A stretch of DNA of 64,000 bases from Gemmatimonadota bacterium (GTDB lineage Bacteria > Gemmatimonadota > Gemmatimonadetes > Gemmatimonadales > GWC2-71-9), in the NCBI GenBank assembly GCA_039656555.1, contig JBDHLU010000005.1, positions 4,242 to 68,241 of the forward strand, written 5' to 3'. The position numbers were made by a program, and so were the translations under genes. This document shows, one piece after another, positions 1 through 64,000 of the stretch. Under the pieces are notes generated by a model. It saw only the letters and a list, made by a program, of their open reading frames with translations. It ran no database searches and was not told the origin of the DNA. How positions within the stretch are numbered: position 1 is the first letter of the stretch; every line of letters starts with the position of its first letter.

Positions 1-1547
1 GGCCACAGTTCCTGCAATGTCAAACGCGGGTTCCGACAGACATAGATGGTCAGGTCTCGCTGCTCGGCAACCGCGAATGGATGTGTCACAAAGCCTGCCG
101 CTTCCTTCGATTCACAGAAATCGTCCCAATCGTCCTCCGTGAATCCGTGAAGGATCAGGATGTCTCCGGGAAGGTCACCCGGCCCAAAGAACCAATAGGT
201 GCCGACAAATGCGACGGCTTTTGGCAGACCGTAGCGCGGCCCATAGAAGTCGATCGCACCGGCCTCCCCGTAGTTCGATGTTAGGATGACGGCCCGTTCG
301 CCATCCTGCGCAGGAAGGGCATGGTATACTCGCGCAACCTCGGCAACCTGTGCCTCCCAGTTCAGCATGTCGGCAAAGTCTTGAGGAATTCGCTCTCGAT
401 TCCCGACATTGGTTGTATTGGCTGCCTCCTGCATGCCGATCGCGACCAGATATCGTTCGAGTGTTTCTGGCGGGAGCACCGGTAGGCCGAGAGGGAATAG
501 CACAGCAGTGTATGCAACCATGAGCCCGGCCATGCTCCACTGAGCACCGAGTCGCCAACGCCGGACTCGTATGCGATCGAGGACAGCGGCGCCCGCTCCG
601 AACAGTACGGGATACAGCGGCCCAACGTAGTAGGGCTTTCCGCGGAGGACGACGAACAAAGCGAAAGTCAGTATTGCGGTCCAGGCGACAAATCGGAATT
701 GTCGCCACTCGTGGCGTACGGCCATGGCGCCGGCGCCGACGACGGCCAGAACGAAACCACCCATCATCATCGGTTGTTCGATCACGAACCCGACCGGTGA
801 CTGCCGTGACAGTTGAGCGGAACTGAGGTCGCTCATGTATACGAGGATGGGAAATCCGAGGGCAAACTGGCCGACGATGGATGGACTCCCAATGAGGAAA
901 GCAATCCCCGCCGCCAACCACGGCCAACGCGTCTTGAGCCAAACGCGAGACGGGGTGACGACCAGGGCCAACAGTGTGCCCAACCCAAAGATCAGGACCG
1001 AGAATTTTGTTAGCAGGCCGAGGCCAGTGGCAACACCGAAGGCAATCCACCAGCGTGGGTCATCAGTGCGACACAGTCGCACCAGGGCGAATAGTGCCAG
1101 CGTCCACCAGAGTTGATCGATGACCACGGGCTGAAAGAGGTTGCCCGTCCGCAGGAATAGCCCACTCGCAACGACACTGAGCGCTGCCAGGCCCTGAGCC
1201 ATGCGTCCGCCGCCAAACTCACGAGCCGTCAGTGCTGCGACGATGACCAACGCACTGCTCATGAGAGCCGGCGGGAGCCGCAGGGCAAACAGTGAGTCTC
1301 CGAGTACGAAACGTGTTGCCTCGGCCAGCATGGCGATGAATGGTGGAAAGTCCATGCTCCACAACTGGAGGTGCTCGCCCATGGCGAAATACAGGAAGGC
1401 ATCGCGGTGGAATTCGTACGGACCGAACGCGTTGGTTGCGAGGTGCGCCATGAGCTTGACGGCAACCAAACTCGCCACCACCCCAACGGCGATCCGGGGT
1501 AGATGGTCGACCGGCGCTTGGCCCTCGGACGTTAGATCCGATCCCAA
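1..1547 (-). CDS. Glycosyltransferase family 39 (ArnT/PMT_2-like) polytopic membrane protein; C-terminus runs off the left window edge
   Basis: Not in the ORF track because the frame stays open to position 1. Manual minus-strand translation gives ...RIAVGVVASLVAVKLMAHLATNAFGPYEFHRDAFLYFAMGEHLQLWSMDFPPFIAMLAEATRF...NLFQPVVIDQLWWTLALFALVRLCRTDDPRWWIAFGVATGL... then a soluble part ...GEAGAIDFYGPRYGLPKAV.... The multi-TM N-half is typical of GT39. Start uncertain: TTG at 1547 (overlaps the DinB stop) or ATG at 1451. Confidence 0.7.
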   Translation of the reverse strand, partial: MGSDLTSEGQAPVDHLPRIAVGVVASLVAVKLMAHLATNAFGPYEFHRDAFLYFAMGEHLQLWSMDFPPFIAMLAEATRFVLGDSLFALRLPPALMSSALVIVAALTAREFGGGRMAQGLAALSVVASGLFLRTGNLFQPVVIDQLWWTLALFALVRLCRTDDPRWWIAFGVATGLGLLTKFSVLIFGLGTLLALVVTPSRVWLKTRWPWLAAGIAFLIGSPSIVGQFALGFPILVYMSDLSSAQLSRQSPVGFVIEQPMMMGGFVLAVVGAGAMAVRHEWRQFRFVAWTAILTFALFVVLRGKPYYVGPLYPVLFGAGAAVLDRIRVRRWRLGAQWSMAGLMVAYTAVLFPLGLPVLPPETLERYLVAIGMQEAANTTNVGNRERIPQDFADMLNWEAQVAEVARVYHALPAQDGERAVILTSNYGEAGAIDFYGPRYGLPKAVAFVGTYWFFGPGDLPGDILILHGFTEDDWDDFCESKEAAGFVTHPFAVAEQRDLTIYVCRNPRLTLQELW

Positions 1548-1999
1548 TCCCAAATTCCGTAGGAGGCCGCGTTGTCGAGCTTGTGCCCACACTCCTTGAG
1601 CGTGAGCAGGATGCTCCCCCGGTGGTGGCTCTCGTGTGCGACGAAGTATGCGAACGTCGTGGGCAATCCCTTCTTGAATCCCCGGCGCTTGGGTTTGCCG
1701 TCGACGATATCCTGCATGAATCGGCCGATGGCGTTCGTCGAGGATTTCAGAGCCTTCTTGAGCGCTGCCTTTGACGGGCTGGTTTTGGTTGGAAAGATGA
1801 CGAGACCTTTCGCGAGGTCTTTCGCGCGTTTCTCCAACTGCCAGACCCGGTTGTTATGCATGTGGGCAAATTGGGCAGCCACGTCACGGCCGCCGCGCTT
1901 CGAGAGCGTTGACTTCATTCCGGCGGTACCGATCTTGTCGATAAGGAAGAGGTTGATTCGATTATTCGTGTTCCACGCTTCCAGGAACTGATCGAGCAT
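1532..1999 (-). CDS. DinB-family (DinB_2-like) metal-dependent four-helix-bundle protein
   Basis: 155-aa ORF with His-containing DinB-type segments (..FAHMHNNRVW.., ..YFVAHESHHRGSILL..). Confidence 0.7.
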   Translation of the reverse strand: MLDQFLEAWNTNNRINLFLIDKIGTAGMKSTLSKRGGRDVAAQFAHMHNNRVWQLEKRAKDLAKGLVIFPTKTSPSKAALKKALKSSTNAIGRFMQDIVDGKPKRRGFKKGLPTTFAYFVAHESHHRGSILLTLKECGHKLDNAASYGIWDWDRI

Positions 2000-2035
2000 G
2001 TGCGTTGCCTCGCATGAGACTGACGGGATGGAGGT

Positions 2036-2875
2036 CTAGAATTCGAGTTCGCGCAGATAGTCGTAGCTCGCTCGAATCGATCCAAACGGGCTGCTCGGAT
2101 TATCGTGCTCGACGAAATAGTGCTGGATTCCGGCCTGGCCACTCTGAGCGAATATTTTGGCGAAGTCGATCTCCCCGGCACCTACGTCCACCATCGAGCC
2201 GTCCGACGCCATGTCTTTGACGTGGACCATGGGAAACCTGCCGGGATACCGGCGGAAGTAATCGAACGGATCACCGCCGCCTTGAATGATCCAAAAGAGA
2301 TCCATCTCGAATTGGATGGCTGGGTCAGCGTGCTCCAGCATGACGTCAAATGGTATCTGTCCGTCGACGGCTTCGAATTCGAAATCATGGTTGTGGTAGC
2401 CGAACACCATTCCGGCCGCCTGGGCACGCTCTGAAACTTGGTTGAAACGATCGACGATCCGGCGATACTGGTCGAGGTCGCCGCGATCTTCAAGATCGAC
2501 ATAGGCGACCACGAGGTATCGATGTCCTACCGTCGCTGCAAAATCGACGGTCGCTTCCCACTCAGTCTCCAGTTGCTCGAGGCCAACGTGGACGGCTGGT
2601 GAGGTCAAGCCGAGGTCGTCAAGCAGCGTTCGAATCTCGCTCGCGGACCGATCGTAGTACCGCCAGAATTCCACCTCCTTGTATCCGATCTCCGCGACCC
2701 GCGCGAGGGTGCGATCGACGTCGCTTCGCATCTCCGATCGCACGGTATACAGTTGGATGCCTACGGAGGTGATGCTGGAAGTGAAGGATGCAGGGTGCAG
2801 GTTGTAGGGGGCGCGCAGGCCCACCAGGCCCGCGGCAGCTCCCAGAGTCGTGATCGCTTCCCGACGTGTCGTCAT
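2036..2875 (-). CDS. Sugar phosphate isomerase/epimerase (xylose-isomerase-like TIM barrel), Tat-exported
   Basis: 279 aa. Twin-arginine signal MTTRREAITTLGAAAGL. TIM-barrel motifs ..GYHNHDFEF.., ..FEMDLFW.., ..MVHVKD... Confidence 0.75.
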   Translation of the reverse strand: MTTRREAITTLGAAAGLVGLRAPYNLHPASFTSSITSVGIQLYTVRSEMRSDVDRTLARVAEIGYKEVEFWRYYDRSASEIRTLLDDLGLTSPAVHVGLEQLETEWEATVDFAATVGHRYLVVAYVDLEDRGDLDQYRRIVDRFNQVSERAQAAGMVFGYHNHDFEFEAVDGQIPFDVMLEHADPAIQFEMDLFWIIQGGGDPFDYFRRYPGRFPMVHVKDMASDGSMVDVGAGEIDFAKIFAQSGQAGIQHYFVEHDNPSSPFGSIRASYDYLRELEF

Positions 2876-2876
2876 C

Positions 2877-4565
2877 CTAGAGCTCCCTGCTGTTCAACTG
2901 GTCGACGGCAAATGAGCACGCACGCGCCGTCAATGCCATGTATGTGATTGATGGATTCTGGTTTCCTGACGATGCCATGCACGCGCCGTCTGTGACGAAC
3001 ACATTCCTCGCATCGTGGACCTGATTGAAACCGTTCAATACAGACGTGTTGGGGTCGCGTCCCATGCGCGCGGTTCCCATCTCGTGGATCGTCAGGCCTG
3101 GTGGATTGTCCTCAACGAATGTCTCGATGTTCCGGACGCCACCCGCTTCGAGCATTTCGGCCGCCGTAACGGCCATGTCCTCTAGCATGGTTCTCTCGTT
3201 GTCGCTCCACTCACAGTGAATGCGCAGGGATGGGATTCCCCACTTGTCGGTTCGTTCCGGATTGAGCGCGACATAGTTGGACGACCGCGGGAGGCATTCA
3301 CCGAATCCGTAAAAAGTGATATTCCACGGTCCTGGATCGCGCAGGGAGTGTTTGAAGTCGGCCCCGAAGCCGGGCATGTCCACACCGCGGTTCCACCCGG
3401 GACGGCCCGCACCTCCTTGGAAGGCATAACCACGGAGAAAATCGGGATGCTGGTCATTCACGTTTCTGAACCGTGGTACGTAGACGCCGTTGGGCCGCCG
3501 CCCGTACGCATCACGATCCAGCAGGCCGGGGACGATACCGCGAGCGCCACCACCCATTGAGTGGTCCATCAGATTCTTTCCCAACTCACCACTCGAATTG
3601 CCGAGACCGGCAGGGAAGCGATTGGTCGTCGAGTTCAGGAGTATGCGTGTTGACTCGAGGGCGGACGCGCAGAGAAAGAGGATGCGAGCTTCGTACTCGG
3701 TCTCTTCCATGGTAATGGCATCGATGACCCTGACGCCACGCGCTCGGTCACGGGATTCATCGTAGAGAACTTCGGCGACCACACTGTTCGGCCGAAGCGT
3801 CATGCGGCCGGTTGCGTCGGCGGCAGGTAACGTCGCGTTGAGTGAGCTGAAGTAGGAACGCTCTGTACAACCGCGGTGACACGGTCCGCAGTAGTGACAG
3901 GCCGCCCGCCCGTTGTGTGGTTCCGTCAATACGGCGGTGCGTCCGATCGTCAGGATTCGTTCGCGTCCAAACGCGCGCTCCATGCCCCCTTGCACGACGG
4001 ACTCGGCGCAGTTGAGCGGCATGGGCGGTAAGAACTGCCCGTCCGGGAGCTGCGGGAGGCCGAGTTTCTCGCCGCTGACACCGACGAATCGTTCGACGTA
4101 GTCGTACCACGGGGCGATGTCATCGTATCGAATGGGCCAGTCGGTTCCGAATCCATCCTTGGCGTTCGCCTCGAAGTCGAGGTCACTCAACCGATACGTT
4201 TGCCGAGCCCACATGATCGAGCGCCCACCGACGTGCCGGCCGCGAATCCAAAGAAACGGCTTACCTTCGACCGTCGTGTAGGGGTTTTCTGTGTCATCGA
4301 CAAAGAACTTGCTGGCACCTTCGTCGCAGGCGTAGCACGTGCGTTGCACGGGTTGCCTTTCCGCCAACGTCTTGCGGTCGCCCAATCCGCGGTAACGGAA
4401 GCTCCAGGTTGGTTCGTGTTCGGTGTAATCCGTATTCGGGTCGATGTTGCGCCCGGCTTCGAGCACGAGCGTGTTGAGACCCGCTTCCGAGAGTTCCTTG
4501 GCGGCCCAGCCTCCGGACATGCCGGATCCGACGACGATGGCGTCGTATGTCGTTTGCCTACTCAT
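2877..4565 (-). CDS. GMC-family FAD-dependent oxidoreductase
   Basis: N-terminal Rossmann motif YDAIVVGSGMSGGWAAKEL and C-terminal HEMGTARMG motif. Start moved to ATG 4565, which forms an ATGA overlap with the upstream stop (4562-4564). Confidence 0.85.
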   Translation of the reverse strand: MSRQTTYDAIVVGSGMSGGWAAKELSEAGLNTLVLEAGRNIDPNTDYTEHEPTWSFRYRGLGDRKTLAERQPVQRTCYACDEGASKFFVDDTENPYTTVEGKPFLWIRGRHVGGRSIMWARQTYRLSDLDFEANAKDGFGTDWPIRYDDIAPWYDYVERFVGVSGEKLGLPQLPDGQFLPPMPLNCAESVVQGGMERAFGRERILTIGRTAVLTEPHNGRAACHYCGPCHRGCTERSYFSSLNATLPAADATGRMTLRPNSVVAEVLYDESRDRARGVRVIDAITMEETEYEARILFLCASALESTRILLNSTTNRFPAGLGNSSGELGKNLMDHSMGGGARGIVPGLLDRDAYGRRPNGVYVPRFRNVNDQHPDFLRGYAFQGGAGRPGWNRGVDMPGFGADFKHSLRDPGPWNITFYGFGECLPRSSNYVALNPERTDKWGIPSLRIHCEWSDNERTMLEDMAVTAAEMLEAGGVRNIETFVEDNPPGLTIHEMGTARMGRDPNTSVLNGFNQVHDARNVFVTDGACMASSGNQNPSITYMALTARACSFAVDQLNSREL

Positions 4566-5155
4566 TCCCAACGCCCTGACGCATCCCGTCGTGCCGTCGT
4601 ACACGGATCGTACCGGCCCGGGATGATGACCTGTGCGAGTTCTTCAGTGGCCCCGATTTCCGATGTGTAGTACCCGTACACAGTGAACCACTTCATCCGC
4701 CGGAAGAAATGGTCGTCAGCGGACAGTCCCGCTTCCTGGAGAGCCGTGACTTCTGCGTCGAGACTGGCGAGCAATGCGTTCTGTTGATCTTTCGAGAGCT
4801 TGGTGAATCGCGCACCGTAGGTGTCCGAAGCACGGATGTCCACGAGCACGAGTCCGCGCACAAAGCTGTCACGGTCTTCGTCATCGAGCCATTCGGCGAG
4901 GAGAATGTCCACGAACTCGTTGACGCGCGCCGCCGTGGCACCCGGCGTGTCCGTCGCCGGAATGATCAACTCGGCAATCGCCGTGACGGTGGCGTCCTCC
5001 TGGTGGGTCAGCACGAGCAGCACCCGACCGGTTTCTCGCCGAAGCCGATCGTGGACGTCCCGCGCTCGCGTCCAGAGCTCTTCCGGAGACATAGCCCGGA
5101 GGCCCGGAAGGGCGATGCCCGCGGAGAGAACTTGAAGAACCTCACGTCGATGCAT
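4562..5155 (-). CDS. Gluconate 2-dehydrogenase subunit 3-like small subunit (Tat signal), partner of the GMC flavoprotein
   Basis: 197 aa from ATG 5155. Tat-like leader MHRREVLQVLSAGIALPG. C-terminal ..WFTVYGYYTSEIG.. is typical of this family. The remaining N-terminal part of the 346-aa track ORF looks non-coding. Confidence 0.7.
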   Translation of the reverse strand: MHRREVLQVLSAGIALPGLRAMSPEELWTRARDVHDRLRRETGRVLLVLTHQEDATVTAIAELIIPATDTPGATAARVNEFVDILLAEWLDDEDRDSFVRGLVLVDIRASDTYGARFTKLSKDQQNALLASLDAEVTALQEAGLSADDHFFRRMKWFTVYGYYTSEIGATEELAQVIIPGRYDPCTTARRDASGRWE

Positions 5156-5169
5156 CCTGAACTCCCTTG

Positions 5170-5568
5170 CTACACCCTTTGCCACCGTCGTTGCCACAAT
5201 ATCGCCCCCGTCACTGATCCGGCAAGCACGACCAGGCCGAAGACCCAGGGATACCAACCGGGTTGCCCTGGCCCAGGCGCACCGCGACTCCACGCGATAG
5301 GGATGAGAAGCAAGATCCCTACGCTGGCCCCGTGGATCGCGGCATGTGAGCCGCCAAGTGCTGCCGCCACCCAACCCCCGGAAAGTGCGCTGGCCAGCGC
5401 ATATCCCAAACTGACGACCGTAAAGGTCGGGGTCACGTAGAAGACCAGACCTTCCGGGGCGGGGTCCAGCAGGAAGATGATGGCTAGGTACGTAGCTACC
5501 GACACGAGGATCATCGTAAGGATGGTCCCGACAATGATGGCCAAAGCGCTCCGGGGCAGATTGCTCAA
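5170..5568 (-). CDS. Small integral membrane protein (about 4 TM), unknown function
   Basis: Hydrophobic segments ALAIIVGTILTMILVSVATYLAIIFLL, TFTVVSLGYALASAL, GASVGILLLIPIAW, WVFGLVVLAGSVTGAILW. Start uncertain: TTG 5568 makes a TTGA overlap with the msrA stop; ATG 5514 is the alternative. Confidence 0.5.
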   Translation of the reverse strand: MSNLPRSALAIIVGTILTMILVSVATYLAIIFLLDPAPEGLVFYVTPTFTVVSLGYALASALSGGWVAAALGGSHAAIHGASVGILLLIPIAWSRGAPGPGQPGWYPWVFGLVVLAGSVTGAILWQRRWQRV

Positions 5569-6113
5569 GTGTCGACTTGGTGCGTTCGTAGCTTGTTGGC
5601 AAACCGCTGTCGGAGCTTCGCTACCTTGGGCGAGATCACCACCTGGCAATACCCCTGGTTGGGGTTCCGGCGATAGTACTCCTGGTGGTCAGCCTCCGCA
5701 GCGTAGAATTCCGGCGCTTCGCTGATCTCGGTGACTACCGGATCGTCCCAAGTTCCCTGACTCTCGAGCTCCTGAATGAGGTCGCGGGCTGTGCCTTCTT
5801 GGCTTGGCGAGTGCGTCAATATCGTCGACCGGTATTGTGTACCGGTGTCAGCGCCCTGACGGTTCAGTGTCGTGGGGTCGTGAATGGCGAAAAAGATCTC
5901 GAGGATATCGCGAAACGATATCACGGCCGGATCAAAGGTGATTTGGACGACCTCGGCGTGCCCGGTTGTCCCGGAGCATACCGCTTGGTAGGTGGGGTTG
6001 GGGTTCGCGCCGCCGGAATACCCCGAAACCACGCTCTCCACGCCATCCACCTGTTCGAAGACGGCCTCCAGGCACCAAAAGCACCCGCCGCCGAGCGTTG
6101 CAGTTTCCGTCAT
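5565..6113 (-). CDS. msrA: Peptide-methionine (S)-S-oxide reductase MsrA
   Basis: 182 aa from ATG 6113 (ATGA overlap with the DUF819 stop). Active-site motif GGGCFWCLEAVF. ..GHAEVVQITFDP.. and ..DPTTLNRQG.. are typical of MsrA. Confidence 0.9.
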   Translation of the reverse strand: MTETATLGGGCFWCLEAVFEQVDGVESVVSGYSGGANPNPTYQAVCSGTTGHAEVVQITFDPAVISFRDILEIFFAIHDPTTLNRQGADTGTQYRSTILTHSPSQEGTARDLIQELESQGTWDDPVVTEISEAPEFYAAEADHQEYYRRNPNQGYCQVVISPKVAKLRQRFANKLRTHQVDT

Positions 6114-7345
6114 CCTCCAACCGCGATTCTCATGAGTTGTCCGCAAACCCATGCTGCATAGGTACCCAGTGCATACCCCAAGACTGCGAGCAGGACTCCG
6201 ACCGGTGCCAAACTTGGGTGAAACGCCGCCGCGACGACTGGAGCTGAGGCGGCGCCGCCGACATTGGCCTGACTCCCTACCGCTAGGTAGAAGGTGGGAG
6301 CTTTGATGATCCGACCAACGATCAGGAGCAGGGTGGCGTGGATGGCCATCCATACGCCACCGACCATGAAAAGGCCCGGCCGTTCGAAGACGGCCATGAT
6401 GTCCATGTTCATGCCGATCGTTGCGACGAGAAAGTAGAGCATTGCCGAACCAACTGTGGAGGCGCCGGCTCCCTCCAGAGAACTCACGCGCGTGAAAGAG
6501 AGAATCAACCCCGCTGTGGTCGCGATTACGACCAACCAGAAAAACGAACTCGTAAGGCTGAATCGACTGAGAATCGGTACGTTCGTCTCGATCCAAGGTG
6601 CAAGGAAGTCCGCTAGCAGATGGGAGAGACCCATCACTCCGAAGCCCACCGCAAAGATCAGCATGAGGTCGGCGAGTGTGGGGATCCGTGCGTGCTTCGC
6701 ATGGAAGGCCTCGACGCGCTCCCGCAAGGCCTCGAGCGCGGTTGTGTCCGCTCCGAGCCGGGCATCGATCAGCTTGGACTCGCCGGCCATGTAAAGGAGC
6801 ACGGCCATCCAGATATTCGCGATGATCACGTCGACTGCCACCATAGCCGAAAACAACTCGTCACCGACTTCGAACACTTCCTTCATCGCGGCCTGATTTG
6901 CGCCGCCACCAATCCAGCTTCCGGCCACGGTCGTGAGACCTCGCCATACTGCATCAGGCCCCTGTCCGCCCACCACATCTGGGGCGTACACGGAGAACAG
7001 GAAGATAGAAATCGGCCCACCGATGAGAATACCCACCGTTCCCGTGCCGAACATGATCAGTGCCTTCGGACCCAAGCGCCTGATGCCTGGGAGATCGATG
7101 CTCAGGGTGAGCAGAACCAAAGTTGCGGGTAGAAGGTAGCGAGAGGCCACGAAGTATAGGCGCGATTGCTCGCCATCGATGATGCCCGCTGTGTTCAGCA
7201 AAGAGGGAAGGAAGTAGCACATCAACAACGCCGGCACGTACTTGTAGAACTTGCGGAATACAGGGTGCGGTGAGTGCGACGTGTAGAACACAGCTCCGAG
7301 AATGACAGCCAGAAGCCCTAGGACGACGGCATCGTTGGTAATCAT
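6110..7345 (-). CDS. DUF819-family polytopic membrane protein
   Basis: 411 aa with at least 10 hydrophobic helices. The N-terminus MITNDAVVLGLLAVILGAVFYTS...KFYKYVPALLMCYFLPSLLNT resembles the DUF819 family (from memory). Confidence 0.65.
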   Translation of the reverse strand: MITNDAVVLGLLAVILGAVFYTSHSPHPVFRKFYKYVPALLMCYFLPSLLNTAGIIDGEQSRLYFVASRYLLPATLVLLTLSIDLPGIRRLGPKALIMFGTGTVGILIGGPISIFLFSVYAPDVVGGQGPDAVWRGLTTVAGSWIGGGANQAAMKEVFEVGDELFSAMVAVDVIIANIWMAVLLYMAGESKLIDARLGADTTALEALRERVEAFHAKHARIPTLADLMLIFAVGFGVMGLSHLLADFLAPWIETNVPILSRFSLTSSFFWLVVIATTAGLILSFTRVSSLEGAGASTVGSAMLYFLVATIGMNMDIMAVFERPGLFMVGGVWMAIHATLLLIVGRIIKAPTFYLAVGSQANVGGAASAPVVAAAFHPSLAPVGVLLAVLGYALGTYAAWVCGQLMRIAVGG

Positions 7346-7357
7346 GATGCGGCCACT

Positions 7358-7819
7358 CTATACCTCCTCAATGTCGGCAGTCCAGCTGATATGGACCGCA
7401 CCTGCAAGCGACTGTGCAGTCGGGCATTTGGCTTGGTGGGTTTCCAACGCGCGGTCGACCTTCTCGCGCATCTCACCCGGAACCCGCAACCGATACCGAA
7501 TGTTGATTGCGGTCAACACCGGGATCTTGTCCCGCACCTCATTGATGCCTTCGACCTCCGCGGTGATCGCGTCGGCCGGCATCGGTATCCCGCGCACCTC
7601 CAGTGCGCCGTTGAGTGTTCCCAGCATTCACCCGGCAGTGCAGGCGACGATGTAGTCGACGGGCAACGGCAGGTCTTTCGCATCTATCCGATAATGTTTC
7701 TTGATCGCGCCGTGCACGCCAATATCGAACGTAGTGCCGGCGGCCTCCAAGTGGGCTCGTCGGTGCACGCCTTCGATCTTCTCGATGCGGGCACGAGCCA
7801 CATAGAATGGTTTCGTCAT
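7358..7819 (-). CDS. OsmC/Ohr-family peroxiredoxin-like protein interrupted by an in-frame TGA (7628-7630). Either a selenocysteine-containing OsmC-like protein or a nonsense-mutated pseudogene
   Basis: Track ORFs 7628..7819 (63 aa) and 7358..7627 (89 aa) are contiguous and in the same frame. Joined product: ...LPVDYIVACTAG[TGA]MLGTLNGALEVRGI...ALETHQAKCPTAQSL.... The TGA sits 11 residues after the conserved Pro, as does Cys59 of E. coli OsmC (NPEELIGAAHAACFSMAL). The second conserved Cys (CP motif) is intact. Confidence 0.6.
7592..7608 (-). promoter_or_regulatory. SECIS-like stem-loop downstream of the in-frame UGA
   Basis: mRNA reads UGA AUGCUGGGAACACUCAACG GCGCAC UGGAG GUGCGC GGG. This is a perfect 6-bp GC-rich stem with a 5-nt loop holding GG. 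The stem starts 19 nt after the UGA and the loop G residues lie about 27-28 nt downstream, inside the range usually quoted for bacterial SECIS elements. Confidence 0.4.
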
Positions 7820-7834
7820 TCAACTAGCTCCAAT

Positions 7835-8614
7835 TCATCGTTTCCGTCGGGAGAATTTGAGGCCGGACCACGTTTCGTCAATCGCGCAGATCTTGAAATC
7901 GACCAGGCTATTGGCGAGTCCGGTGCTACGGACGGCGTTCTGAGTGACGTCGGTGACGACACCAGAACTCTGTTTGGGCCATGCAATCCAAATGGCACCG
8001 TCGCCGACGGCGCTGGCAAATGCTGTGATCCGACGTTGGAGATCACGGTGTGACTTCGTGAACCAGATCGTGAGGTCGCGCTTCCCACGCGCCGACCGAC
8101 GGAACGTAACGTTTTCAGGAAGGGGTGTCAGCATGCCTTCGAAGTGGTCCGGCGCGCTCACCAACGCGACGGTGAAGCCGGGCTTGATGCCGAGTTTCTT
8201 GACGAGAGGCGTTCCCGAATACCCCGCCATGATCGACGTAGGGACTAACGGATCTGTTGGTGGAGTTGCCAGTGCCTTCTTGATGGCGCTCTTGTGTCGG
8301 CGCCATGGCGCGAAGACCGCGTCGGGAACTCGAGTTTTGGCTTTTGCGACCTTGGCGGGCTCTCCATCGAGGAAAACGATCGGCAGGTGACGCGTGGCCT
8401 TACGACTCCGAATGTCGAGGGCGAGGTCGCGGCCCACTGAAGGCGCGCGACTCAGGTCGATGACAACGGCATCGGGTGGTCGCTTCCGTAGCTTCTGAAG
8501 CATTTCCGGCGCTACGGCATCAAAGGCGACCGTGTATCCGGAGTTACGCAGTTGTGCAATGCGTTCCTTGGCCTCGTTGGCATTCGCGTGGATGAGCCGG
8601 AGCCGTCGTTTCAT
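7835..8614 (-). CDS. Receiver-like (atypical REC) domain fused to a DUF3052-like domain
   Basis: 259 aa. The N-terminal ~115 aa has a CheY-like pattern (..PDAVVIDLSRAP.., ..LPIVFL..) but lacks the N-terminal acidic pair (RLIHANANEA instead of DD). The C-terminal ..GYSGTPLVKKLGIKPG..VALV.. resembles DUF3052 (from memory). Confidence 0.55.
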   Translation of the reverse strand: MKRRLRLIHANANEAKERIAQLRNSGYTVAFDAVAPEMLQKLRKRPPDAVVIDLSRAPSVGRDLALDIRSRKATRHLPIVFLDGEPAKVAKAKTRVPDAVFAPWRRHKSAIKKALATPPTDPLVPTSIMAGYSGTPLVKKLGIKPGFTVALVSAPDHFEGMLTPLPENVTFRRSARGKRDLTIWFTKSHRDLQRRITAFASAVGDGAIWIAWPKQSSGVVTDVTQNAVRSTGLANSLVDFKICAIDETWSGLKFSRRKR

Positions 8615-8698
8615 GCGCTCAAGACTACCGCCTGTCGAACTCGAGCGTCAGGGTCGACATAAGGTGCTTTGTAGCCCCAGGGAGATTAGGTTGCTGGC

Positions 8699-9319
8699 AT
8701 GGCGCTTATCAAGTGTCCAGAATGCGGCCAAACGGTCCTGAGTGTGGCCTCGTTGTGTCCCCATTGCTCACATCAGCTTGGCCCGGATCCTGGACAATCG
8801 GTTGAGGTGAACGACTTGATGCAGTGTCGTCACTGCAACGAGCTCATGATCCGCCGGTCGAAGGTGTGCCCTCACTGCGGGCTCAAACAGCGCGGGAAAG
8901 GGCCAATTGTGGTCGCCGGCTTGGCGGCGGTGATCGTCCTTGTCGCCGGTGCCTTGATCATCAGAACCGACAGCACCGGCGGCAACTCGGCCTTGCCTAT
9001 CGTGGCTGCCCCGCCTGGGCAACCTACGGTAGCGCTCCCTGTTCAGGCTCCCGTCGACAGCACAGTGGCTCCCGATTCCCCGGCACCACGTCCCAGGCCT
9101 TCCGTTGCCACCGTTTCTCGGGTCGCTCAGGAGTGGGCCAACGTCCGGACTGGCCGAAATCTGAGCGCTGAGATAGTCGCGATACTCCGCCCCGGGCAGG
9201 AGGTAGCCGTTGCCGACCGCCGGGGTGGCTGGTGGTCGGTGTACCTGGGTGACAGCCTAGTTGGATACGTTTCGGCCAACCTGCTGGACACCATCGCCCC
9301 CTCGCCCGGCCTCCCTTAG
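8699..9319 (+). CDS. Double zinc-ribbon, single-TM, SH3b-domain protein
   Basis: 206 aa. CPECG...CPHC and CRHC...CPHCG zinc-ribbon pairs, TM helix IVVAGLAAVIVLVAGALII, Pro-rich linker, and a C-terminal SH3_3-like ..ANVRTGRNLSAEIVAILRPGQEVAVADRRGGWWSVYL..GYV.... A GGAGA lies upstream of the ATG. Confidence 0.65.
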   Translation: MALIKCPECGQTVLSVASLCPHCSHQLGPDPGQSVEVNDLMQCRHCNELMIRRSKVCPHCGLKQRGKGPIVVAGLAAVIVLVAGALIIRTDSTGGNSALPIVAAPPGQPTVALPVQAPVDSTVAPDSPAPRPRPSVATVSRVAQEWANVRTGRNLSAEIVAILRPGQEVAVADRRGGWWSVYLGDSLVGYVSANLLDTIAPSPGLP

Positions 9320-9330
9320 GAGCGTCGCCG

Positions 9331-10077
9331 TCAGCGATACTCCGGATTGGGATGGTCGAACCTGCACCCTGCATCCCATTCGGATCGCTGATTGCCGTGC
9401 GCCGGAATCCCACCCGCCGCGGTGATCATCAGCGCCATGTGCATCAGGTTCCAGGTCATGAACGTCGTGTTGCGGTTGGTGAATTCGTTCTCCGGACCTC
9501 CGGACCCCTCGTCGAGATACGATGGGCCAGGGCCCGCCTCTCCGATCCATCCGGCGTCTGCCTGCGGGGGAATCACGTAACCGAGGTGCTGTAACGAATA
9601 CAGGATGTTCATGGCGCAGTGCTTCACGCCGTCCTCGTTTCCGGTTATCAGGCAGCCGCCCACCCTTCCATAGTAGGCGTATTGACCCGCGTCATTGAGG
9701 TCCCCGGACGTCGAGTACAACCGCTCGATGATTTGCGTGCACACGGATGACTTCTCGCCCAACCAGATGGGCGATCCGATGACTAGAATATCGGCTGCTT
9801 TGACTTTCTCATAGATCTTGGGCCAGGCATCCCGTTTCCACCCATGTTCGGTCATGTCCGGGTATACCCCAAACGCGAGTTCGGCGTCCACCGGTCGGAC
9901 AATTTCGGTGGTGATGCCGTTCTTCTCCATGATCGCAGTCGATATACGAATGAGGCCCTCGGTGTGGGACACTTCGGGAGACCGTTTGAGCGTGCAGTTT
10001 AGGAACAGCGCCCGGAGGCGGGAGAAATCCCAGTCGTGAGTCTCGCACATCTCTTTTTGCTTTTCGTTTAGGGGCAC
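9331..10077 (-). CDS. Flavodoxin-like fold NAD(P)H-dependent FMN reductase family protein
   Basis: 248 aa. ..ALFLNCTLKRSP..SHT.. and ..ADILVIGSPIWLGEKSS.. are typical of multimeric flavodoxin / FMN reductase proteins. Confidence 0.7.
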   Translation of the reverse strand: MPLNEKQKEMCETHDWDFSRLRALFLNCTLKRSPEVSHTEGLIRISTAIMEKNGITTEIVRPVDAELAFGVYPDMTEHGWKRDAWPKIYEKVKAADILVIGSPIWLGEKSSVCTQIIERLYSTSGDLNDAGQYAYYGRVGGCLITGNEDGVKHCAMNILYSLQHLGYVIPPQADAGWIGEAGPGPSYLDEGSGGPENEFTNRNTTFMTWNLMHMALMITAAGGIPAHGNQRSEWDAGCRFDHPNPEYR

Positions 10078-10238
10078 GGCGTATTCTCCGCTGGGGTGTG
10101 GGTGGAATCTAGGAAACGCTCAATCACCCGGTGTGTTCCAGAGCCGGTCGGGGAGATTCCCGAAGTCTGGGCGGTCTCCACATCAAAGTGGAACCCCGGC
10201 AGCGTGGAAAGCGTTGTCCTATGGACTAGGAGAATATC

Positions 10239-10763
10239 ATGCATACCGAACGCGAATTCGAGGTAGTCCTCCACGATGGCCGGACCACTGAAATCCGCGG
10301 CGTCGATAGCGACGAGGAGGCTCGCATCGCATCGCTGCTCGGGATGACCGGTGACATAGACCCTGGGGCACGGCAAGAGATGGAGGCTCGTGGGTGTTGC
10401 TCGGCTTGGGGGGCATATGCGGACTTGGATGGCCACCAGCAAGCTGTGGGTTTGGCTCGATACGTTCAAAGTGACGACGAGCGATCGGCAGATATCGAAG
10501 TGCGAGTGGCCGGCGCACTCCGCAGCGTTGGACTCGGCAAGTTGCTATTTGAGACTTTGATCCTGAATGCGCTCGAGCACGGGTTGGATGTTTTGGTTGC
10601 CCGTGTCACCCGCCACAGCCGAGTGGCTCAACGACTGACCAAGGAAGCGTCGCGGGTTTGGATGTCAGGGGCCAACGTCCACGTCGAGATACCCGTGAAC
10701 TTGGGGCACCGGACGCTCAAGATGTCCACCGCGGTGCCGAAGGCTCGGCGACGGGTGGGGTAA
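10239..10763 (+). CDS. Putative GNAT-family N-acetyltransferase-like protein
   Basis: 174 aa with AGGAG 7 nt upstream of the ATG. ..IEVRVAGALRSVGLGKLLFETLILNALEHGLDVLVARV.. resembles GNAT motif A (R/Q-x-x-G-x-G/A). Weak assignment. Confidence 0.4.
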   Translation: MHTEREFEVVLHDGRTTEIRGVDSDEEARIASLLGMTGDIDPGARQEMEARGCCSAWGAYADLDGHQQAVGLARYVQSDDERSADIEVRVAGALRSVGLGKLLFETLILNALEHGLDVLVARVTRHSRVAQRLTKEASRVWMSGANVHVEIPVNLGHRTLKMSTAVPKARRRVG

Positions 10764-10771
10764 GCGCTTAG

Positions 10772-11020
10772 CTACTCGTTTCCCTGCCCGAGCTGGGCTT
10801 GTTGTTTAACTTCCGTGAGGACGCGCTCGTGAAAATCGAGGCGCTCCTCGAGCTCCAACATGCGGCTCTCCAGCTCTTCCACCCGTTCGTCTGAGGCGGA
10901 GACGGGCTTCGCCGTACTTGCCATGACCTTTCTGATGACGGTGAAGGCCCCGACCCCAAGCACAGCGATCGTGCTGGCAACCATCATGAACCCGACGACG
11001 GGAATCAGGTCATAAGGCAT
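10772..11020 (-). CDS. Small single-pass membrane protein with C-terminal coiled coil (PspB-like architecture)
   Basis: 82 aa. N-terminal TM IPVVGFMMVASTIAVLGVGAFTVI, then RVEELESRMLELEERLDFHERVL. Start overlaps the end of the upstream FAD-subunit gene. Confidence 0.5.
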   Translation of the reverse strand: MPYDLIPVVGFMMVASTIAVLGVGAFTVIRKVMASTAKPVSASDERVEELESRMLELEERLDFHERVLTEVKQQAQLGQGNE

Positions 11021-12023
11021 TCGGCCCCCTTAAACGATGTCGGTCGCGGAGTTCGCGAAAGGCGCGAGCTACAAACTCGCGGGTCATCTCTTTCCGCCAG
11101 CCCAGTCCGAAATCGGTATTGTCCATGGGCTTGGCCGGTTTGAACGCAGCGTCTGCTGCTGCGGCGATGTTCTCATCCTCTAGGCTCGAGCCGATCACGG
11201 CCTGTGCCGACTCAGGCACGTCGTATGGGTAGCTGGCGACGGCACCGAGCACAACTCTCGCGTCGGCGATGAGGTCGCCTTCCCACCGCGCCCACGCTGC
11301 GACGCCGAGCACCGGAAAGTCGAAGGAACCTCGCCGTCGCAGCTTGAGGTACGTTGCATCCCATCCGTCGACGGCCGGTAATTGCACCTCAGTGAGAATC
11401 TCGTCGGGCTGTTTTGACAGGTAGACAATTCCATCATTGTTGAAGAAGTTGGCGGCTGGCACTACGCGCTCGCCTTTCGGGCTCACCAGAACGAACTCCG
11501 CACCGATGGCCACCATGACCGGAGCTGTGTCGCTCGAATTGACCGCCCAACATCTCGGGCTCGATGGTGCGACCCAGCAGATCTTGCCGTCCTTCTTCAT
11601 GCAGAAGTCGATCGACTTCCGCCATTCGTAGCTCTGGTTGTAGTAATTGCACCGTGTGTCTAGGCAGAGGTTCCCCCCAAGCGTGCCCATGTTCCGGAGT
11701 AAGGGCGTACTCACGAGGTAGGCTGCTCGAGCAAGCGCCGGGTGTGCTCTCAACACTCTCTTGTGCGTGTGGAGATCGGTCAATGTGACGCCGGCGCTTA
11801 CCGACATCGCCGATCCCTTGGTGCCACCGGTGATCCGCTTCAACGCTTTGATCCCACCAAGTGCGATGACGACCTTAGGTTCTTGGTGGCGCCGTTTCAT
11901 GTTCGGGTATAAATCCGTTCCCCCGGCGACGTACGTCGCATCCGGCCCGTAGTCGCTCTTCATCTTGAGCGCTTGGTGCAGCGTCTTCGGTTGCAGGTAT
12001 CGAAATGACGGAAGGCGCAGCAT
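11010..12023 (-). CDS. Xanthine dehydrogenase / CO dehydrogenase-family FAD-binding (medium) subunit
   Basis: 337 aa. FAD-binding ..YVAGGTDLYPNMK.. and ..NMGTLGGNL... Adjacent to the large and small subunits. Confidence 0.85.
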   Translation of the reverse strand: MLRLPSFRYLQPKTLHQALKMKSDYGPDATYVAGGTDLYPNMKRRHQEPKVVIALGGIKALKRITGGTKGSAMSVSAGVTLTDLHTHKRVLRAHPALARAAYLVSTPLLRNMGTLGGNLCLDTRCNYYNQSYEWRKSIDFCMKKDGKICWVAPSSPRCWAVNSSDTAPVMVAIGAEFVLVSPKGERVVPAANFFNNDGIVYLSKQPDEILTEVQLPAVDGWDATYLKLRRRGSFDFPVLGVAAWARWEGDLIADARVVLGAVASYPYDVPESAQAVIGSSLEDENIAAAADAAFKPAKPMDNTDFGLGWRKEMTREFVARAFRELRDRHRLRGPNAL

Positions 12024-12026
12024 GAT

Positions 12027-14465
12027 CTATTTCAACGCCTTCCCGTTGCCACCTTCCCAGGGGGGTGGCACACGTATGGCGTCGGGCCACGGAACATCGG
12101 GGAACGAGGTCGGACCGACCCGCGGTTCCTTGCCGGCCGCTTTCTGTTTGAGTGCCTTCTTCACTTTCTCTGCTGTGATCGGCACCTCGTCGATCCGCAC
12201 TCCAACCGCATCGTACACGGCGTTGGCCAGAGCAGGGGGGACTGGAAGCAGCGGTCCTTGCCCGACTTCCTTGGCGCCGAAAGGCCCGTTCGGATCCGGG
12301 TCTTCGATGAGGTAGGTGACGACGTCGCACATCTCGAAGGTCGTCGGGCTCTTATACTCGAGCATGCTGGGAATCTTGTGAACGACCTGCTCGTTGGTAC
12401 GCAGGCGATACGCCATCTCTTCCATCAACGCTTCGCCGAGTCCCATGTAGACGCCGCCTTCGACCTGTCCCATCACACTTGCTGGATTGATCGACTGTCC
12501 GATGTCGTGGCCAATCCAAATGCGAGGAACCGTGATGATGCCGGTGTCGGGGTCGACTTCGGCCTCCACGATGGCGGCACTGTACGAGTACGTAGGTGAA
12601 GGTCCGACCCCTGCCCCTCGGTAGCGACCGGGACTGCGAGGCGGCGAGTACGACCCGACGGTGCCAACCGTTCCCTGTGCTGCTTCGGCAAGCTGTACCG
12701 CGCCAGCGAAGGTTACACCCTGGTCGGGATGCTCGGCGTCGACCACCCGGCCTTCGGCAAAGACCAGGCGCTGCACTGGAATCTCCAGCTTCTGGGCGAC
12801 ATGGGTCGCCAGTATGTCTCGTGCCCGTTCGGCCGCCTGCACCGCCGCATTCCCGGTCATGAGTGTGACTCGACTCGAGTAGCTGCCCAGGTCTACTGGG
12901 GTAAGCGACGTGTCTCCGGCAATTACCTGGATGTCCTGCATGTCCAGGCCGAGGACTTCCCCGACGATGTGGGCGAGGATCGTGTCGGACCCTTGCCCGA
13001 TTTCCGTAGAGCCACAGAACACCGTAACGCCACCGCCACGATCGAGCTTCAGTTGCACGCCCGAGTGCGGCATGTCGTTCCAATAGATGGGAAGGCCTGC
13101 GCCGGTCAGGTAACTGGAGCAGGCAAGACCAACACCTCTACCATAGGGGAGCTTACGGAACTTATTAGCCCAGTCCGAGCCTTCCACCACCTTCTCTATG
13201 CATTGGCGCAGACCAATCGTGCCGATCTTGATCCAGTTCGCCGTCACGCTGTCTGGCTTGGCGAGGTGTTGCAAGCGGATCTCAGCCGGATCGACGTCGA
13301 GGTCTTCAGCCAGCTTGTCGAGGTGCACCTCGAGCGCAAAACGGGGCTGTGGCGTGCCATGACCCCGCTTCGGACCGCAGGGCGGTTTGTTGGTGAAGGC
13401 GCGTGCACCCTGGAATCGATACCGCTCTATTTCGTACGTGACGGTCTGGAGCGCTCCCGTGTAGTACGTGCTTGCAACGCCATAGGAACCGTAGGCACCT
13501 CCGTCGAGCAACGACCGGAAGTGCATACCCTTGATCCGGCCAGTCTCGTCGACACCAGTTCGCACCGACATCAACACGGGGTGGCGGCCGCGATGGCAGT
13601 AAAAGACCTCTTCTCGCGTGAGGGCGATCTTCACGGGCCGGCCCGTCAACATCGCCATCTTGGCGGCCACCATCTCGTGGCTGAAGGGATCGCTCTTGCC
13701 GCCGAACCCGCCGCCGTTCGGGCAGGCGATCACTCGTATGCGGGCGGGCGGGAGTTCCAACACTTCGGCGAGCGCACGATGCACGTAGTGCGGTGTCTGC
13801 GTGGAACTCCACAGTGTGATCTTCTCGTCGACCCATTGTGCCACGCATGCGTGCTGTTCCATGGGAAGGTGTGTGTTGCCTTCGAAGAACGAAAAATCTT
13901 CGCGCACGTGATGTGCGTTGGCAATCGCTTCGTCGACATCACCGAACTCGAGGTGTACCAGCTTATGGATGTTGCCGTGATCTCCATAGTCGTGAATCGG
14001 GTCATCCGTATCGCGCAATGCGTCTTGCGGCGTACGAACACATGGGAGTGACTCATACTGCACGTCGATCAATTCCAGCGCAGCGGTGGCGATTTCTTCG
14101 GTCGTTGCAGCAACAGCCGCGACGGGATCACCTACGAAGCGGACTCGATCGAGACACAACGCATGTTCGTCCTGACTGACCGGAAGAATGCCGAACGGGA
14201 TGGGAAGCGTCTGCCCGGTCATTACGGCTTTCACGCCGTCGAGGGCCTCCGCCTTCGACGTATCGACCGACACGATGCGGGCATGGGTCTCGGTGGATCG
14301 GAGGATCCTGCCGAACAGCATGCGCGGGAGTTTGATGTCATCCGCAAAGACCGTTTGGCCTGTGACTTTAGCAAACGCGTCAACTTTGCGACGAGGTTGA
14401 CCAACCAATCGCAAGGCGGGAAGGGTCGGCCCGTTTGGGATCGAGCCTACCTTACCGTCTCCCAT
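12027..14465 (-). CDS. Xanthine dehydrogenase-family molybdopterin-binding (large) subunit; substrate unknown
   Basis: ..CPNGGGFGGKSD.. and ..GTEIGQGSDT.. motifs. Start set at ATG 14465, preceded by GGAGGAG; the track ORF starts 54 nt further upstream. Confidence 0.85.
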   Translation of the reverse strand: MGDGKVGSIPNGPTLPALRLVGQPRRKVDAFAKVTGQTVFADDIKLPRMLFGRILRSTETHARIVSVDTSKAEALDGVKAVMTGQTLPIPFGILPVSQDEHALCLDRVRFVGDPVAAVAATTEEIATAALELIDVQYESLPCVRTPQDALRDTDDPIHDYGDHGNIHKLVHLEFGDVDEAIANAHHVREDFSFFEGNTHLPMEQHACVAQWVDEKITLWSSTQTPHYVHRALAEVLELPPARIRVIACPNGGGFGGKSDPFSHEMVAAKMAMLTGRPVKIALTREEVFYCHRGRHPVLMSVRTGVDETGRIKGMHFRSLLDGGAYGSYGVASTYYTGALQTVTYEIERYRFQGARAFTNKPPCGPKRGHGTPQPRFALEVHLDKLAEDLDVDPAEIRLQHLAKPDSVTANWIKIGTIGLRQCIEKVVEGSDWANKFRKLPYGRGVGLACSSYLTGAGLPIYWNDMPHSGVQLKLDRGGGVTVFCGSTEIGQGSDTILAHIVGEVLGLDMQDIQVIAGDTSLTPVDLGSYSSRVTLMTGNAAVQAAERARDILATHVAQKLEIPVQRLVFAEGRVVDAEHPDQGVTFAGAVQLAEAAQGTVGTVGSYSPPRSPGRYRGAGVGPSPTYSYSAAIVEAEVDPDTGIITVPRIWIGHDIGQSINPASVMGQVEGGVYMGLGEALMEEMAYRLRTNEQVVHKIPSMLEYKSPTTFEMCDVVTYLIEDPDPNGPFGAKEVGQGPLLPVPPALANAVYDAVGVRIDEVPITAEKVKKALKQKAAGKEPRVGPTSFPDVPWPDAIRVPPPWEGGNGKALK

Positions 14466-14991
14466 AGATACTCTCCTCCGTCGGCCTAGCTTCCTCGCCA
14501 CGCATTTGGGCTGCGGCAAGTTCTACGGCCTCGTAGATCTTCAGGTAACCCGTGCACCGGCACAGGTTGCCGGCCAACGCATCCTTGATCTCATCACGGG
14601 ACGGACTCGGATTGTCTTCGATCAATTTCTGCGCAGTGAGAAGAAACCCCGGCGTACAGTAGCCGCACTGGGCGGCACCGAGGTCGGCGAACGTCGTTTG
14701 TAGAGGATGCAAGTCCGGCCCGTTTGCCATTCCCTCGACGGTACCGACGCTCCGCCCTTCGCAAGCAAGCCCCAGGACCAGACACGACAACACGGGCTGA
14801 CCGTCGAGTAGTACCGTGCAGGTGCCACACTCGCCCAATTCGCAGCCGTGTTTTGTTCCGGTGAGGTCGAGGTCCTCGCGGAGCACCTCGAGCAGCGTCT
14901 TGTGTGGAGCAAAGGCGACCTCGGTCGGGTCGCCGTTCAGCACCAACTTGATGTGTGCCTTGCCGTCAGCCTCAGCTCTGTGGCTGGCCAA
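14452..14991 (-). CDS. (2Fe-2S)-binding small subunit of the Mo-hydroxylase
   Basis: 179 aa with cluster motifs CELGECGTCTV, CGYCTPG and CRCTGY. Confidence 0.9.
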   Translation of the reverse strand: MASHRAEADGKAHIKLVLNGDPTEVAFAPHKTLLEVLREDLDLTGTKHGCELGECGTCTVLLDGQPVLSCLVLGLACEGRSVGTVEGMANGPDLHPLQTTFADLGAAQCGYCTPGFLLTAQKLIEDNPSPSRDEIKDALAGNLCRCTGYLKIYEAVELAAAQMRGEEARPTEESIYGRR

Positions 14992-15211
14992 AGAGAAACG
15001 TCTCCGTCTGTTGCATCAGGAATTTGCGCGGTTCCGCTTCCCGAAGGTCCAATCCGTAGTGGTTGATGATCGCAGTCTGCTCTTCCAACCACTCTTTCCA
15101 GCACACCTGGCATATGGTATCGAAAATGCGACCCCCAAGTTCGTTCGGAAGTGGGGGCGCCGCCATCTGGTCTCGGGTTTCGCTGCATCGGACGCAGGTG
15201 ATATCAGCCAT
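14972..15211 (-). CDS. yggX: Fe(2+)-trafficking / oxidative-damage protection protein YggX
   Basis: 79 aa. MADITCVRCSE...PLPNELGGRIFDTICQVCWKEWLEEQTAIINHYGLDL...FLF matches the YggX pattern (compare E. coli ..[22 protein letters not shown]..MLINE..). Confidence 0.8.
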   Translation of the reverse strand: MADITCVRCSETRDQMAAPPLPNELGGRIFDTICQVCWKEWLEEQTAIINHYGLDLREAEPRKFLMQQTETFLFGQPQS

Positions 15212-15295
15212 GGACGGGAATGTAACCCGGAGCGCGCGAGGGTGCGAAGCGCTACTCTACTTGCTATGCCATCCCTTCTAACGTGAGCTTACCAA

Positions 15296-15484
15296 GTGAC
15301 CGCCCCCGTCGATCCCGGACTGTGTGGCCGCTGCCGGTTCGCGAAGTCAGTGACGTCAGATCGAGGCACCATATTCTGGCGCTGCGGATTGGCTGATGCT
15401 GACCCCAGGTATCCGAAGTACCCTCGCTTGCCGGTGATGGCATGTGACGGGTGGGGAGACAGCCGGGAAGGCGGGAAGGATTGA
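15296..15484 (+). CDS. Small Cys-rich conserved hypothetical protein (putative zinc-binding)
   Basis: 62 aa, GTG start. CGRC...C...PRYPKYPRLPVMAC pattern recalled from a widespread small-protein family. No clear SD. Confidence 0.45.
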   Translation: MTAPVDPGLCGRCRFAKSVTSDRGTIFWRCGLADADPRYPKYPRLPVMACDGWGDSREGGKD

Positions 15485-15491
15485 TGGACTA

Positions 15492-15938
15492 ATGAATGGA
15501 ACGACAGCGAGATGGTTTGGGGCGATCGCGTGCGTTTCGGTCGCGTGCGGCGCACCAGGGGTTGACGCGATCCGTACCCGTGACATCACGGAGGCGATGA
15601 CGGCGCTCGAAACCAACCTTTCGGCGATTCGGCGACGCGATACCGAAGCCTACCTCACGCACTACATCGATTCGCCGGATCTTGTCATCGCCACTGCAGA
15701 TTCACTCCGCCGGGGGTTTCTGTTCTTTGCGGAGGCGCGCCGCGCCGATCCAACGTGGCCGGACGCATTGGAGACCGGACCACCGACGATGGTGTGGCTC
15801 GCGCCCGGTGTAGTGTGGGCGGGGTTTGAGTTCACCGCGGTCATCGGGCTCGACACGACGCGGGGGGTGTCGGAACGTGTGTTCGTCAAGACGTCCCGTG
15901 GGTGGAAGATTTCCATCACCGGCTCGATGGAACAGTAG
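15492..15938 (+). CDS. NTF2-like (SnoaL/DUF4440-type) lipoprotein
   Basis: Start moved to ATG 15492, giving signal plus lipobox MNGTTARWFGAIACVSVAC. The remainder (..AIRRRDTEAYLTHY.., ..VFVKTSRGWKI..) is typical of the NTF2-like fold. Confidence 0.6.
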   Translation: MNGTTARWFGAIACVSVACGAPGVDAIRTRDITEAMTALETNLSAIRRRDTEAYLTHYIDSPDLVIATADSLRRGFLFFAEARRADPTWPDALETGPPTMVWLAPGVVWAGFEFTAVIGLDTTRGVSERVFVKTSRGWKISITGSMEQ

Positions 15939-15967
15939 AGGTTCTACCAACTAATCCAGGAGACTCG

Positions 15968-16399
15968 ATGCGCAAAGTCACCATAACCATCGCGGCTCTC
16001 TCGCTCTTGGCAGTACCGGCGATGAGTCAGGAGAAGCAAATCGTAGTGCCTGCTGAGGGTGACTTTCCGTTTTCCCCCGTTGTCCGCGCCGGCGACCTCT
16101 TGTTCCTATCCGGTCAGATCGGCACGGTGACGGGCGGTGGGCTCGTCGAAGGTGGGATTGGGCCGGAAACCCGGCAGACGATGGAGAACATCAAGGCGGT
16201 TCTTGGAGCGGCTGGAAGCTCCTTGGACAAAGTGGTCAAATGCACCGTGTTTCTTGCCGACATCGCCGAATGGCCGGCGATGAACGAGGTATACCGGACC
16301 TACTTCCCAACCGACCCTCCAGCCCGTTCTGCTGTGGCTGGGAGCGGCCTGGCCCTGAATTCGCGGGTCGAAATCGAGTGTATCGCGTTGGCGGGCTAA
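15968..16399 (+). CDS. RidA/YjgF-family reactive-intermediate deaminase, secreted form
   Basis: Start at ATG 15968 (AGGAG upstream). Signal peptide MRKVTITIAALSLLAVPAMSQ. ..AGDLLFLSGQIG.., ..KCTVFLADI.., ..PARSAV..LALNSRVEIECIA.. are RidA motifs. Confidence 0.8.
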   Translation: MRKVTITIAALSLLAVPAMSQEKQIVVPAEGDFPFSPVVRAGDLLFLSGQIGTVTGGGLVEGGIGPETRQTMENIKAVLGAAGSSLDKVVKCTVFLADIAEWPAMNEVYRTYFPTDPPARSAVAGSGLALNSRVEIECIALAG

Positions 16400-16423
16400 C
16401 CCGGGGTCGATACATTCCGTGAC

Positions 16424-16939
16424 ATGAAGGCCACACGACAGCTAACCCGCCTGGAACCGATGGTACTCCAACCGCTCCGCGACCTCGACGAAGAATGGTG
16501 GCATCGGGCTCCTGAAGGGAAATGGACCATCGCGCAGATTCTCGAACACATGTCCATTGGAGTCGATCTTGTTGCTACGCTCTTGGGAGGACGCGCGGAC
16601 AAAAATAACATGCGCCGTCGGTCCAAACCGTATCAGAGCGTCCTGCGACATCTGTTACTGGGAGTGGGCCGCCATCCGGGCGGTCTCAAAGCGCCGGAGG
16701 CCTCACGTCCGAGCGACCACCCTGATCCTGAACTGATCACCGCGCAATTCCGGATGGGTGTGGAGCGGCTCAAAGAATATGACGAGATGTGGACCGATGA
16801 ACAGAAGGAGAATGTGTTCGTGGCGCATCCGCTACTTGGCGACCTCAATCTTCCAGAGTGGGCGCGCTTCCACTATCTGCATTGCCGTCACCATGTAGAG
16901 CAGATCAAGTGGCGGCGTAGGTGGTTGGATGTGCACTAG
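16424..16939 (+). CDS. DinB-superfamily protein (DUF1569-like)
   Basis: 171 aa. ..WTIAQILEHM.., ..HPLLGDLNLPEWARFHYLHCRHHVEQI.. resembles DUF1569/DinB_2. Confidence 0.65.
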   Translation: MKATRQLTRLEPMVLQPLRDLDEEWWHRAPEGKWTIAQILEHMSIGVDLVATLLGGRADKNNMRRRSKPYQSVLRHLLLGVGRHPGGLKAPEASRPSDHPDPELITAQFRMGVERLKEYDEMWTDEQKENVFVAHPLLGDLNLPEWARFHYLHCRHHVEQIKWRRRWLDVH

Positions 16940-16940
16940 G

Positions 16941-16973
16941 GGCGGTGGAATAGCGGAATAGCGCTATCCCGCC
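16941..16973. terminator. Possible bidirectional hairpin between convergent genes
   Basis: GGCGG-tgga-ATAGCG-gaatag-CGCTAT-c-CCGCC, lying between the DinB-like stop (16939) and overlapping the thrB stop (16964-16966). No clear U-tract. Confidence 0.3.
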
Positions 16974-17818
16974 AGTTCATATCCCGTCTTATTCACCGCT
17001 GGTGTCATCGCTTCCGCGCGGTTTCCGGCAGCAGTGAGTGCTTCGGCCATCGCGTTGGCCACCGACGGCGCCAGGTCCGATGTCGTAATAGCCAGGATCG
17101 CCGGGCCGCTTCCTGAAACCGTCACCCCAAACGCACCAGCGTGAAATCCGGCGTCCGCGGCGTCGCCGTACCCGATAATCATCTTCGTTCGATGGGGCGC
17201 GGCGATGCGGTCTTCGAATCCTCGTCGAACTAGATCCACGTCCCCTGTTGTGAGCCCATAGACGAGTGCGGCTGCCCCGGCGGCCTGTGCGACGGCATCG
17301 CTTCGAGGCAGTGAGTCCGGGAGGAGTTCTCGCGCTTCCTTGGTGTTGATGGTTCCGTCCGGCAAAGCCAAGGCGACGGCGAACTGCGGGTCGATTTTTA
17401 GCATCGCCGGCTTCGGGGACGACAAGACCAACCCCCCGTACACGGACGGCGCCGCATTGTCGGGATGACCGTCACGGTCGGCGGCGTTCTGGAACACACG
17501 ATCGCGATCCGGTTCCCGATGTCGAAGCGCCTCCCTGAGTGCGATGCCAGCCACAGCCGCTGCAGCCGACGATCCCAATCCCTTGGCGATCGGAATGTCG
17601 GAGTGGATTTCGAGGTGGTGATCTCCCGAAAGAGTCTCTCCGAGGACCTCGGAAACGATTTCGTGTTCGGGACTGATCTGTGCGACCGCTCCGGTAAATC
17701 TCGCAGGGCCACTTCCCAGCACGATACGGGCTTCGAGCCAGAGATCGAGTGCCAGCCCAAGACAGTCGAAGCCGGCGCCGAGGTTGGAGGTGGATCCGGG
17801 AACGCGGATTGTCAGCAT
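16964..17818 (-). CDS. thrB: Homoserine kinase
   Basis: Start at ATG 17818 (MLTIRVPGSTSNLGAGFDCLGLAL). GHMP-kinase motif PIAKGLGSSAAAAVAG. Confidence 0.85.
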   Translation of the reverse strand: MLTIRVPGSTSNLGAGFDCLGLALDLWLEARIVLGSGPARFTGAVAQISPEHEIVSEVLGETLSGDHHLEIHSDIPIAKGLGSSAAAAVAGIALREALRHREPDRDRVFQNAADRDGHPDNAAPSVYGGLVLSSPKPAMLKIDPQFAVALALPDGTINTKEARELLPDSLPRSDAVAQAAGAAALVYGLTTGDVDLVRRGFEDRIAAPHRTKMIIGYGDAADAGFHAGAFGVTVSGSGPAILAITTSDLAPSVANAMAEALTAAGNRAEAMTPAVNKTGYELAG

Positions 17819-17863
17819 GACTGCAAGTGTACCGTCGATAGTCGACCGTCGACAGGCCAAAGA

Positions 17864-17902
17864 AAAACCCACCCTCGGTTGGTCAACCGAGGGTGGGTTT
17901 TT
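17864..17902 (-). terminator. Rho-independent terminator after the efflux operon
   Basis: Minus-strand RNA reads AAAAACCCACCCUCGG-uugaccaa-CCGAGGGUGGGUUUUUCUUU. An 11-bp perfect GC-rich stem plus a U-tract, 22 nt after the permease stop. Confidence 0.85.
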
Positions 17903-17923
17903 CTCCTGCCGGGCGGGGCAAGG

Positions 17924-19138
17924 TTACTCGTAACGCAACGACTCGATCGGATCGAGGGCAGCGGCACGGCGCGCGGGCCAGATACCGAAGAACAACCCAA
18001 TCGCAATACTGAAACCGACGGCCGCGATAACCGCAGCGGGTGACACGAGTGTGTTCCAACCGGCGAGTTCAGCCATCGCGTAGGAAGCTCCGCGACCGAC
18101 CACGATGCCGAGGAGGCCTCCGAGCACGCAGAGCGCCAAGGCTTCTATGATGAACTGGAACATGATATCTCGGCGCCGCGCGCCGAGCGCCTTTCGTATG
18201 CCGATCTCGCGGGTACGCTCCGTGACGGAAACCAGCATGATGTTCATGATGCCGATGCCGCCGACCAACAGTGACACTGCAGCGATACCACCGAGCAGGT
18301 ACGTAAACGTCTTGCTAGTCTCTTCTGCCGTGGCGAGGAATTCACCACGATTCCGAATCTGGAAATCGTTGTCGGCGCCGGGTCGAATTGCGTGCTCTCT
18401 TCGCAGCACTTGCTCCATGTCGATCATTGCCACGGCCATCGAATCCGTATGCATCACCTCCACGGTGACCGAATTGAGCCGGTCACTACCGAAGATGCGA
18501 TACTGCGCAGTCTCGAATGGAATGACGACGATTTCGTCGGGGTTGTTGTAGCTCGAGGTTGCGCCCTTTTCGTTGAGTACGCCAATGATCTCGAACGGGA
18601 GGCCCCTGATCGCGATAGTTTGGCCAATCATCGCGACAGGATTGGCGTTGAGCATGTCCGGGATAGCAGAGCCAATGACGGCGACGCGTTTGCGAGCGCT
18701 GCCGTCTCCCGCCGTAATCGCTCGGCCCGCCAACAACTCATAGTTGTTGATCTTGAGATAATCGGGTACGGTGCCCGTAACGTTCACGTTGGCATTCTGG
18801 TTCATGTACTTGATCTGCTGATTCCGTCGAATCTCCGGCACGATGGCGGAGAGCGTTCGTGTGCCTTTGACGAGCGCTAGGTAGTCGTCAGTGGTCAGGC
18901 TGACGCGATCCGCCGAGGCAACGCCGCGGTGCATCGACTGGCCGGCGTAGATCTGCAGTAGGTTGGTCCCGAGCGCTTCGATGCGTTCCTGCACTGCCTG
19001 TTGTGCTCCGGTCCCTAGTGCCACCATCGTGATGACCGCACCGACACCGATCACGATGCCCAAAACCGCGAGGAAGGAGCGAAGGAAGTTCGAACGGATC
19101 GCGCGGAGCGCGACCACAATGATTTCTCCAAACAGCAT
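17924..19138 (-). CDS. MacB-type ABC transporter permease (FtsX-like, separate from the ATPase)
   Basis: 404 aa. N-terminal TM (FLRSFLAVLGIVIGVGAVITMVALG), a ~230-aa periplasmic domain, and a C-terminal FtsX 3-TM bundle with ..REIGIRKALGARRRDI... Confidence 0.85.
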   Translation of the reverse strand: MLFGEIIVVALRAIRSNFLRSFLAVLGIVIGVGAVITMVALGTGAQQAVQERIEALGTNLLQIYAGQSMHRGVASADRVSLTTDDYLALVKGTRTLSAIVPEIRRNQQIKYMNQNANVNVTGTVPDYLKINNYELLAGRAITAGDGSARKRVAVIGSAIPDMLNANPVAMIGQTIAIRGLPFEIIGVLNEKGATSSYNNPDEIVVIPFETAQYRIFGSDRLNSVTVEVMHTDSMAVAMIDMEQVLRREHAIRPGADNDFQIRNRGEFLATAEETSKTFTYLLGGIAAVSLLVGGIGIMNIMLVSVTERTREIGIRKALGARRRDIMFQFIIEALALCVLGGLLGIVVGRGASYAMAELAGWNTLVSPAAVIAAVGFSIAIGLFFGIWPARRAAALDPIESLRYE

Positions 19139-20646
19139 TATCTGCGACCTCCTCCAAGTGGGTTACTCCCGCCGGTCATGCGTTGTATGCGTTCTGAGAA
19201 TTCGGCTTGGCTACGAAGCAGGCTTGCACTCGGAAGTACCAAGACGGTATCGGCTGTACTCAACCCAGAAATGACTTCGGAATAATCGAGGTCGGTGAGG
19301 CCGGTTTGCACTGGAACAGCCGTGATCTCACCGGATCTCAGCACAAACACTACGTAGCTCCCACCGAAGAGTCCCGCCGTTGACGATTGCTGTTGGCCGC
19401 CGCGGTTCCCAGGACGACCGCCCTGTTCGCCACCCCCAGGGCCCCTCAGTTTGCCGAGGATCTGCCGATCCGCCGCAGTCAAAGATTGGAATCCGCCTTC
19501 ACCCTGCATTTTGGCCATGACGCCCTCGATTTGGGCTTTAGTGAGGCCCTCCGGTACCGGAATCTCGCGACCCCTGAATGACACTGTCTCGTGCCCGTTA
19601 CCCTCGGAATCATGTACCGACCCGGCCATCGTGGTCGTGCCACCTTGTCCCTCTTGCTGGCGTTGGCGCGCTGCGGCCAGTTGTTCCTGAACCACAGCCG
19701 GGTCGAGTCCGAGCACTATGGCAGCTGATGCCATGTCATTGCTCGTGCGGAGGGCAGCATTGGGGACCGTCACCACCCCACGTTGTTGCCCGATGCTGAC
19801 TTCCACTTCAGCGTTCATCCCAGGCTTCAGCAGATCGTCGGTGTTGGCAATGCGCATGAGGACGGGGAACATGGTCACGTTCTGGGTGACCGTCGCTTGT
19901 GGTTCGATCTTCAGCACCTGACCCGTGAACGGTCGATTCGGGTATGCGTCAACCGTGATGGTCACGGGCATGCCAGGTTGGATCTTGCCGATGTCAGTCT
20001 CGTCCACGAGCGAGCGTACCTGTACGGTATCGAGATTGGCCATGCGCATGAGCACGGCCCCACCACTCACGTTGCTGGTGGCCGACGTGATCACGGTTCC
20101 GATCTCGACAGCTTTCTCGAGGAGAGTGCCGGTGATCGGTGCACGGACGTCAGTGTCTTCAAACGAGATCTTGGCGTCTTCGAAAGATCGCTCGGCACGA
20201 ACCAACTGCGCCACCGCATTTGCCTTCGCGAGAATAGCTCCTTCCCACTCGGTCTCGGTGATCGACTGAGATTTGTACAATTCCTCTGAACGCCGGTATT
20301 GCGACTCCGCGTTTGTGAGCTGTGCCTGCGCCACCTGAAGATCTGCTTCCGCCTGGCGCAGGGCGTTTGCCGGCACCCGCGGGTCGACCTTCACGAGGAG
20401 TTGTCCGGCAGTGACCTTGTCTCCAGTTTCTACACGCACATCGAGGATCTCGCCTGAGGCCTTTGACTTCACCTCGACGGTAAGGACCGGCTCGACCGTA
20501 CCGGCAGCACTCGCCGATACGACGATGTCGCGCGTGACCACGGGCACCATCTGGTAGATGGGAGCCTCAGTTTCTTCCTCTTGGCACGCAACCGCCAGCA
20601 TGGGAATGGCAAGAGCGATCGTGAAATAACGAATGGTCTTCTTCAT
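19138..20646 (-). CDS. Efflux periplasmic adaptor (HlyD/MacA-type membrane fusion lipoprotein) with an extended Gly/Gln-rich insert
   Basis: 502 aa. Lipobox IPMLAVAC. Coiled-coil hairpin region (..LQVAQAQLTNAESQYRRSEELY..) and beta-barrel segments. Unusual low-complexity stretch GPGGGEQGGRPGNRGGQQQSS. Confidence 0.8.
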   Translation of the reverse strand: MKKTIRYFTIALAIPMLAVACQEEETEAPIYQMVPVVTRDIVVSASAAGTVEPVLTVEVKSKASGEILDVRVETGDKVTAGQLLVKVDPRVPANALRQAEADLQVAQAQLTNAESQYRRSEELYKSQSITETEWEGAILAKANAVAQLVRAERSFEDAKISFEDTDVRAPITGTLLEKAVEIGTVITSATSNVSGGAVLMRMANLDTVQVRSLVDETDIGKIQPGMPVTITVDAYPNRPFTGQVLKIEPQATVTQNVTMFPVLMRIANTDDLLKPGMNAEVEVSIGQQRGVVTVPNAALRTSNDMASAAIVLGLDPAVVQEQLAAARQRQQEGQGGTTTMAGSVHDSEGNGHETVSFRGREIPVPEGLTKAQIEGVMAKMQGEGGFQSLTAADRQILGKLRGPGGGEQGGRPGNRGGQQQSSTAGLFGGSYVVFVLRSGEITAVPVQTGLTDLDYSEVISGLSTADTVLVLPSASLLRSQAEFSERIQRMTGGSNPLGGGRR

Positions 20647-20654
20647 TGCTATGA

Positions 20655-21401
20655 TTACGCCTTCTTTTCGGTCAAGATGTCTCGTTCAACCAGCCCGTCG
20701 AGGAGATGGATCTGTCTCGTCGCATGCTCCGCGATGTCGTGCTCGTGAGTGATCAAGATGATCGTCTGCCCGTGATCGTGGAGATCGTGGAATACCTTCA
20801 GGATGTCCGCGCTCGTATGACTGTCGAGGTTGCCCGTCGGCTCATCCGCGAGCAGCATGCTGGGATCGTTCACCAACGCACGGGCTATCGCCACGCGCTG
20901 TCGTTGACCACCCGAGAGTTCATTTGGTTTGTGCTCCATGCGGTCGGCCAACCCGACGCGTTCGAGTGCGTCCTCGGCTTTCTCGCGCCGTTTCTTCGCA
21001 CGAATGCCGGCATAGATGAGTGGCAATTCGACGTTGTGCAACGCGGTAGCGCGCGGTAGCAAATTGAACGTCTGAAAGACGAATCCGATCTCCTTGTTTC
21101 GGATCCGCGCCAACTCGTCGTCGTTCAGTTCACTCACTTTTTGTTGGTTCAGCCAGTATTCGCCTTCGGTGGGCGTGTCCAAGCATCCCAGCAAGTTCAT
21201 GAGTGTCGATTTTCCCGATCCCGACGGGCCCATGATTGCCGTGAACTCATTCGTCTTGATCTGGATGTCCACGCCGCTCAGCGCATGGACGGTCTCGGTG
21301 CCCATTTGGTATCTGCGCGCCAACTTGTGGGTCACAATGACCGTATCGGCGGCGGGCATGTCGCCCGTATGGAAGGTTGAGGGCTGATGGCTAGCGGTCA
21401 T
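20655..21401 (-). CDS. ABC transporter ATP-binding protein (MacB/LolD-type)
   Basis: Walker [10 protein letters not shown], signature LSGGQRQR, Walker B LLADEPT. Confidence 0.9.
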
Positions 21402-22675
21402 AGCTCACGTCCGATGAGTGATTCGATTTGTGCCTTGGCAACCAGAAAGTCAAACAACGCTTGAATGCGATCCACCTGGGCCTGCTCGAGATTTCCCTGA
21501 ATCGTCAATACCTCGACGATCGTGGTGGCGCCCAACCGATACCGTTCTTGCTCGATGCGCAGCTGTTCTCCGGCGGCCGCGATACTCGCAACCGCGATCA
21601 AGTGCCGCGCTTCGGAGGCAGCGAGCGACGCGAAGTATTGGGTGAGTTCGGCGTTCACGCTGCGTTTGGTGTCTTCTGCCTGCGAGCGGGCGACGTCGAG
21701 CGCAACCGCGTTACGGACGGCGTTTGCCTCTCGAACAAAGCCATTGAAAATGGGCCAACTGGCACTGAGTCGGAGCGACCATGAGCCATTGAGCGCCGAA
21801 ACCTGCCGGCCCGACCATGAGTTGGAAAAGGACGCGCCAATGCTCGGGAAGTACTGCGCACGGGCCACCGAGAGGTTCGCCTCAGAGGATCGGGTCACCG
21901 CCTCGGCCTGGCGAACGGCGGGTGACTCCAGCAAGATGAGCGTACGAAGCTGGGCGGTGTCCATCTGCACCGGACGAAGCAATAGTGTGTCGCGGAAGGC
22001 GGACACGCTGCCCAGGATCCCGATTGTTGCGGCAAGATTGGCTTCGGAAGTCGCTACTGCGGTTAGAGCATTCAGTAGCTGCAACTGCGATGTACCCAAC
22101 TCGACCACAGAACCGAGTGTGTCCGATCGGATGGCAGAGCCGTTCGCGAGCTTGTCCCGAGAGATTTGCAGTTGCTCCTCGGCCCTTTGCAAACGCGTCT
22201 GCGAGACACGGAGCAATTCATCAGACGCGAGCGCCGCAAAGTACGCTTGCTTCGCTTGCAAGATGGTCTGGAACTCAGAGTTGATCAGCGCCGCATTGGC
22301 GCTCGCCGCATTGGCGCTTGCCGAACGGCCTTCTGCGATCCGCCGGAACCCGTCGAAGATGTCGAGCCCTACGTTCAGCGATGCCGAGTACGACGTACTC
22401 GATCCGGACACCGTACGCTGAGTAGCGGGGTCGAACTGCGAGGACGAATTCGTCGAAACACCGGACGACAGACTCAAGCTCGGAAGCCAGTTACCGATCG
22501 CCGTGCGCTTGCCCCATGCCGCATTCGTGATATTCCCACGAGCCTGCTCCATAGTAGGGCTGACCGTCAGGGCGAGGGCCGTGGCCTCGTCGAGTGTGAC
22601 GGTCCGCTGCTGCGCTCCAAGCGGAACGGCCACCAACCCCGCAACCGCGATGGTGAGGAAAGACCTACCACTCAT
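21398..22675 (-). CDS. TolC-family outer-membrane efflux protein
   Basis: Two-repeat OEP architecture with signal [22 protein letters not shown]. Start chosen at ATG 22675; the track ORF extends to 22744 and overlaps the upstream gene. Confidence 0.8.
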
Positions 22676-23117
22676 ATCGACGACCTCCGTCAGATTCGCG
22701 GTCATCGTTTTCCCTGGCCTCGTGTGCGGCGCGCGCCGAGTCACTCCTGGAAATCATCTCCTGGTAGGTGGCCTGCTGCACAGAGTCCAACTGCTTGCTG
22801 ATGTCCTCTCTGATCTCGAGGCGTAGCGAGTCGAACCGCGGCTGGGTTTCGGTCCAGATCTGCCCGAGTCCCTCCTGGCGCCGCTTGAGAATGACGGAAA
22901 CGGATTCTCGCTGCGCTGTAGTGAGATCGAGTGCGTCACCCAGGCGTTCGGAATAACTCGGGCGACGTTCACGGTCGCCATCGCGCCCGCGGCTACGCTC
23001 CGAGCTGGGCCGCTCGTCGTTGCCCCAAGCATCTGAAATCACACTGCCCACCACTCCGCCGGCGACAAACGTCACCAAGACCAGCGAAGCGGCGGCAATT
23101 TTTGATCGGTTTAGCAT
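22665..23117 (-). CDS. Periplasmic LTXXQ-motif (Spy/CpxP-like) protein
   Basis: 150 aa. N-terminal anchor/signal IAAASLVLVTFVAGGVVG, LTXXQ-type motif LDLTTAQRESV, and charged low-complexity flanks. Confidence 0.55.
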   Translation of the reverse strand: MLNRSKIAAASLVLVTFVAGGVVGSVISDAWGNDERPSSERSRGRDGDRERRPSYSERLGDALDLTTAQRESVSVILKRRQEGLGQIWTETQPRFDSLRLEIREDISKQLDSVQQATYQEMISRSDSARAAHEARENDDRESDGGRRYEW

Positions 23118-23145
23118 TGCATCCTGTCCAGTACGTCGTTGTGTG

Positions 23146-23517
23146 TTAAAACCCTGCCGCCAACGCGAGCACTACGTCGACGTCAGGGGCCGTCTGATCG
23201 GCCAACCAAACCGGGACCGACATTTCTTCGGCGGATTCCACGATCGGGTTTGCCAGTGACGCCGGCGTGAGTACGGTGCCCGCTTGCATGCCGGTCCAGA
23301 GTAATGCCGCAGCGGCGAGCCCAGCTGCTGCCACGAGGCCTGGACGTGCCCACCCTCCGAGCACGGACCACCACTGACCCTGCGGCAACTCACCGAACAA
23401 CACTTCGGCACTCGCTTTGACGCGGCGCACAAATGCGGCCTCGTCGCCCATAGTGAGCGCTTCGCGAAGCGGATCGCCGATTTCGTGATCGGCCTTGTGA
23501 TCAAACGGTGAGGTCAT
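23146..23517 (-). CDS. Putative anti-sigma factor (single TM)
   Basis: 123 aa immediately downstream of the ECF sigma, overlapping it by 4 nt. Central TM GLVAAAGLAAAALLW. Assignment rests on position and architecture only. Confidence 0.5.
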   Translation of the reverse strand: MTSPFDHKADHEIGDPLREALTMGDEAAFVRRVKASAEVLFGELPQGQWWSVLGGWARPGLVAAAGLAAAALLWTGMQAGTVLTPASLANPIVESAEEMSVPVWLADQTAPDVDVVLALAAGF

Positions 23518-24086
23518 CGGACCTCCTCCCTCCAGCCTTTCCAGGCTTCGAGTTTTTCCCGAAGTGCGCGACGGCCATGGAACACGTCCGACCGTACCGT
23601 CCCCTCAGGAACATCCAACACTTCTGCAATTTCACGATGCGAGTACCCCTCGACATCGAACAACACTACGGCCATGCGTTGCCGGTCGGGCAACTCCGCC
23701 AGGGCCTCTCGCAACTGCTTGCCAAAAGCCTCGCGGTCGGTCTGGACATCCGGTCCGGCATCCTTTGACCGGAAGTCCGGCGTCACCTCTTCTGCCGTTC
23801 GCACCTTCCTTCGGCGCCGGCGGTCACTCGCCTGGTTGGCGACGATCCGCATCAGCCACGGCCCGAACGGTCTAGTCGCGTCATAGCGACCCAGGTACTT
23901 GAGCGCAGCGAGAAACGCATCCTGCGCCGCGTCGTCTGCATCGTCCTCATTATTGAGGATCGACCGGGCCACCCTGCGGGCCTGCGCGGCATAGCGTTCC
24001 ACCAACTTCCCAAACGCCTCACGATCGCCGGCTACTGCCAGAGCCGCGAGTTCCGCGTCCTGCATATCAGAGGTACGCACAGACAT
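23514..24086 (-). CDS. ECF-subfamily RNA polymerase sigma-70 factor
   Basis: 190 aa. Region 2 (..DDAAQDAFLAALKYLGRYD...FGPWLMRIVANQASD..) and region 4 HTH (..YSHREIAEVLDVPEGTVRSDVFHGRRALRE..). Confidence 0.9.
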   Translation of the reverse strand: MSVRTSDMQDAELAALAVAGDREAFGKLVERYAAQARRVARSILNNEDDADDAAQDAFLAALKYLGRYDATRPFGPWLMRIVANQASDRRRRRKVRTAEEVTPDFRSKDAGPDVQTDREAFGKQLREALAELPDRQRMAVVLFDVEGYSHREIAEVLDVPEGTVRSDVFHGRRALREKLEAWKGWREEVR

Positions 24087-24148
24087 GAAAGGCCGTTGAG
24101 GCTAGGCCCCTCCGAAGTGGGGGTGCCAACCCCCTCCGAACGAGGAGG

Positions 24149-24724
24149 TCAACCCGCCCCCAGCCCCAGGGTGGCTTCATTAGGGGCCAGGGCGTCGATC
24201 AGGAATTGGATGTGCTCGTCGAGTTCCACTCCGAGTTCTTCGGCGCCCGACCTGACTTCCTCCCGGTTCACGCCCCGCGCAAAGCCCTTGTCCTTGAGCT
24301 TCTTCTTGACGCTCTTGACCTTGAGATCACCGAAACTCTTGGATGGGCGTACCAGCACGCACGCCACCAGGAGGCCACACAACTCGTCGACAGCAAAGAG
24401 CGTCTTGGCCATCTGGCTCTCTCGTGGCACGTCGCAGTACACGGCATGACCGAGGATTGCTTCGCACATGTGTTCCGGAAACCCACGCTCGCGCAACAAG
24501 TTCACCCCAAAAGAGGGGTGCTGTTCGGTTGGCGAACGCGCGTCGTTGGGGTATTTCTCGTAGTCGAAATCGTGCAGAAGCCCCACGAGTCCCCACTCGT
24601 CTTCGTTTTCTCCGAATTTCCGAGCGTACGCACGCATGGCCAACTCGATGGCATACATATGCGCCCGCAGTCCCGCGGACTCGGTGTATTGGTGCATCAA
24701 TGCCAGAGCTTCGTCCCTATTCAT
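24149..24724 (-). CDS. HD-domain (HDIG-like) phosphohydrolase
   Basis: 191 aa from ATG 24724. HD motif ..GLVGLLHDFDY.. plus downstream His residues. The track ORF extension to 25027 overlaps asnB and was discarded. Confidence 0.75.
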   Translation of the reverse strand: MNRDEALALMHQYTESAGLRAHMYAIELAMRAYARKFGENEDEWGLVGLLHDFDYEKYPNDARSPTEQHPSFGVNLLRERGFPEHMCEAILGHAVYCDVPRESQMAKTLFAVDELCGLLVACVLVRPSKSFGDLKVKSVKKKLKDKGFARGVNREEVRSGAEELGVELDEHIQFLIDALAPNEATLGLGAG

Positions 24725-24728
24725 TAGA

Positions 24729-26552
24729 TCAGGCTCCCATCCAGTGTTCGGTCCACATCCCGAGCACGAGTAATGTCCAGAGCGCACGCCCGTGGTTGGC
24801 GTGCCGGTCTCGGTGTTGTGAAACAAGTTCGCCCACCAGCCCGGGTGGCAAAAGGCCCAAGGGTTCAAATCGTTCGTCACAAACCAAGCGGTCGAACTCG
24901 GCTCGGAGCTCGGTTCGCATGAGTTGATTGACGGGGACCGACAACCCGCGCTTGCGTCGATGGACGATGCGTCGCGGGAGATACCGTGACGCCACGTGCT
25001 TGAGCAGGGGCTTGGTTCGCAGGCCATCGGTCTTCAAATGATCGGGGAGCGCAAACGCGAATCGTCTCACTAGAGGGTCCAGGAACGGCGCGCGACTCTC
25101 GAGTGATGACAGCATCGTGGCGCGGTCGATCTTGGCCAGGAGCGCTCGTAGGTAAGTGGAGTAGTCGAAATACATGAAACGGCTGAGATCATCGAAGCGA
25201 CCGATGGATGCATCCCAGATCTTCCGAACCTCGGGGGGAAGGAGGCGATCATGGACCTGGGCGCCGAACCAAGCCACATGACGGTCCAAGGCCGGCTTCG
25301 AAGCGTGGGCCACGAACCGCTTGAGCAACAGTCGTATCGGGACCTTGGTATCCGAGACCGGCAGCGAGTCGACGATTCGATCGATCACGCTCCGGACAGC
25401 CGACGGCAAGCGACCGTAACCCGCCGCGGCCGCGTGCCCCAGGTAGGTGGGATAGCCACCAAACAACTCGTCCGCGCCTTCTCCGCTCAAGACCACCCCA
25501 ACGTGGCGCTGGGCCCGAGCGGCGAGGAGTGCAGTGGGGAGCACGGCCGGGTCCGTAATCGGTTCGGCCAGGCGGTCGATCATGGTGTGTAGTTGGGCTG
25601 CGAGGTCTTTCGCCGTGGCCAAGACGTCGATATGGTGGGTGCCGAGATGCCGAGCGACCGCACGAGCCGGGTCACGTTCGTCGTATGAGGGTTCTTCGAA
25701 TCCGATGGCAAACGTGTGCAACTTGGTGGGGGCCATTGCTTGGGTGGCGTACGCGGCAAGCAGGCTGGAATCGACACCTCCGCTAGCAAAAACACCGACC
25801 GGAACCTCGGCGTTGAGCTGTCTTGCTACCGCCGCCTCGAGCAACGTGTCGAGGCTGCCGGATGGGTCGTCAGGTGCGACGGGCCGGGTGCCGGTGGCCG
25901 GCTCGTAGTTCCAAGTCGACCCGGCGACCTTGCCGGCGCTGCCCGGCTCGACACTCCAGATACCTTCGAACATCGTCTTGGCCCCGACCGTATAGCCCAG
26001 CGTGAGAATGTCTTCGATGGCCGACGTATTGGCCGAGGTTCCGACGCCAGGGTGCGCCAAGATCGTCTGGATCTCGGAGCCGAACACAAGCAACCCATCG
26101 ACGTTTGCCGCAAAGAGTGGCTTCTCCCCCTGAGGGTCACGTGCCAGGATGATCTCACGCGTTCTAGGGTCCCAGATTGCCAGGGAGTACATACCATCGA
26201 GATCGGTGATTCCGGCGCGGCCTTTGTCGAGGAAGAGCGGAACGATCGACTCGACGTCCGACGCGGTTCGGAAAGGGAAATCGCGATAGCGCGCCCGGAT
26301 CTCGGGTGAGTTGTAGATCTCGCCGTTACAAACGACAACGACGCCCGTGGCAGGGTCTCGAAACGGTTGAGTGATTGGGTTGGCTCGGTCGATGATTCGC
26401 AGCAACCGGACGCCCAGTGCAGCGTTGTCGTCGACGAAGGTTCCACCTCCGTCCGGACCACGGTGGACCAGTGTCGCCGCCATGTCCTGCAGGATCTTGG
26501 GATCCGTCCGGCTGGGGCTGGTTACGCTCACCACCCCGTAGATGCCGCACAC
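24729..26552 (-). CDS. asnB: Asparagine synthase (glutamine-hydrolysing) family amidotransferase
   Basis: 607 aa, GTG start. N-terminal nucleophile Cys2 (MCGIYG) and PP-loop VFASGGVDSS. Confidence 0.85.
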   Translation of the reverse strand: MCGIYGVVSVTSPSRTDPKILQDMAATLVHRGPDGGGTFVDDNAALGVRLLRIIDRANPITQPFRDPATGVVVVCNGEIYNSPEIRARYRDFPFRTASDVESIVPLFLDKGRAGITDLDGMYSLAIWDPRTREIILARDPQGEKPLFAANVDGLLVFGSEIQTILAHPGVGTSANTSAIEDILTLGYTVGAKTMFEGIWSVEPGSAGKVAGSTWNYEPATGTRPVAPDDPSGSLDTLLEAAVARQLNAEVPVGVFASGGVDSSLLAAYATQAMAPTKLHTFAIGFEEPSYDERDPARAVARHLGTHHIDVLATAKDLAAQLHTMIDRLAEPITDPAVLPTALLAARAQRHVGVVLSGEGADELFGGYPTYLGHAAAAGYGRLPSAVRSVIDRIVDSLPVSDTKVPIRLLLKRFVAHASKPALDRHVAWFGAQVHDRLLPPEVRKIWDASIGRFDDLSRFMYFDYSTYLRALLAKIDRATMLSSLESRAPFLDPLVRRFAFALPDHLKTDGLRTKPLLKHVASRYLPRRIVHRRKRGLSVPVNQLMRTELRAEFDRLVCDERFEPLGLLPPGLVGELVSQHRDRHANHGRALWTLLVLGMWTEHWMGA

Positions 26553-26555
26553 CGC

Positions 26556-28226
26556 CTACCCGCTCGAGGCTAGCCCTGAAACTCCGCAGGGACCGTACGC
26601 CACGTACTTTCGGGTGACGGCAATGGTCGGCAATGCAGCCGCCAATTCCCTTCGAGCCGACTCGTCATGCACCGACGTCACGAACACCCGCGGCCGCCGG
26701 CATTCCAACAGAGCCTCACGCCACCAACGGGCTGGTCGGATAGTAGGTGCGTCTTTCCAGGCGTCGAAGTGTCTGAGCAAATAGTTGCTGGTGAGTTCCG
26801 ATCCGTCGTCCGTCGCGACGACCACGGGCCGGCGCAGATAGAACGGAAGGGAAGTTGGGAATGACTCGATGGTGACTACCTGCGCGTCGGGCCCTGCCAG
26901 CCTATCGATAGCACCAGCGAGGTCTCGCGCCGAGCGATCCGTCCCGATGGCGCTCATCAGACCCGCACCGGCGATCGGGATTGCGGCAATTGGTAGGGTG
27001 AGTCCAAGCATGACGATGCCTCGGCTTTGAATGCCTGAGATTACCAGAGTTGCCGCAACAAGGCAGACGGCGCCGAGGGTAACTGCGGTCGAAGGGATCG
27101 TCGCGGCGACCAGGTCACTTGCCGAAACCCAACCTGCGATGTGGTCGTGCATCACTATGAAGAACAGACCGATGAATCCCAGGGCAATTCCTACCACACG
27201 GACTTCCTTGAAGGACTCTCGCCGCCGCCAGGCCACGGCGCACAAAAACCCTACGGCCGGTATCAAGGGTAGCACATACTGCGGTCTCTTGGACGTCGAC
27301 AGCGAAAAAAAGATCAGGGGAACCAGCAACCATGAAAGAAAAAATTGCACATGGTGCCGCTCGGTTCCTTTCATCTTGGTTCCCAGTCGCCGGACGTTCC
27401 CGAGTGCGACCAGGCTCCACGGCAGAGCGGCGGCGGGCAAGATCGCCATGAAATACCACCATGGCTCGGCGCGCCCGAGTTCGTTGGACGAAAGGCGTGC
27501 CAGAGTTTCGGTGACCACGACGTAGTTCACGAAGTCCGGAATCTCCTGCGAGACAGCGAACACCCATGGCAGCACGAGAGCGAGGAACAACAATCCCGAG
27601 AGTGGATCAAGAACGCGGCCGAGGCGGCGCCGCAACATCGCGTACGGAATGCAGGCGAGCAACGGTAGGGCCAAGGCGATCGGGCCCTTCGTGAGTACGC
27701 CAAGTGCGGTGGCAGCCCAGGCGCCGGCTCTCCACCATGTGGCGTCTTCGTCGGAGAGTGCCTCGATGGATTCGTATAGCGCGAGGATCGCGGCCACCGC
27801 GAAGAAACTGAGGGTGCTGTCAAAGATGACTGTGCGGGAATACGCGAGGGCAAACGGTGTCGCGGCGGCGGCGACAGCGGCAGTAAGGGCCGTGTCGGCG
27901 TCGAAATGACGCCGTCCAAACCCCCATACCAAAACGACGGTTCCAATCGTAAACAGGAGAGAGGGAAGACGAGCAGCGAATTCAGAAGGCCCCAATATCT
28001 CCATGGAAGCCGCGCCCACTGCAAAGAACAACACGGGTTTGTCGAGGTATGGGAGGCCGTTCAGGCGTGGGAGGACGTAATCATTAGTAGTGGCCATCTC
28101 CCGAGCGACTTCGGCGTTCCGGCCCTCGTCGGGTTCGAGCAGCGGATAGTCGGCAAAACCGTACAAGAAGCCGAATGCGAGGATCACCCACACCAACCCG
28201 ATGGCCACCGCATCGCGGCGTTGCAC
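26556..28226 (-). CDS. Glycosyltransferase family 39 (ArnT-like) membrane protein, second paralog in the window
   Basis: 556 aa with at least 11 TM. N-terminal ..LLEPDEGRNAEVAREMATTNDYVLPRLNGLPYLDKPVLFF.. is the classic ArnT/PMT_2 loop-1 motif. Confidence 0.85.
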   Translation of the reverse strand: MQRRDAVAIGLVWVILAFGFLYGFADYPLLEPDEGRNAEVAREMATTNDYVLPRLNGLPYLDKPVLFFAVGAASMEILGPSEFAARLPSLLFTIGTVVLVWGFGRRHFDADTALTAAVAAAATPFALAYSRTVIFDSTLSFFAVAAILALYESIEALSDEDATWWRAGAWAATALGVLTKGPIALALPLLACIPYAMLRRRLGRVLDPLSGLLFLALVLPWVFAVSQEIPDFVNYVVVTETLARLSSNELGRAEPWWYFMAILPAAALPWSLVALGNVRRLGTKMKGTERHHVQFFLSWLLVPLIFFSLSTSKRPQYVLPLIPAVGFLCAVAWRRRESFKEVRVVGIALGFIGLFFIVMHDHIAGWVSASDLVAATIPSTAVTLGAVCLVAATLVISGIQSRGIVMLGLTLPIAAIPIAGAGLMSAIGTDRSARDLAGAIDRLAGPDAQVVTIESFPTSLPFYLRRPVVVATDDGSELTSNYLLRHFDAWKDAPTIRPARWWREALLECRRPRVFVTSVHDESARRELAAALPTIAVTRKYVAYGPCGVSGLASSG

Positions 28227-28654
28227 TAGTGTCTTGGGGGCGGTACCCGCCCGGGTGGTGCGATCGGGCCCTGACCTGCTGTGAGTGGCACAACCGTACG
28301 GATGTCGTCATCGATGCTGATCTCGAACCGGAACTTACCGGGGGCTTCGAAAGGGACGTCGAACACGAGCACCGCGCCGGCTTCGATCTCCAGCACGCCC
28401 GCCGGAGGTTCGTTGAACGTCACCGTGCCGTTGCCACTCATTATTTCATGATCGTTCTCGTCCAGCAGTTGAATGCGAATGCTGTGATCGCCGATCTCGG
28501 TACGGCGTCCTTTTAGGCGCAGCACGAGATGTAGGCGTGGATGGATTGCCGGGAACGAACCAACCCAGATGTGCTGGAAAATACCCAGTACGGAGAGCTT
28601 GCCGAGCCGGTCGATGACCGCGTAGTCGCAACAGACGGCGAAGTCGATTTGCAT
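28226..28654 (-). CDS. Conserved hypothetical soluble protein (predicted beta-rich)
   Basis: Start at ATG 28654, preceded by GAGGAAGG. MQIDFAVCCDYAVIDRLGKLSVLGIF...FPAIHPRLHLVLRL... I recall a DUF family with this N-terminus but cannot name it reliably. Confidence 0.5.
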   Translation of the reverse strand: MQIDFAVCCDYAVIDRLGKLSVLGIFQHIWVGSFPAIHPRLHLVLRLKGRRTEIGDHSIRIQLLDENDHEIMSGNGTVTFNEPPAGVLEIEAGAVLVFDVPFEAPGKFRFEISIDDDIRTVVPLTAGQGPIAPPGRVPPPRH

Positions 28655-28673
28655 TCGAGCTGTGTGACCTTCC

Positions 28674-30749
28674 TCAATGAGTCTGAAATGTGCGGATGGT
28701 ATCGGCGAGTTCCTCAGGGGTACTGGCCGGTGGGGCGCACGCATTTCCGCAACAAACGTAGGCTCGTGGTGACGCGCCGTCCAACATGTCCTTGAGGGCG
28801 TCGGGGAGGTGGCTAGGGTCAGTGTTGGCGCCGAGTTGCGTCACTACTTTGCGTGGTCGATACGTTCGGCGTGCGGTTGCCAGCAACTCTGCTGCGTCTA
28901 CTCCACCGACGATGACGACGTGGCACGTTGGGTTGAGCACCCAATCAGTGGCCTGCAACATCGTGGCACCGAATACGGCGAGCTGGGTGAGCTTGTCGGC
29001 AAACGGTTCGATTATGCTGTCCCGGTAGGCCAGCCACTCCTGCCGCCCGGTCAATGCAGCCAGGCGGCTCATCGCGATCGCCGCAACACCGATCGGCGAG
29101 GGGGTTGGGGAGTCTTGTACGGGGCGAATCTCTTGCCGGAGAAACGCCGGCTCGTCACTGGTGATTCGCGCGTCGCGCAGGCCACCCACATCCGATGCGT
29201 AATCGGTCATGACATGGGCCATCAGCGTCTCCGCGCGATCCAGCCACATGCTGTCTCCGGTTATCTCGTACGCGTCGACCGACGCGTTGGCCAGTTGCAC
29301 TTGATCATCCAGAATGCCCCGCACGTCACTTCCCACGGCATGTGCCGCCCCACGTTCGATGTCTGGTGCCACGTCGGAAAACAGAAGGTCCAGCGTGGCA
29401 ATCGCATGCGCATCGAGGTCGGGGCGCTCGAGAGCCGCGCCGGCCGTCATCATGGCCGACGCCATCATGGCGTTCCACCCCGTGTAAAGCGTCGTGTCGA
29501 TGTACGGCGTTGGCCGAAGGTCTCGAGCTTCGAGCATCTTGAGTTGAGCTGACGCAATGAGCCGACCGACTTCGTCTTCGGATTTTTCGACGAGTTTCGC
29601 GATCGCCGGTATGGTCTGGGTCCGCCGGAGAACGTTCTTCTCTGGGTTGTGATGCATTTCGCCGACTTCATCGATGTCATAGTAGCGGCTGATGGCATCG
29701 AATTCTTCAGAAGTCACCACGGCCTTCGTTTCATCGACCGTCCAGGTGAAGTAGTCACCGTCGTCATCGGCGGTGACGTCAGCATCCTGTGATGCGTAGT
29801 AACCCCCGGCCGGATCCGACATGGTTGACGTGATCCACCGCAGGGTCCCTTCCATCACCTGCCGGAGGAGTTCCGGCCGTGCGGTTTCGGTGTCATCGGG
29901 CAGCGCCATGTAGGCGTGCGCGTAGGCCTTCAAGAGTTCGGAATTGTCATACGCCATCTTCTCGAAATGCGGCACCGTCCAGCGGGCATCGACGGAATAG
30001 CGATGGAATCCGCCGCCGAGGTGATCGCGAATACCACCGTTGGCCATCGCGGCCAGGGTCCGCTCCACGATCTCACGGGCCCAACCATGTTTGGAGTCGA
30101 ACCAGTGCGCCAGGAGGAAGTCGCACGCGCCGGGGTGTGGGAACTTCGGCATTGTGCCGAAACCGCCATATCGAAAGTCGAACGCATGGGCCATCGCGTC
30201 CGCGGCCTCATCGAGAATCCGTTGCGTGACGGTTCCAGGAAGGTCCGGGGTTTCGTCCGGCGTGAGACGCGCGGTGATTTCGCCGGCTTGTCTCAGAATG
30301 ACATCGCGGTCGTTCCGAAACCGGTCCCTGAGTTCACCGAGAACGTTGGCAAAGCCAGGCCGGCCGTGTCTACCGTCGGGTGGGAAATAGGTACCCCCAT
30401 AGAACACTTCGCCCTCGGGAGTGAGAAACGCCGTTAATGGCCAACCGCCTTGGCCGGAAACCGTCTGCACCGCACGTTGATAGCGCGCATCGACGTCCGG
30501 GCGTTCGTCCCGGTCCACTTTGATGCAAATCCAATCGCGGTTCAGTACCTCGGCAAGCGCCGGATCTTCGTAGGACTCGTGATCCATCACGTGGCACCAG
30601 TGACACCACACGGCGCCGATGTCGAGAAGAATCGGTTTGTCTTCCGCCTTGGCGCGCTCGAACGGTTCCGTTCCCCACGAGTGCCAGTGCACCGGTTGAT
30701 CCTTCGCGGTGCGGAGGTACGCGGAGGTGGCTTTGGCGAGTTGGTTCAT
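28674..30749 (-). CDS. Thioredoxin-domain protein of the DUF255/YyaL family (N-terminal Trx fold plus six-hairpin glycosidase-like domain)
   Basis: 691 aa. ..HWHSWGTEPFERAKAEDKPILLDIGAVWCHWCHVMDHESYEDP.. is the DUF255 signature. Confidence 0.85.
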   Translation of the reverse strand: MNQLAKATSAYLRTAKDQPVHWHSWGTEPFERAKAEDKPILLDIGAVWCHWCHVMDHESYEDPALAEVLNRDWICIKVDRDERPDVDARYQRAVQTVSGQGGWPLTAFLTPEGEVFYGGTYFPPDGRHGRPGFANVLGELRDRFRNDRDVILRQAGEITARLTPDETPDLPGTVTQRILDEAADAMAHAFDFRYGGFGTMPKFPHPGACDFLLAHWFDSKHGWAREIVERTLAAMANGGIRDHLGGGFHRYSVDARWTVPHFEKMAYDNSELLKAYAHAYMALPDDTETARPELLRQVMEGTLRWITSTMSDPAGGYYASQDADVTADDDGDYFTWTVDETKAVVTSEEFDAISRYYDIDEVGEMHHNPEKNVLRRTQTIPAIAKLVEKSEDEVGRLIASAQLKMLEARDLRPTPYIDTTLYTGWNAMMASAMMTAGAALERPDLDAHAIATLDLLFSDVAPDIERGAAHAVGSDVRGILDDQVQLANASVDAYEITGDSMWLDRAETLMAHVMTDYASDVGGLRDARITSDEPAFLRQEIRPVQDSPTPSPIGVAAIAMSRLAALTGRQEWLAYRDSIIEPFADKLTQLAVFGATMLQATDWVLNPTCHVVIVGGVDAAELLATARRTYRPRKVVTQLGANTDPSHLPDALKDMLDGASPRAYVCCGNACAPPASTPEELADTIRTFQTH

Positions 30750-31411
30750 AGGTCAGCACCGGGGCACAGGCTATTCAGCGGGCAGATCTCGCATTTGGGC
30801 CTTCGGGCGGGGCAAATGTCTCGGCCATGCCAGATCAGGAGATGTGAGAACAGCGCCCAATCGTCGCGAGGGACCAGCTTGACCAGGTTTTGCTCGATTT
30901 TCACTGCGTCGTTCCTGTTGGTGAGCTTCAGTTTGTTGGAGATGCGAGTCACATGCGTGTCGACGACCACGCCTTCGTTCTTTCCGAACGCGTTCCCGAG
31001 CACCACGTTGGCGGTCTTTCGCCCCACACCCGGGAGCGCAACGAGTTCTTCCATGGTGTCGGGCACCTCACCGCCGTGTTTTTCGACCAAATCCTGCGCC
31101 ATCGAGAGAATGGACTTGGTCTTGTTCCGAAAGAAGCCCGTCGATCGAATGTCTTCTTGGAACTCCCCTGGATCGGCCTCCGCATAGTCCTTTGTGGTCT
31201 GGTACTTCTTGAAGAGATTCTTGGTGACCTTGTTGACGCGCACGTCCGTGCATTGGGCACTCAGGATCGTGGCCACGAGCAGCTGTAGTGGCTCCTGGTG
31301 GTTAAGCTCGCAGTGCGCATCAGGGTACTGCGCCTTGAGCTTCTCGATGATCGGCCCGATGCGTTTCGGCGCGTCTCGCAAAGTGCCACGGCTCTTTCGC
31401 TTGGAGGTCAA
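30746..31411 (-). CDS. nth: Endonuclease III
   Basis: 221 aa. HhH-GPD motif LPGVGRKTANVVL and the [4Fe-4S] ligand pattern CPARRPKCEICPLNSLC. Confidence 0.9.
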   Translation of the reverse strand: MTSKRKSRGTLRDAPKRIGPIIEKLKAQYPDAHCELNHQEPLQLLVATILSAQCTDVRVNKVTKNLFKKYQTTKDYAEADPGEFQEDIRSTGFFRNKTKSILSMAQDLVEKHGGEVPDTMEELVALPGVGRKTANVVLGNAFGKNEGVVVDTHVTRISNKLKLTNRNDAVKIEQNLVKLVPRDDWALFSHLLIWHGRDICPARRPKCEICPLNSLCPGADL

Positions 31412-32250
31412 GGGAGAAACGCGTCCAGTATCGCCACGAACTTGTCACGTTCTTCGACGTGGGGTACGTGACCTGACTCTTCGAACTCGACGAACTCCGC
31501 GCCGAGTAGGTTGGCAGTTTCCCTGGCAGTGTCGATAGGGATCGGATCGTGGGTGCCATGGATCACGAGACTTGCGGTCGAGAGCTTCGCTAGTTCGTCA
31601 CGCAGGTCGTATTCCGCCAAGCTTTCCCACACGGCACTTTGCGTGCGGCCCGTTATGCGAAATGGCGTCATGTTGCTCACTTTGCTGAAGTCGTTGAAGT
31701 ACCCGGCAATGGAAAGCTCGAAGGCCCGTTGGCGGTAGGCTTCGGCATCGGATTCGCGGAGGCCGGAGGCTTGGAGTTCGTCCCGTGCCGCGACGATTTC
31801 CGGCCGCCGCGACCGTTGGGCAAAGCGAAGCTCGAATGCCGTCCGGCCTTCGATACTCGCCGCCGCCGGTGACACCAAGGCCAGCCGCACCACGCGGTCG
31901 GGGTTCTCGATCGCGAACAGCATCGCGAGCAGTGCGCCCCACGAGTACCCAACCACCGTGGCTCGTTCGATCTCCCAGTGATCGAGCAAAGCAACCAGAT
32001 CAGCGACATGGGCGCGCCATCCCACATCGGTCAGCCGGTCAGCGGGCGACTGCCCGCCGCCACGCTGATCGTAGTAGCGGAGGCGTCGTCCCATGGCGAG
32101 ATCGTCATATTGGGGCAAGAGGTAGTCGTGGTGGCCGCCGGGCCCTCCATGGAGCACCACGACGTCCGGCCCCTCTCCCAAGGTTCGCGTGAACAACCGA
32201 ATGCCGCTGCCGTCGGTGAACTCAATGGTGGGATCCATCGACGTGGTCAC
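31408..32250 (-). CDS. Alpha/beta hydrolase (proline iminopeptidase-like)
   Basis: 280 aa. ..VVVLHGGPGG.., nucleophile elbow GYSWG, C-terminal ..GHVPHVE... Confidence 0.8.
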   Translation of the reverse strand: MTTSMDPTIEFTDGSGIRLFTRTLGEGPDVVVLHGGPGGHHDYLLPQYDDLAMGRRLRYYDQRGGGQSPADRLTDVGWRAHVADLVALLDHWEIERATVVGYSWGALLAMLFAIENPDRVVRLALVSPAAASIEGRTAFELRFAQRSRRPEIVAARDELQASGLRESDAEAYRQRAFELSIAGYFNDFSKVSNMTPFRITGRTQSAVWESLAEYDLRDELAKLSTASLVIHGTHDPIPIDTARETANLLGAEFVEFEESGHVPHVEERDKFVAILDAFLP

Positions 32251-32708
32251 AGCAGCGCGGCGAGTGCGTCCGCGATCTCTCTGGTCGCTCGTTCCTCTGC
32301 TTCGGTGAAGCCGTTGAGAACGTCACTGTCGACATCTATCTGCCCGAGAATCTCGTCGTGCCGCCGGATAAGTACGACCAACTCGGCTTTCGTTTCTATA
32401 CTGCAGGCGAGATAGTCGCTGTCGGCGTTCACGTCGGGAATGTTCAGATCTTGCTGCTCGGCAACTGCGCGTCCACAGATTCCTTTTCCCACGGGAATAC
32501 TAGTGTGCTCCGTAGGGCGCCCGTCGAATGCTTCGAGCTCGAGCTTGTCTCCGTGAACCATGTACATGTAGACGCCGGTGTAAGGCGGCCCAGCCTCATG
32601 GATCTTGGTCGCCGCCATCTGCAACAGATCTTTCCGCGGAGTGTCATGACAAAACGCGCCGTGCAGGGCTTTCACGATCGAATCGGCCTTGAGTACGGCC
32701 TCAGCCAC
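32247..32708 (-). CDS. GAF-domain protein, free methionine-(R)-sulfoxide reductase (fRMsr/MsrC)-like
   Basis: ..GKGICGRAVAEQQDLNIPDVNADSDYLACSIETKAELVVLI..ILGQIDVDS.. matches the fRMsr-type GAF pattern. Start uncertain: GTG 32708 or 32711 just past the upstream stop; the track ORF begins at 32780. Confidence 0.65.
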   Translation of the reverse strand: MAEAVLKADSIVKALHGAFCHDTPRKDLLQMAATKIHEAGPPYTGVYMYMVHGDKLELEAFDGRPTEHTSIPVGKGICGRAVAEQQDLNIPDVNADSDYLACSIETKAELVVLIRRHDEILGQIDVDSDVLNGFTEAEERATREIADALAALL

Positions 32709-33954
32709 CACGCTGGCCCAGCGTGATGCGACCCTCGATACGCGTACCGTCACGCAGTATTGCGTAGTCGACCGTGTCACCCGGTTTGTAGGCGCGCAGG
32801 GCCTCGGTCATGTCGTTCAGGTCTTCAACGACGAACTCGCCTAGCAGTACCAGAATGTCGCCGCTCTTGATCCCTACCGAGTCGGCGGGGCTGCCCCCTC
32901 TCACGCCGGTGAAGCGTACGCCGCCGGGCGACCCCGACATGTCGGGAATGGACCCGAACCAGGCGCCATACCCACCGCCCGAAGCGGGGGCGGGTGCCTC
33001 GACACTCATGAAGGCGAGTTGCTGCTGGCGGGTTGCCATACTCCACGCGAGGTCGGCTGCGAACTCAGCCACCTCGACTATGCCTTCCGCGTTGATCAGC
33101 GGCCAATCGTCGGTAGTGCGATGATATTCCGGATGCGTGTTGGTGAAGAGGTGCAGCACCGGCATGTCCTGCGCGTAGAACGACGTGTGGTCGCTCGCCC
33201 CCCACGGGTCGGGGTTCGTTTGCAGAGTGAGACCGTGATTCTCGTTCACGCGCTCGATCATTGCCGGAAACTCGGCGGCCGATCCGGTCCCGATCACTAT
33301 AAGCCCCTCATCGCGCAGGCGACCCACCATGTCGAAATTGATCATCGCGTACGCGAGGTCGGCGTCGTATGTCGGGTTCTTGGCGTAGTAGTCCGATCCC
33401 AGCAACCCCAACTCTTCGGCCGTGAACGCAACGAAGTAGAACGTGCGGCGGTTGCCCGAACGGCTCGCCAGTATCTCGGCGGCTTGGATTAGAGCCGCGG
33501 TGCCCGAGGCGTTGTCGTCCGCACCATTGTGTACCACGCCCATGCTGTCCGGATCTAGGCTGCCCGACCCACCGAGCCCCAGGTGATCGTAGTGCGCGCC
33601 GAGGATCACGACTTCACGGGCGTGCGGCCCGACCCCCTCGAGCTTTCCGACGACGTTCCGGACCGCGGTTGCCTCGATCCCCGCGTGCGCGAGTGCCGGT
33701 GCAGACGGATCGAGCTGGAAGTTTTGGAAGAACCCGTCGGTTCCCGCCGGCGTGAGCCCGACCGCTTCGAATCGCTGGGCCACGTACTCGGCGGCCTGGG
33801 CCAGGCCGTCCGTACCCACCCCACGGCCTTCGAGTTGGTCGGAGGCCAGGTATTTGATGTCGGCGGTCACTTGCTCGGCCGATTGTGCCGAGAGCGTCCC
33901 AGCCGAGATGGATACTATAAGGAATAGATATACGAGCTTGCGCATGTCTTTCAC
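32701..33954 (-). CDS. Secreted M28-family zinc aminopeptidase with C-terminal PDZ domain
   Basis: 417 aa. Signal LVYLFLIVSISAGTLSAQS. M28 motifs ..GAHYDHLG.., ..GADDNASGTAAL.., ..FTAEELGLLGS.., ..SDHTSF... PDZ-like ..GSPADSVGIKSGDILVLLGEFVVEDLND... Confidence 0.85.
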   Translation of the reverse strand: MKDMRKLVYLFLIVSISAGTLSAQSAEQVTADIKYLASDQLEGRGVGTDGLAQAAEYVAQRFEAVGLTPAGTDGFFQNFQLDPSAPALAHAGIEATAVRNVVGKLEGVGPHAREVVILGAHYDHLGLGGSGSLDPDSMGVVHNGADDNASGTAALIQAAEILASRSGNRRTFYFVAFTAEELGLLGSDYYAKNPTYDADLAYAMINFDMVGRLRDEGLIVIGTGSAAEFPAMIERVNENHGLTLQTNPDPWGASDHTSFYAQDMPVLHLFTNTHPEYHRTTDDWPLINAEGIVEVAEFAADLAWSMATRQQQLAFMSVEAPAPASGGGYGAWFGSIPDMSGSPGGVRFTGVRGGSPADSVGIKSGDILVLLGEFVVEDLNDMTEALRAYKPGDTVDYAILRDGTRIEGRITLGQRGG

Positions 33955-33987
33955 TCTTTTCTATTTGTCGTCAATCGCCCTTCGACC

Positions 33988-34041
33988 TGCATCCTACACC
34001 CTACATCCTGCATCCTACATCCTGCATCCTACATCCTGCAG
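33988..34041. repeat. Tandem heptamer/14-mer microsatellite TRCAYCC x ~7.7
   Basis: tgcatcc tacaccc tacatcc tgcatcc tacatcc tgcatcc tacatcc tgcag, starting 34 bp upstream of the M28-PDZ gene start (33954). Confidence 0.9.
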
Positions 34042-34079
34042 ACCCCTAATGTAACTCTCCCGGCACCTCTTCCGGCTAA

Positions 34080-34262
34080 CCGTGTACGAGCTACACCCTC
34101 GACCAAAACGCCACAAATCAAGGAGCTCAACTGCCGCAGCAACCGGCATACATGAACGCGGGCAAGAACGACGAGGCGATCGCATCCTATGAAAGATCGT
34201 TGGAGTTGAATCCCGCAAACACGAATGCGACGGATATGATTGCGAAGATGCGGGGGGGCTGA
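34080..34262 (+). pseudogene. Remnant of the C-terminal end of a TPR-repeat protein gene
   Basis: The frame is open only from 34080. It ends ...AYMNAGKNDEAIASYERSLELNPANTNATDMIAKMRGG*, a canonical final TPR motif (..G..deAi..ye.aLelnP.n..A). There is no credible start or upstream coding sequence. Confidence 0.4.
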
Positions 34263-34377
34263 CGCTCGCCCCCACAAACGAAGCAAGGTGAAGGGGGGTG
34301 AGGCGAGTGCAACTTCAATGCATGAATCCTCGTAGGTTCCACTTCTCTCAGATGTTGTCATTTGTATCGAGGCATCC

Positions 34378-36816
34378 ATGAAACCAGTTATCCGAAGGCT
34401 CCTCCACTCCCCGACCTTCGCGATCGCGTCGATCCTGACGCTTGCCATCGGGATCGGTGCCAACGCCGCGATCTTCAGCGTCTTCAATAGCGTTCTCCTG
34501 AAGCCCCTGCCCTACGAAGAGGCCGGCCGGCTCGTCAGCATCATGCACAGCGCGCCCGGGTGGGATTTCGACCTCATCGGCCAGTCGCAGGCGCAGCACT
34601 TCACGTACCTCGAAGAGAACCGGTCGTTCGAGAACATCGGCATGGTCGAAGAAGGCGTCGTTTCGGTGACCGGCCTGAACGAGCCCGAAGAGGTCTTGGC
34701 GATCACGATGACCGACGCGGTGTTTCCGGCCCTGCGGGCGCGCCCGTTGACGGGCCGAGTGTTTACGGCAGAAGATGATTCGCCTGGGGCACCGGAGACT
34801 GTCATCGTGTCATTCGGATATTGGCAGACACGCTTCGGCGGCGATCAAGACGTGGTCGGGCGCACGCTCCGAGTCGATGGACGCGCGCGCGAAATCATTG
34901 GCGTCATGCGCCGCGATTTTCGATTCCTCGATATCGCACCGTCGATCTACTTGCCGATGCAACTCGATCGCTCACGCGTCCGGATCGGTGCGTGGCGCTA
35001 TTTCGGATTGGCGCGATTGAATCCTGATGTCTCCATCGCTGCGGCCAACGCCGACCTCGAACGGATGATTCCGATCTCGTTCGACAAGTTTCAAGGCGGT
35101 CTGACGCGCGAGATGATGCAGGAGGCCGGGCTCGGCCCGAACGTGGCATCGCTGAAGGACTTCGTGCTGGGCGACGTGGGGACTGCCCTGTGGATATTGC
35201 TCGCGATGGTTGGCCTCGTGTTACTGATCGCCTGCGCCAATGTGACGAACCTCTTTCTCGTGCACGCTGAGGCAGGCCGGCGCGACATGGCCGTACGCGT
35301 TGCCCTTGGAGCATCGGTCGGGCGCGTCGCCCGGCAGTTTCTCGCTGAAAGTTTGACGCTGGGGCTCGCCGGTGGCGCGGTCGGATTGGGCCTTGGGTAT
35401 GCTGGTGTCAGGCTCCTTCGGCTGCTCGCCCCCACGAACCTGCCGCGCCTGGACGAGATTGCGATCGATCCGACCGTCGTCCTCTTCACGCTAGGCCTAT
35501 CACTTTTGGCCGGCTTGCTCTTCGGACTGATTCCATTGGTGCGTTTCGGAGTGCCCGATCTCGTCGGCTCGCTCAAAGAAGGCGGGCGCGGTGGAAGTAG
35601 CGGCCGCGAACGACATCGGCTACGTCATGCCCTGGCGACGGCACAGGTGGCGATTGCACTCGTTCTCTTGATCGGGTCCGGCCTCATGATCCGCAGTTTC
35701 CAAGCGCTGCGAGACGTCGATCCCGGATTTGGGCAAGACGACGTCCTCACGCTGCGATTGACGCTTCCCGAAGCGGAGGTCCCCGACCCCGAGCAGGCGG
35801 CACTGATGCACGAGAACATCGCACGCCAGCTGGAACGGATCCCGGGCGTTACGCACGTCGGCAACGTATCGACGATTCCCATGGGCATACGGACCAACGA
35901 CGATGTCGTCGTGGCCGTGGACTTCCCGGTGGAAGAAGGCAGTATGCCGCCGCTACGGCGGCACAAGCGCGTCGGGGGTGACTACTTCCAAGCGATGGAC
36001 ATGCGACTTCTTGCGGGTCGGCTCCTCGGCTGGTCCGATGTGGAGGAGCTTGGCGACGTGGTGGTCGTGACCGAGAACTTCGCCGAGGAGTACTGGGGCT
36101 CGGCGAACGCTGCGCTCGGACGACGCATCATGGAGTGGAGCGTCGGGCGGGAGCGTGAGATCGTGGGCGTCGTCGGCAACGTGCGCGACGACGGTGTCGA
36201 TCAGCCCGCACCGGCCATCGTCTATTGGCCCATCGCCACGATCGAGTATCGCGGAGAGGACCTGCACGTGGAGCGGTCGCTTACCTACACCTTGCGTACC
36301 GAACGACCGCTGACCGCAAGCCTGCTCAATGAAGTGCAGGCCGCGGTGTGGGCGGTCAACCCCAATCTGCCACTCGTCGACGTTCGGATGCTGGACGAGC
36401 ACGTCGCGCGCTCGATGGCGCGCACATCGTTCGTGTTGGTCATGCTCGGCATCGCGGCCACCATGGCGGTCCTGCTCGGCGTCATCGGCATCTACGGCGT
36501 GATTTCCTATGTCGTCTCGCAGCGCACACGAGAAATCGGTGTCCGCATGGCGCTCGGTGCTAAGCAGGCCGACGTGCAATGGATGGTGCTACGGCAGGGA
36601 GGCTTCGTCGTATTGGTGGGCGCCGCCATTGGGTTGCTCGCGGGCGTTGGCGTGAGTCGGCTCATGTCGACGCTGCTCTTCGGCGTCGGTACGATTGATC
36701 CGCTGACGTATGGCCTTGCGGCCGTCACCGTCGCCGTTGCCGCACTACTAGCGACCTATCTGCCGGCACGGCGGGCAGCGGGTGTAGATCCTAATGTGGC
36801 GCTGCGGGCGGAGTGA
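34378..36816 (+). CDS. ADOP-family (duplicated orphan permease) MacB-like ABC permease with two FtsX domains
   Basis: 812 aa. N-terminus ..[42 protein letters not shown].. and two ..[11 protein letters not shown]..-type FtsX modules. Confidence 0.85.
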
Positions 36817-36825
36817 CTGCGATGT

Positions 36826-36886
36826 AAGATCACAGATTCGAGATTACAGATGTGCGATCGATCTAAAATCTGTAATCTGTGATCCT
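36826..36886. terminator. AT-rich GATYACAGA-type imperfect palindrome between convergent genes (likely bidirectional terminator)
   Basis: aaGATCACAGATTcgagATTACAGATgtgcgatcgATCTaaAATctgtAATCTGTGATCct. The outer 11-bp arms GATCACAGATT / AATCTGTGATC are perfect. It lies between stops at 36816 (+) and 36898 (-). Confidence 0.55.
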
Positions 36887-36897
36887 ACGTCGCTGTT

Positions 36898-38169
36898 CTA
36901 CTCGCCCTCACCCTCCCCACTCGGAGCCCCCAACCCAAACTGCATCACCCGCTCGACGCCGAGCTCGTCACGATGAAACACGAGGATGTAGTCTGCGCCG
37001 AACTCCAACAGACTCCCCGGTGGCCAAATCTTGTCGAACACCGGAATCGTCGCGCGACACGAGAACTTCCCGTCTGCAGCGAACGCGATCCAGTGTTGTG
37101 GGTCGGGAGCGTCGGGTCGAGGATACTCTTGCACCCACACCCTCCCGTCGCGACCACCCTTTATGCTCGAGAATGCGGGAAATTCATCAGCGGTTGGACG
37201 TCTAGGATCGATCATGCTTCCCACTGCTCGACGTTGCTCCGTTGGTGTACGGTCAGCGTACGGCGCGATCAGTCGATCCCGCTCCATCGCGACGTCGGAC
37301 GAGGATACAGTGCGGTCGCCCGTCGTCCACCGGACCAAACGCACAACGGCGAAGCCGTCGGTGCCACTGCGCACGACGTACTGCGGCGTTCTCTGGAACC
37401 CGTGAAGAATATACGACCGAACGCTCGTCACGCTCGAGCGTGACTCGAACATCGGGTACGTGGTCGTCGCGCCCGGGTCATTGGTCAACTTCCCCCACTG
37501 TCCCATCGGCAACGTCGCAATGGTATCCAGCAGAAGACCATCGTTTTCGTGCACTACGACCGTGTGCTGTCGAGGTTCGAAAATTGTCCCCGGGTACCGT
37601 TCTGGTGTGCGGTTTGCGAGTACGAGACGGCCATTGTCCAGCACTGTTCCGAAACCCGGCGGGTTCCCATAGATCGGATCCGGCTGCACGTTCCGCTGCC
37701 ATTGGCCACCTGGTGAAAACACGAGATACCGGTAGGGCCGGTAATCTCCAACCAAGATCGTGTCGCCCGGCAGTACCCAAAGATGAAATGCGCGGCGGAA
37801 TTCACCCGGTCCCTCACCGCGCCTTCCCGACGCGCGGAGAAACTGTCCGTCCTGATCGTAAAAGCGGAGTTGCTGGCTCCCTTGATTGACGAGCGCAATC
37901 GTTCCGTCCGAGAGCCGTCGCGCGCCAAACACGCGGAACAGCTGGTACTCCTCCGGTCCCTCCTCGACTCCAATCCGTACTTGCGGCTGGTCGGTGATGG
38001 AGCAGGTGGCATCGAGACGCGCAAGATCGTTCATGACGATCGTGATGCCCGCACTGTCGCGCACGGCGATCGCGGGGAGCGAGGCGTCGGTGTTGGTGCA
38101 CCCGTAGTGAAGAATCGGCGTTGCCAGCAACACCGTTCGAGCCAAGCGTGAGATCGAAGGCCCAATCAT
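36898..38169 (-). CDS. 6-bladed beta-propeller lipoprotein (NHL-like, GEGPGEF-motif family)
   Basis: Start at ATG 38169, giving MIGPSISRLARTVLLATPILHYGC (lipobox). Motifs ..RGEGPGEFRRAF.. and repeated blade-like segments. The track ORF extends 114 nt further upstream. Confidence 0.6.
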   Translation of the reverse strand: MIGPSISRLARTVLLATPILHYGCTNTDASLPAIAVRDSAGITIVMNDLARLDATCSITDQPQVRIGVEEGPEEYQLFRVFGARRLSDGTIALVNQGSQQLRFYDQDGQFLRASGRRGEGPGEFRRAFHLWVLPGDTILVGDYRPYRYLVFSPGGQWQRNVQPDPIYGNPPGFGTVLDNGRLVLANRTPERYPGTIFEPRQHTVVVHENDGLLLDTIATLPMGQWGKLTNDPGATTTYPMFESRSSVTSVRSYILHGFQRTPQYVVRSGTDGFAVVRLVRWTTGDRTVSSSDVAMERDRLIAPYADRTPTEQRRAVGSMIDPRRPTADEFPAFSSIKGGRDGRVWVQEYPRPDAPDPQHWIAFAADGKFSCRATIPVFDKIWPPGSLLEFGADYILVFHRDELGVERVMQFGLGAPSGEGEGE

Positions 38170-38330
38170 AAGATCCTCTTCGGAATATTGCCCAAGACAA
38201 CCAATCTGTACTCTGGGATCTCGATTCAGCAATCGAGCGAATCCGAGCCGTTGCGGATTGCTCCACGGTCGCCAACCTTCCAAGGCATCCGACTGTCTTA
38301 CGGTATCGACCCCCTCCGAGGCGCTCTTGC

Positions 38331-40748
38331 ATGCATCACCTCTGGTCTGATCTGCGTTTCGGCCTCCGGCACCTACGCCGGGAGGCCGTGTTCACGGCTG
38401 CCGCCCTGGTCACTCTGACGCTTGGTGTGGGCGCGACGGTCACACTCTTCAGCGTGGTCAATGCGGTGCTCATCCAGCCACCCGTGTTCGACGATCCGGA
38501 GACCATCGTCCGGCTCTACGAGACACGCGAGAGCACGCCCGGTGTCCTGTCGAATATGGCGTGGCCCGATGTCGTGGATGTCCGGGACCGCTCCACGACC
38601 CTCGCCGACGTCAGTGAGAAGCAGTACTGGGCGCCCACGATCCTCGAGCGTGGGGATCCAGCTCGGCTCTTGGGAGCGTCCGTGATGTCCAGTTTCTTCG
38701 ACATTCTCGGCGTGCGGCCTGCGGTCGGCCGCTTCTTCACTCCAGACGAGGGTGAACTCGGCCACGAACCTGTGGTTGTCCTCGGGCACCATCTCTGGGT
38801 CGATCGGTTCGGCGCAGACTCGTCGGTCATCGGCACGACCGTGAATCTTTCGGACGCGGTCTACATGATCGTCGGCGTGGCACCCGCAGGCTTCGAAGAT
38901 CCAGAGCGCCAATTCGACCTCTGGCGATCCCGCCCCTCGCATTTCTCGATGGCGGTGCAGTCACGGACCGGACACAGCATGCGTCCGATCGCGCGGATCC
39001 AGCCGGGGTACACGCTCGACCAGGTGAACGCAGACCTGGCCACGATCTCGGCAGGCCTGCTCGAAGAGTATCCCAACGCGAAGGCAGGTGACGGGTTCGT
39101 CGCCGTCCCGTTGATGGAGGTGATCGTCGGGTCGGGCCGTCGAGCAATTCTCACGCTGTTTGGTGCGGTCACCGTCCTGCTCCTCATTGCATGTGTCAAC
39201 GTGGCGAATCTACTCCTGTCACGCGCCACCGTGCGGCAGCGCGAGTTTGCCGTCCGAACGGCCATCGGGGCCGGACCACGACGGCTCGTGAGCCAACTGC
39301 TCACCGAGAATATTCTCCTCGCGGCGATGGGCGGCATCGGTGGGATCATCATGGCCATCGTCGCGGTGCGTTTGCTGGGGACCTTCACGACCGGGATCCC
39401 GCGCGCGGACCGTGTACAGATCGACGCGATGGTTCTGGTGTTTGCCCTCGTCGCGACCGGCGTCGTGGGAATCATCTTCGGACTCGTCCCTGCGTTACAG
39501 GCGAGCCGGCCCGACCTCGTCGCAGACCTCAAGGACGGAACTCGCAGCACGTCCGACGGCGTGCGCGGGCTGACACTCAAGAACGGATTGGTCGTCGCGG
39601 AGATCGCGCTTGCGCTCGTGCTGCTCACGAGCGCCGGCCTCCTCACCCGCAGCCTGGTGAACATCCGTGATATCGACCCGGGCGTGCGCGTGGACAACGT
39701 CTTGACCATGAAGCTCGACCCTTCGACGCAGCGGTACCCGGCCCACTCCGACCTCACGCGCTATTGGGATGAAGTCGTCATGAGCGTGGAGGCGATTCCC
39801 GGCGTCGTGCACGCAGGAGCCGTGAGTTTTTTGCCACTCAGTGGTGGATTCGAAGGACAAGGAATCCGCCGGGCCGACCAGCCACCTCCCCCACCGGGAC
39901 AAGGACTCGGTGCGGAAGCACGAGCCGTCACCCTGGACTATTTCAGCACACTCGAAATCCAACTCAAACGTGGTCGACTGTTCACCACCGCCGACGATTC
40001 GGCCAATGCCCCCGTGCTCGTCATCAACGAGGCGCTCGCGGGCGCGATGTTCCCCGGTGAGGAGCCGCTAGGCAAATCGATCGTCGTTCGGAGCGTGCCA
40101 CGAGAAATTATCGGCATCGTCTCGGACGTCCGACAATTTGGTGTGCTCTCCGACACGCGTTCGGAGATCTATGCACCACATGCCCAACCGTTCGTGTCTT
40201 GGATTCGGGCGACCATGGACCTCGCTATCCATGTCGACGGCGACGCGATGGCGGTCGCGGCCACCGCGCAGCGCAAAATATGGGAGATCGACCCGCAGGT
40301 ACCGATCAGCGACGTCCGCACGATGGCGCTCTGGGCCGCCGACGACATCGCGGCACCACGATTCCGCACATACATCCTCGGCCTATTCTCGATCGTGGCC
40401 CTAGCACTCGCTGCCGTGGGCATCGCGGGCGTGCTCATGTACGCCGTCTCACACCGAACCCGCGAATTCGGGGTGCGCGTGGCGATCGGCGCAACACGAT
40501 CGGATCTCTTGGTCCTCACGTTCCGCCACGGACTCAAATTGATCGTGGCAGGGTTGGCACTCGGGCTCATTGGGTCGTTCGTCGCGACCCGCGCCCTCCG
40601 CTCGATCCTGTTCGATATCGAGCCCACGGACCCGCTCACGCTCGCCGCCGTCACCGGCGTCCTCGGCGTAATCGCGGTCACAGCCGTCCTCATTCCCGCA
40701 CTGCGTGCCACGCAGGTGAGTCCGTTGGAGGCCATGCGAGCAGACTAA
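38331..40748 (+). CDS. ADOP-family duplicated MacB-like ABC permease, second copy
   Basis: 805 aa with the same architecture as 34378..36816 (..FTAAALVTLTLGVGATVTLFSVVNAVLIQPP.., two FtsX modules ..REFAVRTAIGA.. and ..REFGVRVAIGA..). Confidence 0.85.
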   Translation: MHHLWSDLRFGLRHLRREAVFTAAALVTLTLGVGATVTLFSVVNAVLIQPPVFDDPETIVRLYETRESTPGVLSNMAWPDVVDVRDRSTTLADVSEKQYWAPTILERGDPARLLGASVMSSFFDILGVRPAVGRFFTPDEGELGHEPVVVLGHHLWVDRFGADSSVIGTTVNLSDAVYMIVGVAPAGFEDPERQFDLWRSRPSHFSMAVQSRTGHSMRPIARIQPGYTLDQVNADLATISAGLLEEYPNAKAGDGFVAVPLMEVIVGSGRRAILTLFGAVTVLLLIACVNVANLLLSRATVRQREFAVRTAIGAGPRRLVSQLLTENILLAAMGGIGGIIMAIVAVRLLGTFTTGIPRADRVQIDAMVLVFALVATGVVGIIFGLVPALQASRPDLVADLKDGTRSTSDGVRGLTLKNGLVVAEIALALVLLTSAGLLTRSLVNIRDIDPGVRVDNVLTMKLDPSTQRYPAHSDLTRYWDEVVMSVEAIPGVVHAGAVSFLPLSGGFEGQGIRRADQPPPPPGQGLGAEARAVTLDYFSTLEIQLKRGRLFTTADDSANAPVLVINEALAGAMFPGEEPLGKSIVVRSVPREIIGIVSDVRQFGVLSDTRSEIYAPHAQPFVSWIRATMDLAIHVDGDAMAVAATAQRKIWEIDPQVPISDVRTMALWAADDIAAPRFRTYILGLFSIVALALAAVGIAGVLMYAVSHRTREFGVRVAIGATRSDLLVLTFRHGLKLIVAGLALGLIGSFVATRALRSILFDIEPTDPLTLAAVTGVLGVIAVTAVLIPALRATQVSPLEAMRAD

Positions 40749-40776
40749 CGATTTGAGCGCGGAGCGGAGGTGGCCG

Positions 40777-40881
40777 ATGCGCTTGCCGAACGCCCAATGG
40801 GCCCTCGTCGATGATGCGAAAGTGGCCGATTATCTGCTGTCGTTCGACCACCCCGCTTGGCTGACGCAGGAGGCCAGATGA
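40777..40881 (+). pseudogene. Truncated DUF6883-like ORF (34 codons)
   Basis: MRLPNAQWALVDDAKVADYLLSFDHPAWLTQEAR*. The N-terminal pattern (..P.A....vd..Kl.dYLLs..HP.G..) is recalled from DUF6883 proteins, which are much longer. GGAGCGGAGG lies upstream. Confidence 0.3.
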
Positions 40882-41000
40882 ACGAACTCGAGACAGTAGT
40901 GCTGACACATGACGTGCCGTCGGCCCGGTCTTACAACAGGGGGATGTCGGTACGGTCTGTACATCGTCGCCGGCGCAGATACGCACCGTTCTACCGTTAG
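40878..41000 (+). pseudogene. Frameshifted remnant of a DUF4926-like gene
   Basis: The ATG overlaps the previous stop (ATGA). MNELETVVLTHDVP... matches the DUF4926 N-terminus (from memory). The expected ..GL..GDVGTVV.. continuation appears only after shifting frames (PGLTTGG / GDVGTV). The 3' part is overlapped by the minus-strand gene ending at 40997. Confidence 0.3.
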
Positions 41001-43174
41001 GATATCCAACGCGAAGACCGCACCACCACCCACCCACCATCCCGGCGCTCGAACTCGAAGCTCACCCCTCCGCCGCAGTTGCAGCGTCGCCCGTAGGGTC
41101 GTAAGGTGACGCCCGTGTAGTACCGGTCGCCCGTTTTGCGTATCGGGTCCAGGACCCACCCCATCTGCATCCCATCCGCGGGAACGCGCGCCATCACGGA
41201 ATCTCGCGTCATCACCTGGAAGAGGTGGAACCACGGTTCGATCGCCACCGGCAGGATGTTGTCGCTTACGAGAATGCGAAGATCGGGACGTTCGTCATGC
41301 ACCCACGGATCTTCGATCGCGTTGCCGGCGGTGTCTTCGATCGATACGTCGCCAACGATGTATCCGATCAGCATGCTCTGAAGCTCGGTGAGCGTCGTCG
41401 AATCCGTGACCGCTTGTGGCCGAAGCAGATCGTACGCCAGTGTGCGCTCCTCGTCCGAGCCAACGAGTAGCGTGCGGAGCCATGGCCACGCGGTCGTGTC
41501 CGCGAGCCTTCGCAGGTAGTGCGCGACGGCAGCGCGGGTGTCATGGTCGTCTGCGTCCAGGAATCGCGCACGCAGGTCTTCGGTGAGGTCTCGGCCCTCG
41601 GATCGTAGCCGCATCCTTGCCGCGTCGAGCCCGCCGCGCTGCTTGACGTGATCGAAATATTCGGTGAGTGCTTGGGGGGTGGCATCTACGCCAGGGAAGG
41701 GAAAAATGTTGAAGTCATCTTCCTCCCGGACACCCCAGCTGCTGTACGTCGCTCCCTGGTCACCGGCCATCCATCCGAGCACTACCGGTCCGTACCCCAA
41801 CGTGGGGTTCACGAGGGAGGCGACCTCGTCCCGGTAGCGGGTGGGATCGGACTGGTAGGCACCCAAATAGAGCAGGTCACGGCTCCAAGGGTCATCCGTC
41901 GACCTTGCGGCGTCCATGAAGAGGGGGCCTGCCTCTGGCACGAACCCCGCGCTTCGTGTAATCACGCCCAACGCATTGGTAAAGAGCCCTTCTCGTGCGA
42001 CCAGGCGTCGGCGCATGACAAGGCGCGGTACCAATTCACGAATGAGCCATCGGGCTGCGTCGGTACCCAGCATCGAATCCGCCCCCTGATAGCCATACGG
42101 CACTGCAAGTAGCGTTGCCCGCGGTGCGACACGAGTTGGCTCGGCGAGCAGGACCGCGAGGAGTGCCGGGTTGGTGCGGCGGTCCACGGACAGGATAGCC
42201 CGGTCGACGTCCGCTCGAGTCTTTGGATCGTTCGCCTCTCGTCGGAGCCGCACGAGAGAGTCGAGCGCCGCAATACTGGTGTCGGCCAGCTCCGCCAGTT
42301 CGGCAAACGGTTCTTCGGGGAGTTGCAGTGAGACGTCGTCAGGGTAGCGACCATGCACCACGAAGTAGCCGCCGCGTTTACGCTCCAGCGCGCGCGGATC
42401 TTCCCCCCAGGCGGCTACGATCCTGACGACCAATGTGCCGTACACGTTGTTGGTGTCGCCGTCCGGGTTCGCGTAGGTCATGGACCCCCGGAGTTCGCCT
42501 TTGAGATCGAGCGAGTCCAAGAGGAACTCCTCGGTCATGAGCGCCCGCCCCCACACGGACCCTATCAGCTCGGTACGCAACGCGGTACCACGCCGATGCA
42601 GGTTGGTCTCGATGACCTGGGAAGACGTGAGATGCACGCGATGACTGACGAACACCGGCCGACGCGTCGCGTCAACGGACCTCCGCGGATTCACGTATCG
42701 GGAGGTCTGCACGGTGAGTGTGTCGGTACAGATGGCTATGGTGAGCGGGTCGAACGGCCGGCTGTTTTCGCCACCGTCCCGCAATGGCACGATCATGGTC
42801 AATGACATGGCGGCCAGCGCGCTCGTGGTGCTATGAAACGATTGGTCGCAATTCATTTCGGCCGCGCTCGTCAAGACCTCACCGACACCGCCGTTCCGCG
42901 ACGCGACCATCGAGACCCTTCTCGGCGTCCCGCGGATCGTGATGGTCATCGGGACAGTCCCAAAACTCGGCCACGGATGCAATGAATCCGGTTTGAATAT
43001 GAACGTGGAATCGTGGGCAACGACGTCCGACGGAGGAAGGCCGTCGGCCGCCCACCACGAGGTCTGTCGGGCGACGAAAACGCGCCCCGGTCCCGGGCCG
43101 AGCGCCTCTTGGGCAGACAAGGCAGCGGGAGATGTCATGAGCAGCGCGGACATGGCGATGAAGCGATGTCGCAT
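40997..43174 (-). CDS. Large secreted hypothetical protein (725 aa), no recognisable domain
   Basis: Start at ATG 43174, preceded by GAGGAGG. Signal peptide MRHRFIAMSALLMTSPAALSAQE. High-GC3 coding texture throughout, and no motif I can assign. Confidence 0.6.
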   Translation of the reverse strand: MRHRFIAMSALLMTSPAALSAQEALGPGPGRVFVARQTSWWAADGLPPSDVVAHDSTFIFKPDSLHPWPSFGTVPMTITIRGTPRRVSMVASRNGGVGEVLTSAAEMNCDQSFHSTTSALAAMSLTMIVPLRDGGENSRPFDPLTIAICTDTLTVQTSRYVNPRRSVDATRRPVFVSHRVHLTSSQVIETNLHRRGTALRTELIGSVWGRALMTEEFLLDSLDLKGELRGSMTYANPDGDTNNVYGTLVVRIVAAWGEDPRALERKRGGYFVVHGRYPDDVSLQLPEEPFAELAELADTSIAALDSLVRLRREANDPKTRADVDRAILSVDRRTNPALLAVLLAEPTRVAPRATLLAVPYGYQGADSMLGTDAARWLIRELVPRLVMRRRLVAREGLFTNALGVITRSAGFVPEAGPLFMDAARSTDDPWSRDLLYLGAYQSDPTRYRDEVASLVNPTLGYGPVVLGWMAGDQGATYSSWGVREEDDFNIFPFPGVDATPQALTEYFDHVKQRGGLDAARMRLRSEGRDLTEDLRARFLDADDHDTRAAVAHYLRRLADTTAWPWLRTLLVGSDEERTLAYDLLRPQAVTDSTTLTELQSMLIGYIVGDVSIEDTAGNAIEDPWVHDERPDLRILVSDNILPVAIEPWFHLFQVMTRDSVMARVPADGMQMGWVLDPIRKTGDRYYTGVTLRPYGRRCNCGGGVSFEFERRDGGWVVVRSSRWIS

Positions 43175-43467
43175 GAGACCCCTCCTCACGTAGGCTACCC
43201 ACCGATGCCGATGGGGGTCCCGACGTTCGCGATTCTCAGCAGCCACTACTGAACCCCGTTCCCGGTCGCAAATCGCCCGCTGCTGGAGAAGACGGCTGAG
43301 GATCTCTACCGGATGATCGTGTCGGATGAGGAACTCAGTTGGGACGAGTCCGGGGATGTGATCCGAGGAGGGAAGTGGTCTATTCCTTATAGTACGGCTC
43401 TCCGCATAGTACGGCCATCAGGCAGCATCTCTACCCGCCGCTTACCCGCCGCCCTATCTTCAAGCCC

Positions 43468-46416
43468 ATGACCTCCCAGATCGACCGCCTCAAGACCGCA
43501 CTGGCCGACCGGTATGCCATCGAGCGCGAGATTGGCTCGGGTGGAATGGCCACGGTCTACCTCGCGGAGGACCAGCGCCATCACCGTAAGGTGGCGGTCA
43601 AGGTGTTGCGCGAGGATTTGGCGCAGGCGTTGGGCGCCGAGCGCTTCTTGCGGGAGATCGAGATCGCGGCGCAGCTCCAGCACCCGCACATCCTGCCGTT
43701 GCACGATTCCGGGAGCGACGACGGGATCCTCTGGTACGTGATGCCGTACGTGGAGGGGGAATCGTTGCGCGAGCGGCTCGATCGCGAAGGGGAGCTGCCC
43801 GTCCAGAGTGCGACGCGGATTCTGCGCGAAGTGACTGACGCGCTCGCCAAGGCCCACCGGCAAGGCGTGGTCCATCGGGACATCAAGCCCGACAATGTCA
43901 TGCTCTCGGACGGGCACGCGGTCGTCACCGACTTCGGGATCGCCAAGGCCGTGAGCGAGGCCACCGGTGCGCAGAACATCACGACAGTGGGGGTGGCCTT
44001 AGGCACTCCCACCTACATGGCACCGGAGCAAGCCGTGGCCGATCCGAACGTGGACCATCGCGCCGACATCTATGCGGTGGGTGTGCTCGCGTACGAGATG
44101 CTGGCGGGCCGGCCGCCGTTCCAGGGTCCCAATCCGCAAAGCGTGCTGTCGCAACACGTCACCGAAGCGGCGGAACCGGTGACGAAGCATCGCAGGGCGG
44201 TGCCGCCCCGGCTCGAGGCGGCGATCATGCGATGTTTGGAAAAGAAGGCGGCCGACCGCTGGCAGACGGCCGACGAGCTGCTGGCCGAATTGGACGCGTT
44301 GGCGACACCGAGCGGTGGGACCACACCGATGCCGGCGGCGCCCGTTGCGCGACCGGCCTCAAACGGTAAGCGCGTGGGGATCGCGGCGGTGACTGTCATG
44401 GCGGCACTCGCCGCTGTGTTCTTCGTGGTCGATCCGTTTGGTGGTGAGGAGCCCGCGGTGCTCGACCCGGAGGTCGTGGTCGTGCTGCCGTTCGCGGTCA
44501 CGGGCCCACCGGACCTGCAATGGATCGGCGAAGGGATCGTCAACCTGTTCGAGAGCAACCTTGCGCGGAGCGAGGGGCTGCACGCGGCAGCGTCACAGGC
44601 GTCCATCTCGGCGTGGAAACGGGCCGGCGGATTCGACGCGGGGCCAGAAGGTGCGCGGTCGACGGCGATCGGACTGGGCGCGGGGTTATTGCTTCAGGGC
44701 AACATGGTCGGATCGAATGACCGGATCACCGTCAACGCGACGCTCACCTCCCTGATCGACGAGACGGAAGAACGCGCGACCGAATCCGGCAGCGTCGACA
44801 GTCTCGCGACGATCGCGCAGCGACTGTTGGGCCAACTCGTGGCGCTCCAGGCCGGTGCGGATGCGGAGGTTGCCGCGGTACTCGGCGACGTCCCGCCGGC
44901 CGCACTCCGTGCCTACCTCGTTGGCGAGATTTCCTATCGCGCCGGTGCCTTCGATTCGGCGTGGGCCCAGTTCGGCCGGGCAATCGCGATTGACTCGACG
45001 TTCGCACTGGCCGCGTTGGGGCATGCGAGAACGAGCGGATGGATGCTGTCGCAGCCGGCGTCTCCAGGTATTCGATTGGCGTGGGCCAACGTGGACAAGC
45101 TGCCCGAGCGCGACCGGCTCTTCCTCGGAGCCATCCGCCCGAACTACCCCAACCCGATTAGTTACGTCGATCGCTTCGAGGCAATGGATCGTGCCACGCT
45201 GGTGATCGGCGATCGGGCAGAGCTGTGGTACTACCTCGGCGACCGGGCATTTCATTACGGCCAACTGGTGGGGCTGACACTCCAACAGGCCGAGCAACAA
45301 GCCTGGGCCGCCTTCGAGCGGGGGCTAGCCATCGATCCGGCGTTCGGCGGGATCAACACGCACAAGTTCGACCGCGCGCTCATGCACGAAGATTTTGTTT
45401 TGTACGACGCGGTCGCCGACTCGTTTCCCGACATCGCCGCGACACATTACCTCCGTCTTGCCGCGGCAGTGGCGAAGGATGACTCGGCTGCCGTTGCGAA
45501 ATGGTTCGCCGAAGTGCCGACCATGTCGTTCAACGACATATGGGGATCAACCGGGACGGTCTCCTTCTTTGCTCGCGACCCCACCATGGGGACGCGTGTG
45601 GCGGAACTGGCGCTCACGAGAGCGACGACGGAGCAGGAGCGTACGGCCGTATTCGACGCGATGCGCGCCGCCTATTGGAGCGGTGGACGGCCCGGTGACG
45701 CTGCTCGCGTGACCGACCGCATGTACAGCGAGCTCAGGAACGCCCGCCGCGACGATCCGAGGCTCATTCAGGCGGCGCTGTTCCTGGACGGTGATCGTGA
45801 GCAGGCAGAGGCGGTAGCTACGGACATCGAGCGCTCGTCGTACTTCACTGGTGACCTGTCCGGTGCCTCGGCGAGCGAGATCACCCGCGTGTGTTTCTCC
45901 GCCCACTGGCGACTTGCGCTGGGCGATTCGTCGGCAGCGCGACGTGTGGCGCAAAGACTGGCCACAGTGAGCACGGAACGCGGGTCGAGTGGCGCGGCGG
46001 TGCGCGCCTACGTCTGCGCCCTCGAGTTGGAGGCACTCATGAGTGCGCCGAACGCGCGGGCAGATCTTGTGGCACGGCTGGACTCCATTGGCGCAACTGG
46101 ACCGGCCATCTCGTCCGCTGGCCGGAACCGACTTGGGGCCGTGCTTGCGCAGTTGTACGGCTTGGCGGGGCAGCCGGAACGCGCCATGCGGGCAGCGATG
46201 CGCTTTGATGGGTTCGATTTCTGGGGTTGGTCAGCGTCGGTTCGAGAAGCGACTCGGTACGCCATCGCCGTGGGCGATACGGTCAACGCCGCGACCATGT
46301 TGGACTACATGTTGGACTACTATCTCCGTTCGCGCGGTAATGCGGAGCCTGGGCTCAAGGCCGAAGACGATGCGCTCCGCGAGGCATTCGCGCGGTTGGT
46401 TGGGGAGGGGCGGTAA
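43468..46416 (+). CDS. Membrane Ser/Thr protein kinase with extracytoplasmic TolB-N-like module and a large TPR-like helical domain
   Basis: 982 aa. GSGGMATVYLA...VAVK, HRDIKPDN, DFG, APE motifs. TM IAAVTVMAALAAVFFVV. ..VVVLPFAVTGPPDLQWIGEGIVNLF.. module, then an alpha-helical repeat region. Confidence 0.85.
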   Translation: MTSQIDRLKTALADRYAIEREIGSGGMATVYLAEDQRHHRKVAVKVLREDLAQALGAERFLREIEIAAQLQHPHILPLHDSGSDDGILWYVMPYVEGESLRERLDREGELPVQSATRILREVTDALAKAHRQGVVHRDIKPDNVMLSDGHAVVTDFGIAKAVSEATGAQNITTVGVALGTPTYMAPEQAVADPNVDHRADIYAVGVLAYEMLAGRPPFQGPNPQSVLSQHVTEAAEPVTKHRRAVPPRLEAAIMRCLEKKAADRWQTADELLAELDALATPSGGTTPMPAAPVARPASNGKRVGIAAVTVMAALAAVFFVVDPFGGEEPAVLDPEVVVVLPFAVTGPPDLQWIGEGIVNLFESNLARSEGLHAAASQASISAWKRAGGFDAGPEGARSTAIGLGAGLLLQGNMVGSNDRITVNATLTSLIDETEERATESGSVDSLATIAQRLLGQLVALQAGADAEVAAVLGDVPPAALRAYLVGEISYRAGAFDSAWAQFGRAIAIDSTFALAALGHARTSGWMLSQPASPGIRLAWANVDKLPERDRLFLGAIRPNYPNPISYVDRFEAMDRATLVIGDRAELWYYLGDRAFHYGQLVGLTLQQAEQQAWAAFERGLAIDPAFGGINTHKFDRALMHEDFVLYDAVADSFPDIAATHYLRLAAAVAKDDSAAVAKWFAEVPTMSFNDIWGSTGTVSFFARDPTMGTRVAELALTRATTEQERTAVFDAMRAAYWSGGRPGDAARVTDRMYSELRNARRDDPRLIQAALFLDGDREQAEAVATDIERSSYFTGDLSGASASEITRVCFSAHWRLALGDSSAARRVAQRLATVSTERGSSGAAVRAYVCALELEALMSAPNARADLVARLDSIGATGPAISSAGRNRLGAVLAQLYGLAGQPERAMRAAMRFDGFDFWGWSASVREATRYAIAVGDTVNAATMLDYMLDYYLRSRGNAEPGLKAEDDALREAFARLVGEGR

Positions 46417-46433
46417 GGGAATAACATCTCGCA

Positions 46434-46690
46434 GCACTCGCCTCACCTGCCATGCGCTCCCTCCGCTACACTCGTGCTCACCGGCCATGCGCTCCCTCCG
46501 CGCACTGCGCCGCGCCACTCGTGCTCACCGACCATGGCTCCCTCCGCGCACTGCGCCGCGCGAGTACGGTGAGATCTCGACCAGGTGAGCGCGCGCCAAC
46601 GTGCGCTGCGGGAGCCATGGTCGGCTCGCACTCCCCACTGAGCGCGCGCTGACGTGCGCTCTGGGAGTCATGGCCCGTTCGGCTCGTCAC
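46434..46690. repeat. Cluster of GC-rich REP-like elements: 3 direct plus 2 inverted copies of a ~45-50 bp unit
   Basis: The unit core CCATG(G/C)CTCCC-n3-GCGCAC-n4-6-GCGCGC occurs directly at ~46450, ~46485 and ~46532. It occurs inverted at ~46583-46620 and ~46640-46673. Copy 3 and the first inverted copy share perfect CCATGGCTCCC / GGGAGCCATGG arms. Confidence 0.8.
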
Positions 46691-47123
46691 TGATTGGGGT
46701 AAAAGAGTGTGTGCAGGGAGCGGTTTGTTGCGGCCACCGAAGCCCTTGAGGGTTCCTACCCCGTCGCATGTTGCGCACTTGGCCGGGCGCCTCCAACGCC
46801 GTCCCGCTCCGGCGCTGGGCCCAACCGAGTTGGCTTAGTTTCTCGGGGCGATCCCGGACGGCGAACTCGGCATACTTCAACACGGCCCTCGTGCTGCCGA
46901 CGAGGTCGTCGAGCGCCTCGTCTTTCATCGCGTGCTGCTCGCGAAACGCCGTCTCGGCGCCGACGGTCGCGGCGCGCGCTTGTGCGTAGCGGTCGAGCTT
47001 GGCCTGCAGCTCGGCCGGGGGTACCGGCGGCGTCGGAAAGTCCGCCGCCGCGTGTTCGAGCCCGTCAGCCACCAGCGCGGCAAGCGCGGCGATCTCGGAC
47101 TCGGTTTCGGGAAACTGGGCCAT
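46668..47123 (-). CDS. Hypothetical protein, probably 3'-truncated
   Basis: 151 aa. The N-terminal ~115 aa looks coding (MAQFPETESEIAALAALVADGLEHAAADFPTPPVPPAELQAKLDRY...LSQLGWAQRRSGTALEAPGQVRNM). The tail RRGRNPQGLRWPQQTAPCTHSF.. looks non-coding, and the last ~8 codons lie inside a REP-like copy. Confidence 0.45.
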   Translation of the reverse strand: MAQFPETESEIAALAALVADGLEHAAADFPTPPVPPAELQAKLDRYAQARAATVGAETAFREQHAMKDEALDDLVGSTRAVLKYAEFAVRDRPEKLSQLGWAQRRSGTALEAPGQVRNMRRGRNPQGLRWPQQTAPCTHSFTPISDEPNGP

Positions 47124-47152
47124 GATAGACTCCTCGCATGAGTGAGAAAGGG

Positions 47153-47545
47153 AGAAAACGGCAGGGAAGTGCTGAAACGGCAGCGCCGCGACGCGAAATG
47201 GCAGATCGCGAGTTCGAAAAGCCGAATTGGGAATTGCCAGACGTCAAATCCGAATTGCCAGACGTCAAATCGGAATTGCCAGACGCCAGATCGGAATTGC
47301 CAGACGCCAGATCGGAATTGCCAGACGCCAGATCGGAATTGCCGGACGCCAAATCGAAATTGCCAGACGTCGCATCGGAATTGCCAGACGGCAAATCGGA
47401 ATTGCCAGACGGCAAATCGGAATTGCCAGACGGCAAATCGGAATTGCCGGACGCCAAATCGGAATTGCCAGACGCCGCATCGGAATTGCCAGACGCCGGA
47501 TCGGAATTGCCGGACGCCGGATCGGAATTCCGATCGGGCGGATCG
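47153..47545. repeat. 21-bp tandem repeat array: 14 well-conserved units (47231-47524) flanked by degenerate units
   Basis: The consensus is GAATTGCCAGACGNNNNATCG. The variable tetranucleotides, in order, are TCAA x2, CCAG x3, CCAA, TCGC, GCAA x3, CCAA, CCGC, CCGG x2. Decayed copies with 21-bp phasing lie at 47153, 47174, 47195 and 47216, with a degenerate unit at 47525-47545. All six reading frames are largely open across the array. Confidence 0.95.
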
Positions 47546-47696
47546 AACGGGGCACGCATCGATCACGGGACCGCCCTCCCGATCATGACGGCGGTGTTCG
47601 CGGCGCCAAGCAGGCCCAACGCCGTCCAGTGGGCTCGTCAGCATGGTGTGCAGGCGATACCTTCGCATCGAGTCCCACGATCTCACGAGGCATCTT

Positions 47697-49160
47697 ATGC
47701 GTTCGCTGCGAATCCCCCTGTGCGTAGCCGTAGCTTCCTTCTCGCAATTGGCCGCCGCGCAGGAACCCGTTTATCACGACGTCATCGCGCAGATAAAGGC
47801 CGAGGGGCTGGAGCGCTCGCAGGTCATGGAGACGTTCAATGTCTTGACCAACGTGATTGGGCCACGGCTTACCGCAACGCCGGCGTTCAAGGCGGCGGCG
47901 GACTGGTCTGCCGCCCAGCTTGAGGCGTGGGGCATGGCGAATGTCCACTTGGAAGAATGGCCGTTCGGTCGTGGGTGGACGCTCGAAGGCCTCACGTTGG
48001 AGATGACGGGCCCGCGCTACTTCCCGCTATTCGGCTATCCGGAGGCATGGACACCGTCGACATCGGGTGAACTCGTTGGCGAGCCGGTGTACGTCGGCGA
48101 CAAGACCGCCGATCAGATTCGCGCGATGTCACTTGCGGGGAGAATCATCCTCACCGAGCCGCCGCAGCCCGCGTTCATCAAGAACGACCGCGAGCAACCG
48201 CTCGACGCGGCCGATGCCGTGCGTATCGGTGCGCCGCGACGCATCCGTAATCCGGGCGCAGTGAGTGGCCGCGAGTTGTCGGAACTGATGCAGACGGGTG
48301 GTGCGGGAGTAATTCTGCGACCGAACCAGGGTGAGCATGGCACCATCTTCGTGCTGGGGCGCAACTCGACGCCGAACGATGCCGTGCCGGTCATCGTGAT
48401 CGCCTCGGAGCACTACAACATGATCGTGCGCATGCAGGATGCCGGCGTGCCGGTCACACTCCGGGTGAACCTCGAGATCCAGTACCACGAAGCGGACACG
48501 AATGGTTACAACGTCATCGCTGAGATTCCCGGCACGGACCCCGATCTCAAAGACGAGATCGTCATGGTGGGTGCGCACCTCGACTCCTGGCACTCGGCGA
48601 CCGGAGCCACAGATAACGCCGATGCGTCCGCCTCAGCGTTGGAGGCGATGCGGATACTCAATGCAATAGGTGTTCAACCTCGGCGCACGATTCGGCTGGC
48701 GCTCTGGGGCGGAGAAGAGCAGGGGTTACACGGTTCACGCAACTATGTCGAGCGGCACTTTGTCGGTGACGCGAACGCCGAGGAGCGCGACAACTTCAAC
48801 GTGTACTTCAATCACGATCCTGGCCTGGGAATGATCTACGGTTTCTACTTGGAAGAAAACGAAGCCGTGAGACCGATCTTCGATGCGTGGCTCGAGCCGC
48901 TAAAGGACATCGGCGCGCGGGGCAACAGGATCGAGAAGATCGGAAGCACGGATCACGTGAGCTTTGTGCGGAACGGTCTTCTGGCTTTCAACACGCTGCA
49001 GGACTACAAGGATTACGACGTTCGCACCCATCACACGAATACGGATTTCTACGAGCGATTGAGCGAAGAGGAATTACAAGAGGGTGCGATCGTGCTCGCG
49101 ACGTTCTTGTACCACGCTGCGATGCGGGATAAGAAGATTCCGCGGGACTTGACGCCGTAG
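47697..49160 (+). CDS. Secreted M28-family aminopeptidase with PA domain
   Basis: Start at ATG 47697, giving signal MRSLRIPLCVAVASFSQLAAAQEP. Motifs ..VMVGAHLDSWH.., ..TDNADASA.., ..WGGEEQGLHGS.., ..STDHVSF... Confidence 0.85.
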   Translation: MRSLRIPLCVAVASFSQLAAAQEPVYHDVIAQIKAEGLERSQVMETFNVLTNVIGPRLTATPAFKAAADWSAAQLEAWGMANVHLEEWPFGRGWTLEGLTLEMTGPRYFPLFGYPEAWTPSTSGELVGEPVYVGDKTADQIRAMSLAGRIILTEPPQPAFIKNDREQPLDAADAVRIGAPRRIRNPGAVSGRELSELMQTGGAGVILRPNQGEHGTIFVLGRNSTPNDAVPVIVIASEHYNMIVRMQDAGVPVTLRVNLEIQYHEADTNGYNVIAEIPGTDPDLKDEIVMVGAHLDSWHSATGATDNADASASALEAMRILNAIGVQPRRTIRLALWGGEEQGLHGSRNYVERHFVGDANAEERDNFNVYFNHDPGLGMIYGFYLEENEAVRPIFDAWLEPLKDIGARGNRIEKIGSTDHVSFVRNGLLAFNTLQDYKDYDVRTHHTNTDFYERLSEEELQEGAIVLATFLYHAAMRDKKIPRDLTP

Positions 49161-49228
49161 GCCACTTCCCGTTCTAGCCGGGCGGGATGGTTGTTACCGG
49201 TAGGCGGTAGGGGCGCTATCTTGGTCCC

Positions 49229-52063
49229 GTGTCCATGATCGAACAGTTGAACGCCGGGTTGGAGGGTCGCTACGTCGTCGAGCGCGAGCTTGGCGCCGGT
49301 GGTATGGCAACCGTCTATCTGGCCCAGGATCTCAAACACCGTCGGCAAGTGGCGCTGAAGGTATTGCGGGAGGATGTGGCGGCCACCCTGGGGGCCGATC
49401 GGTTCCTGCGCGAGATCGAGATCGCGGCGGGTCTCCGCCATCCACATATCCTGCCCCTGTACGATTCGGGTACGGTTGGGAACGCGTTCTTCTACGTGAT
49501 GCCCGTGGCCGAAGGCGAATCACTTCGAGAACGGATCGATCGCGAGAAGCAACTCCCCATTCCCGATGCGCTGCGGATCGGGAGGGAGGTGGCGGATGCC
49601 TTGGCCTACGCGCACAGTCACGGCGTCGTGCACCGCGACATCAAGCCCGAAAATATCCTGCTCGAGTCCGGTCACGCGGTCATCGCTGATTTCGGGATTG
49701 CCCGTGCCGTCGATACCCATGGCGGCAACGTGACGCTCACCGAAGCGGGCATGAGCATCGGCACGCCGACCTACATGAGTCCCGAGCAGGCGAGCGGCGA
49801 ACGTGACGTCGACGGCCGGAGCGACCTCTACAGCTTGGCGTGCGTGGTCCACGAGATGTTGACCGGGGAGCCGCCGTTCACGGGCCCCACGGTCGAAAGC
49901 ATCATCCGGCAACACATCACGGCCGACCCACCCACGGTCACGGTGCTGCGCTCGACCGTCTCCGAGAAGGTTGCGTCGTCGATCGTAACGGCGTTGGCCA
50001 AGATCCCGTCCGACCGGTTCAGCACGGCGGCGGAATTCGGGGCAACGCTGGAAACCAGCGATGTGCGGCCGCCGACGATGGCCGTGCCATCGGCTCGGAC
50101 GTCAATGCGGAGGCCGGTCGCTTTGATGGCGGCGGCACTCGTCGTGGTTGCTGCGACTGCGGCATGGTTTATCACTCGCGATGGAGGCGGTGTAGCCAAC
50201 GGTATCGTCGAGCGAGACTGGATCCTCGTGGCCGCGTTCGACGGGTCCGCCGAAGACCATGAACGCGGCATGGCGCGGGAGTTCGTACGGACGGCACTCG
50301 ACCAATCGTCCATCGTCGTCACGATCTCCGATCAGGACATGCGCCGTGGCTTGGAGATGAGTGGGCGGCCCGATACTACGCGCGTCGACGCCCAACTTGG
50401 CCGTGAACTCGCCGTCCGGGCCAGCGTCCGCGCGGTCGTGACGGGGCAGATCGACCGGATTGGAAACACGTATCCCATCGTATTGCGCGTGATCGGCGCT
50501 GACTCGGGTGACGTCATCGTTTCCGAACGAGCTATTGCGCAGTCCGCCGACGACCTCATCTCGACGGTAGACGATGCCGTGCGGGGCATCCGAGAACAAC
50601 TCGGTGAGCGGCGATCCGCGATTCGGGCCAACCGCCCGCTCCGCCAGGTGATGACGCCGTCGTTCGAGGCGTACGAGAAGTTCGTGGAAATGGAAGCCGA
50701 GATGCGGACGACGGGCCGCCAGGGTCGTGCGGTCAATCTGTTGCGCGAGGCTCTGGTAATCGATCCCGAGTTCGCTTCGGCGCGGCTCGCTATGTGGGCA
50801 CGATTCATCAACCGGGGTTGGCAGGATTCCGCCCGCGCGGCCATCGAAGATGCGTTGGCGATTCCCGGACGGCTCACGGAGCTCGAGCGGATGCGCGCAC
50901 GCGCATCGTTGGCCTTGGTCGAGTGGAACGTGCCACGTGCGGCCCAAGCGTATGAAGAGTTGCTTGCTCGGTATCCCATGACGGCAGGGGCGCTTACGAA
51001 CCTTGGTGTGGCGGTGGGGCAGCTGGGACGCACAGAGGAGGCGTTGGAGATTTACCGGCGGGCACCGGATCCCTTTGGTACCAACACGATGAATCTCTGG
51101 AACAAGAGTGAGGCCCTGATGACCCTGGGGCGGTTCCGAGAGTTGGACTCGCTCATCGAGGTGATGCCGGAACAGTGGCAGGAAGGGCGGACGTCGGCGG
51201 CGTTGATTGCGGAACGCCGGTTCGATGCGGCCGACAGCATGCGGGCACAGGGCCTACGTGAAGATCCGCCTCGGAACGCCCAGCAGCGCGGTTGGGTGCA
51301 GTACAACCAGGCGATGGCCGGCATCGTCCGTGGGAGAGTCGAGAAAGCCGGCGCCAGTTTACAGGAGCGTGCTGAATTTGTAAGCGAGCAAGGATGGGAC
51401 GTTCAGGGTCGCGGTTTCTTCGAAGAATCGAAATTGATCCATTCCCTGAGCGCCGGACGACCGATCCCACCCTCTATGTTCACTCCGCAGGACACGAGCG
51501 TCGATGCCCAGTTGCTCTTTGGCGTGAGCGCGGCACTGAACGGCAATGAACGAACCGCGCGCGACATACTCTCGGCGGTCCGAGCGCGCGACGAACGAGA
51601 TCTCGCCTGGTACGGTGGGGGGCCGCTCGTGTTGGAAGCCGCGATCGCCGCCGGTAATGAGGATTGGGAAGAGGTGACGAACCTCCTCGGCCCCGCTGGC
51701 CATTGGAACTGGCCGTACTCGACCTTCCGGGGCACCAATTGGGCCATCGTCTCATGGCTCCTGTTGGGCGAGGGGTACGAGCAAACCGGCCAACTAGACT
51801 CCGCGGCAGCGTACTTCGAATTGTTGGGCACTCCCGGTGAGTACGTACGGCGTGATGACATCCAGCGTGCGGGTCTTACCTATTCGTTTGCGCACTTTCG
51901 CCGAGGTCGGATTCTCACGGAGCTGGGCCGAACTGAGAAAGCCCGCGAGGCGTGGTTGACGTTTCTAGACGCCTTCACGGACCCTGATCTCGACTACGAG
52001 TGGATGGTGACCGAGGCGAATGAGTCGTTGGCGCGTTTGGCGGGAGAGACGGTCGGCAACTAG
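49229..52063 (+). CDS. Membrane Ser/Thr protein kinase with TPR-like extracytoplasmic domain (paralog of 43468..46416)
   Basis: 944 aa, GTG start. GAGGMATVYLA...VALK, HRDIKPEN, DFG, SPE. TM VALMAAALVVVAATAAWFI. Helical-repeat C-terminus. Confidence 0.85.
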   Translation: MSMIEQLNAGLEGRYVVERELGAGGMATVYLAQDLKHRRQVALKVLREDVAATLGADRFLREIEIAAGLRHPHILPLYDSGTVGNAFFYVMPVAEGESLRERIDREKQLPIPDALRIGREVADALAYAHSHGVVHRDIKPENILLESGHAVIADFGIARAVDTHGGNVTLTEAGMSIGTPTYMSPEQASGERDVDGRSDLYSLACVVHEMLTGEPPFTGPTVESIIRQHITADPPTVTVLRSTVSEKVASSIVTALAKIPSDRFSTAAEFGATLETSDVRPPTMAVPSARTSMRRPVALMAAALVVVAATAAWFITRDGGGVANGIVERDWILVAAFDGSAEDHERGMAREFVRTALDQSSIVVTISDQDMRRGLEMSGRPDTTRVDAQLGRELAVRASVRAVVTGQIDRIGNTYPIVLRVIGADSGDVIVSERAIAQSADDLISTVDDAVRGIREQLGERRSAIRANRPLRQVMTPSFEAYEKFVEMEAEMRTTGRQGRAVNLLREALVIDPEFASARLAMWARFINRGWQDSARAAIEDALAIPGRLTELERMRARASLALVEWNVPRAAQAYEELLARYPMTAGALTNLGVAVGQLGRTEEALEIYRRAPDPFGTNTMNLWNKSEALMTLGRFRELDSLIEVMPEQWQEGRTSAALIAERRFDAADSMRAQGLREDPPRNAQQRGWVQYNQAMAGIVRGRVEKAGASLQERAEFVSEQGWDVQGRGFFEESKLIHSLSAGRPIPPSMFTPQDTSVDAQLLFGVSAALNGNERTARDILSAVRARDERDLAWYGGGPLVLEAAIAAGNEDWEEVTNLLGPAGHWNWPYSTFRGTNWAIVSWLLLGEGYEQTGQLDSAAAYFELLGTPGEYVRRDDIQRAGLTYSFAHFRRGRILTELGRTEKAREAWLTFLDAFTDPDLDYEWMVTEANESLARLAGETVGN

Positions 52064-52066
52064 CGG

Positions 52067-52133
52067 GAGAGGGCGCAGGACAAAGGTCGCAGGGCGCAGG
52101 GTTACATCTCTTCGTCCTCCGTCCTTCGCCCTC
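52067..52133. terminator. Imperfect GC-rich hairpin between convergent kinase genes
   Basis: The left arm is GAGGGCGCAGGACAAAGGTCGCAG. The right arm, reverse-complemented, is GAGGGCGAAGGACGGAGGACGAAG (19/24 pairing). The left arm also holds the direct repeat GGGCGCAGG x2. Confidence 0.35.
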
Positions 52134-52136
52134 TAA

Positions 52137-54836
52137 TCAGTTTCCCACTCTTTCCTTCAACTCCTCGAACCAGTTCTCCACGATGATCACTTCGGTCGGG
52201 CTGGCGTCGCTCGCAAACTGGAGAAACACGAATCGTTGAGCATCCGACGCAACGTCATACTGATGGCGATTGCCGGCCGTGACGAATTGGTCGACCGAGA
52301 ACAACGTGTTCTGGTCGGTCCATTGGAAGATCGACCCACTGGCACGGTCGATCGTCACGACCACTAGTTCGTTTGCACCGTTCCGGTAAAACAGTTCATC
52401 GCCCTTGGGCGACCATTGTGGTGCCTCGCCACCGGCCGTCGACAGCTGCTGCATCCACTCGTCCACGTTGGGAAACGGTCGCACGTACACCTCGTTGTTC
52501 CCGGACATGTTCGACATGTAGGCCAACCACTGCCCGTCCGGCGACAGCACGGGCATGCGTTCGGATGCATCAGTCGTGAGCAACGCCACCGGGGCGCTGT
52601 CGGTTCTCGACCGAACGGCATAGACGTCGGAGGAGCTCGTCTCCACGCGATACACGATCCATTCACCGTCGTTGGAGTAATGAACCTCCCACACCGGCGG
52701 CAGGTCGTCGATGGCGGTCAGGAGACGCTCGGCTTGCGAACTGCCGTCAGCGCGCTTGAAATAGATGTCGTTGCTGATACCACGATCGGAAACGAAGGCA
52801 AGCGCACTGCCATCCGGGACCCATGACGAGCGGAAATTGACGGACCCCTCGTGCGTGAGGATCGTGCTCGGCCCGCGGTCCAGCCGCTTGACCCAGAGGT
52901 GAAGGACGTTGTCCTGCGCAATCGTGATCGCGAGGCGGTCACCGCTGGGCGACAGTTCCGGGTAGCTCATCGCGCCAGACCAGTCGGGATCGATCACCGT
53001 GGTCGATCCGTCCCGCGTTACCCACACGGGCTGGACGTTGGCGGCGTACCCGGTGGCATAGATCAGGGTACCGGTCGCCGACACTGAAAGGTCAGCCGCA
53101 CCGGCAAAGCGCCCGCCAAGCCCTTCGGCCAAGGCCCGTGGGTCTCCGGTAAGCTCGAGATTGTCCTGATCGAACGGGCGCGCCATGAGGGTCCCATCGA
53201 TCGTGACGTACACCAGGTGTCCGGAGGTCGCATACACCGCGTATGTGCCGCGTACCAAGTATCGGTGTTCTCCGGTCTCGAGGTCGACCACGGCGATATC
53301 GCTATCCGCGAGGTTGTTTCCGTGTAGCACCTGAAACAGCACCCCTTTTCCGTTCGGAAGAGCGGAAGGCCACAGGTGGTCGATTTCGCCTCGCGTGCTA
53401 TCGATGCGCGTCACGATGTGGAGCGGTCCTCCGCCCCCGGCGGCCACTCGTACGAGACCGGGCCCCACACGCCCCGCACCCTGTGCCACGGCGTAGAGGT
53501 GTTGGCCATCTGGCGACCACGAGACGCCTTGAATATCCAACCCCGAATCCGCCGCCTCGATCGGTGGGCCGCCGACCAGTGATACAACCTGCACCACTGT
53601 GCCTGAGATTGCGGACAAGAACGCCACGCGCGAACCGTCCGGCGAAGCCTTCGGCGAGAATCCGCCCTCCGTTCCCAACAAAGGGGTCCCCGCCAGTGAG
53701 TTGCGGCTCCGCACGTACAACCGACCCGGGCCACCCTCATCCCCCACGTAGATCAGGCGGTCCCCGTCCGCAGTCAGCGTGAATCGGGACCCTATGAGGT
53801 TCTGGTCGATGGGATCGAAGTCCGGCAGCGACACATTGTAGCGCGAGACCGGCTGTGGTGGCTCCGCACGCGTCCACCCAATGATGGTCGTGACCAACAG
53901 GACGATAGCCAACGCCGAGACAGCGGCAAAAGCCCGCACAGACACGCCGGGAGCGGAACGCCCATCCACCGAGGTGGGCCCCGAAATCGCCGGTATCGTA
54001 AACGTCGCGTCGTCGAGCGCCGAGGCGAACTTCGCCGCACTCGTGAAACGATCCGCCGGGCTCTTCGCCAAGGCACGATTCACCGCCGCGTCGACGTTCG
54101 GTGGCACCATGTCGCGGGTCTGCGTAATGGGAGACGGGCGCTCCGAGAGAATCTTCGCGACGATTGCCTGCACGGAGTTACCGATGTGCGGTGGTTCGCC
54201 CACCAGCATCTCGTACGTCATCGCTCCGAGCGAGTAGATGTCGCTCCGGGCATCGATCTCGCGGTCACCGGTCGCCTGTTCCGGAGACATGTAGTGCGGC
54301 GTACCCATCGACAGACCGGTTTCGGTGAGTCGCGTGCCGCCCGCCTGACTCACGGCCAACGCAATTCCGAAATCCGCCACGACCGCCTGCCCGTCCTGCA
54401 TCAACACGTTCTCGGGCTTGATGTCTCGATGGACGACGTTGTGTCGGTGCGCATAATCGAGCGCCGCCGCCACCGACTTGGCGATCTGTACCGTGTCTTC
54501 CACCGAGAGCTGCTTCTCGCGATCCATCTTGTCGCGCAGCGTGTCACCCTCGACCAGTGGCATCACGTAGAACAAGAACCCTTCGGCCTCACCCGAATCG
54601 TACAGCGGCAGGATGTTCGGGTGCTGCAGGTTGGCGGTGACCTTGATCTCTTGCAGGAACCGCTCGCCACCGAGGATCGCGGAGAGCTCGGGTTTCAGGA
54701 TCTTGATCGCGACCTTGCGGTCGTGTTTCAGGTCGTGCGCGAGATAGACGGTTGCCATGCCGCCTTCGCCAATGTGACGTTCGATCTTGTAGCGGTCCGC
54801 GAGTGCGGTGGAGAGTCGGGAGGTTATTTCGGTCAT
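52137..54836 (-). CDS. Ser/Thr protein kinase with TM segment and C-terminal PD40/TolB-like beta-propeller domain (K1)
   Basis: 899 aa. GEGGMATVYLAHDLKHDRKVAIK, HRDIKPEN, DFG, SPE. TM AFAAVSALAIVLLVTTIIGW. Repeated PD40-type blades (..SPDGSRVAF.., ..WSPDGQHLY.., ..SPSGDRLAI.., ..LSPDGQWLAY.., ..WSPKGDELFY..). Confidence 0.9.
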   Translation of the reverse strand: MTEITSRLSTALADRYKIERHIGEGGMATVYLAHDLKHDRKVAIKILKPELSAILGGERFLQEIKVTANLQHPNILPLYDSGEAEGFLFYVMPLVEGDTLRDKMDREKQLSVEDTVQIAKSVAAALDYAHRHNVVHRDIKPENVLMQDGQAVVADFGIALAVSQAGGTRLTETGLSMGTPHYMSPEQATGDREIDARSDIYSLGAMTYEMLVGEPPHIGNSVQAIVAKILSERPSPITQTRDMVPPNVDAAVNRALAKSPADRFTSAAKFASALDDATFTIPAISGPTSVDGRSAPGVSVRAFAAVSALAIVLLVTTIIGWTRAEPPQPVSRYNVSLPDFDPIDQNLIGSRFTLTADGDRLIYVGDEGGPGRLYVRSRNSLAGTPLLGTEGGFSPKASPDGSRVAFLSAISGTVVQVVSLVGGPPIEAADSGLDIQGVSWSPDGQHLYAVAQGAGRVGPGLVRVAAGGGGPLHIVTRIDSTRGEIDHLWPSALPNGKGVLFQVLHGNNLADSDIAVVDLETGEHRYLVRGTYAVYATSGHLVYVTIDGTLMARPFDQDNLELTGDPRALAEGLGGRFAGAADLSVSATGTLIYATGYAANVQPVWVTRDGSTTVIDPDWSGAMSYPELSPSGDRLAITIAQDNVLHLWVKRLDRGPSTILTHEGSVNFRSSWVPDGSALAFVSDRGISNDIYFKRADGSSQAERLLTAIDDLPPVWEVHYSNDGEWIVYRVETSSSDVYAVRSRTDSAPVALLTTDASERMPVLSPDGQWLAYMSNMSGNNEVYVRPFPNVDEWMQQLSTAGGEAPQWSPKGDELFYRNGANELVVVTIDRASGSIFQWTDQNTLFSVDQFVTAGNRHQYDVASDAQRFVFLQFASDASPTEVIIVENWFEELKERVGN

Positions 54837-54938
54837 AAAAAGCGATTTAAGATTACAGAATAGAGAGCACAGAATTTAGATTGCCCCACACCACACCCGT
54901 TCTTAGATCTGTATTCTGTGATCTGAATTCTAAAATCA
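54837..54938. repeat. AT-rich 102-bp conserved inter-kinase spacer (copy 1), imperfect palindrome of GATYACAGA-type words
   Basis: aaaaagcgatttaAGATTACAGAATagagagCACAGAATttagattgccccacaccacacccgttcttagatctgtATTCTGTGATCTgaattctaaaatca. There are 92/102 identities with 57618-57719. The arms ...AGATTACAGAAT... and ...ATTCTGTGATCT... are inverted. Confidence 0.85.
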
Positions 54939-57617
54939 TCAGTTCCCTATCCTCTCCCGCAACTCCGTAAACCAATTGTCCACCACCACGACCCGATTTC
55001 CGGTCGACGCAGCGCGAAACCGGTTCATCAAGAACCGCTGACCGTCTGGAGCGATGTCGTACTCGCGAGCGAAGGCTTCGAATGCGTACCCCTGAGTACC
55101 GAACAACGGGGACTGCACACCTGCATTGAACGTGGGGCCCGGAATGATGTCGACTTGGATCAACTGTGCGTTCGCGTTCCGGTAGAACAGACGGTCTCCT
55201 CCGTTTGACCACAGCGGTTCGGCGCCGCCGCCACTGGAGACTTGCCAGCGGGCCTGATCGGTCGGGAATGGCCTGACGTACACCTCTGCCGCTCCCGACT
55301 CGTTGGAGACATAGGCGAGCCACCGTCCATCGGGGGAAAGCGCGGCCGCAGATTCGTTGAACGGCCCGGCAACGACGCCGAGCTCGGTCGTATCGCCGAC
55401 CCGTCGGGCGAAGATATCGCGCCCTGTGGGCGGCCCGTTCAACTGGTAGATCAGCCACTCGCCGTCACGAGAATAAAACGCTTGGACCACCGAACGTTCG
55501 TGATCGAGCACGAGATACGGTGCGGCGCTCCCGTCGGCTCGGCGCGCGTATACGTCGCCGTTCTCGCCGCGATTGGACAGGAACAGAATCTCCTGCCCAT
55601 CCGGGCTCCACGTCGGTCGGAAATTGCGACTGCCCTCGAAAGTCATCTTGGTCGTCGGTCCGCGGTCCAGCTGCTTGATCCATATATGTGTCCCATTGTC
55701 AACAACCTCGAGCGCGAGACGGCTGCCGTCCGGCGAGAGACTCCCGGGCCCGAAATTGCCGGTCCAGGTCGTGTCGACTGCCACGCTGACGCCTTCGCGG
55801 GTGGTCCAACTGATTTGGTCCGGGTCCTCGTCGACGAGGCCGGCCTGGTACATCAACGTGCCCGAGGCCGAAATGGCGATGTCAGACGTTCCCAGGGCCT
55901 CGACGCTGATGCCTTCCAGCAACGGCGTCGGCGGGCCGGTGAGTTCCATTCTATCGATGTCGAAGGGGGCCGCGACGAGCGAACCATCACCGCGAACGAC
56001 GATCAAGTGACCGGTCGGAGACCATCGAACCATCGAGCCCTGCATCAGGATGCGTTGCTCTCCCGTTTCGAGATCGAGCACAGCGATCTCCGACGTCTCG
56101 GCGTTGTACAGCTCGAGCTGAACCGTGAATACAACGCCACGGCCACCAGGCAGCGCATCGGGGAACGTGTGGGCGGCTTCGCCGCGAGTGGTATCCCGGA
56201 ACGTCACCGTCTCGATAGGTCCGCCCGTCGCCGGCATGCGCGACAACCCATCCACGACGCCCTGCCCTCCAAGGCCGGCGACAAAGTACAAGTACCCATC
56301 GTCGGCCCACGTCCCTCCGCCGCGCACGATACCCGAGTCCACCAGGGTCACTGGCGGCTCCCCACTCAACGAGACGATGCGGAGTGCCCTGGGCCCGGTG
56401 ATGAACGCGACGCGATTGCCATCGGGCGAGAAGAAAGGCTGATGCGCGCCCTCCCCCCCCGCGATGGGCTGCGCTTCCAACCGGTTGCGTTCTCGCAACC
56501 ACAGTTGCACGCCATCGTCGTTAGCTCCGGTATACACGAAACGCTTGCCGTCTGGAGAGATGGCGATGTTGCTACCGAAGTTGGTGACTAAACCCGCCTC
56601 GAGTTCAGGAACGTCGAGTTCGTACCGGATGACGGGAGCGGCTGGAGCCGGACTCGAACGCGTGAGTGCCCATCCTGCGGTCGCCGTCATGATGATTGCA
56701 ATTGCCGGCCAAGCGAAGCGCACGATCCCGGTTGAAGGCGTTGGTTCGGCGCTTGGGACACCAACAGTACTCGGCACCGTAAACCCGACGTTCGTGAGCG
56801 CGTCGGCGAACGTGGCAGCCGTCGCAAACCGATCCGCGGGCATCTTGTTCAATGCCTTGATAATCGCCGCGTTGATATGCACCGGGACGGTATCGCGCGT
56901 CGCGGTGACTTGTGGAGCTTTTTCCGTGATCACCTTGGCGACGATCGCTTGGGCGGACGACCCTTGGTAGGGCGGTTCTCCCGCGAGCATTTCGTACAGC
57001 ATGGCACCGAGGGAATAGATGTCACTCCGGGAGTCCAACTCGCGGTCGCCCATGGCCTGTTCGGGCGACATGTAGTGCGGCGTCCCGATCGACAAGCCCG
57101 TTTCGGTGATGCGTTGCCCGCTCGCTTGGCTCACGGCGAGTGCGATCCCGAAGTCCGCGATCATGGCCTGGCCATCGTGCAGGAGCACGTTCTCGGGTTT
57201 GATGTCCCGATGGATCACCCCCTGGCGATGGGCGTAGTCGAGTGCCGAGGCGATGGACCGCGTGATCTCCACTGCATCTTCGATCGACAATTGCTTTTCG
57301 CGGTCGATCTTGTCCCGCAACGTTTCGCCCTCGATGTAGGGCATTACATAATAAAGAAACGAACCGGCGTCACCTGAGTCGTGGAGCGGCAAGATGTGTG
57401 GATGCTGCAGGTTCGCCGTGACTTTGATCTCTTGTAAGAAACGCTCGGCGCCGATGACGGCCGCGAGTTCCGGTCGCAACACCTTCAGCGCGACCTTCCG
57501 GTCGTGCTTCATATCGTGCGCGAGGTACACGGTCGCCATGCCGCCTTCGCCGATGTGACGTTCGATGCGGTAGCGGTCGGCGAGGGCGGTGGATAGTTGG
57601 GAGGTTATTTCGGTCAT
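54939..57617 (-). CDS. Ser/Thr protein kinase with PD40/TolB-like beta-propeller (K2)
   Basis: 892 aa with the same motif set and architecture as K1. TM WPAIAIIMTATAGWAL. Confidence 0.9.
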   Translation of the reverse strand: MTEITSQLSTALADRYRIERHIGEGGMATVYLAHDMKHDRKVALKVLRPELAAVIGAERFLQEIKVTANLQHPHILPLHDSGDAGSFLYYVMPYIEGETLRDKIDREKQLSIEDAVEITRSIASALDYAHRQGVIHRDIKPENVLLHDGQAMIADFGIALAVSQASGQRITETGLSIGTPHYMSPEQAMGDRELDSRSDIYSLGAMLYEMLAGEPPYQGSSAQAIVAKVITEKAPQVTATRDTVPVHINAAIIKALNKMPADRFATAATFADALTNVGFTVPSTVGVPSAEPTPSTGIVRFAWPAIAIIMTATAGWALTRSSPAPAAPVIRYELDVPELEAGLVTNFGSNIAISPDGKRFVYTGANDDGVQLWLRERNRLEAQPIAGGEGAHQPFFSPDGNRVAFITGPRALRIVSLSGEPPVTLVDSGIVRGGGTWADDGYLYFVAGLGGQGVVDGLSRMPATGGPIETVTFRDTTRGEAAHTFPDALPGGRGVVFTVQLELYNAETSEIAVLDLETGEQRILMQGSMVRWSPTGHLIVVRGDGSLVAAPFDIDRMELTGPPTPLLEGISVEALGTSDIAISASGTLMYQAGLVDEDPDQISWTTREGVSVAVDTTWTGNFGPGSLSPDGSRLALEVVDNGTHIWIKQLDRGPTTKMTFEGSRNFRPTWSPDGQEILFLSNRGENGDVYARRADGSAAPYLVLDHERSVVQAFYSRDGEWLIYQLNGPPTGRDIFARRVGDTTELGVVAGPFNESAAALSPDGRWLAYVSNESGAAEVYVRPFPTDQARWQVSSGGGAEPLWSNGGDRLFYRNANAQLIQVDIIPGPTFNAGVQSPLFGTQGYAFEAFAREYDIAPDGQRFLMNRFRAASTGNRVVVVDNWFTELRERIGN

Positions 57618-57719
57618 AAGAAGCGATTTAAGATTACAGAATAGAGATTACAGAATTTAGATTGCCCCACCCCACACCGATTCTTAGATCAGCATTCTGT
57701 GATCCAAATTCTAAAATCA
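57618..57719. repeat. AT-rich 102-bp conserved inter-kinase spacer (copy 2)
   Basis: aagaagcgatttaagattacagaatagagattacagaatttagattgccccaccccacaccgattcttagatcagcattctgtgatccaaattctaaaatca. About 90% identical to copy 1, with the same length and the same position relative to the flanking stop and start. Confidence 0.85.
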
Positions 57720-60434
57720 TCAGTTCCCCATCCTTCGTTTCAGCTCTTCCGCGAAATTCTCGACGACGATCAGCTGTGGTGCGCTGGTGCCACCGGGTGA
57801 TCCGACGAAGACGAAGCGCTGATCGTCCAGGTCGACGTCGTAGTGCCGGCCGTTGGATCCCAGAAAGTAGGAGGCCACCGAAAAGAGGGTGCGTCGTTCC
57901 CCGAACGTGATCGCGTTGCCGCTGCGCGACACGGCAACTGACACGAGATTGAGGTCGCCGTTGACGTAGAACAACTCATCGCCGCTGTGTGACCACAGCG
58001 GCATGCGTCCACCATCGGAAGAGACCTGCCACATCCCGTCGAGTGTATTGGGGAACGGGCGCACCGCTATCTCGTCGCGACCGGTCTTATTGCTCTCGAA
58101 CGCGATCCACCGCCCGTCCCGCGAGATTTCCGCCACCTTTTCGTCGAACGAGGTCACGACGAGTTCGACGACTGCCGTGTCGACGCCCGGGCGATACCCA
58201 TGGATATCGCGTCCGCCCGTCGTGCCACCGATCCCGCCGGCGCGCAGCACGATCCACTCGCCCCCGGGACCCCAGAACGCTTCGGTGATACGCGCCTCGA
58301 GGTCCAGCAACAACTCGGCCGATCCGATGCCATCGGCGCGCCGTTGATAGAGATCGTAGGAGGAACCCTGCCTCGTCGACAAGAACGTCACCGACCGACC
58401 GTCCGGCGTCCAACGCGGCCTGAAGTTGCGGTCGCCTTCGAACGTCAGGCGGGTAGCGGGTCCGTCAGGGAGGTCCTTGATCCAAATGTCGGCCGTCTGA
58501 TCCTGCACGCGGAGCGCCAGACGGGTGCCGTCGGGAGAGAGAGACAGTCCGCCATTACCGGTGAAGGAAAAAGCCCAGTTTGGATCGAGGACCTGGGCAC
58601 GACCGTCGCGATCTACCCAATAGGCAGTCGACGTTGCCTGCCCGGGTTCGCCCTGGACGTATGTGAGCGTCCCGTTTCTCGATAATTCCAAGTCGACGGA
58701 ACCGGCGTTGTCCACCATAATCCCCTCGAACAGGGAAACCGCCGGACCGGTCAATTCGAGCGCGTCGGTGTCGAATGGAGCGGCGAGCAGCGCGCCGTCG
58801 GCTCGGACGAAGACGATGTGTCCCGAAGGCGAGTACACGGCGTAGATACCCTGCAGCAACGGTTCATGCCGCCCCGTCCTGACATTCAGCACACCGATCT
58901 CCGCGGTACCGAGATCGAGGCCGTGCCGAATGGTGATCAGCACACCCTTTCCGTTCGGGAGTACATGCGGAAAGACGTGTCCGTCCTCACCGGCAGTCGT
59001 GTCGGGGACGGAGGCCGGCTGTGGGGTGCCTCCAGTTTCGGGTATTCGCAGAAGCGGACCAGTCTGATTGGCCACGTAGATGAACCCGTCAGGCCCCCAC
59101 GAGAGTCCCCATCGATTGAATCCGGAATCGGCAAGCGCGACGGGCGGCTCGCCGCCCAACGAAACGATCTTGAGCGTAGCGGGGTTGAGCGTGATGAACG
59201 CGATGCGTTCACCGTCGGGCGAGAACGTTGGTGTCGTCGCGCCTCCGGTTCCTGCGATGACCCGCGCGTCGAGTTGATCGCGCTCGCGCACGTAGATCTG
59301 GGACAGGTTCGGTCCAAGCCCGAGAAATGCCAGTCGCGAATCGTCCGGTGCGAGTGCAATGTTGCCGCCTAACCGCTGAACCAGGTCCACCGACTGATCC
59401 GGATCGGCAGGCATCATGCGGTACCGGGTGACCGGCTTACTGGACTCTGGTTGCATCCAACCGAGCACCGCCGCCACCGACGCGATTGTGGCGACGGCTG
59501 CGAACGCCTTCGTCATGCGGTTCCAAGTTGTGCCAGTCCCCGAAGTCCCCGGTGCCGAGATGCCCATGGCGGTTGCCGGCATCGTGAGCGAGGTGTTAGA
59601 TAGCGCCTCCGTAAACTGAGCTGCCGTGTTAAACCGATCCGCAGGCAGCTTCTCGAGCGCCATGTGAATTGTCGCGGCCACGTGCGGTGGTACCGTGTCC
59701 CGCGCCGCGGTGATCAATGGCGGTTTCTCAGTGATGACCTTCGCGACGATAGCTTGGGCTGTACTCCCCGTATACGGCGGATCTCCCGCCAACATTTCAT
59801 AGAGCATCGCGCCGAGGGAGTACACGTCCGTGCGAGCATCCAACTCACGGTCGCCCATGGCCTGCTCGGGCGACATGTAATTCGGCGTCCCGATCGACAA
59901 CCCGGTTTCGGTAATGCGACTGCCCCCGGCTTGGCTCACGGCAAGGGCGATCCCGAAATCGGCGATCATCGCTTGCCCGTCCTGCATCAACACGTTCTCA
60001 GGCTTGATGTCGCGATGGATCACTCCCTGCCGGTGCGCGTAGTCGAGTGCGCTACCCACGGCCTTCGCGATATCCAGCGCTTCACTGATGCCGAGTTGTT
60101 TTTCTCGATCGAGCTTGTCGCGGAGCGACTCGCCTTCGACGTACGGCATGACGTAGTAGAGCAGCATGCCGCTCGCATCCGAGACGGTTCCGCTGTCATG
60201 GAGCGGCAAAATGTGGGGGTGCTGCAGGTTGGCCGTGACCTTGATCTCGTTCAGGAAACGCTCGGCGCCAATCACCGCGGCCAGTTCCGGTCGCAACACT
60301 TTCAATGCGACCTTGCGGTCATGTTTGACGTCGTGGGCGAGGTACACGGTCGCCATGCCGCCTTCGCCGATGTGGCGCTCGATGCGATAGCGGTCGGCGA
60401 GGGCGGTCGAGAGTTGGGAGGTGATCTCGGGCAT
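57720..60434 (-). CDS. Ser/Thr protein kinase with PD40/TolB-like beta-propeller (K3)
   Basis: 904 aa from ATG 60434 (MPEITSQLSTALADRYRIERHIGEGG), by homology with the K1/K2 N-termini. The 12 extra upstream codons in the track ORF differ from K4 only by non-synonymous changes, which suggests a non-coding leader. Confidence 0.85.
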   Translation of the reverse strand: MPEITSQLSTALADRYRIERHIGEGGMATVYLAHDVKHDRKVALKVLRPELAAVIGAERFLNEIKVTANLQHPHILPLHDSGTVSDASGMLLYYVMPYVEGESLRDKLDREKQLGISEALDIAKAVGSALDYAHRQGVIHRDIKPENVLMQDGQAMIADFGIALAVSQAGGSRITETGLSIGTPNYMSPEQAMGDRELDARTDVYSLGAMLYEMLAGDPPYTGSTAQAIVAKVITEKPPLITAARDTVPPHVAATIHMALEKLPADRFNTAAQFTEALSNTSLTMPATAMGISAPGTSGTGTTWNRMTKAFAAVATIASVAAVLGWMQPESSKPVTRYRMMPADPDQSVDLVQRLGGNIALAPDDSRLAFLGLGPNLSQIYVRERDQLDARVIAGTGGATTPTFSPDGERIAFITLNPATLKIVSLGGEPPVALADSGFNRWGLSWGPDGFIYVANQTGPLLRIPETGGTPQPASVPDTTAGEDGHVFPHVLPNGKGVLITIRHGLDLGTAEIGVLNVRTGRHEPLLQGIYAVYSPSGHIVFVRADGALLAAPFDTDALELTGPAVSLFEGIMVDNAGSVDLELSRNGTLTYVQGEPGQATSTAYWVDRDGRAQVLDPNWAFSFTGNGGLSLSPDGTRLALRVQDQTADIWIKDLPDGPATRLTFEGDRNFRPRWTPDGRSVTFLSTRQGSSYDLYQRRADGIGSAELLLDLEARITEAFWGPGGEWIVLRAGGIGGTTGGRDIHGYRPGVDTAVVELVVTSFDEKVAEISRDGRWIAFESNKTGRDEIAVRPFPNTLDGMWQVSSDGGRMPLWSHSGDELFYVNGDLNLVSVAVSRSGNAITFGERRTLFSVASYFLGSNGRHYDVDLDDQRFVFVGSPGGTSAPQLIVVENFAEELKRRMGN

Positions 60435-60515
60435 CGGACTAAGATGGGGTTCGTAACGGGGTTTCGCCATCCACGGCTGAAGCCGCGGCTCGGCTAGAAG
60501 ACTGCCGCTAGCTTA

Positions 60516-60638
60516 CTCGTCGAGCGTTGGCGGCCGGGCGACGAGCGGCCCGAGACAGTTGACGGCGAGCTGCGCTGGGAATTGAGCGTAGGAGTGTCGG
60601 GAGCGTTGGACGTCGCGAAGCTTTTCAAGAATCTCTAG
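60516..60638 (+). pseudogene. 3' remnant of a Uma2-family endonuclease gene
   Basis: It translates as ..ERWRPGDERPETVDGELRWELSVGVSGALDVAKLFKNL*. This parallels the last ~40 codons of the intact Uma2 gene (..ERWCIGNERPEIVDGELRWELSVGVSGVVDVAALFEKL*, 63856-63975). No 5' part is present. Confidence 0.7.
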
Positions 60639-60690
60639 CTCCGGCCAGCAAATCTCAGGTTTGTAATCTGTAATCTAAGATCTCGAATCA

Positions 60691-63327
60691 TCATCGCCCC
60701 GTCGTCATCTCCCGTATGATTTCCGTCCAGTTCTGAATCCAGATCAAACCCCTCGCCCCCTGGCCACCCTCTTGGTCGATGATCAGAATATCTTCGCCGT
60801 TGGGATGGATGTCGTAGTTGGGCGCAAGATTGTCTAGGTCGGTAACCGTTCCTCGAGACACACGCGAGGCAATGCGGAACCCGGAGTCCACCGATACTGT
60901 GGAAGCGATGAGCGTATTCGAGCTGACGAAGTACAGCTCGGCGCCGTCGGGAGACCATCGCGGAGCCCTGCCGCCCTCGGTCGATACTTGGTAGTGGCCG
61001 CCCTCGCCGGTCGTCGCCACCACATAGATCTCGTTGCTTCCGGATCGATCGGAGGTGTAGGCCAACCAACGCCCGTCTGGAGAAATCTGCGCCTCCCATT
61101 CATCGAACTCGGACTCGAGAACCCATCGTGGCGTCGAGTCGCCCAACGTAAGGAACCCTATATCCACAGTGCCGTTGCGGTCCGCCACGATCGCCAGCGT
61201 CTGGCCGTCCGGGAACCACGACTGGGGGTAGGCTTCGTAGTCAGACACGAGCAGGCGCTCGGCCGTGCCGCTCCCGTCCGATGGCTTCCAATACAGTTGA
61301 CCGACCTCGTCATTTCGGTCGCTCGAGAAGACAACGCGACTGCCGTCCCGCGTCCACACCGGCGCACGATTGCGAGTGCCTTCCGCCGTGAGGTTGGGCA
61401 TCGTGCCCTGGTCGATATCGAAGATCCAAATGTCGACGCGGCTGCCGACGTCCGAGAAGACGAACGCGACGCGCCGGCCGTCTGGTGAAAAGGTGGGGTT
61501 TTCCAGATTGCCATCTTGCGGCAGCTCGAGGGTCGTTGATCCGTTGGGGCCCACAAGGGCCAAGACCTCGGCCCTACTGCCGACCCCGGGCTGATAGGCC
61601 AAACCGCCTTCGGCCGACAGGGCGAACTCTCCGAGGCTGGGCCCAGCCAATCGCAGCCCGTCGAGAATGGCCATTGCCTGACCCGTGGTGCGCTGGGCAC
61701 TGGGATCGAACGGTTGGGCCAGGAGCGAACCATCCGCGCCCGAGAACACCAGATAACCGGAGGCGTACCTCGCGTATGTGCCAAACCCAATCGTGTCGAT
61801 GCTACCACTCTCGAGATCCACGACGACGATCCGAGCCTCTGCAGGACTACTACCTGCCACTCGGGCCAGCGTTGCCACTCCCCCAGGGAGCGCCGATGGA
61901 TGGATCAAACGCATGTCCGCCGGGGTCGGCACCGGAGTCGCTACTCCGCCGCCGGCCGGCACGGTATGCAACGAGTTGTTGTCCGAGAAAATTATGACGT
62001 CGTTGTCACCCCAACTGGCGCCCTCCGCTCTAGCAATCTCGAATATAGGCACCGGTGGCCCACCGGTCATCGGGACCTTCCGAATGCGACCGTCGGAATA
62101 GAATCCCAACCAGCGTCCATCCGGCGAAAAGAACGGAATCGACGCGTCGTCGGTACCGGGGATCTCTTCGGCCTCCAGTTGCCCAAGTCGCCTTCGGTAC
62201 AGCGGCGAGCGACCTTCACCGCCTCCACCACCCACGAAGACCATCCACTCGCCGTCCGGTGAGAGCGCGACCGTTGGGCCGCAGCATCTGCTATAACCGA
62301 GGACACCTTCGGGTGCGGGAACCAGAAAACGCGTCAGCCGAATTTCTGGGGTGCTGGTGGTCATGCGGCCGCCGAGAAACACGACAGTCAATACTAATGC
62401 CGCTCCAAGGAGGAGTAGTGCCGTAGATTTTCTCGATCGCGTCGCGACCGGTATCGATTCCGCAGGCATCGTCGCAGTCGACGGAATCGTGAACGCCGTG
62501 TTCGTCAACGCGTCCGCAAATGTGGCCGCCGTACTGAACCGATCGGCCGGCATCTTGTTCAACGCTTTGATAATCGCGGCGTTGATGTGTCCGGGGACCG
62601 TGTCTCGCGCGGCCGTAACCGGTGGTGCCTTCTCGGTAATGACCTTGGCCACGATCGCCTGCGCCGAGCTGCCTTGATAGGGCGGCTCACCCGCGAGCAT
62701 CTCGTAGAGCATCGCGCCAAGAGAGTACACGTCGCTCCGCGCGTCGAGTTCACGGTCGCCCATCGCCTGTTCGGGCGACATGTAATGCGGCGTCCCGATC
62801 GACAAACCCGTTTCCGTCAGGCGTTGACCGCTCGCATGACTCACGGCGAGGGCTATCCCGAAATCCGCGACGAGCGCTTGGCCGTCGTGAATCAGGATGT
62901 TCTCGGGTTTGATGTCGCGATGGATCACGCCTTGCCGGTGCGCGTAGTCGAGCGCCGAGGCAATCGATCGCGTGATGTCGATCGCGTCCTCGATCGCGAG
63001 TTGCTTTTCACGATCGAGTTTGTCGCGCAGCGTATCACCCTCGATGTAGGGCATGACATAATAAAGGAAAGAGCCCGCGTCACCCGAATCGTGGAGCGGG
63101 AGGATATGCGGGTGCTGCAAGTTCGCCGTGACTCTGATCTCCTGCAGGAATCGCTCGGAGCCGATGACGGCCGCAAGCTCCGGTCGCAAGACTTTCAAAG
63201 CGACCTTACGGTCGTGTTTGAGGTCGTGGGCAAGGTACACGGTCGCCATGCCCCCCTCGCCGATGTGGGACTCGATCTTGTAGCGGTCGGACAGGGCGGT
63301 GGAGAGTTGGGAGGTTATTTCAGGCAT
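60691..63327 (-). CDS. Ser/Thr protein kinase with PD40/TolB-like beta-propeller (K4)
   Basis: 878 aa from ATG 63327 (MPEITSQLSTALSDRYKIESHIGEGG). The kinase domain is nearly identical to K2 by eye. TM ALLLLGAALVLTVVFLGG. PD40-type blades (..LSPDGEWMVF.., ..FSPDGRWLGF.., ..FSPDGRRVAF.., ..ISPDGRWLAY.., ..WSPDGAELYF..). Confidence 0.85.
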   Translation of the reverse strand: MPEITSQLSTALSDRYKIESHIGEGGMATVYLAHDLKHDRKVALKVLRPELAAVIGSERFLQEIRVTANLQHPHILPLHDSGDAGSFLYYVMPYIEGDTLRDKLDREKQLAIEDAIDITRSIASALDYAHRQGVIHRDIKPENILIHDGQALVADFGIALAVSHASGQRLTETGLSIGTPHYMSPEQAMGDRELDARSDVYSLGAMLYEMLAGEPPYQGSSAQAIVAKVITEKAPPVTAARDTVPGHINAAIIKALNKMPADRFSTAATFADALTNTAFTIPSTATMPAESIPVATRSRKSTALLLLGAALVLTVVFLGGRMTTSTPEIRLTRFLVPAPEGVLGYSRCCGPTVALSPDGEWMVFVGGGGGEGRSPLYRRRLGQLEAEEIPGTDDASIPFFSPDGRWLGFYSDGRIRKVPMTGGPPVPIFEIARAEGASWGDNDVIIFSDNNSLHTVPAGGGVATPVPTPADMRLIHPSALPGGVATLARVAGSSPAEARIVVVDLESGSIDTIGFGTYARYASGYLVFSGADGSLLAQPFDPSAQRTTGQAMAILDGLRLAGPSLGEFALSAEGGLAYQPGVGSRAEVLALVGPNGSTTLELPQDGNLENPTFSPDGRRVAFVFSDVGSRVDIWIFDIDQGTMPNLTAEGTRNRAPVWTRDGSRVVFSSDRNDEVGQLYWKPSDGSGTAERLLVSDYEAYPQSWFPDGQTLAIVADRNGTVDIGFLTLGDSTPRWVLESEFDEWEAQISPDGRWLAYTSDRSGSNEIYVVATTGEGGHYQVSTEGGRAPRWSPDGAELYFVSSNTLIASTVSVDSGFRIASRVSRGTVTDLDNLAPNYDIHPNGEDILIIDQEGGQGARGLIWIQNWTEIIREMTTGR

Positions 63328-63426
63328 CGGACTAAGATGGCGTTTGTAACGCGATTTCGCCATGTGGCTGCTCGGCCATGCAGGCATGCGTTGCGAACCT
63401 CGGCCGAGGAAGGTCAGATTGTGGGT

Positions 63427-63975
63427 ATGCCAGCACAGCAAGAGATCACCACAATTGAGGCACTACTCGCGTTGCCGGATGATGGCATGCGGCACGAGCT
63501 GCTGGACGGCGAGCACGTCGTGACGCCATCACCCCGTTTCGTGCACCAGCTCGTCTTGGGAGAAGTGTGGGAACACCTTCGTGATGCCGTCGGTGATCGG
63601 GATGACATCGATGTGCTCTCGAGTCCGGCCGATATCTATTTGGGTCCGCGTACGCTGGTGCAACCGGACCTGTTCATCGTGTCGGTCGACTCCGAGCGCC
63701 GGGCGAATATCGCGTGGAAAGACGTGTCAACCCCATTGCTGGCGGTCGAGATACTCTCGCCTTCGACGGCATCTCGAGATCGCGGGAAGAAACGCCGGAT
63801 CTATCTAGAGGCAGGGATCGAGGAATACTGGATCGTGGATATCGATGCGAGGCTCATCGAACGTTGGTGCATCGGGAACGAGCGGCCCGAGATCGTCGAT
63901 GGTGAGCTACGCTGGGAATTGAGCGTCGGAGTGTCTGGGGTGGTGGATGTGGCGGCGCTTTTCGAGAAACTTTAG
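63427..63975 (+). CDS. Uma2-family (DUF820) putative restriction-endonuclease-like protein
   Basis: 182 aa from ATG 63427. ..GMRHELLDGEHVVTPSP...QPDLFIV...PLLAVEILSPSTASRDRGKKRRIYLEAGIEEYWIVD.. carries the PD-(D/E)xK-like Uma2 signature. The upstream ~840 nt of the track ORF is antisense to K4 and was discarded. Confidence 0.8.
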   Translation: MPAQQEITTIEALLALPDDGMRHELLDGEHVVTPSPRFVHQLVLGEVWEHLRDAVGDRDDIDVLSSPADIYLGPRTLVQPDLFIVSVDSERRANIAWKDVSTPLLAVEILSPSTASRDRGKKRRIYLEAGIEEYWIVDIDARLIERWCIGNERPEIVDGELRWELSVGVSGVVDVAALFEKL

Positions 63976-64000
63976 GTCCCGCCCACAGTTCCTCGGTCAC

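Follow-up and report, generated by a model that had tools for sequence, protein, structure and literature searches.

A putative selenocysteine-containing OsmC-like gene, with a covarying hairpin behind its in-frame UGA, in Gemmatimonadota and Acidobacteriota

Selenocysteine (Sec) in the place of a peroxidatic cysteine is a textbook pattern. In Escherichia coli OsmC, we take Cys59 to be the peroxidatic and Cys125 the resolving cysteine, following the OsmC/Ohr literature. OsmC-like selenoproteins were first reported in 2005 from the Sargasso Sea, as three sequences of COG1765 with the motif UxxT (Zhang, Fomenko & Gladyshev; PMC1088965); they were found again in GOS (PMC2398784) and have been included in reviews from 2022 and 2026. 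A preliminary description of the locus discussed here, made from the DNA letters, had suspected that a Sec-containing OsmC would not be new at the family level, and the 2005 report bears this out. Given the textbook pattern and the place that OsmC-like selenoproteins already have in reviews, the gene described below is not conceptually surprising. Judged by its sequence, it appears to belong to a separate OsmC clade that has Sec at the homologous site; it would work like the published OsmC-like selenoproteins and lies outside their curated family.

The gene is located on the minus strand of a 64,000-nucleotide stretch of Gemmatimonadota DNA, which is called the window and to which all of the positions refer. 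A reading frame that starts with the ATG at 7819 and ends with the TAG at 7360-7358 is broken once, by a TGA at 7628-7630. The two open reading frames at 7628..7819 and 7358..7627 therefore share one frame and have this TGA as their sole separator, as first described. When the TGA is read as Cys, the joined 153-residue product matches Pfam OsmC (PF02566) with E=6e-13 and 49.5 bits against a cut-off of 27.5, which agrees with the earlier view that it is a full-length OsmC-like protein. The residues flanking the predicted Sec64 are ...IVACTAG-U-MLGTLNGALEVR. The features of the gene are the following.

7358..7819, minus strand: putative Sec-containing OsmC-like gene, complete, 153 codons from ATG 7819-7817 to TAG 7360-7358 (open reading frames and Pfam OsmC)
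7628..7630, minus strand: in-frame UGA, predicted Sec codon, residue 64, at the peroxidatic position (TGA in 88/88 loci, Cys in 25/25 intact homologues, aligned with E. coli OsmC Cys59)
7592..7608, minus strand: SECIS-like hairpin in the coding sequence, with a 7-bp stem (7608-7602 with 7598-7592) and the apical loop GGA (7601-7599)
7424..7426, minus strand: TGC of Cys132, the predicted resolving Cys, in a C-P-T-A motif (invariant in alignment A1, aligned with Cys125 and with the second Cys of 1ukk)
7828..7831, minus strand: ribosome-binding site GGAG, 8 nt upstream of the ATG (direct reading of the sequence)

The TGA is located 11 residues past Pro53, a spacing that had been likened to that of the catalytic Cys59. 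A family profile alignment places residue 64 on Cys59 of E. coli OsmC and Cys132 on Cys125, so both the position of the TGA and the intactness of the second Cys in the CP motif hold. The same two residues align with the two conserved cysteines of Thermus thermophilus OsmC (1ukk), which is the only PDB entry matched by sequence (E=4.5e-5). An AlphaFold model of the 153-residue product has a pLDDT of 87.3 and a pTM of 0.83, and the best 50 PDB matches in a structure search with this model are all OsmC or Ohr proteins, the best again being 1ukk (E=2.8e-7). In addition to Cys132, the residues R9, R20, E90, R118 and E119 are invariant in alignment A1.

The protein from the window has an extra Cys at residue 60 (window 7639-7641), four residues before the Sec, which gives the sequence V-A-C-T-A-G-U and a CxxxU arrangement. 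This Cys is also present in L001, L010-L013, L038, L041 and L045, and in most of the family the residue is Ala or Thr. In the sub-lineage with Cys, it could act as an alternative resolving thiol.

Of the 1447 homologues that a protein search retrieved, a striking share are only 89-97 residues long and span just the C-terminal 58% of the query. These short proteins are explained by gene callers that halt at the TGA and restart at the next ATG. At the DNA level, 88 related loci cover the TGA column; eight come from genomes (Gemmatimonadota and Acidobacteriota MAGs) and 80 from metagenomes (sediment and soil). All 88 encode the whole protein, with 56-96% identity, and have TGA in exactly this column; TGC or TGT occurs there in none of them. 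The 25 intact full-length proteins among the database matches all have Cys in this column, in the motif G-C-M-L-G-T. An exhaustive search of representatives added three more distant lineages (33-42% identity), which also have two abutting open reading frames with a TGA at the junction.

The preliminary description had noted a coding-like texture on both sides of the TGA and had proposed that relatives be checked for decay and for Cys or TGA at the same column. In pairwise comparisons of 78 distinct complete genes, the part upstream of the TGA has a median dN/dS of 0.30 and the part downstream one of 0.29, and none of the 86 complete genes has a frameshift or an additional stop. The terminal stops of the 78 distinct genes are TGA in 55, TAG in 16 and TAA in seven, and the internal codon is TGA in all 78. 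On a rough neighbor-joining tree of the 78 Sec and 25 Cys forms, a minimum of only two Sec/Cys switches is required, and the Sec forms group into large clades that are pure.

A ninth genome locus, from an Acidobacteriota MAG contig (L009, 5001-5258), has only the C-terminal half and the hairpin. Its N-terminal half is missing, the upstream sequence is unrelated and a 1-nt difference breaks the TGA-ATG junction; either the locus is what remains of a truncated gene or the assembly is chimeric.

The hairpin first described with the stem GCGCAC/GUGCGC is indeed present. In the mRNA it reads GCGCACU-GGA-GGUGCGC, begins 19 nt past the UGA and has its loop 26 nt from it. It was compared across loci in an ungapped alignment of 88 sequences, 74 of them distinct, from the UGA to position +57. 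The 7-bp helix, formed by columns 23-29 with 33-39, has standard pairs in 100% of the 518 cells from the 74 distinct sequences, and the GGA loop is invariant among the related loci. The helix is maintained while its bases change. Two pairs have compensatory changes: at pair 27-35, 51 sequences have A-U, 20 have G-C and three have G-U, and at pair 26-36, 69 have C-G and five have U-A. None of 500 shuffles reached the observed covariation or pairing, and when the register is slid the pairing drops to 17-70%.

The compensatory changes in the stem swap the encoded peptide from A-L-E-V to V-L-E-A or A-L-E-A. The clearest signal comes from synonymous sites, which are frozen inside the hairpin. The stem contains a Gly codon that is GGC in 73 of the 74 sequences, whereas all four Gly codons occur at a Gly site four positions upstream. 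The loop G comes from a Leu codon that is CTG in 74 of 74, whereas five codons are in use at each of two Leu sites nearby. Likewise, the entropy at four-fold sites is 1.2-1.9 bits in the flanks of the hairpin versus 0-0.9 inside it. These patterns indicate that the hairpin is under selection as RNA. Five Cys-form genes served as a control. Three of them have CTC as the loop codon and a broken helix (5/7 pairs). The hairpin is retained in the other two, whose encoded peptide G-A-L-E-V-R is identical, and this was counted against the Sec reading. From these two genes it follows that, in GC-rich codon usage, the peptide itself predisposes to the hairpin and that part of the structure comes free. 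As far as these alignments indicate, maintenance of the hairpin without exception is confined to the Sec forms.

A published model of bacterial SECIS elements (bSECIS) has an upper stem of 4-16 bp, a UGA-to-loop distance of 16-37 nt and a minimum free energy (MFE) of -7.5 kcal/mol or lower (PMC13188914). The hairpin agrees with this model in four of four criteria, with a stem of 7 bp, a distance of 26 nt, the loop GGA (or U-GGA-G) and an MFE of -10.8 to -14.5 kcal/mol, and so the compatibility with SECIS elements that had been suggested for it stands. When the minus strand is folded, as had also been proposed, the stability of the hairpin is not exceptional compared with shuffled sequences; the z-score is 0.03 over 81 nt and -1.75 over 60 nt. 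Because these single-sequence statistics are not significant, the significance of the hairpin rests only on the comparison across loci. A search of the window against Rfam, at both gathering and permissive thresholds, gave no match to a SECIS or any other family.

The hairpin recurs at an unchanged offset in two of the distant lineages, where it covaries further, as GCGCCCU-GGC-AGGGCGC in L098 and GCGCACU-GGA-AGUGCGU in L100. The locus L097 (198-257; about 42% identity, motif A-G-U-M-T-G-T) has the TGA, but at the usual offset a hairpin is not clearly seen (fold z=+0.93), so its SECIS, if any, must differ.

Genes for Sec decoding were sought in several ways. Pfam annotation of about 50 open reading frames across the 64-kb window revealed no SelA, SelB or SelD, and neither the window nor about 400 kb of related loci had a tblastn match to the three E. 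coli proteins. With ARAGORN, tRNA-Sec was absent from the window, which is without any tRNA gene, and from 91 loci. However, sel genes need not be linked to selenoprotein genes, and so their absence from the window and the fetched loci is absence of evidence only. Even so, this gap is what most limits our confidence in the Sec reading. No other convincing TGA-split gene is present in the window, since each candidate has one "half" that consists of Arg/Pro-rich out-of-frame sequence. The searchable literature yielded nothing specific on Sec use in Gemmatimonadota or in this OsmC clade.

We consider it very probable that this is a functional Sec-containing OsmC-fold gene in which the UGA at 7628-7630 is read as Sec by means of SelB, Sec-tRNA(Sec) and the hairpin. 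The preliminary description had proposed the replacement of Cys by Sec at a peroxidatic site, and the Sec/Cys pair, the alignment with the catalytic Cys and the conserved, covarying bSECIS-type hairpin all point the same way. The hairpin, which lies inside the coding sequence with its G-G-A loop 26 nt downstream, would recruit SelB and Sec-tRNA(Sec) to the UGA, and we infer that selA, selB, selC and selD are present in this genome. The product would be a 153-residue OsmC-fold thiol/selenol peroxidase with Sec64 in place of the peroxidatic Cys. A peroxidatic/resolving mechanism is expected from the conservation of the two catalytic Cys columns, in which U64 aligns with Cys59 and C132 with Cys125. 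By analogy with OsmC/Ohr, Sec64 would attack a hydroperoxide and become a selenenic acid, Cys132 would resolve the latter to an intramolecular selenenylsulfide, and presumably a cellular dithiol reductant would reduce the selenenylsulfide.

Other explanations of the TGA can be considered. Taken by itself, the window sequence would allow a recent nonsense mutation, as the preliminary description had pointed out, a sequencing error or a decaying pseudogene, because a single substitution turns TGC or TGT into TGA. However, the TGA occupies the same column in 88 independent assemblies that differ widely in identity, the complete genes are free of frameshifts and extra stops, dN/dS is about 0.3 on both sides and the tree has large pure Sec clades with few switches. 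This explanation is therefore refuted in all three versions, and we regard its chance as negligible. A reassigned genetic code was also considered and rejected; TGA is an ordinary stop in the source genome, where it terminates many open reading frames of the window, and it ends 55 of the 78 OsmC-like genes themselves.

Another explanation is a split gene. The UGA would terminate a 63-aa chain, the adjacent AUG would re-initiate an 89-aa chain and the two chains together would form an OsmC-like fold without a peroxidatic residue. The invariant AUG directly 3' of the UGA (UGA-AUG) and the 89-aa open reading frame that gene callers predict in very many genomes fit this arrangement, and purifying selection on both halves is predicted by it too. 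However, the Cys forms have an equally invariant Met after this column (C-M-L-G-T), which makes the AUG a protein constraint and not a restart signal, and a plain stop would be expected to drift among TGA, TAG and TAA as the real stops of these genes do. The split would also leave the covarying hairpin and the frozen synonymous sites unexplained, and one catalytic residue would have been deleted while the resolving Cys stayed invariant. We judge such a gene to be quite improbable. The same low probability applies to read-through of the UGA by a near-cognate or suppressor tRNA that inserts another amino acid, e.g., Cys or Trp. Full-length translation of this kind fits the selection on both halves, and the Sec machinery was not found in the window or the fetched loci. 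Against it, the loop sequence, the stem length and the distance of the hairpin all fit the bSECIS model, which is SelB-dependent, and the position is the redox-active Cys column, a classic site of Sec/Cys exchange; moreover, the long fixation of an inefficient codon that is one mutation away from TGC or TGT is hard to explain unless Sec is advantageous.

The preliminary description had placed the gene in a tightly coupled redox-repair string with msrA, and two genes of the window are relevant.

6110..7345, minus strand: DUF819 membrane protein gene that starts 12 nt after the OsmC stop (PF05684, E=1e-93)
5565..6116, minus strand: msrA, Cys form with the motif GCFWC (PF01625, E=3e-64), whose inferred start at about 6116 overlaps the DUF819 stop

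The tight spacing is thus real in the window, with its 12-nt gap and its overlap, and as a family feature the string was rejected. Among the related loci, the DUF819 neighbor occurs only in L010-L013 and a linked msrA only in L001, L010 and L011, so the linkage is lineage-specific and limited to the nearest relatives. With crude open reading frame calling that includes shadow frames, no neighbor is common to more than 12 of the 88 loci, and the gene therefore behaves as a stand-alone unit.

Directly upstream of the Sec-OsmC gene, at 7835-8614, is a gene for a 259-aa protein that has no Pfam family and a sub-threshold match to a receiver domain; relatives of it are near the Sec-OsmC gene in eight other loci, in varying orientation. 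The window has several other features of some interest. The gene cluster at 11010-14991 encodes the FAD-binding, MoCo-binding and 2Fe-2S subunits of a three-subunit molybdenum hydroxylase of the xanthine/CO-dehydrogenase type. Six consecutive paralogous Ser/Thr protein kinase genes (about 890-980 aa) occupy 43468-63441; C-terminal PD40/WD40-like beta-propeller repeats are clear in four of them and TPR repeats in one. A 21-bp tandem repeat at 47230-47529 (14.3 copies, 92% matches, consensus GGAATTGCCAGACGCCAAATC) is just upstream of, or overlaps the start of, an M28 peptidase open reading frame (47643-49160), and one of its frames reads NCQTPDR heptapeptides.

The public annotation of the clade would be worth correcting. 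The best 120 of the 1447 database matches include no full-length Sec form, so the mis-annotation is systematic; every close relative is recorded with a length of 89-97 aa, and the names given to the Sec forms among P0007-P0120 are "OsmC family protein", "organic hydroperoxide reductase OsmC/OhrA" and "hypothetical protein". The only Sec-aware NCBIfam model for OsmC, NF041052, misses the clade, and a dedicated model would fix many gene calls. Overall the clade is a small one: 1.84 billion representatives contain 191 clusters of it at 50% identity.

Three groups of known or related proteins can be compared with the window gene. OsmC (E. coli b1482 and T. thermophilus 1ukk) and Ohr have the same fold and conserve both catalytic columns, but they have the peroxidatic Cys where the window protein has Sec, and the sequence identity is only about 17-23%. 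The window protein also fails the TIGR03562 model for an OsmC subfamily, with 24.6 bits against a cut-off of 85.8, a score equal to the one it obtains with NF041052. The nearest relatives with Cys form a sister clade (for example P0001, P0024 and P0026; 50-60% identity) that shares the length, the predicted fold and the invariant motifs G-x-M-L-G-T and H-Q-x-K-C-P-T-A with the window protein. Its members differ in having TGC at the catalytic codon and, in three of five genes, a broken hairpin. Unlike the Sec forms, they also have a conserved gene context of COX15-CtaA/UbiA haem-A and cytochrome-oxidase assembly genes, GHL15 and SQS_PSY. In L090 and L092, genes for haem A synthesis (COX15-CtaA/UbiA) and for cytochrome c oxidase lie divergently to the Cys-form gene, and genes for GHL15 and squalene/phytoene synthase come after it in L090, L092 and L094.

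The OsmC-like selenoproteins of the Sargasso Sea and GOS surveys are the third group. Like the window protein, they have an OsmC fold with Sec in the peroxidatic-Cys column (P-x12-U in both), a second conserved Cys and Cys-containing homologues. In both, the coding sequence after the UGA contains a hairpin with 7 bp and a 3-nt loop that starts with G, the loop being GUA in the Sargasso family and GGA in the window. However, the two proteins are only 28% identical over 40 residues, and the NCBIfam "OsmC-related (seleno)protein" model NF041052, with a cut-off of 95 bits, gives 157.4 bits to a Sargasso representative versus 24.6 to the window protein, which fails it. The redox motif is U-M-L-G-T (UxxxT) in the window clade and U-L-L-T (UxxT) in the Sargasso family; the UGA-to-loop distance is 26 versus 20 nt, with a different codon register, and about 45 additional N-terminal residues form a beta-hairpin region in the window protein. 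The hosts differ as well, GC-rich Gemmatimonadota and Acidobacteriota on the one side and AT-rich marine plankton on the other.

Taking the comparison as a whole, we lean slightly towards the view that the window clade is an undescribed, separately evolved second Sec-bearing branch of OsmC, that it is ancient and widespread in Gemmatimonadota and Acidobacteriota of soil and sediment, that it has been mis-annotated as 63-aa and 89-aa fragments and that its SECIS pairing dictates an Ala/Val swap in the protein. If this view is true, Sec decoding would be common in phyla without a documented trait. With this gene, Gemmatimonadota and Acidobacteriota, both of which are abundant in soil and sediment, would join the phyla that decode Sec. 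The hairpin, with its A-L-E-V, V-L-E-A and A-L-E-A peptides, is a clean natural case of an RNA structure that constrains a protein. A second Sec-bearing lineage with the OsmC fold, next to the one from the Sargasso Sea, would be useful for understanding why peroxidatic Cys-to-Sec exchanges recur.

Follow-up and report, generated by a model that had tools for sequence, protein, structure and literature searches.

Four neighbouring genes on the minus strand of the window (the whole stretch of DNA analysed, 64,000 nt) encoded receptor-type Ser/Thr kinases in the same orientation, as displayed by ORF calling. The tandem array and its gene lengths (899, 892, 904 and 878 aa) agreed with the first-pass annotation, to which the minus strand is an addition. 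The order of kinase, transmembrane segment (TM) and PD40 domain agreed as well, with Pkinase, a hydrophobic segment and PD40 repeats present in each of K1 to K4. Two further membrane kinases lay on the plus strand to one side of the array.

52137..54836, minus strand: K1, 899 aa receptor-type Ser/Thr kinase (ORF, Pkinase and PD40, motifs, TM); kinase ~53997-54836, TM ~53877-53933, ectodomain ~52140-53840
54939..57617, minus strand: K2, 892 aa receptor-type Ser/Thr kinase (ORF, Pkinase and PD40, motifs); kinase ~56778-57617, weakly hydrophobic TM candidate ~56661-56717, ectodomain ~54942-56630
57720..60434, minus strand: K3, 904 aa receptor-type Ser/Thr kinase (ORF, Pkinase and PD40, motifs, TM); kinase ~59583-60434, TM ~59451-59507, ectodomain ~57723-59441
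60691..63327, minus strand: K4, 878 aa receptor-type Ser/Thr kinase (ORF, Pkinase and PD40, motifs, TM); kinase ~62488-63327, TM ~62368-62424, ectodomain ~60694-62355
43468..46416, plus strand: T1, membrane Ser/Thr kinase whose ectodomain of ~650 aa is unclassified; kinase 52-55% identical to K1-K4
49229..52063, plus strand: T2, membrane Ser/Thr kinase whose ectodomain carries TPR repeats; kinase 52-56% identical to K1-K4

The Pkinase domain spanned aa 16 to ~266 in K1-K4 (Pfam, E 1e-49 to 1e-53), and PF00069 scored 167-181 bits in K1-K4, T1 and T2 against a gathering score of 31.7. The G-loop, VAxK, HRDxKPxN, DFG and A/SPE motifs were intact in all six kinases, and the nearest PDB match was the kinase domain of Mycobacterium tuberculosis PknB (E 3e-60). 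Judged by sequence, K1-K4 are PknB-like, Hanks-type receptor Ser/Thr kinases, predicted to be catalytically competent. Each protein displayed one hydrophobic segment between kinase and sensor (aa ~297-328), which in K2 (best window aa 301-319, Kyte-Doolittle mean 1.42) fell below the TM threshold of 1.6. From this arrangement we infer a single-pass receptor topology, with the kinase cytoplasmic and the sensor extracytoplasmic. T1 and T2 had both been described as kinase-TPR genes, which held for T2; in T1, TPR repeats were undetected and the ectodomain had no similarity to that of T2. A domain scan of the 31 larger ORFs across the window found no FHA or PP2C domain, consistent with the earlier remark that no phosphatase, FHA protein or obvious substrate gene lies in the array, and no ligand or substrate partner for K1-K4 was encoded nearby among the scanned ORFs.

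The ectodomains of K1-K4 measured ~560 aa each and carried PD40 repeats (PF07676, 68-120 bits against a Pfam cut-off of 20.9), and an ectodomain sequence search gave a TolB match at E 4e-15. The AF2 model of the K4 ectodomain, the one ectodomain modelled, was all-beta (pLDDT 94.1, pTM 0.87), and its best PDB matches in Foldseek were TolB propellers (prob 1.0, TMt 0.5-0.77; TMt 0.77 for 2ojh). The model also matched the two-propeller proteins Aip1, LRP6 E3E4 and tricorn (1k32), and homologues carried precomputed Pfam Tricorn_N and Tricorn_2nd matches. Because the ectodomain resembled TolB propellers and two-propeller proteins alike, it probably forms two TolB-like (PD40) beta-propellers, not one. 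The PD40/TolB-like fold proposed in the first-pass annotation was therefore retained on the strength of PD40, AF2 and Foldseek results, but its single propeller was less probable than two, as two-propeller proteins also matched.

Spacers and flanks of the array harbored the following elements.

54837..54938, minus strand: AT-rich spacer element upstream of K1 (102 nt; 36% GC within a ~62% GC region)
57618..57719, minus strand: AT-rich spacer element upstream of K2 (102 nt), the same element as the K1 spacer
60439..60467, minus strand: conserved leader motif GCGAAAYCSCGTTRCRMACVCCATCTTAG upstream of K3
63332..63360, minus strand: leader motif GCGAAAYCSCGTTRCRMACVCCATCTTAG upstream of K4, from a motif search of the window
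60516..60646, plus strand: Uma2 3'-end remnant in the K4-K3 spacer, 78-80% identical to 63853-63983
63427..63975, plus strand: intact Uma2-family (PD-(D/E)xK-like) gene, divergent from K4 (Pfam Uma2, E 1.2e-29)
52068..52134, minus strand: GC-rich hairpin just downstream of K1 (MFE -40.1 kcal/mol, z -2.9)

The K1 and K2 spacers were identical at 92 of 102 nt, and their similarity began sharply at the stop codon and extended at ~87% over ~130 nt of coding sequence. The orthologous K3|K2 spacer of a related array (L083) was only ~60% identical to the K2 spacer, with conserved blocks kept, and the exact core of the AT-rich spacer was absent from other loci. The spacer displayed a weak stem-loop (z ~-2.0 vs shuffles). 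Neither an Rfam search of 51900-64000 (no match) nor scanning of the array for sigma-70 promoters and terminators (nothing above chance) returned a candidate; the hairpin, lying between the convergent K1 and T2, was the array's only strong terminator-like structure. The leader motif was found twice in the window (0 expected) and also adjoined the Uma2 gene in L083, where the orthologous array was likewise flanked by a Uma2 gene (837-1325). K3 and K4 could each be extended in frame at the N-terminus ('MAK.RY..HLSP'), but these extensions were dismissed as non-coding, and the in-frame upstream ATG of K3 at 60470 is probably unused, because the same leader was out of frame in L083. The Uma2 remnant is a footprint of array rearrangement.

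Kinase domains were conserved among the four copies, while the parts beyond them diverged strongly. Amino-acid identity was 72-91% in the kinase (highest for K2-K4, 91%), 22-36% in the juxtamembrane/TM part and 31-45% in the ectodomain. This bore out the contrast between conserved kinases and divergent ectodomains noticed earlier, whose quoted peptides were also found; compared domain by domain, divergence was non-uniform along the length and similarity collapsed right after the kinase domain. Orthologues of K1 (A_12640, L082; kinase 0.89, ectodomain 0.63 identity), K2 (B_7256, L083; 0.91 and 0.83) and K3 (B_4447, L083; 0.88 and 0.79) were found in related arrays, together with K4 orthologues at 74-77% identity (P0002-P0004) and two genes with 0.70-0.71 ectodomain identity to K4 (A_10001 and B_10001). 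Ectodomains were thus 0.63-0.83 identical to their orthologue vs 0.31-0.45 to their paralogues.

As suggested by sequence searches, kinase arrays of this kind are common in Gemmatimonadota and belong to a very large known family. The protein search gave at least 8000 homologues at E<1e-30, a search of genome contigs gave more than 599 matches (the best 80 all from Gemmatimonadota), and co-oriented runs of 2-8 kinase genes occurred at 19 of the 32 loci that reached 15 kb or more. Literature searches turned up neither a description of the K1-K4 family of Gemmatimonadota nor a characterised subfamily member. Gemmatimonadota are abundant soil bacteria and, to our knowledge, almost none of their signalling has been studied experimentally; with thousands of homologues, often in 2-8-gene arrays, this family is apparently among their largest sensor families.

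For all pairs of copies, synonymous sites were saturated, with pS reaching 0.58-0.65 across kinases and 0.66-0.71 across ectodomains, and each copy had a closer orthologue elsewhere, so that K1-K4 are ancient, diverged tandem paralogues. The first-pass annotation had seen a locally expanding family. Tandem, co-oriented genes, the drop in similarity immediately past the kinase domain and a paralogue dN/dS higher in the ectodomain (0.29-0.52) than in the kinase (0.05-0.14) would agree with such a recent expansion, in which propellers of fresh duplicates diversify under positive selection. This reading was largely refuted, and is very unlikely, given the synonymous saturation in every pair, ectodomains nearer to orthologues than to any paralogue, the grouping of the K4 ectodomain with L076_182 and many other genomes rather than with K1-K3, and an orthologue ectodomain dN/dS of ~0.08-0.20 (vs L082/L083, with dS likewise saturated). 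Because of this low orthologue ratio, selection for propeller diversification was not indicated, and the ectodomains are themselves under constraint. The asymmetry between kinase and ectodomain mainly reflects stronger purifying selection on the kinase module, as judged from kinase conservation, which was about equal across genomes and inside the array (0.72-0.91): orthologues reached 0.88-0.91 and best matches in unrelated loci 0.72-0.84. Collapsed or duplicated repeats in the assembly, named beforehand as a possible refutation, have a negligible chance of explaining the four copies. The source is a metagenome, but nothing further favoured an artefact; the copies differed at 19-30% of nucleotides in the kinase and roughly half in the ectodomain (DNA identity only 70-81% and 46-53%), orthologous arrays were present in other assemblies, and an independent 6.3-kb JGI contig carried K2, K1 and both spacers, with K2 and K1 exact.

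On top of ancient copies and purifying selection, kinase modules have probably been exchanged occasionally between tandem paralogues. Phylogenies built separately for the kinase and propeller halves, a check proposed with the first-pass annotation, were incongruent for K2 and K4 (NJ trees on p-type distances). The kinase tree placed K2 and K4 as sisters (99.7% bootstrap), while the ectodomain tree joined K4 with L076_182 (100%) and left K2 apart, the K4 ectodomain belonging to a different old subfamily from that of K2. Quartet informative sites were distributed 35:15:12 in the kinase vs 22:415:29 beyond it (Fisher p 1e-26), with the mosaic switch at aa ~240-285; by genome, part of this signal stemmed from a separate conversion in genome B. 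An old exchange or gene conversion thus probably paired the K4 kinase module (62488..63327, minus strand) with that of K2 (56778-57617); the event is undatable and not firmly placed in the lineage of the window because dS was saturated even against the nearest orthologues.

Related arrays displayed the same mosaic structure. B_7256 and B_10001 were 0.96 identical in the kinase and just 0.31 in the ectodomain, A_15343 joined a K3-type kinase (0.89) to a 0.43 ectodomain, and a pair in L009 had kinase DNA 100% identical over aa 151-270 next to ectodomains 34% identical. Five further pairs in relatives had breakpoints at aa ~240-300, and converted tracts of near-identical DNA were found in the L009, L010, L025, L026 and L015 pairs. 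The signature of recent kinase-module conversion in these sequences is clear and unmistakable, although the related loci are MAG contigs, in which a tract of 100% identity might in principle stem from chimeric assembly. At matched ectodomain divergence, kinase identity was 0.81 within a locus vs 0.72 between loci (MWU p 7e-16).

Inside K1-K4, signs of conversion in the coding sequence were scarce. In the coding alignment of the four genes, a GENECONV-like run test of concordant polymorphic sites detected no long tracts (best uncorrected p 0.025, for the pair of K1 and K4; at least 0.087 for the remaining five pairs), synonymous divergence was not reduced, and near-identical DNA was confined to the K1/K2 spacer and 5' coding sequence. 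Two candidate signs were rejected. Identical codons were more frequent than codon usage predicts (0.46-0.54 vs 0.40), but this was not evidence of conversion, because the same-codon fraction among copies (0.46-0.55) equalled the cross-genome background of 0.55. Synonymous identity raised in the first 30 codons was equally strong between genomes (0.72) and within (0.70), which indicates constraint. The homogenisation by gene conversion put forward in the first-pass annotation accordingly survived as an old, episodic exchange (K2/K4 incongruence, spacer tract, arrays of relatives), and not as an ongoing process.

The weak run test, a K2-K4 synonymous signal no higher than in other pairs, and kinases conserved family-wide (in other genomes too, as given above) would all be expected if purifying selection acted alone, with the K2/K4 kinase likeness arising from strong or convergent constraint, such as a shared partner, and without recombination. 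This is unlikely: the kinase tree joins what the ectodomain tree parts, K2- and K4-type kinase modules are not sorted by orthology while ectodomains overwhelmingly are, and relatives repeat the pattern with identical DNA. Recombination has also left footprints in the form of a Uma2 remnant, a spacer present in two copies, and 5' pieces of kinase genes in L082/L083. A role of the array in anti-phage defence or conflict, combining PD-T4-6-like or BREX/MADS-like kinases, variable sensors and a Uma2 nuclease-fold neighbour, is extremely improbable. PADLOC PD-T4-6 models did match the kinase domains (E 1e-93 to 1e-95; mad6 1e-70), Uma2 matched the PADLOC candidate PDC-S03 (1e-26), and NCBIfam MAD6 and PglW matched partially. 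These matches were, however, limited to the generic kinase domain and equally strong for T1 and T2, the MAD6/PglW scores stayed under every curated NCBIfam cut-off, and no methyltransferase, BREX or MADS partners were found in the scanned window ORFs; identity as a PD-T4-6, MADS6 or PglW defence kinase was rejected on these grounds. The family is moreover chromosomal, phylum-wide and orthologously conserved, and TolB-like sensors beyond the TM would be unfit for sensing phage in the cell.

Taken together, K1-K4 are likely to be old tandem receptor kinases with probable double propellers, whose asymmetry stems mainly from purifying selection, complemented by occasional kinase exchange. In such receptors, each propeller pair may recognise its own ligand from the envelope or periplasm, probably a peptide or protein; on binding, dimerisation of the kinases and autophosphorylation of their activation loops would change, and the signal would then reach cytoplasmic substrates encoded elsewhere. 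Homologous recombination or gene conversion probably swaps kinase modules, with a 3' boundary at the kinase-domain end. The K2/K4 pair is probably an old product of this exchange, its assignment to a lineage not being firm, and the 102-nt spacer together with the initial ~130 nt of the K1 and K2 genes probably represents a younger, short conversion tract.

It is possible, but tentative, that tandem arrays form a many-sensor repertoire with one output, in which conversion keeps kinases interchangeable and shuffles divergent double-propeller sensors. Interchangeable kinase modules would then share substrates, a phosphatase or heterodimer partners, conversion would recur with its boundary fixed in the juxtamembrane segment, and the nucleotide-conserved first ~100 nt of each gene, like the conserved leaders or spacers, could act as recombination or regulatory anchors. 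We know of no description of a bacterial many-sensor, one-output kinase repertoire of this sort; if true, it would be a bacterial counterpart of plant receptor-kinase clusters. Output and input halves, kinase and propeller respectively, have had separate evolutionary histories, and the located exchange boundary could guide the design of chimeric receptors and studies of whether paralogues have downstream partners in common.

The analysis reveals no new kind of system, the sole unusual feature of K1-K4 being that kinase halves were occasionally copied between neighbours. PknD of M. tuberculosis is a receptor Ser/Thr kinase whose extracellular sensor is an NHL beta-propeller of six blades (Good et al. 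2004, as cited in PMC2877116). K1-K4 share with it the order of Hanks kinase, single TM and extracytoplasmic beta-propeller, and presumed ligand-controlled kinase activation, but their sensor is of TolB/PD40 type and resembles two-propeller proteins, whereas PknD has a single NHL propeller. They also come from another phylum, occur in tandem multi-copy arrays, and match the PknD profile (NF009651) in the kinase domain only (158-179 bits, cut-off 839). PD40 repeats count among the most frequent partner domains of bacterial Ser/Thr kinases (Tyagi et al. 2010, PMC2877116), in a survey that describes neither tandem arrays in Gemmatimonadota nor kinase modules exchanged between paralogues. PknB/Stk1 was the closest solved and curated kinase domain, with all catalytic motifs in common (NF033483, 297-318 bits over the kinase part, below the 450-bit cut-off), but K1-K4 lack PASTA domains (Pfam) and their ectodomain fold differs.

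TolB shares PD40 repeats and the propeller fold with the K1-K4 ectodomain (TIGR02800, 74-119 bits over part of one propeller, cut-off 343), but K1-K4 lack the TolB N-terminal domain, their propellers are fused to a kinase, and the window ORF scan found no tol-pal genes nearby. Likeness to tricorn, a 6+7-blade tandem, comes from the 1k32 match and the Tricorn_N/Tricorn_2nd domains of homologues; the protease domain is absent in K1-K4. Plant RLK/NLR clusters and bacterial multigene families undergo concerted evolution by gene conversion. Like the plant clusters, the kinase arrays display one homogenised module, divergent recognition modules and breakpoints at module boundaries; unlike them, the Gemmatimonadota case is bacterial, chromosomal and phylum-specific, with episodic conversion and a similarity mostly due to purifying selection.

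The four tandem genes K1 to K4 encode Ser/Thr kinases with PD40 ectodomains:

K1: 52137-54836, minus strand, 899 aa
K2: 54939-57617, minus strand, 892 aa
K3: 57720-60434, minus strand, 904 aa
K4: 60691-63327, minus strand, 878 aa

Open reading frames, Pfam matches and hydrophobic segments agreed with the first-pass annotation of four co-oriented genes with the layout kinase, single transmembrane (TM) segment, PD40. In 4/4 proteins, Pfam detected PD40 repeats and, at aa 16 to ~266, a kinase domain (E 1e-49 to 1e-53), and each harbored intact G-loop, VAxK, HRDxKPxN, DFG and SPE motifs and a single hydrophobic segment at ~aa 300-328, weak in K2 (KD mean 1.42). As displayed by pairwise amino-acid identities from a MAFFT alignment, divergence was not uniform: 72-91% identity was obtained in the kinase module, 22-36% in the juxtamembrane/TM part and 31-45% in the ectodomain (K4 being the outlier, 31-34%). 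The kinases were thus alike as first described, K2 and K4 the most (91%), and the sequences past the TM segment diverged. Assembly duplication was excluded, since the copies differed at 19-30% of kinase nucleotides and at about half of the ectodomain nucleotides, and since K2, K1 and both spacers were reproduced on an independent 6.3-kb contig.

The asymmetry was mainly caused by purifying selection, as the kinase identity of cross-genome orthologues (0.88-0.91) and of best matches in unrelated loci (0.72-0.84 to K1-K4) matched that within the array. The orthologues came from two closer relatives found by a K4 search, loci L082 (A; GCA_947259405.1) and L083 (B; ENA).

Orthologues of K1 to K4 in A and B (fraction of identity)
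K1: A_12640, kinase 0.89, ectodomain 0.63
K2: B_7256, kinase 0.91, ectodomain 0.83
K3: B_4447, kinase 0.88, ectodomain 0.79
K4: A_10001 and B_10001, kinase 0.90-0.91, ectodomain 0.70-0.71

Each window gene having an orthologue in A or B, the duplications behind K1 to K4 are older than the split of these genomes. The proposed locally expanding family with diversifying propellers, formed by recent expansion and positive selection, was contradicted on this ground and on others. pS was high for every pair (0.58-0.65 in kinases, 0.66-0.71 in ectodomains; Nei-Gojobori), and the same codon was used at 0.46-0.55 of identical residues, equal to the unrelated-genome background (0.55). Kinase dN/dS was 0.05-0.14 among K1-K4 pairs, and orthologue ectodomain dN/dS was only ~0.08-0.20, which argues for purifying selection on the ectodomains. 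The two halves of the proteins, in addition, have different genealogies.

These genealogies were obtained from separate NJ trees of kinases and ectodomains (30 sequences, 300 bootstraps), which were incongruent: K2 and K4 were sisters in the kinase tree (99.7%), while in the ectodomain tree K4 paired with L076_182, from another locus (100%), and K1 to K3 fell into another subfamily. Informative nucleotide sites in the quartet of K2, K4, B_7256 and B_10001 (by-genome : by-orthology : cross) numbered 35:15:12 in kinase columns 1-240 versus 22:415:29 from column 281 on (Fisher p 1e-26). The genealogy switched at ~aa 240-285, with the first orthology-type residues (NVGF vs NTAF) at columns 282-283. 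A second conversion, separate and younger, contributed part of the by-genome signal; it took place in genome B, whose B_7256 and B_10001 kinases were 0.96 identical. K2-K4 kinase dN (0.073) was taken as not above orthologue divergence (0.057-0.068), and the ectodomains of this pair were 4-8 times more diverged than those of orthologues. The K2/K4 event in the window is old and cannot be dated, since even orthologue dS was saturated. A_15343, in which a non-K3 ectodomain (0.43) is joined to a K3-type kinase (0.89), is another module exchange.

The idea that kinases were homogenised by conversion therefore stood in part. No long conversion tracts emerged among K1 to K4 when concordant polymorphic sites were submitted to a run test (best uncorrected p 0.025, K1/K4 pair; remaining five pairs at least 0.087), and purifying selection was the main source of asymmetry. 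However, constraint alone was insufficient to explain the K2/K4 kinase likeness, leaving unexplained both the segment-specific incongruence and the identical tracts in relatives. At matched ectodomain divergence, kinase identity across the family had a median of 0.81 within loci versus 0.72 between loci (MWU p 7e-16). At locus L009, two paralogues with ectodomains 34% identical were 100% identical in the DNA for aa 151-270 of the kinase; this identity broke off sharply at ~aa 270, and five more pairs (L010, L026, L025, L036, L015) displayed kinase DNA identities of 84-98% and breaks at aa ~240-300. Concerted evolution of the kinase half is old in the window and recent in relatives, and this module-level process with its consistent boundary is the feature of some interest in K1 to K4.

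The AT-rich 102-nt spacers (36% GC, minus strand) upstream of K1 (54837-54938) and K2 (57618-57719) were identical at 92/102 positions. Similarity set in precisely at the stop codon before each spacer and extended ~130 nt into the coding sequence at ~87%; of the 30-nt windows in the 3' ends before the spacers, most were only ~37-55% identical. In B the orthologous spacer (L083 7162-7255) reached only ~60% identity, with conserved blocks, and this closer likeness of paralogous spacers points to a functional element that was duplicated, or converted over a short tract, more recently. The spacer, with recurrent AGAAT/ATTCTGT/AATCT motifs and neither an Rfam match nor a sigma-70-like promoter, may be a regulatory element. 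A 29-nt leader motif, GCGAAAYCSCGTTRCRMACVCCATCTTAG, preceded the K3 and K4 starts by 3-4 nt (60439-60467 and 63332-63360, minus strand) and recurred at L083 1543-1571, adjoining a Uma2 gene; being out of frame there, it was rejected as coding sequence and is non-coding. The K4-K3 spacer also held a ~130-nt remnant of a Uma2 gene 3' end, which shared 78-80% identity with the intact Uma2 gene that lies upstream of K4.

Within the first ~90-130 nt of K1 to K4 and their L082/L083 orthologues, the first 30 codons stood out by unusually conserved synonymous positions. The same codon was kept at 0.70-0.72 of identical residues there versus 0.52-0.53 in codons 61-280, within and between genomes, which suggests nucleotide-level constraint at the 5' end of the kinase genes. 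Pseudogene fragments of kinase 5' ends (30-105 nt) between genes (L083 ~1575-1680 and 12647-12750; L082 ~9860-9890) would fit deletions or unequal crossing-over in this conserved segment. Gene order was K4-K3-K2-K1 in the window, x-K3-K2-K4 in B and K4-K1-K3-like in A. A TTHB210-like gene followed the array at L082 18194-18967 and L083 12785-13555, whereas in the window none lies downstream of K1.

Further genes of the neighborhood were:

T1: 43468-46416, plus strand, membrane kinase with a ~650-aa ectodomain
M28 peptidase gene: 47643-49160
T2: 49229-52063, plus strand, membrane kinase with TPR repeats

Both T1 and T2, first described as kinase-TPR genes, were membrane kinases, with TPR repeats detectable in T2 only. 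T1 had no Pfam TPR match, and its ectodomain, without similarity to that of T2, had a single weak match (NCBIfam 'peptide modification system cyclase', aa 478-570). A scan of 31 larger ORFs of the window gave neither an FHA nor a PP2C domain, in line with the first-pass annotation, which had no FHA or phosphatase gene in the array. A reading of the array as a defence system draws only on generic kinase-domain hits: K1 to K4 matched defence models through that domain, below curated cut-offs, and T1 and T2 did so equally strongly. Between T1 and the peptidase gene lay a 21-nt tandem repeat, GGAATTGCCAGACGCCAAATC (14.3 copies, 92% matches, 47230-47529; wider 47162-47587), and 35-nt and 46-nt repeats directly followed the T1 stop (46435-46561). 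Two ~810-aa ADOP-family duplicated permeases (34378-36816 and 38331-40748, plus strand; the first with TIGR03434 at 821 bits) and a separate MacB/HlyD/OEP efflux set (17924-22744) were also encoded. Two minus-strand ORFs (40997-43246, 749 aa; 36898-38283, 461 aa) had no match in Pfam, NCBIfam or PADLOC.

K1 to K4 are ordinary representatives of a very large Gemmatimonadota family, as yet uncharacterised, whose receptor Ser/Thr kinases carry double-propeller sensors. At least 8000 proteins matched at E<1e-30, and a scan in which each species was represented by one genome yielded more than 599 related stretches, the best 80 all from Gemmatimonadota MAGs. In 19/32 fetched loci (each at least 15 kb), 2-8 full-length kinase genes followed one another in the same orientation, so the tandem array is typical of the lineage. 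Modelled with AlphaFold2 from a 99-row alignment, the K4 ectodomain (aa 325-878) came out as all-beta, with high confidence (pLDDT 94.1, pTM 0.87). Foldseek against the PDB matched the model to TolB propellers (2hqs, 1c5k; 2ojh at TMt 0.77) and to proteins in which two propellers follow one another (Aip1 1nr0, LRP6 E3E4, tricorn 1k32). With the sequence match to TolB (E 4e-15), this makes a tandem pair of TolB-like propellers most likely. No curated full-length NCBIfam family reached cut-off with K1 to K4; the closest NCBIfam model to the kinase module was PknB/Stk1 and the closest solved structure the M. tuberculosis PknB kinase domain (E 3e-60). By analogy with receptor Hanks kinases, of which PknD is an example (PMC2877116), a periplasmic ligand would control activation of the K1 to K4 kinases.

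Follow-up and report, generated by a model that had tools for sequence, protein, structure and literature searches.

Repeats built of seven-nucleotide units have been described in several bacterial groups. In Xanthomonas there are about 185 arrays of the unit GGGAATC per genome, with 70 to 75 as convergent pairs, and in a comparison of two species the arrays retained their type but differed in length and sequence (Rehm et al. 2015, PMC4692102). More generally, among long simple-sequence repeats, those with heptanucleotide units are the most numerous in the majority of genomes, and polymerase slippage has been proposed as their source (Mrazek 2007, as summarized in PMC4679880). Direct repeats of TAACTGA lie just upstream of starts lacking a Shine-Dalgarno (SD) sequence in Beggiatoaceae, cyanobacteria, and Bacteroidetes (MacGregor 2015, PMC4679880). 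As far as the accounts in these sources go, no function is established for any of the three types (PMC4692102, PMC4679880). A further point of comparison is provided by the REP/BIME sequences of enterobacteria and the REPINs of Pseudomonas, imperfect intergenic palindromes that are often found after stop codons and between cistrons (PMC3116915).

We compare with these systems two spacers, E1 and E2, that separate tandem kinase genes of a Gemmatimonadota bacterium; the whole stretch of DNA analysed, 64 kb in length, is referred to as the window. Like the Xanthomonas repeats, the spacers are intergenic and consist of tandem 7-nt units in convergent arrays able to form a stem-loop, as is often the case there, and the type of array (single or inverted pair) is preserved despite changes in length and sequence, as we find between the window and a related genome. 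The phylum differs, however, as does the word: that of the spacers (NNNNAGA/AGATTAC) is AT-rich and far more degenerate, whereas that of Xanthomonas is G-rich, with a G-quadruplex proposed. With Mrazek's long simple-sequence repeats and the cyanobacterial STRR heptamers, in the summarized accounts of them, the spacers share a dominant period of 7, an intergenic location, and a proposed origin by slippage; those accounts concern direct arrays, for which neither the inverted hairpin layout nor the filling of a gap from stop to start is a defining feature. As with the TAACTGA repeats, for which a post-transcriptional role is suspected (PMC4679880), the heptamer arrays end a few nucleotides before an SD-less start, but TAACTGA is a fixed word in 2 to 6 direct copies, and the spacers have variable words in an inverted pair. 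The spacers resemble REP, BIME, and REPIN sequences in being imperfect palindromes after a stop, and REP serves as our working model for the effect of such a hairpin on mRNA. REPs are nonetheless 20 to 40 nt long, not 7-periodic, of one genome-wide consensus, and RAYT-linked, none of which is shown for the spacers; no RAYT transposase is present among the 10 proteins scanned in the window.

Contiguous 7-bp units in direct and inverted orientation also make up the heptad operators (WATCACW) bound by the pSM19035 omega repressor, a ribbon-helix-helix protein. Some spacer units (GATCACA) resemble this heptad and the layout is similar; omega operators are, however, sequence-specific for one such protein, while the spacer words vary across units and elements. 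We regard both the omega-type operator and a HutP-like NAG-N4 RNA site as analogies only, because word diversity argues against one binding specificity, and an integron attC site was rejected, there being no GTTRRRY core and no cassette context. A full-text literature search on the repeat words of the spacers returned nothing relevant. What is new here is an inverted heptanucleotide array in a new phylum, with a new AT-rich AGA-type word; the kind itself is known but unexplained. The reading that we favor overall, at a probability of roughly 0.55, is that the spacers are decayed inverted heptamer arrays that have been made alike by concerted evolution and that would place a REP-like hairpin on the upstream message.

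Inverted heptanucleotide arrays between kinase genes

Four tandem genes, all on the minus strand, encode Ser/Thr kinases fused to beta-propellers of the PD40/Tricorn type: K4 (60691-63441), K3 (57720-60470 as called, with the start probably at 60434, giving 57720-60434 from MPEITSQ), K2 (54939-57617), and K1 (52137-54836). Kinase homologs that carry names are from Gemmatimonadota, mostly Gemmatimonadales. Two further kinase genes lie on the plus strand just upstream of the array, and beyond K4 there is a Uma2-family gene in divergent orientation. The region upstream of K3 (60435-60648) contains a remnant of about 125 nt from the 3' end of a Uma2 gene, with about 430 nt deleted, whose intact counterpart is the Uma2 gene upstream of K4 (region 63325-64000); it also carries a promoter-like block ending CATCTTAGTCCG before the ATG, as at K4. 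The presence of Uma2-derived and promoter-like DNA upstream of both genes indicates that the K3/K4 duplication included upstream DNA. Elsewhere in the window, tandem repeats at 46435-46561, with units of 35 and 46 bp that each occur in about two copies and match at 90-95%, span the 3' end of the kinase gene at 43468-46416 and the DNA just downstream.

Spacer E1 (54837-54938, minus strand) extends from the K2 stop to the K1 ATG and spacer E2 (57618-57719, minus strand), with the same layout, from the K3 stop to the K2 ATG; both begin at the TGA of a TGATGA, at homologous junctions. An earlier sequence-only reading of this DNA had described the two as equally long, nearly identical, AT-rich palindromes, and direct comparison bears this out. 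Both are 102 bp, they are identical at 92 of the 102 positions, and their GC content is 36.3%, compared with 61.3% for the window, the lowest-GC 60-nt stretches of which lie inside E1 and E2. The words AGATTACAGAAT and ATTCTGTGATCT and a C-rich core are located where that reading had placed them, and the palindrome is real, with 31-nt arms that are 77% complementary in two registers 7 nt apart. It also held that the downstream kinases lack an SD sequence, and on direct reading none is visible in AAATCGCTTTTTATG or AAATCGCTTCTTATG. The 7-nt periodicity of the spacers and the related copies described below had escaped it.

On the coding strand, E1 runs from TGA through a 5' arm, a 17-nt G-rich core, a 3' arm, and TTTTT to ATG. 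The 5' arm (54901-54935, minus strand) is made of five NNNNAGA units (TTTTAGA, ATTCAGA, TCACAGA, ATACAGA, and TCTAAGA); the core or loop (54884-54900, minus strand) reads ACGGGTGTGGTGTGGGG and corresponds to the C-rich core of the plus strand; and the 3' arm (54842-54883, minus strand) comprises six inverted units (CAATCTA, AATTCTG, TGCTCTC, TATTCTG, TAATCTT, and AAATCGC), the first five of the form NNNTCTN and the last degenerate. Only the AGA/TCT core is well kept in each unit. Five AGA cores at exact 7-nt spacing are present in both arms of E1 (54901-54931 in the 5' arm, with the 3'-arm run at 54850-54880) and in the 3' arm of E2, while two of the five are broken in the 5' arm of E2. Runs of at least four AGA at this spacing are confined, within the window, to these elements, and none occurred in 50 shuffles; Tandem Repeats Finder reports period 14 at 57626-57663 and period 7 at 60662-60676.

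The inverted arms of E1 (54844-54881 and 54900-54937, 77% complementary) form a long, imperfect, bulged, and AU-rich hairpin that starts at the stop codon and reaches to within 5 nt of the ATG. Coding-strand folds of the two spacers have energies of -24.3 and -24.4 kcal/mol (z-scores of -2.1 and -2.6), and the z-scores for the opposite strand are -4.9 and -4.1. Like described inverted heptanucleotide arrays, the spacers are intergenic and have head-to-tail 7-nt units in convergent arrays able to form a stem-loop; each consists of two heptanucleotide tandem arrays, inverted relative to one another and decayed.

The spacers belong to a small family in this genome with the shared terminus GCGATKTAAGATYACAGA. 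The word AGATYACAGA occurs eight times in the window against an expectation of 0.11, with all occurrences at four sites, which hold three full elements and one half. The third full element (36816-36896, strand unassigned) lies between a convergent permease gene (34378-36816, plus strand) and gene 36898-38283 (minus strand). It has the 18-nt terminus in common with E1 and E2, to which its overall identity is 64-68%, and, though built in the same way, it is a much better hairpin than the spacers, with 36-nt arms 81% complementary (-38.7 kcal/mol, z of -7). The half-element (60649-60690, minus strand) directly follows the K4 stop with the units TGATTCG, AGATCTT, AGATTAC, AGATTAC, AAACCTG, and AGATTTG; it is homologous to the 5' arms of E1 and E2 (67% identical) and has no inverted partner and no significant fold. 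In addition, a GC-rich, approximately 7-periodic hairpin (52064-52136, strand unassigned; -37.1 kcal/mol, z of -5.1) lies directly after the K1 stop, before a convergent kinase-TPR gene. Thus, K1, K2, and K3 are each directly followed by a hairpin, and K4 by half of one.

Two other repeat arrays lie elsewhere in the window. At 33986-34041 there is a direct array of about eight CCTGCAT/CCTACAT heptamers (GCAGGAT/GTAGGAT on the minus strand), lacking an inverted partner and placed about 40 nt upstream of a minus-strand M28 peptidase/PDZ gene (32701-33954). At 47230-47529, 14 head-to-tail copies of a 21-bp unit, GGAATTGCCAGACGCCAAATC (92% matches), end in the palindrome CGCCGGATCGGAATTCCGATCGGGCG and lie in the divergent gap between gene 46668-47123 (minus strand) and an M28 peptidase gene (47643-49160, plus strand).

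Origin of the identity between the spacers

The coding DNA next to the spacers is far more diverged than the spacers themselves, as had been judged by eye. K1, K2, and K3 share protein identities of only 51-56%, with synonymous sites saturated, and along their full length the flanking paralogs have a four-fold-site identity of 0.36-0.42. When the two junctions are compared without gaps, identity is 43-70% near the ends of the upstream genes (within the final 150 nt, from -150 to -30 relative to the stop), rises to 87-97% from about 20 nt before the stop, and remains high across the spacer and for about 110 nt into the downstream coding region before it drops; this extension into the genes was not part of the sequence-only reading. 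That reading had inferred constraint on the spacers, and had named synonymous identity as high as that of the spacers as the mark of simple recent duplication. Synonymous identity is about 0.4, against 0.90 for the spacers, and simple recent duplication of the genes is therefore ruled out.

The inference of constraint itself fares less well when a relative is brought in. The L002 contig (ENA ERZ21271434) is syntenic, with Uma2 followed by several kinase genes, and its orthologs, assigned by C-terminal domain, have protein identities of 84% (K2), 79% (K3), and 75% (K4); a broken K1 ortholog lies further along, and gene order differs from that of the window. Four-fold identity between window and L002 orthologs is merely 0.37-0.48. 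The 94-bp spacer between K3 and K2 in L002 (9907-10000) contains five NNNCAGA units (TTGCAGA, ATGCAGA, GTGCAGA, ATGCAGA, and TCTCAGA), a core, and five units of the CAATCTN type (CAATCTG, AAAGCTC, CAATCTC, CAATCTC, and CAATCGC), followed by TGT and ATG. It thus has the same architecture as the window spacers but is only 64% identical to either of them, which is no better than the 64-68% seen for the nonorthologous family member at 36816-36896; the type of array is kept, and sequence and length are variable. Selection that holds 90% identity across the old split of K1, K2, and K3 should also hold it across the younger species split, so that the 64% observed disfavors purifying selection at the sequence level. 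The comparison of spacers across genomes draws on this one informative relative, which leaves some room for lineage-specific selection. No such element is present at the other L002 junctions, including that downstream of K2, or at the K2 relatives in L003, L005, L206, and L207; among the listed matches of a search of metagenome contigs with K2 there are only paralog-level relatives (37-53% identity).

The 5' ends of the kinase genes behave similarly. Over its first 60 nt of coding DNA (57558-57617, minus strand), K2 has an identity of 0.88 with K1 and 0.87 with K3 but only 0.73 with its ortholog, and the corresponding stretch of K1 (54777-54836, minus strand) lies in the high-identity block common with K2; in L002, three paralogs compared over these 60 nt have mutual identities of 0.87-0.92. 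All four window paralogs have TCC as their sixth codon, where three L002 paralogs have GGC. In the remainder of the kinase genes, by contrast, orthologs are far closer than paralogs, as illustrated by DNA identity over the C-terminal two-thirds (0.77 for K2 and its ortholog, 0.51 for K2 and K1). That the 5' ends are alike within each genome, and not by orthology, fits concerted evolution better than constraint. We infer that the 90% spacer identity is most likely due to concerted evolution or gene conversion and not to selection for the precise sequence. The event, either ectopic gene conversion or a duplication of the junction, would have taken in the spacer and, probably, 60-110 nt at the start of the downstream kinase gene, at a time after this lineage and its nearest sampled relative had separated; the identity would then require no purifying selection on the precise spacer sequence, and the heptamer arrays themselves are thought to arise and change through replication slippage.

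The contig of a sister strain, L210, is 99.88% identical to the window over 9.5 kb, with both spacers the same. Of the 11 differences, 10 fall within 47 nt of K2 (window 57329-57375, L210 1312-1358), nine of these ten substitutions being at third codon positions. This patch is conversion-like, a short recombination tract of the kind that ectopic conversion would make, and no donor for it is found within the window. Several observations speak against classical conversion of the spacers. No donor and no tract boundary was identified; homology upstream of the spacers extends over no more than about 20 nt, little for this process; and the identity of K1 and K2 over the first 70 codons (0.82) is no higher than that of K2 and K3 or of K2 and K4, whose upstream regions differ. 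The 10% divergence of the spacers implies that any conversion was not recent. We note that the 3' flank of K1 (52137-52150, TGATTAGAGGGCGAAGG...) begins like the 3' flank of the L002 K2 ortholog (12680-12700, TGATTAGGGCGCGAGGG...), a hint that K2 may formerly have been followed by the GC-rich hairpin at present located after K1.

A broader kind of repeat

To place the spacers, 185,579 reference genomes were scanned for AGAT-N3-AGA-N4-AGA-N4-AGA, a gap of 8 to 38, and TCT-N4-TCT-N4-TCT. At least 120 loci matched this pattern of 22 specified bases, whereas by our own arithmetic chance would give single digits. The matches listed are from Chloroflexota, Acidobacteriota, Bacteroidota, and others, and show clear inverted arrays such as (GCAGATT)n-loop-(AATCTGC)n. 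Outside the selected matches, the listed loci contain 132 period-7 segments, compared with 29 of period 8, at most 11 for periods 5, 6, and 9-13, and 70 for period 14, a multiple of 7. The spacers thus belong to a broad cross-phylum kind of heptanucleotide simple-sequence repeats in convergent pairs. The same strict threshold, applied to unselected Gemmatimonadota-type kinase loci (540 kb) together with the window and three related loci, shows no enrichment of period 7.

Among the listed loci, array units are very diverse, with about one-fifth of arrays strict inverted pairs, and this diversity argues against a single binding motif. Further inverted words in L006 to L125 include (GGTAGAC)n/(GTCTACC)n and (GAAGGAT)n/(ATCCTTC)n, mostly right after stops (examples are at L014 1161, L025 4694, L044 7700, L013 5691, L069 5570, and L084 785). 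A gene end lies within 60 nt of 74% of 106 elements, compared with 16% of random positions, and gene starts are near 47% compared with 30%; the commonest context is a stop, the element, and a start, all on one strand. Sense and antisense folds, whose comparison is a test of RNA-level selection through G-U asymmetry, do not differ in stability among 67 oriented elements (32 against 33; Wilcoxon p = 0.21). Homology between the flanking genes is seen for only 3 of 40 pairs, which counts against the sequence-only proposal of a recombination substrate driving the tandem expansion; what survives of that proposal is that the spacers and the adjacent 5' coding ends have apparently taken part in gene conversion. 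In L126, one of the unselected kinase loci, tandem-kinase junctions (6668-6754 and 9387-9499) are filled up to the ATG with period-9 and period-7 arrays, with four copies of GGGGGCAGC followed by CACGCAC-type heptamers, and three copies of CACCCCG.

Possible roles of the spacers

By analogy with REP sequences, the spacers would most likely serve to provide the message of the upstream kinase with a hairpin at its 3' end, although we consider this the weakest step in the argument. Such a hairpin would slow 3'-to-5' decay or partly stop read-through, and neighboring kinase genes would thereby be expressed unequally; the downstream kinases, having no SD sequence, may start from short-leader or leaderless transcripts. 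The suggestion of an RNA structure in the sequence-only reading holds insofar as the spacers can form an imperfect hairpin; this hairpin, however, has little stability (about -24 kcal/mol) and is lost in L002, where the spacer folds no better than shuffles (z of -0.9). A coding-strand z-score of only about -2, the lack of a U-tract terminator, and the lack of sense-versus-antisense bias across the wider set likewise speak against a functional hairpin. Searches of Rfam 15 gave no match at an E-value of 1 or below in 50000-64000 and none at the gathering score in the whole window.

Of the combined terminator and promoter module that had also been suggested, neither a canonical terminator nor a sigma-70 promoter came to light. 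A scan for intrinsic terminators found nothing in E1 or E2; the stem is AU-rich, with its U-run beginning 9 nt past it, unlike the short GC-rich stem and immediate U-tract of such terminators. No sigma-70 promoter (-35 and -10 hexamers at 16-18 nt spacing) matched on either strand of the spacers, the Gemmatimonadota promoter type being outside the models of the scan. A canonical bidirectional intrinsic terminator, a GC-rich 32-nt palindrome between an A-run and a T-run, is present elsewhere in the window (17850-17915), so the genome also uses ordinary terminators.

Possible, if doubtful, is that the spacers are a functionless by-product: heptamer slippage and template switching would have filled a tolerant gap, conversion would have made the copies alike, and the hairpin would have no effect on expression. 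The rapid evolution of the elements and their loss between relatives are as expected of such a product, as are the weak or decaying hairpins and the absence of strand asymmetry in the folds, and diverse words with a general excess of period 7 are consistent with a mutational origin, as Mrazek 2007 is summarized in PMC4679880. This explanation does not account well for the consistent siting right after stops (the 74% and 16% given above), for a hairpin following each of K1, K2, and K3, or for the architecture retained at the orthologous junction, and a hairpin of 80-100 nt in a transcript is unlikely to be wholly neutral.

It is unlikely that the spacers are a selected, kinase-specific regulatory module, that is, a promoter or array of operators controlling K2 and K1, perhaps together with a terminator for the upstream gene, under purifying selection in this lineage. 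The argument for it begins with identity well above that of synonymous sites and with an architecture kept at the orthologous junction, and draws further on the upstream regions of other kinase genes. K3 and K4 have no full element upstream but a common block, GGCGAAAYCSCGTTACRAACSCCATCTTAGTCCG, followed by ATG, which is recognizable upstream of L002 genes as well and is thus kept both between paralogs and between genomes. Such blocks, of the K3/K4 type CATCTTAG-N5-8-ATG, end in CATCTTAG, TATCTTAG, TAGCTTAG, or CATTCTGA 5 to 8 nt before the ATG in several relatives that lack the element, and the conserved box precedes SD-less kinase ATGs in the window (60435-60447), L002 (7176-7191 and 4318-4335), L003 (9977-9992), and L206 (about 98-114). 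Its placement would fit the -10 element of leaderless or very short-leader transcripts. The 3'-arm units TAATCTT, TATTCTG, and CAATCTA resemble the box (CATCTTAG, TATCTTAG, or CATTCTGA), so that the arm could be an array of -10-like boxes; of the arguments for a promoter-type or start-site role this is the strongest. No other promoter is visible for K1 and K2. The K3/K4 block, however, has been conserved from one genome to another, unlike the heptamer spacer: the identity of the orthologous spacer is at the background level for this repeat type, and the element is absent downstream of K2 in L002 and from the K2 relatives in four other contigs. The broken AGA cores in E2, the absence of a sigma-70 consensus, and the use of very diverse words within one locus by arrays elsewhere, which is against one binding protein, weigh in the same direction.

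Quite improbable, in our estimation, is a more general proposal, that 7-base-periodic palindromes after stops are a functional gene-boundary class across phyla of which the kinase spacers are maintained members, with the 3' arm doubling as a start-proximal array of -10-like boxes for SD-less kinase genes. They might then be a noncanonical terminator, an RNA-end structure, or a platform for a protein with a 7-nt register, and the class would extend over Gemmatimonadota, Chloroflexota, Acidobacteriota, and Bacteroidota.

Independent and recent insertion of a MITE- or REPIN-like miniature mobile element at both junctions can be largely dismissed, in spite of terminal inverted repeats, an AT-rich composition relative to the genome, an intergenic length of 80-100 bp, and a related copy with the common 18-nt terminus at an unrelated locus, since the two spacers, equal in length and at homologous junctions, coincide precisely in position, each extending from the TGA of TGATGA to ATG; near-identical copies occur only there, the unrelated-locus copy being 64-68% identical; no target-site duplication or flanking direct repeat is visible on direct reading; no transposase is present among ten proteins scanned; and the 5' arm stands alone after K4.

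The reading we prefer remains that of decayed inverted arrays, most likely made alike by concerted evolution. Noncoding identity above that of synonymous sites is usually read as function; here, gene conversion explains it better, and the spacer is thus not to be taken as a conserved regulatory site. Inverted heptamer arrays directly after stops are common in several phyla, and this kinase locus, where two copies and a half-copy can be set beside the single copy of a relative, would be a compact test case for them.
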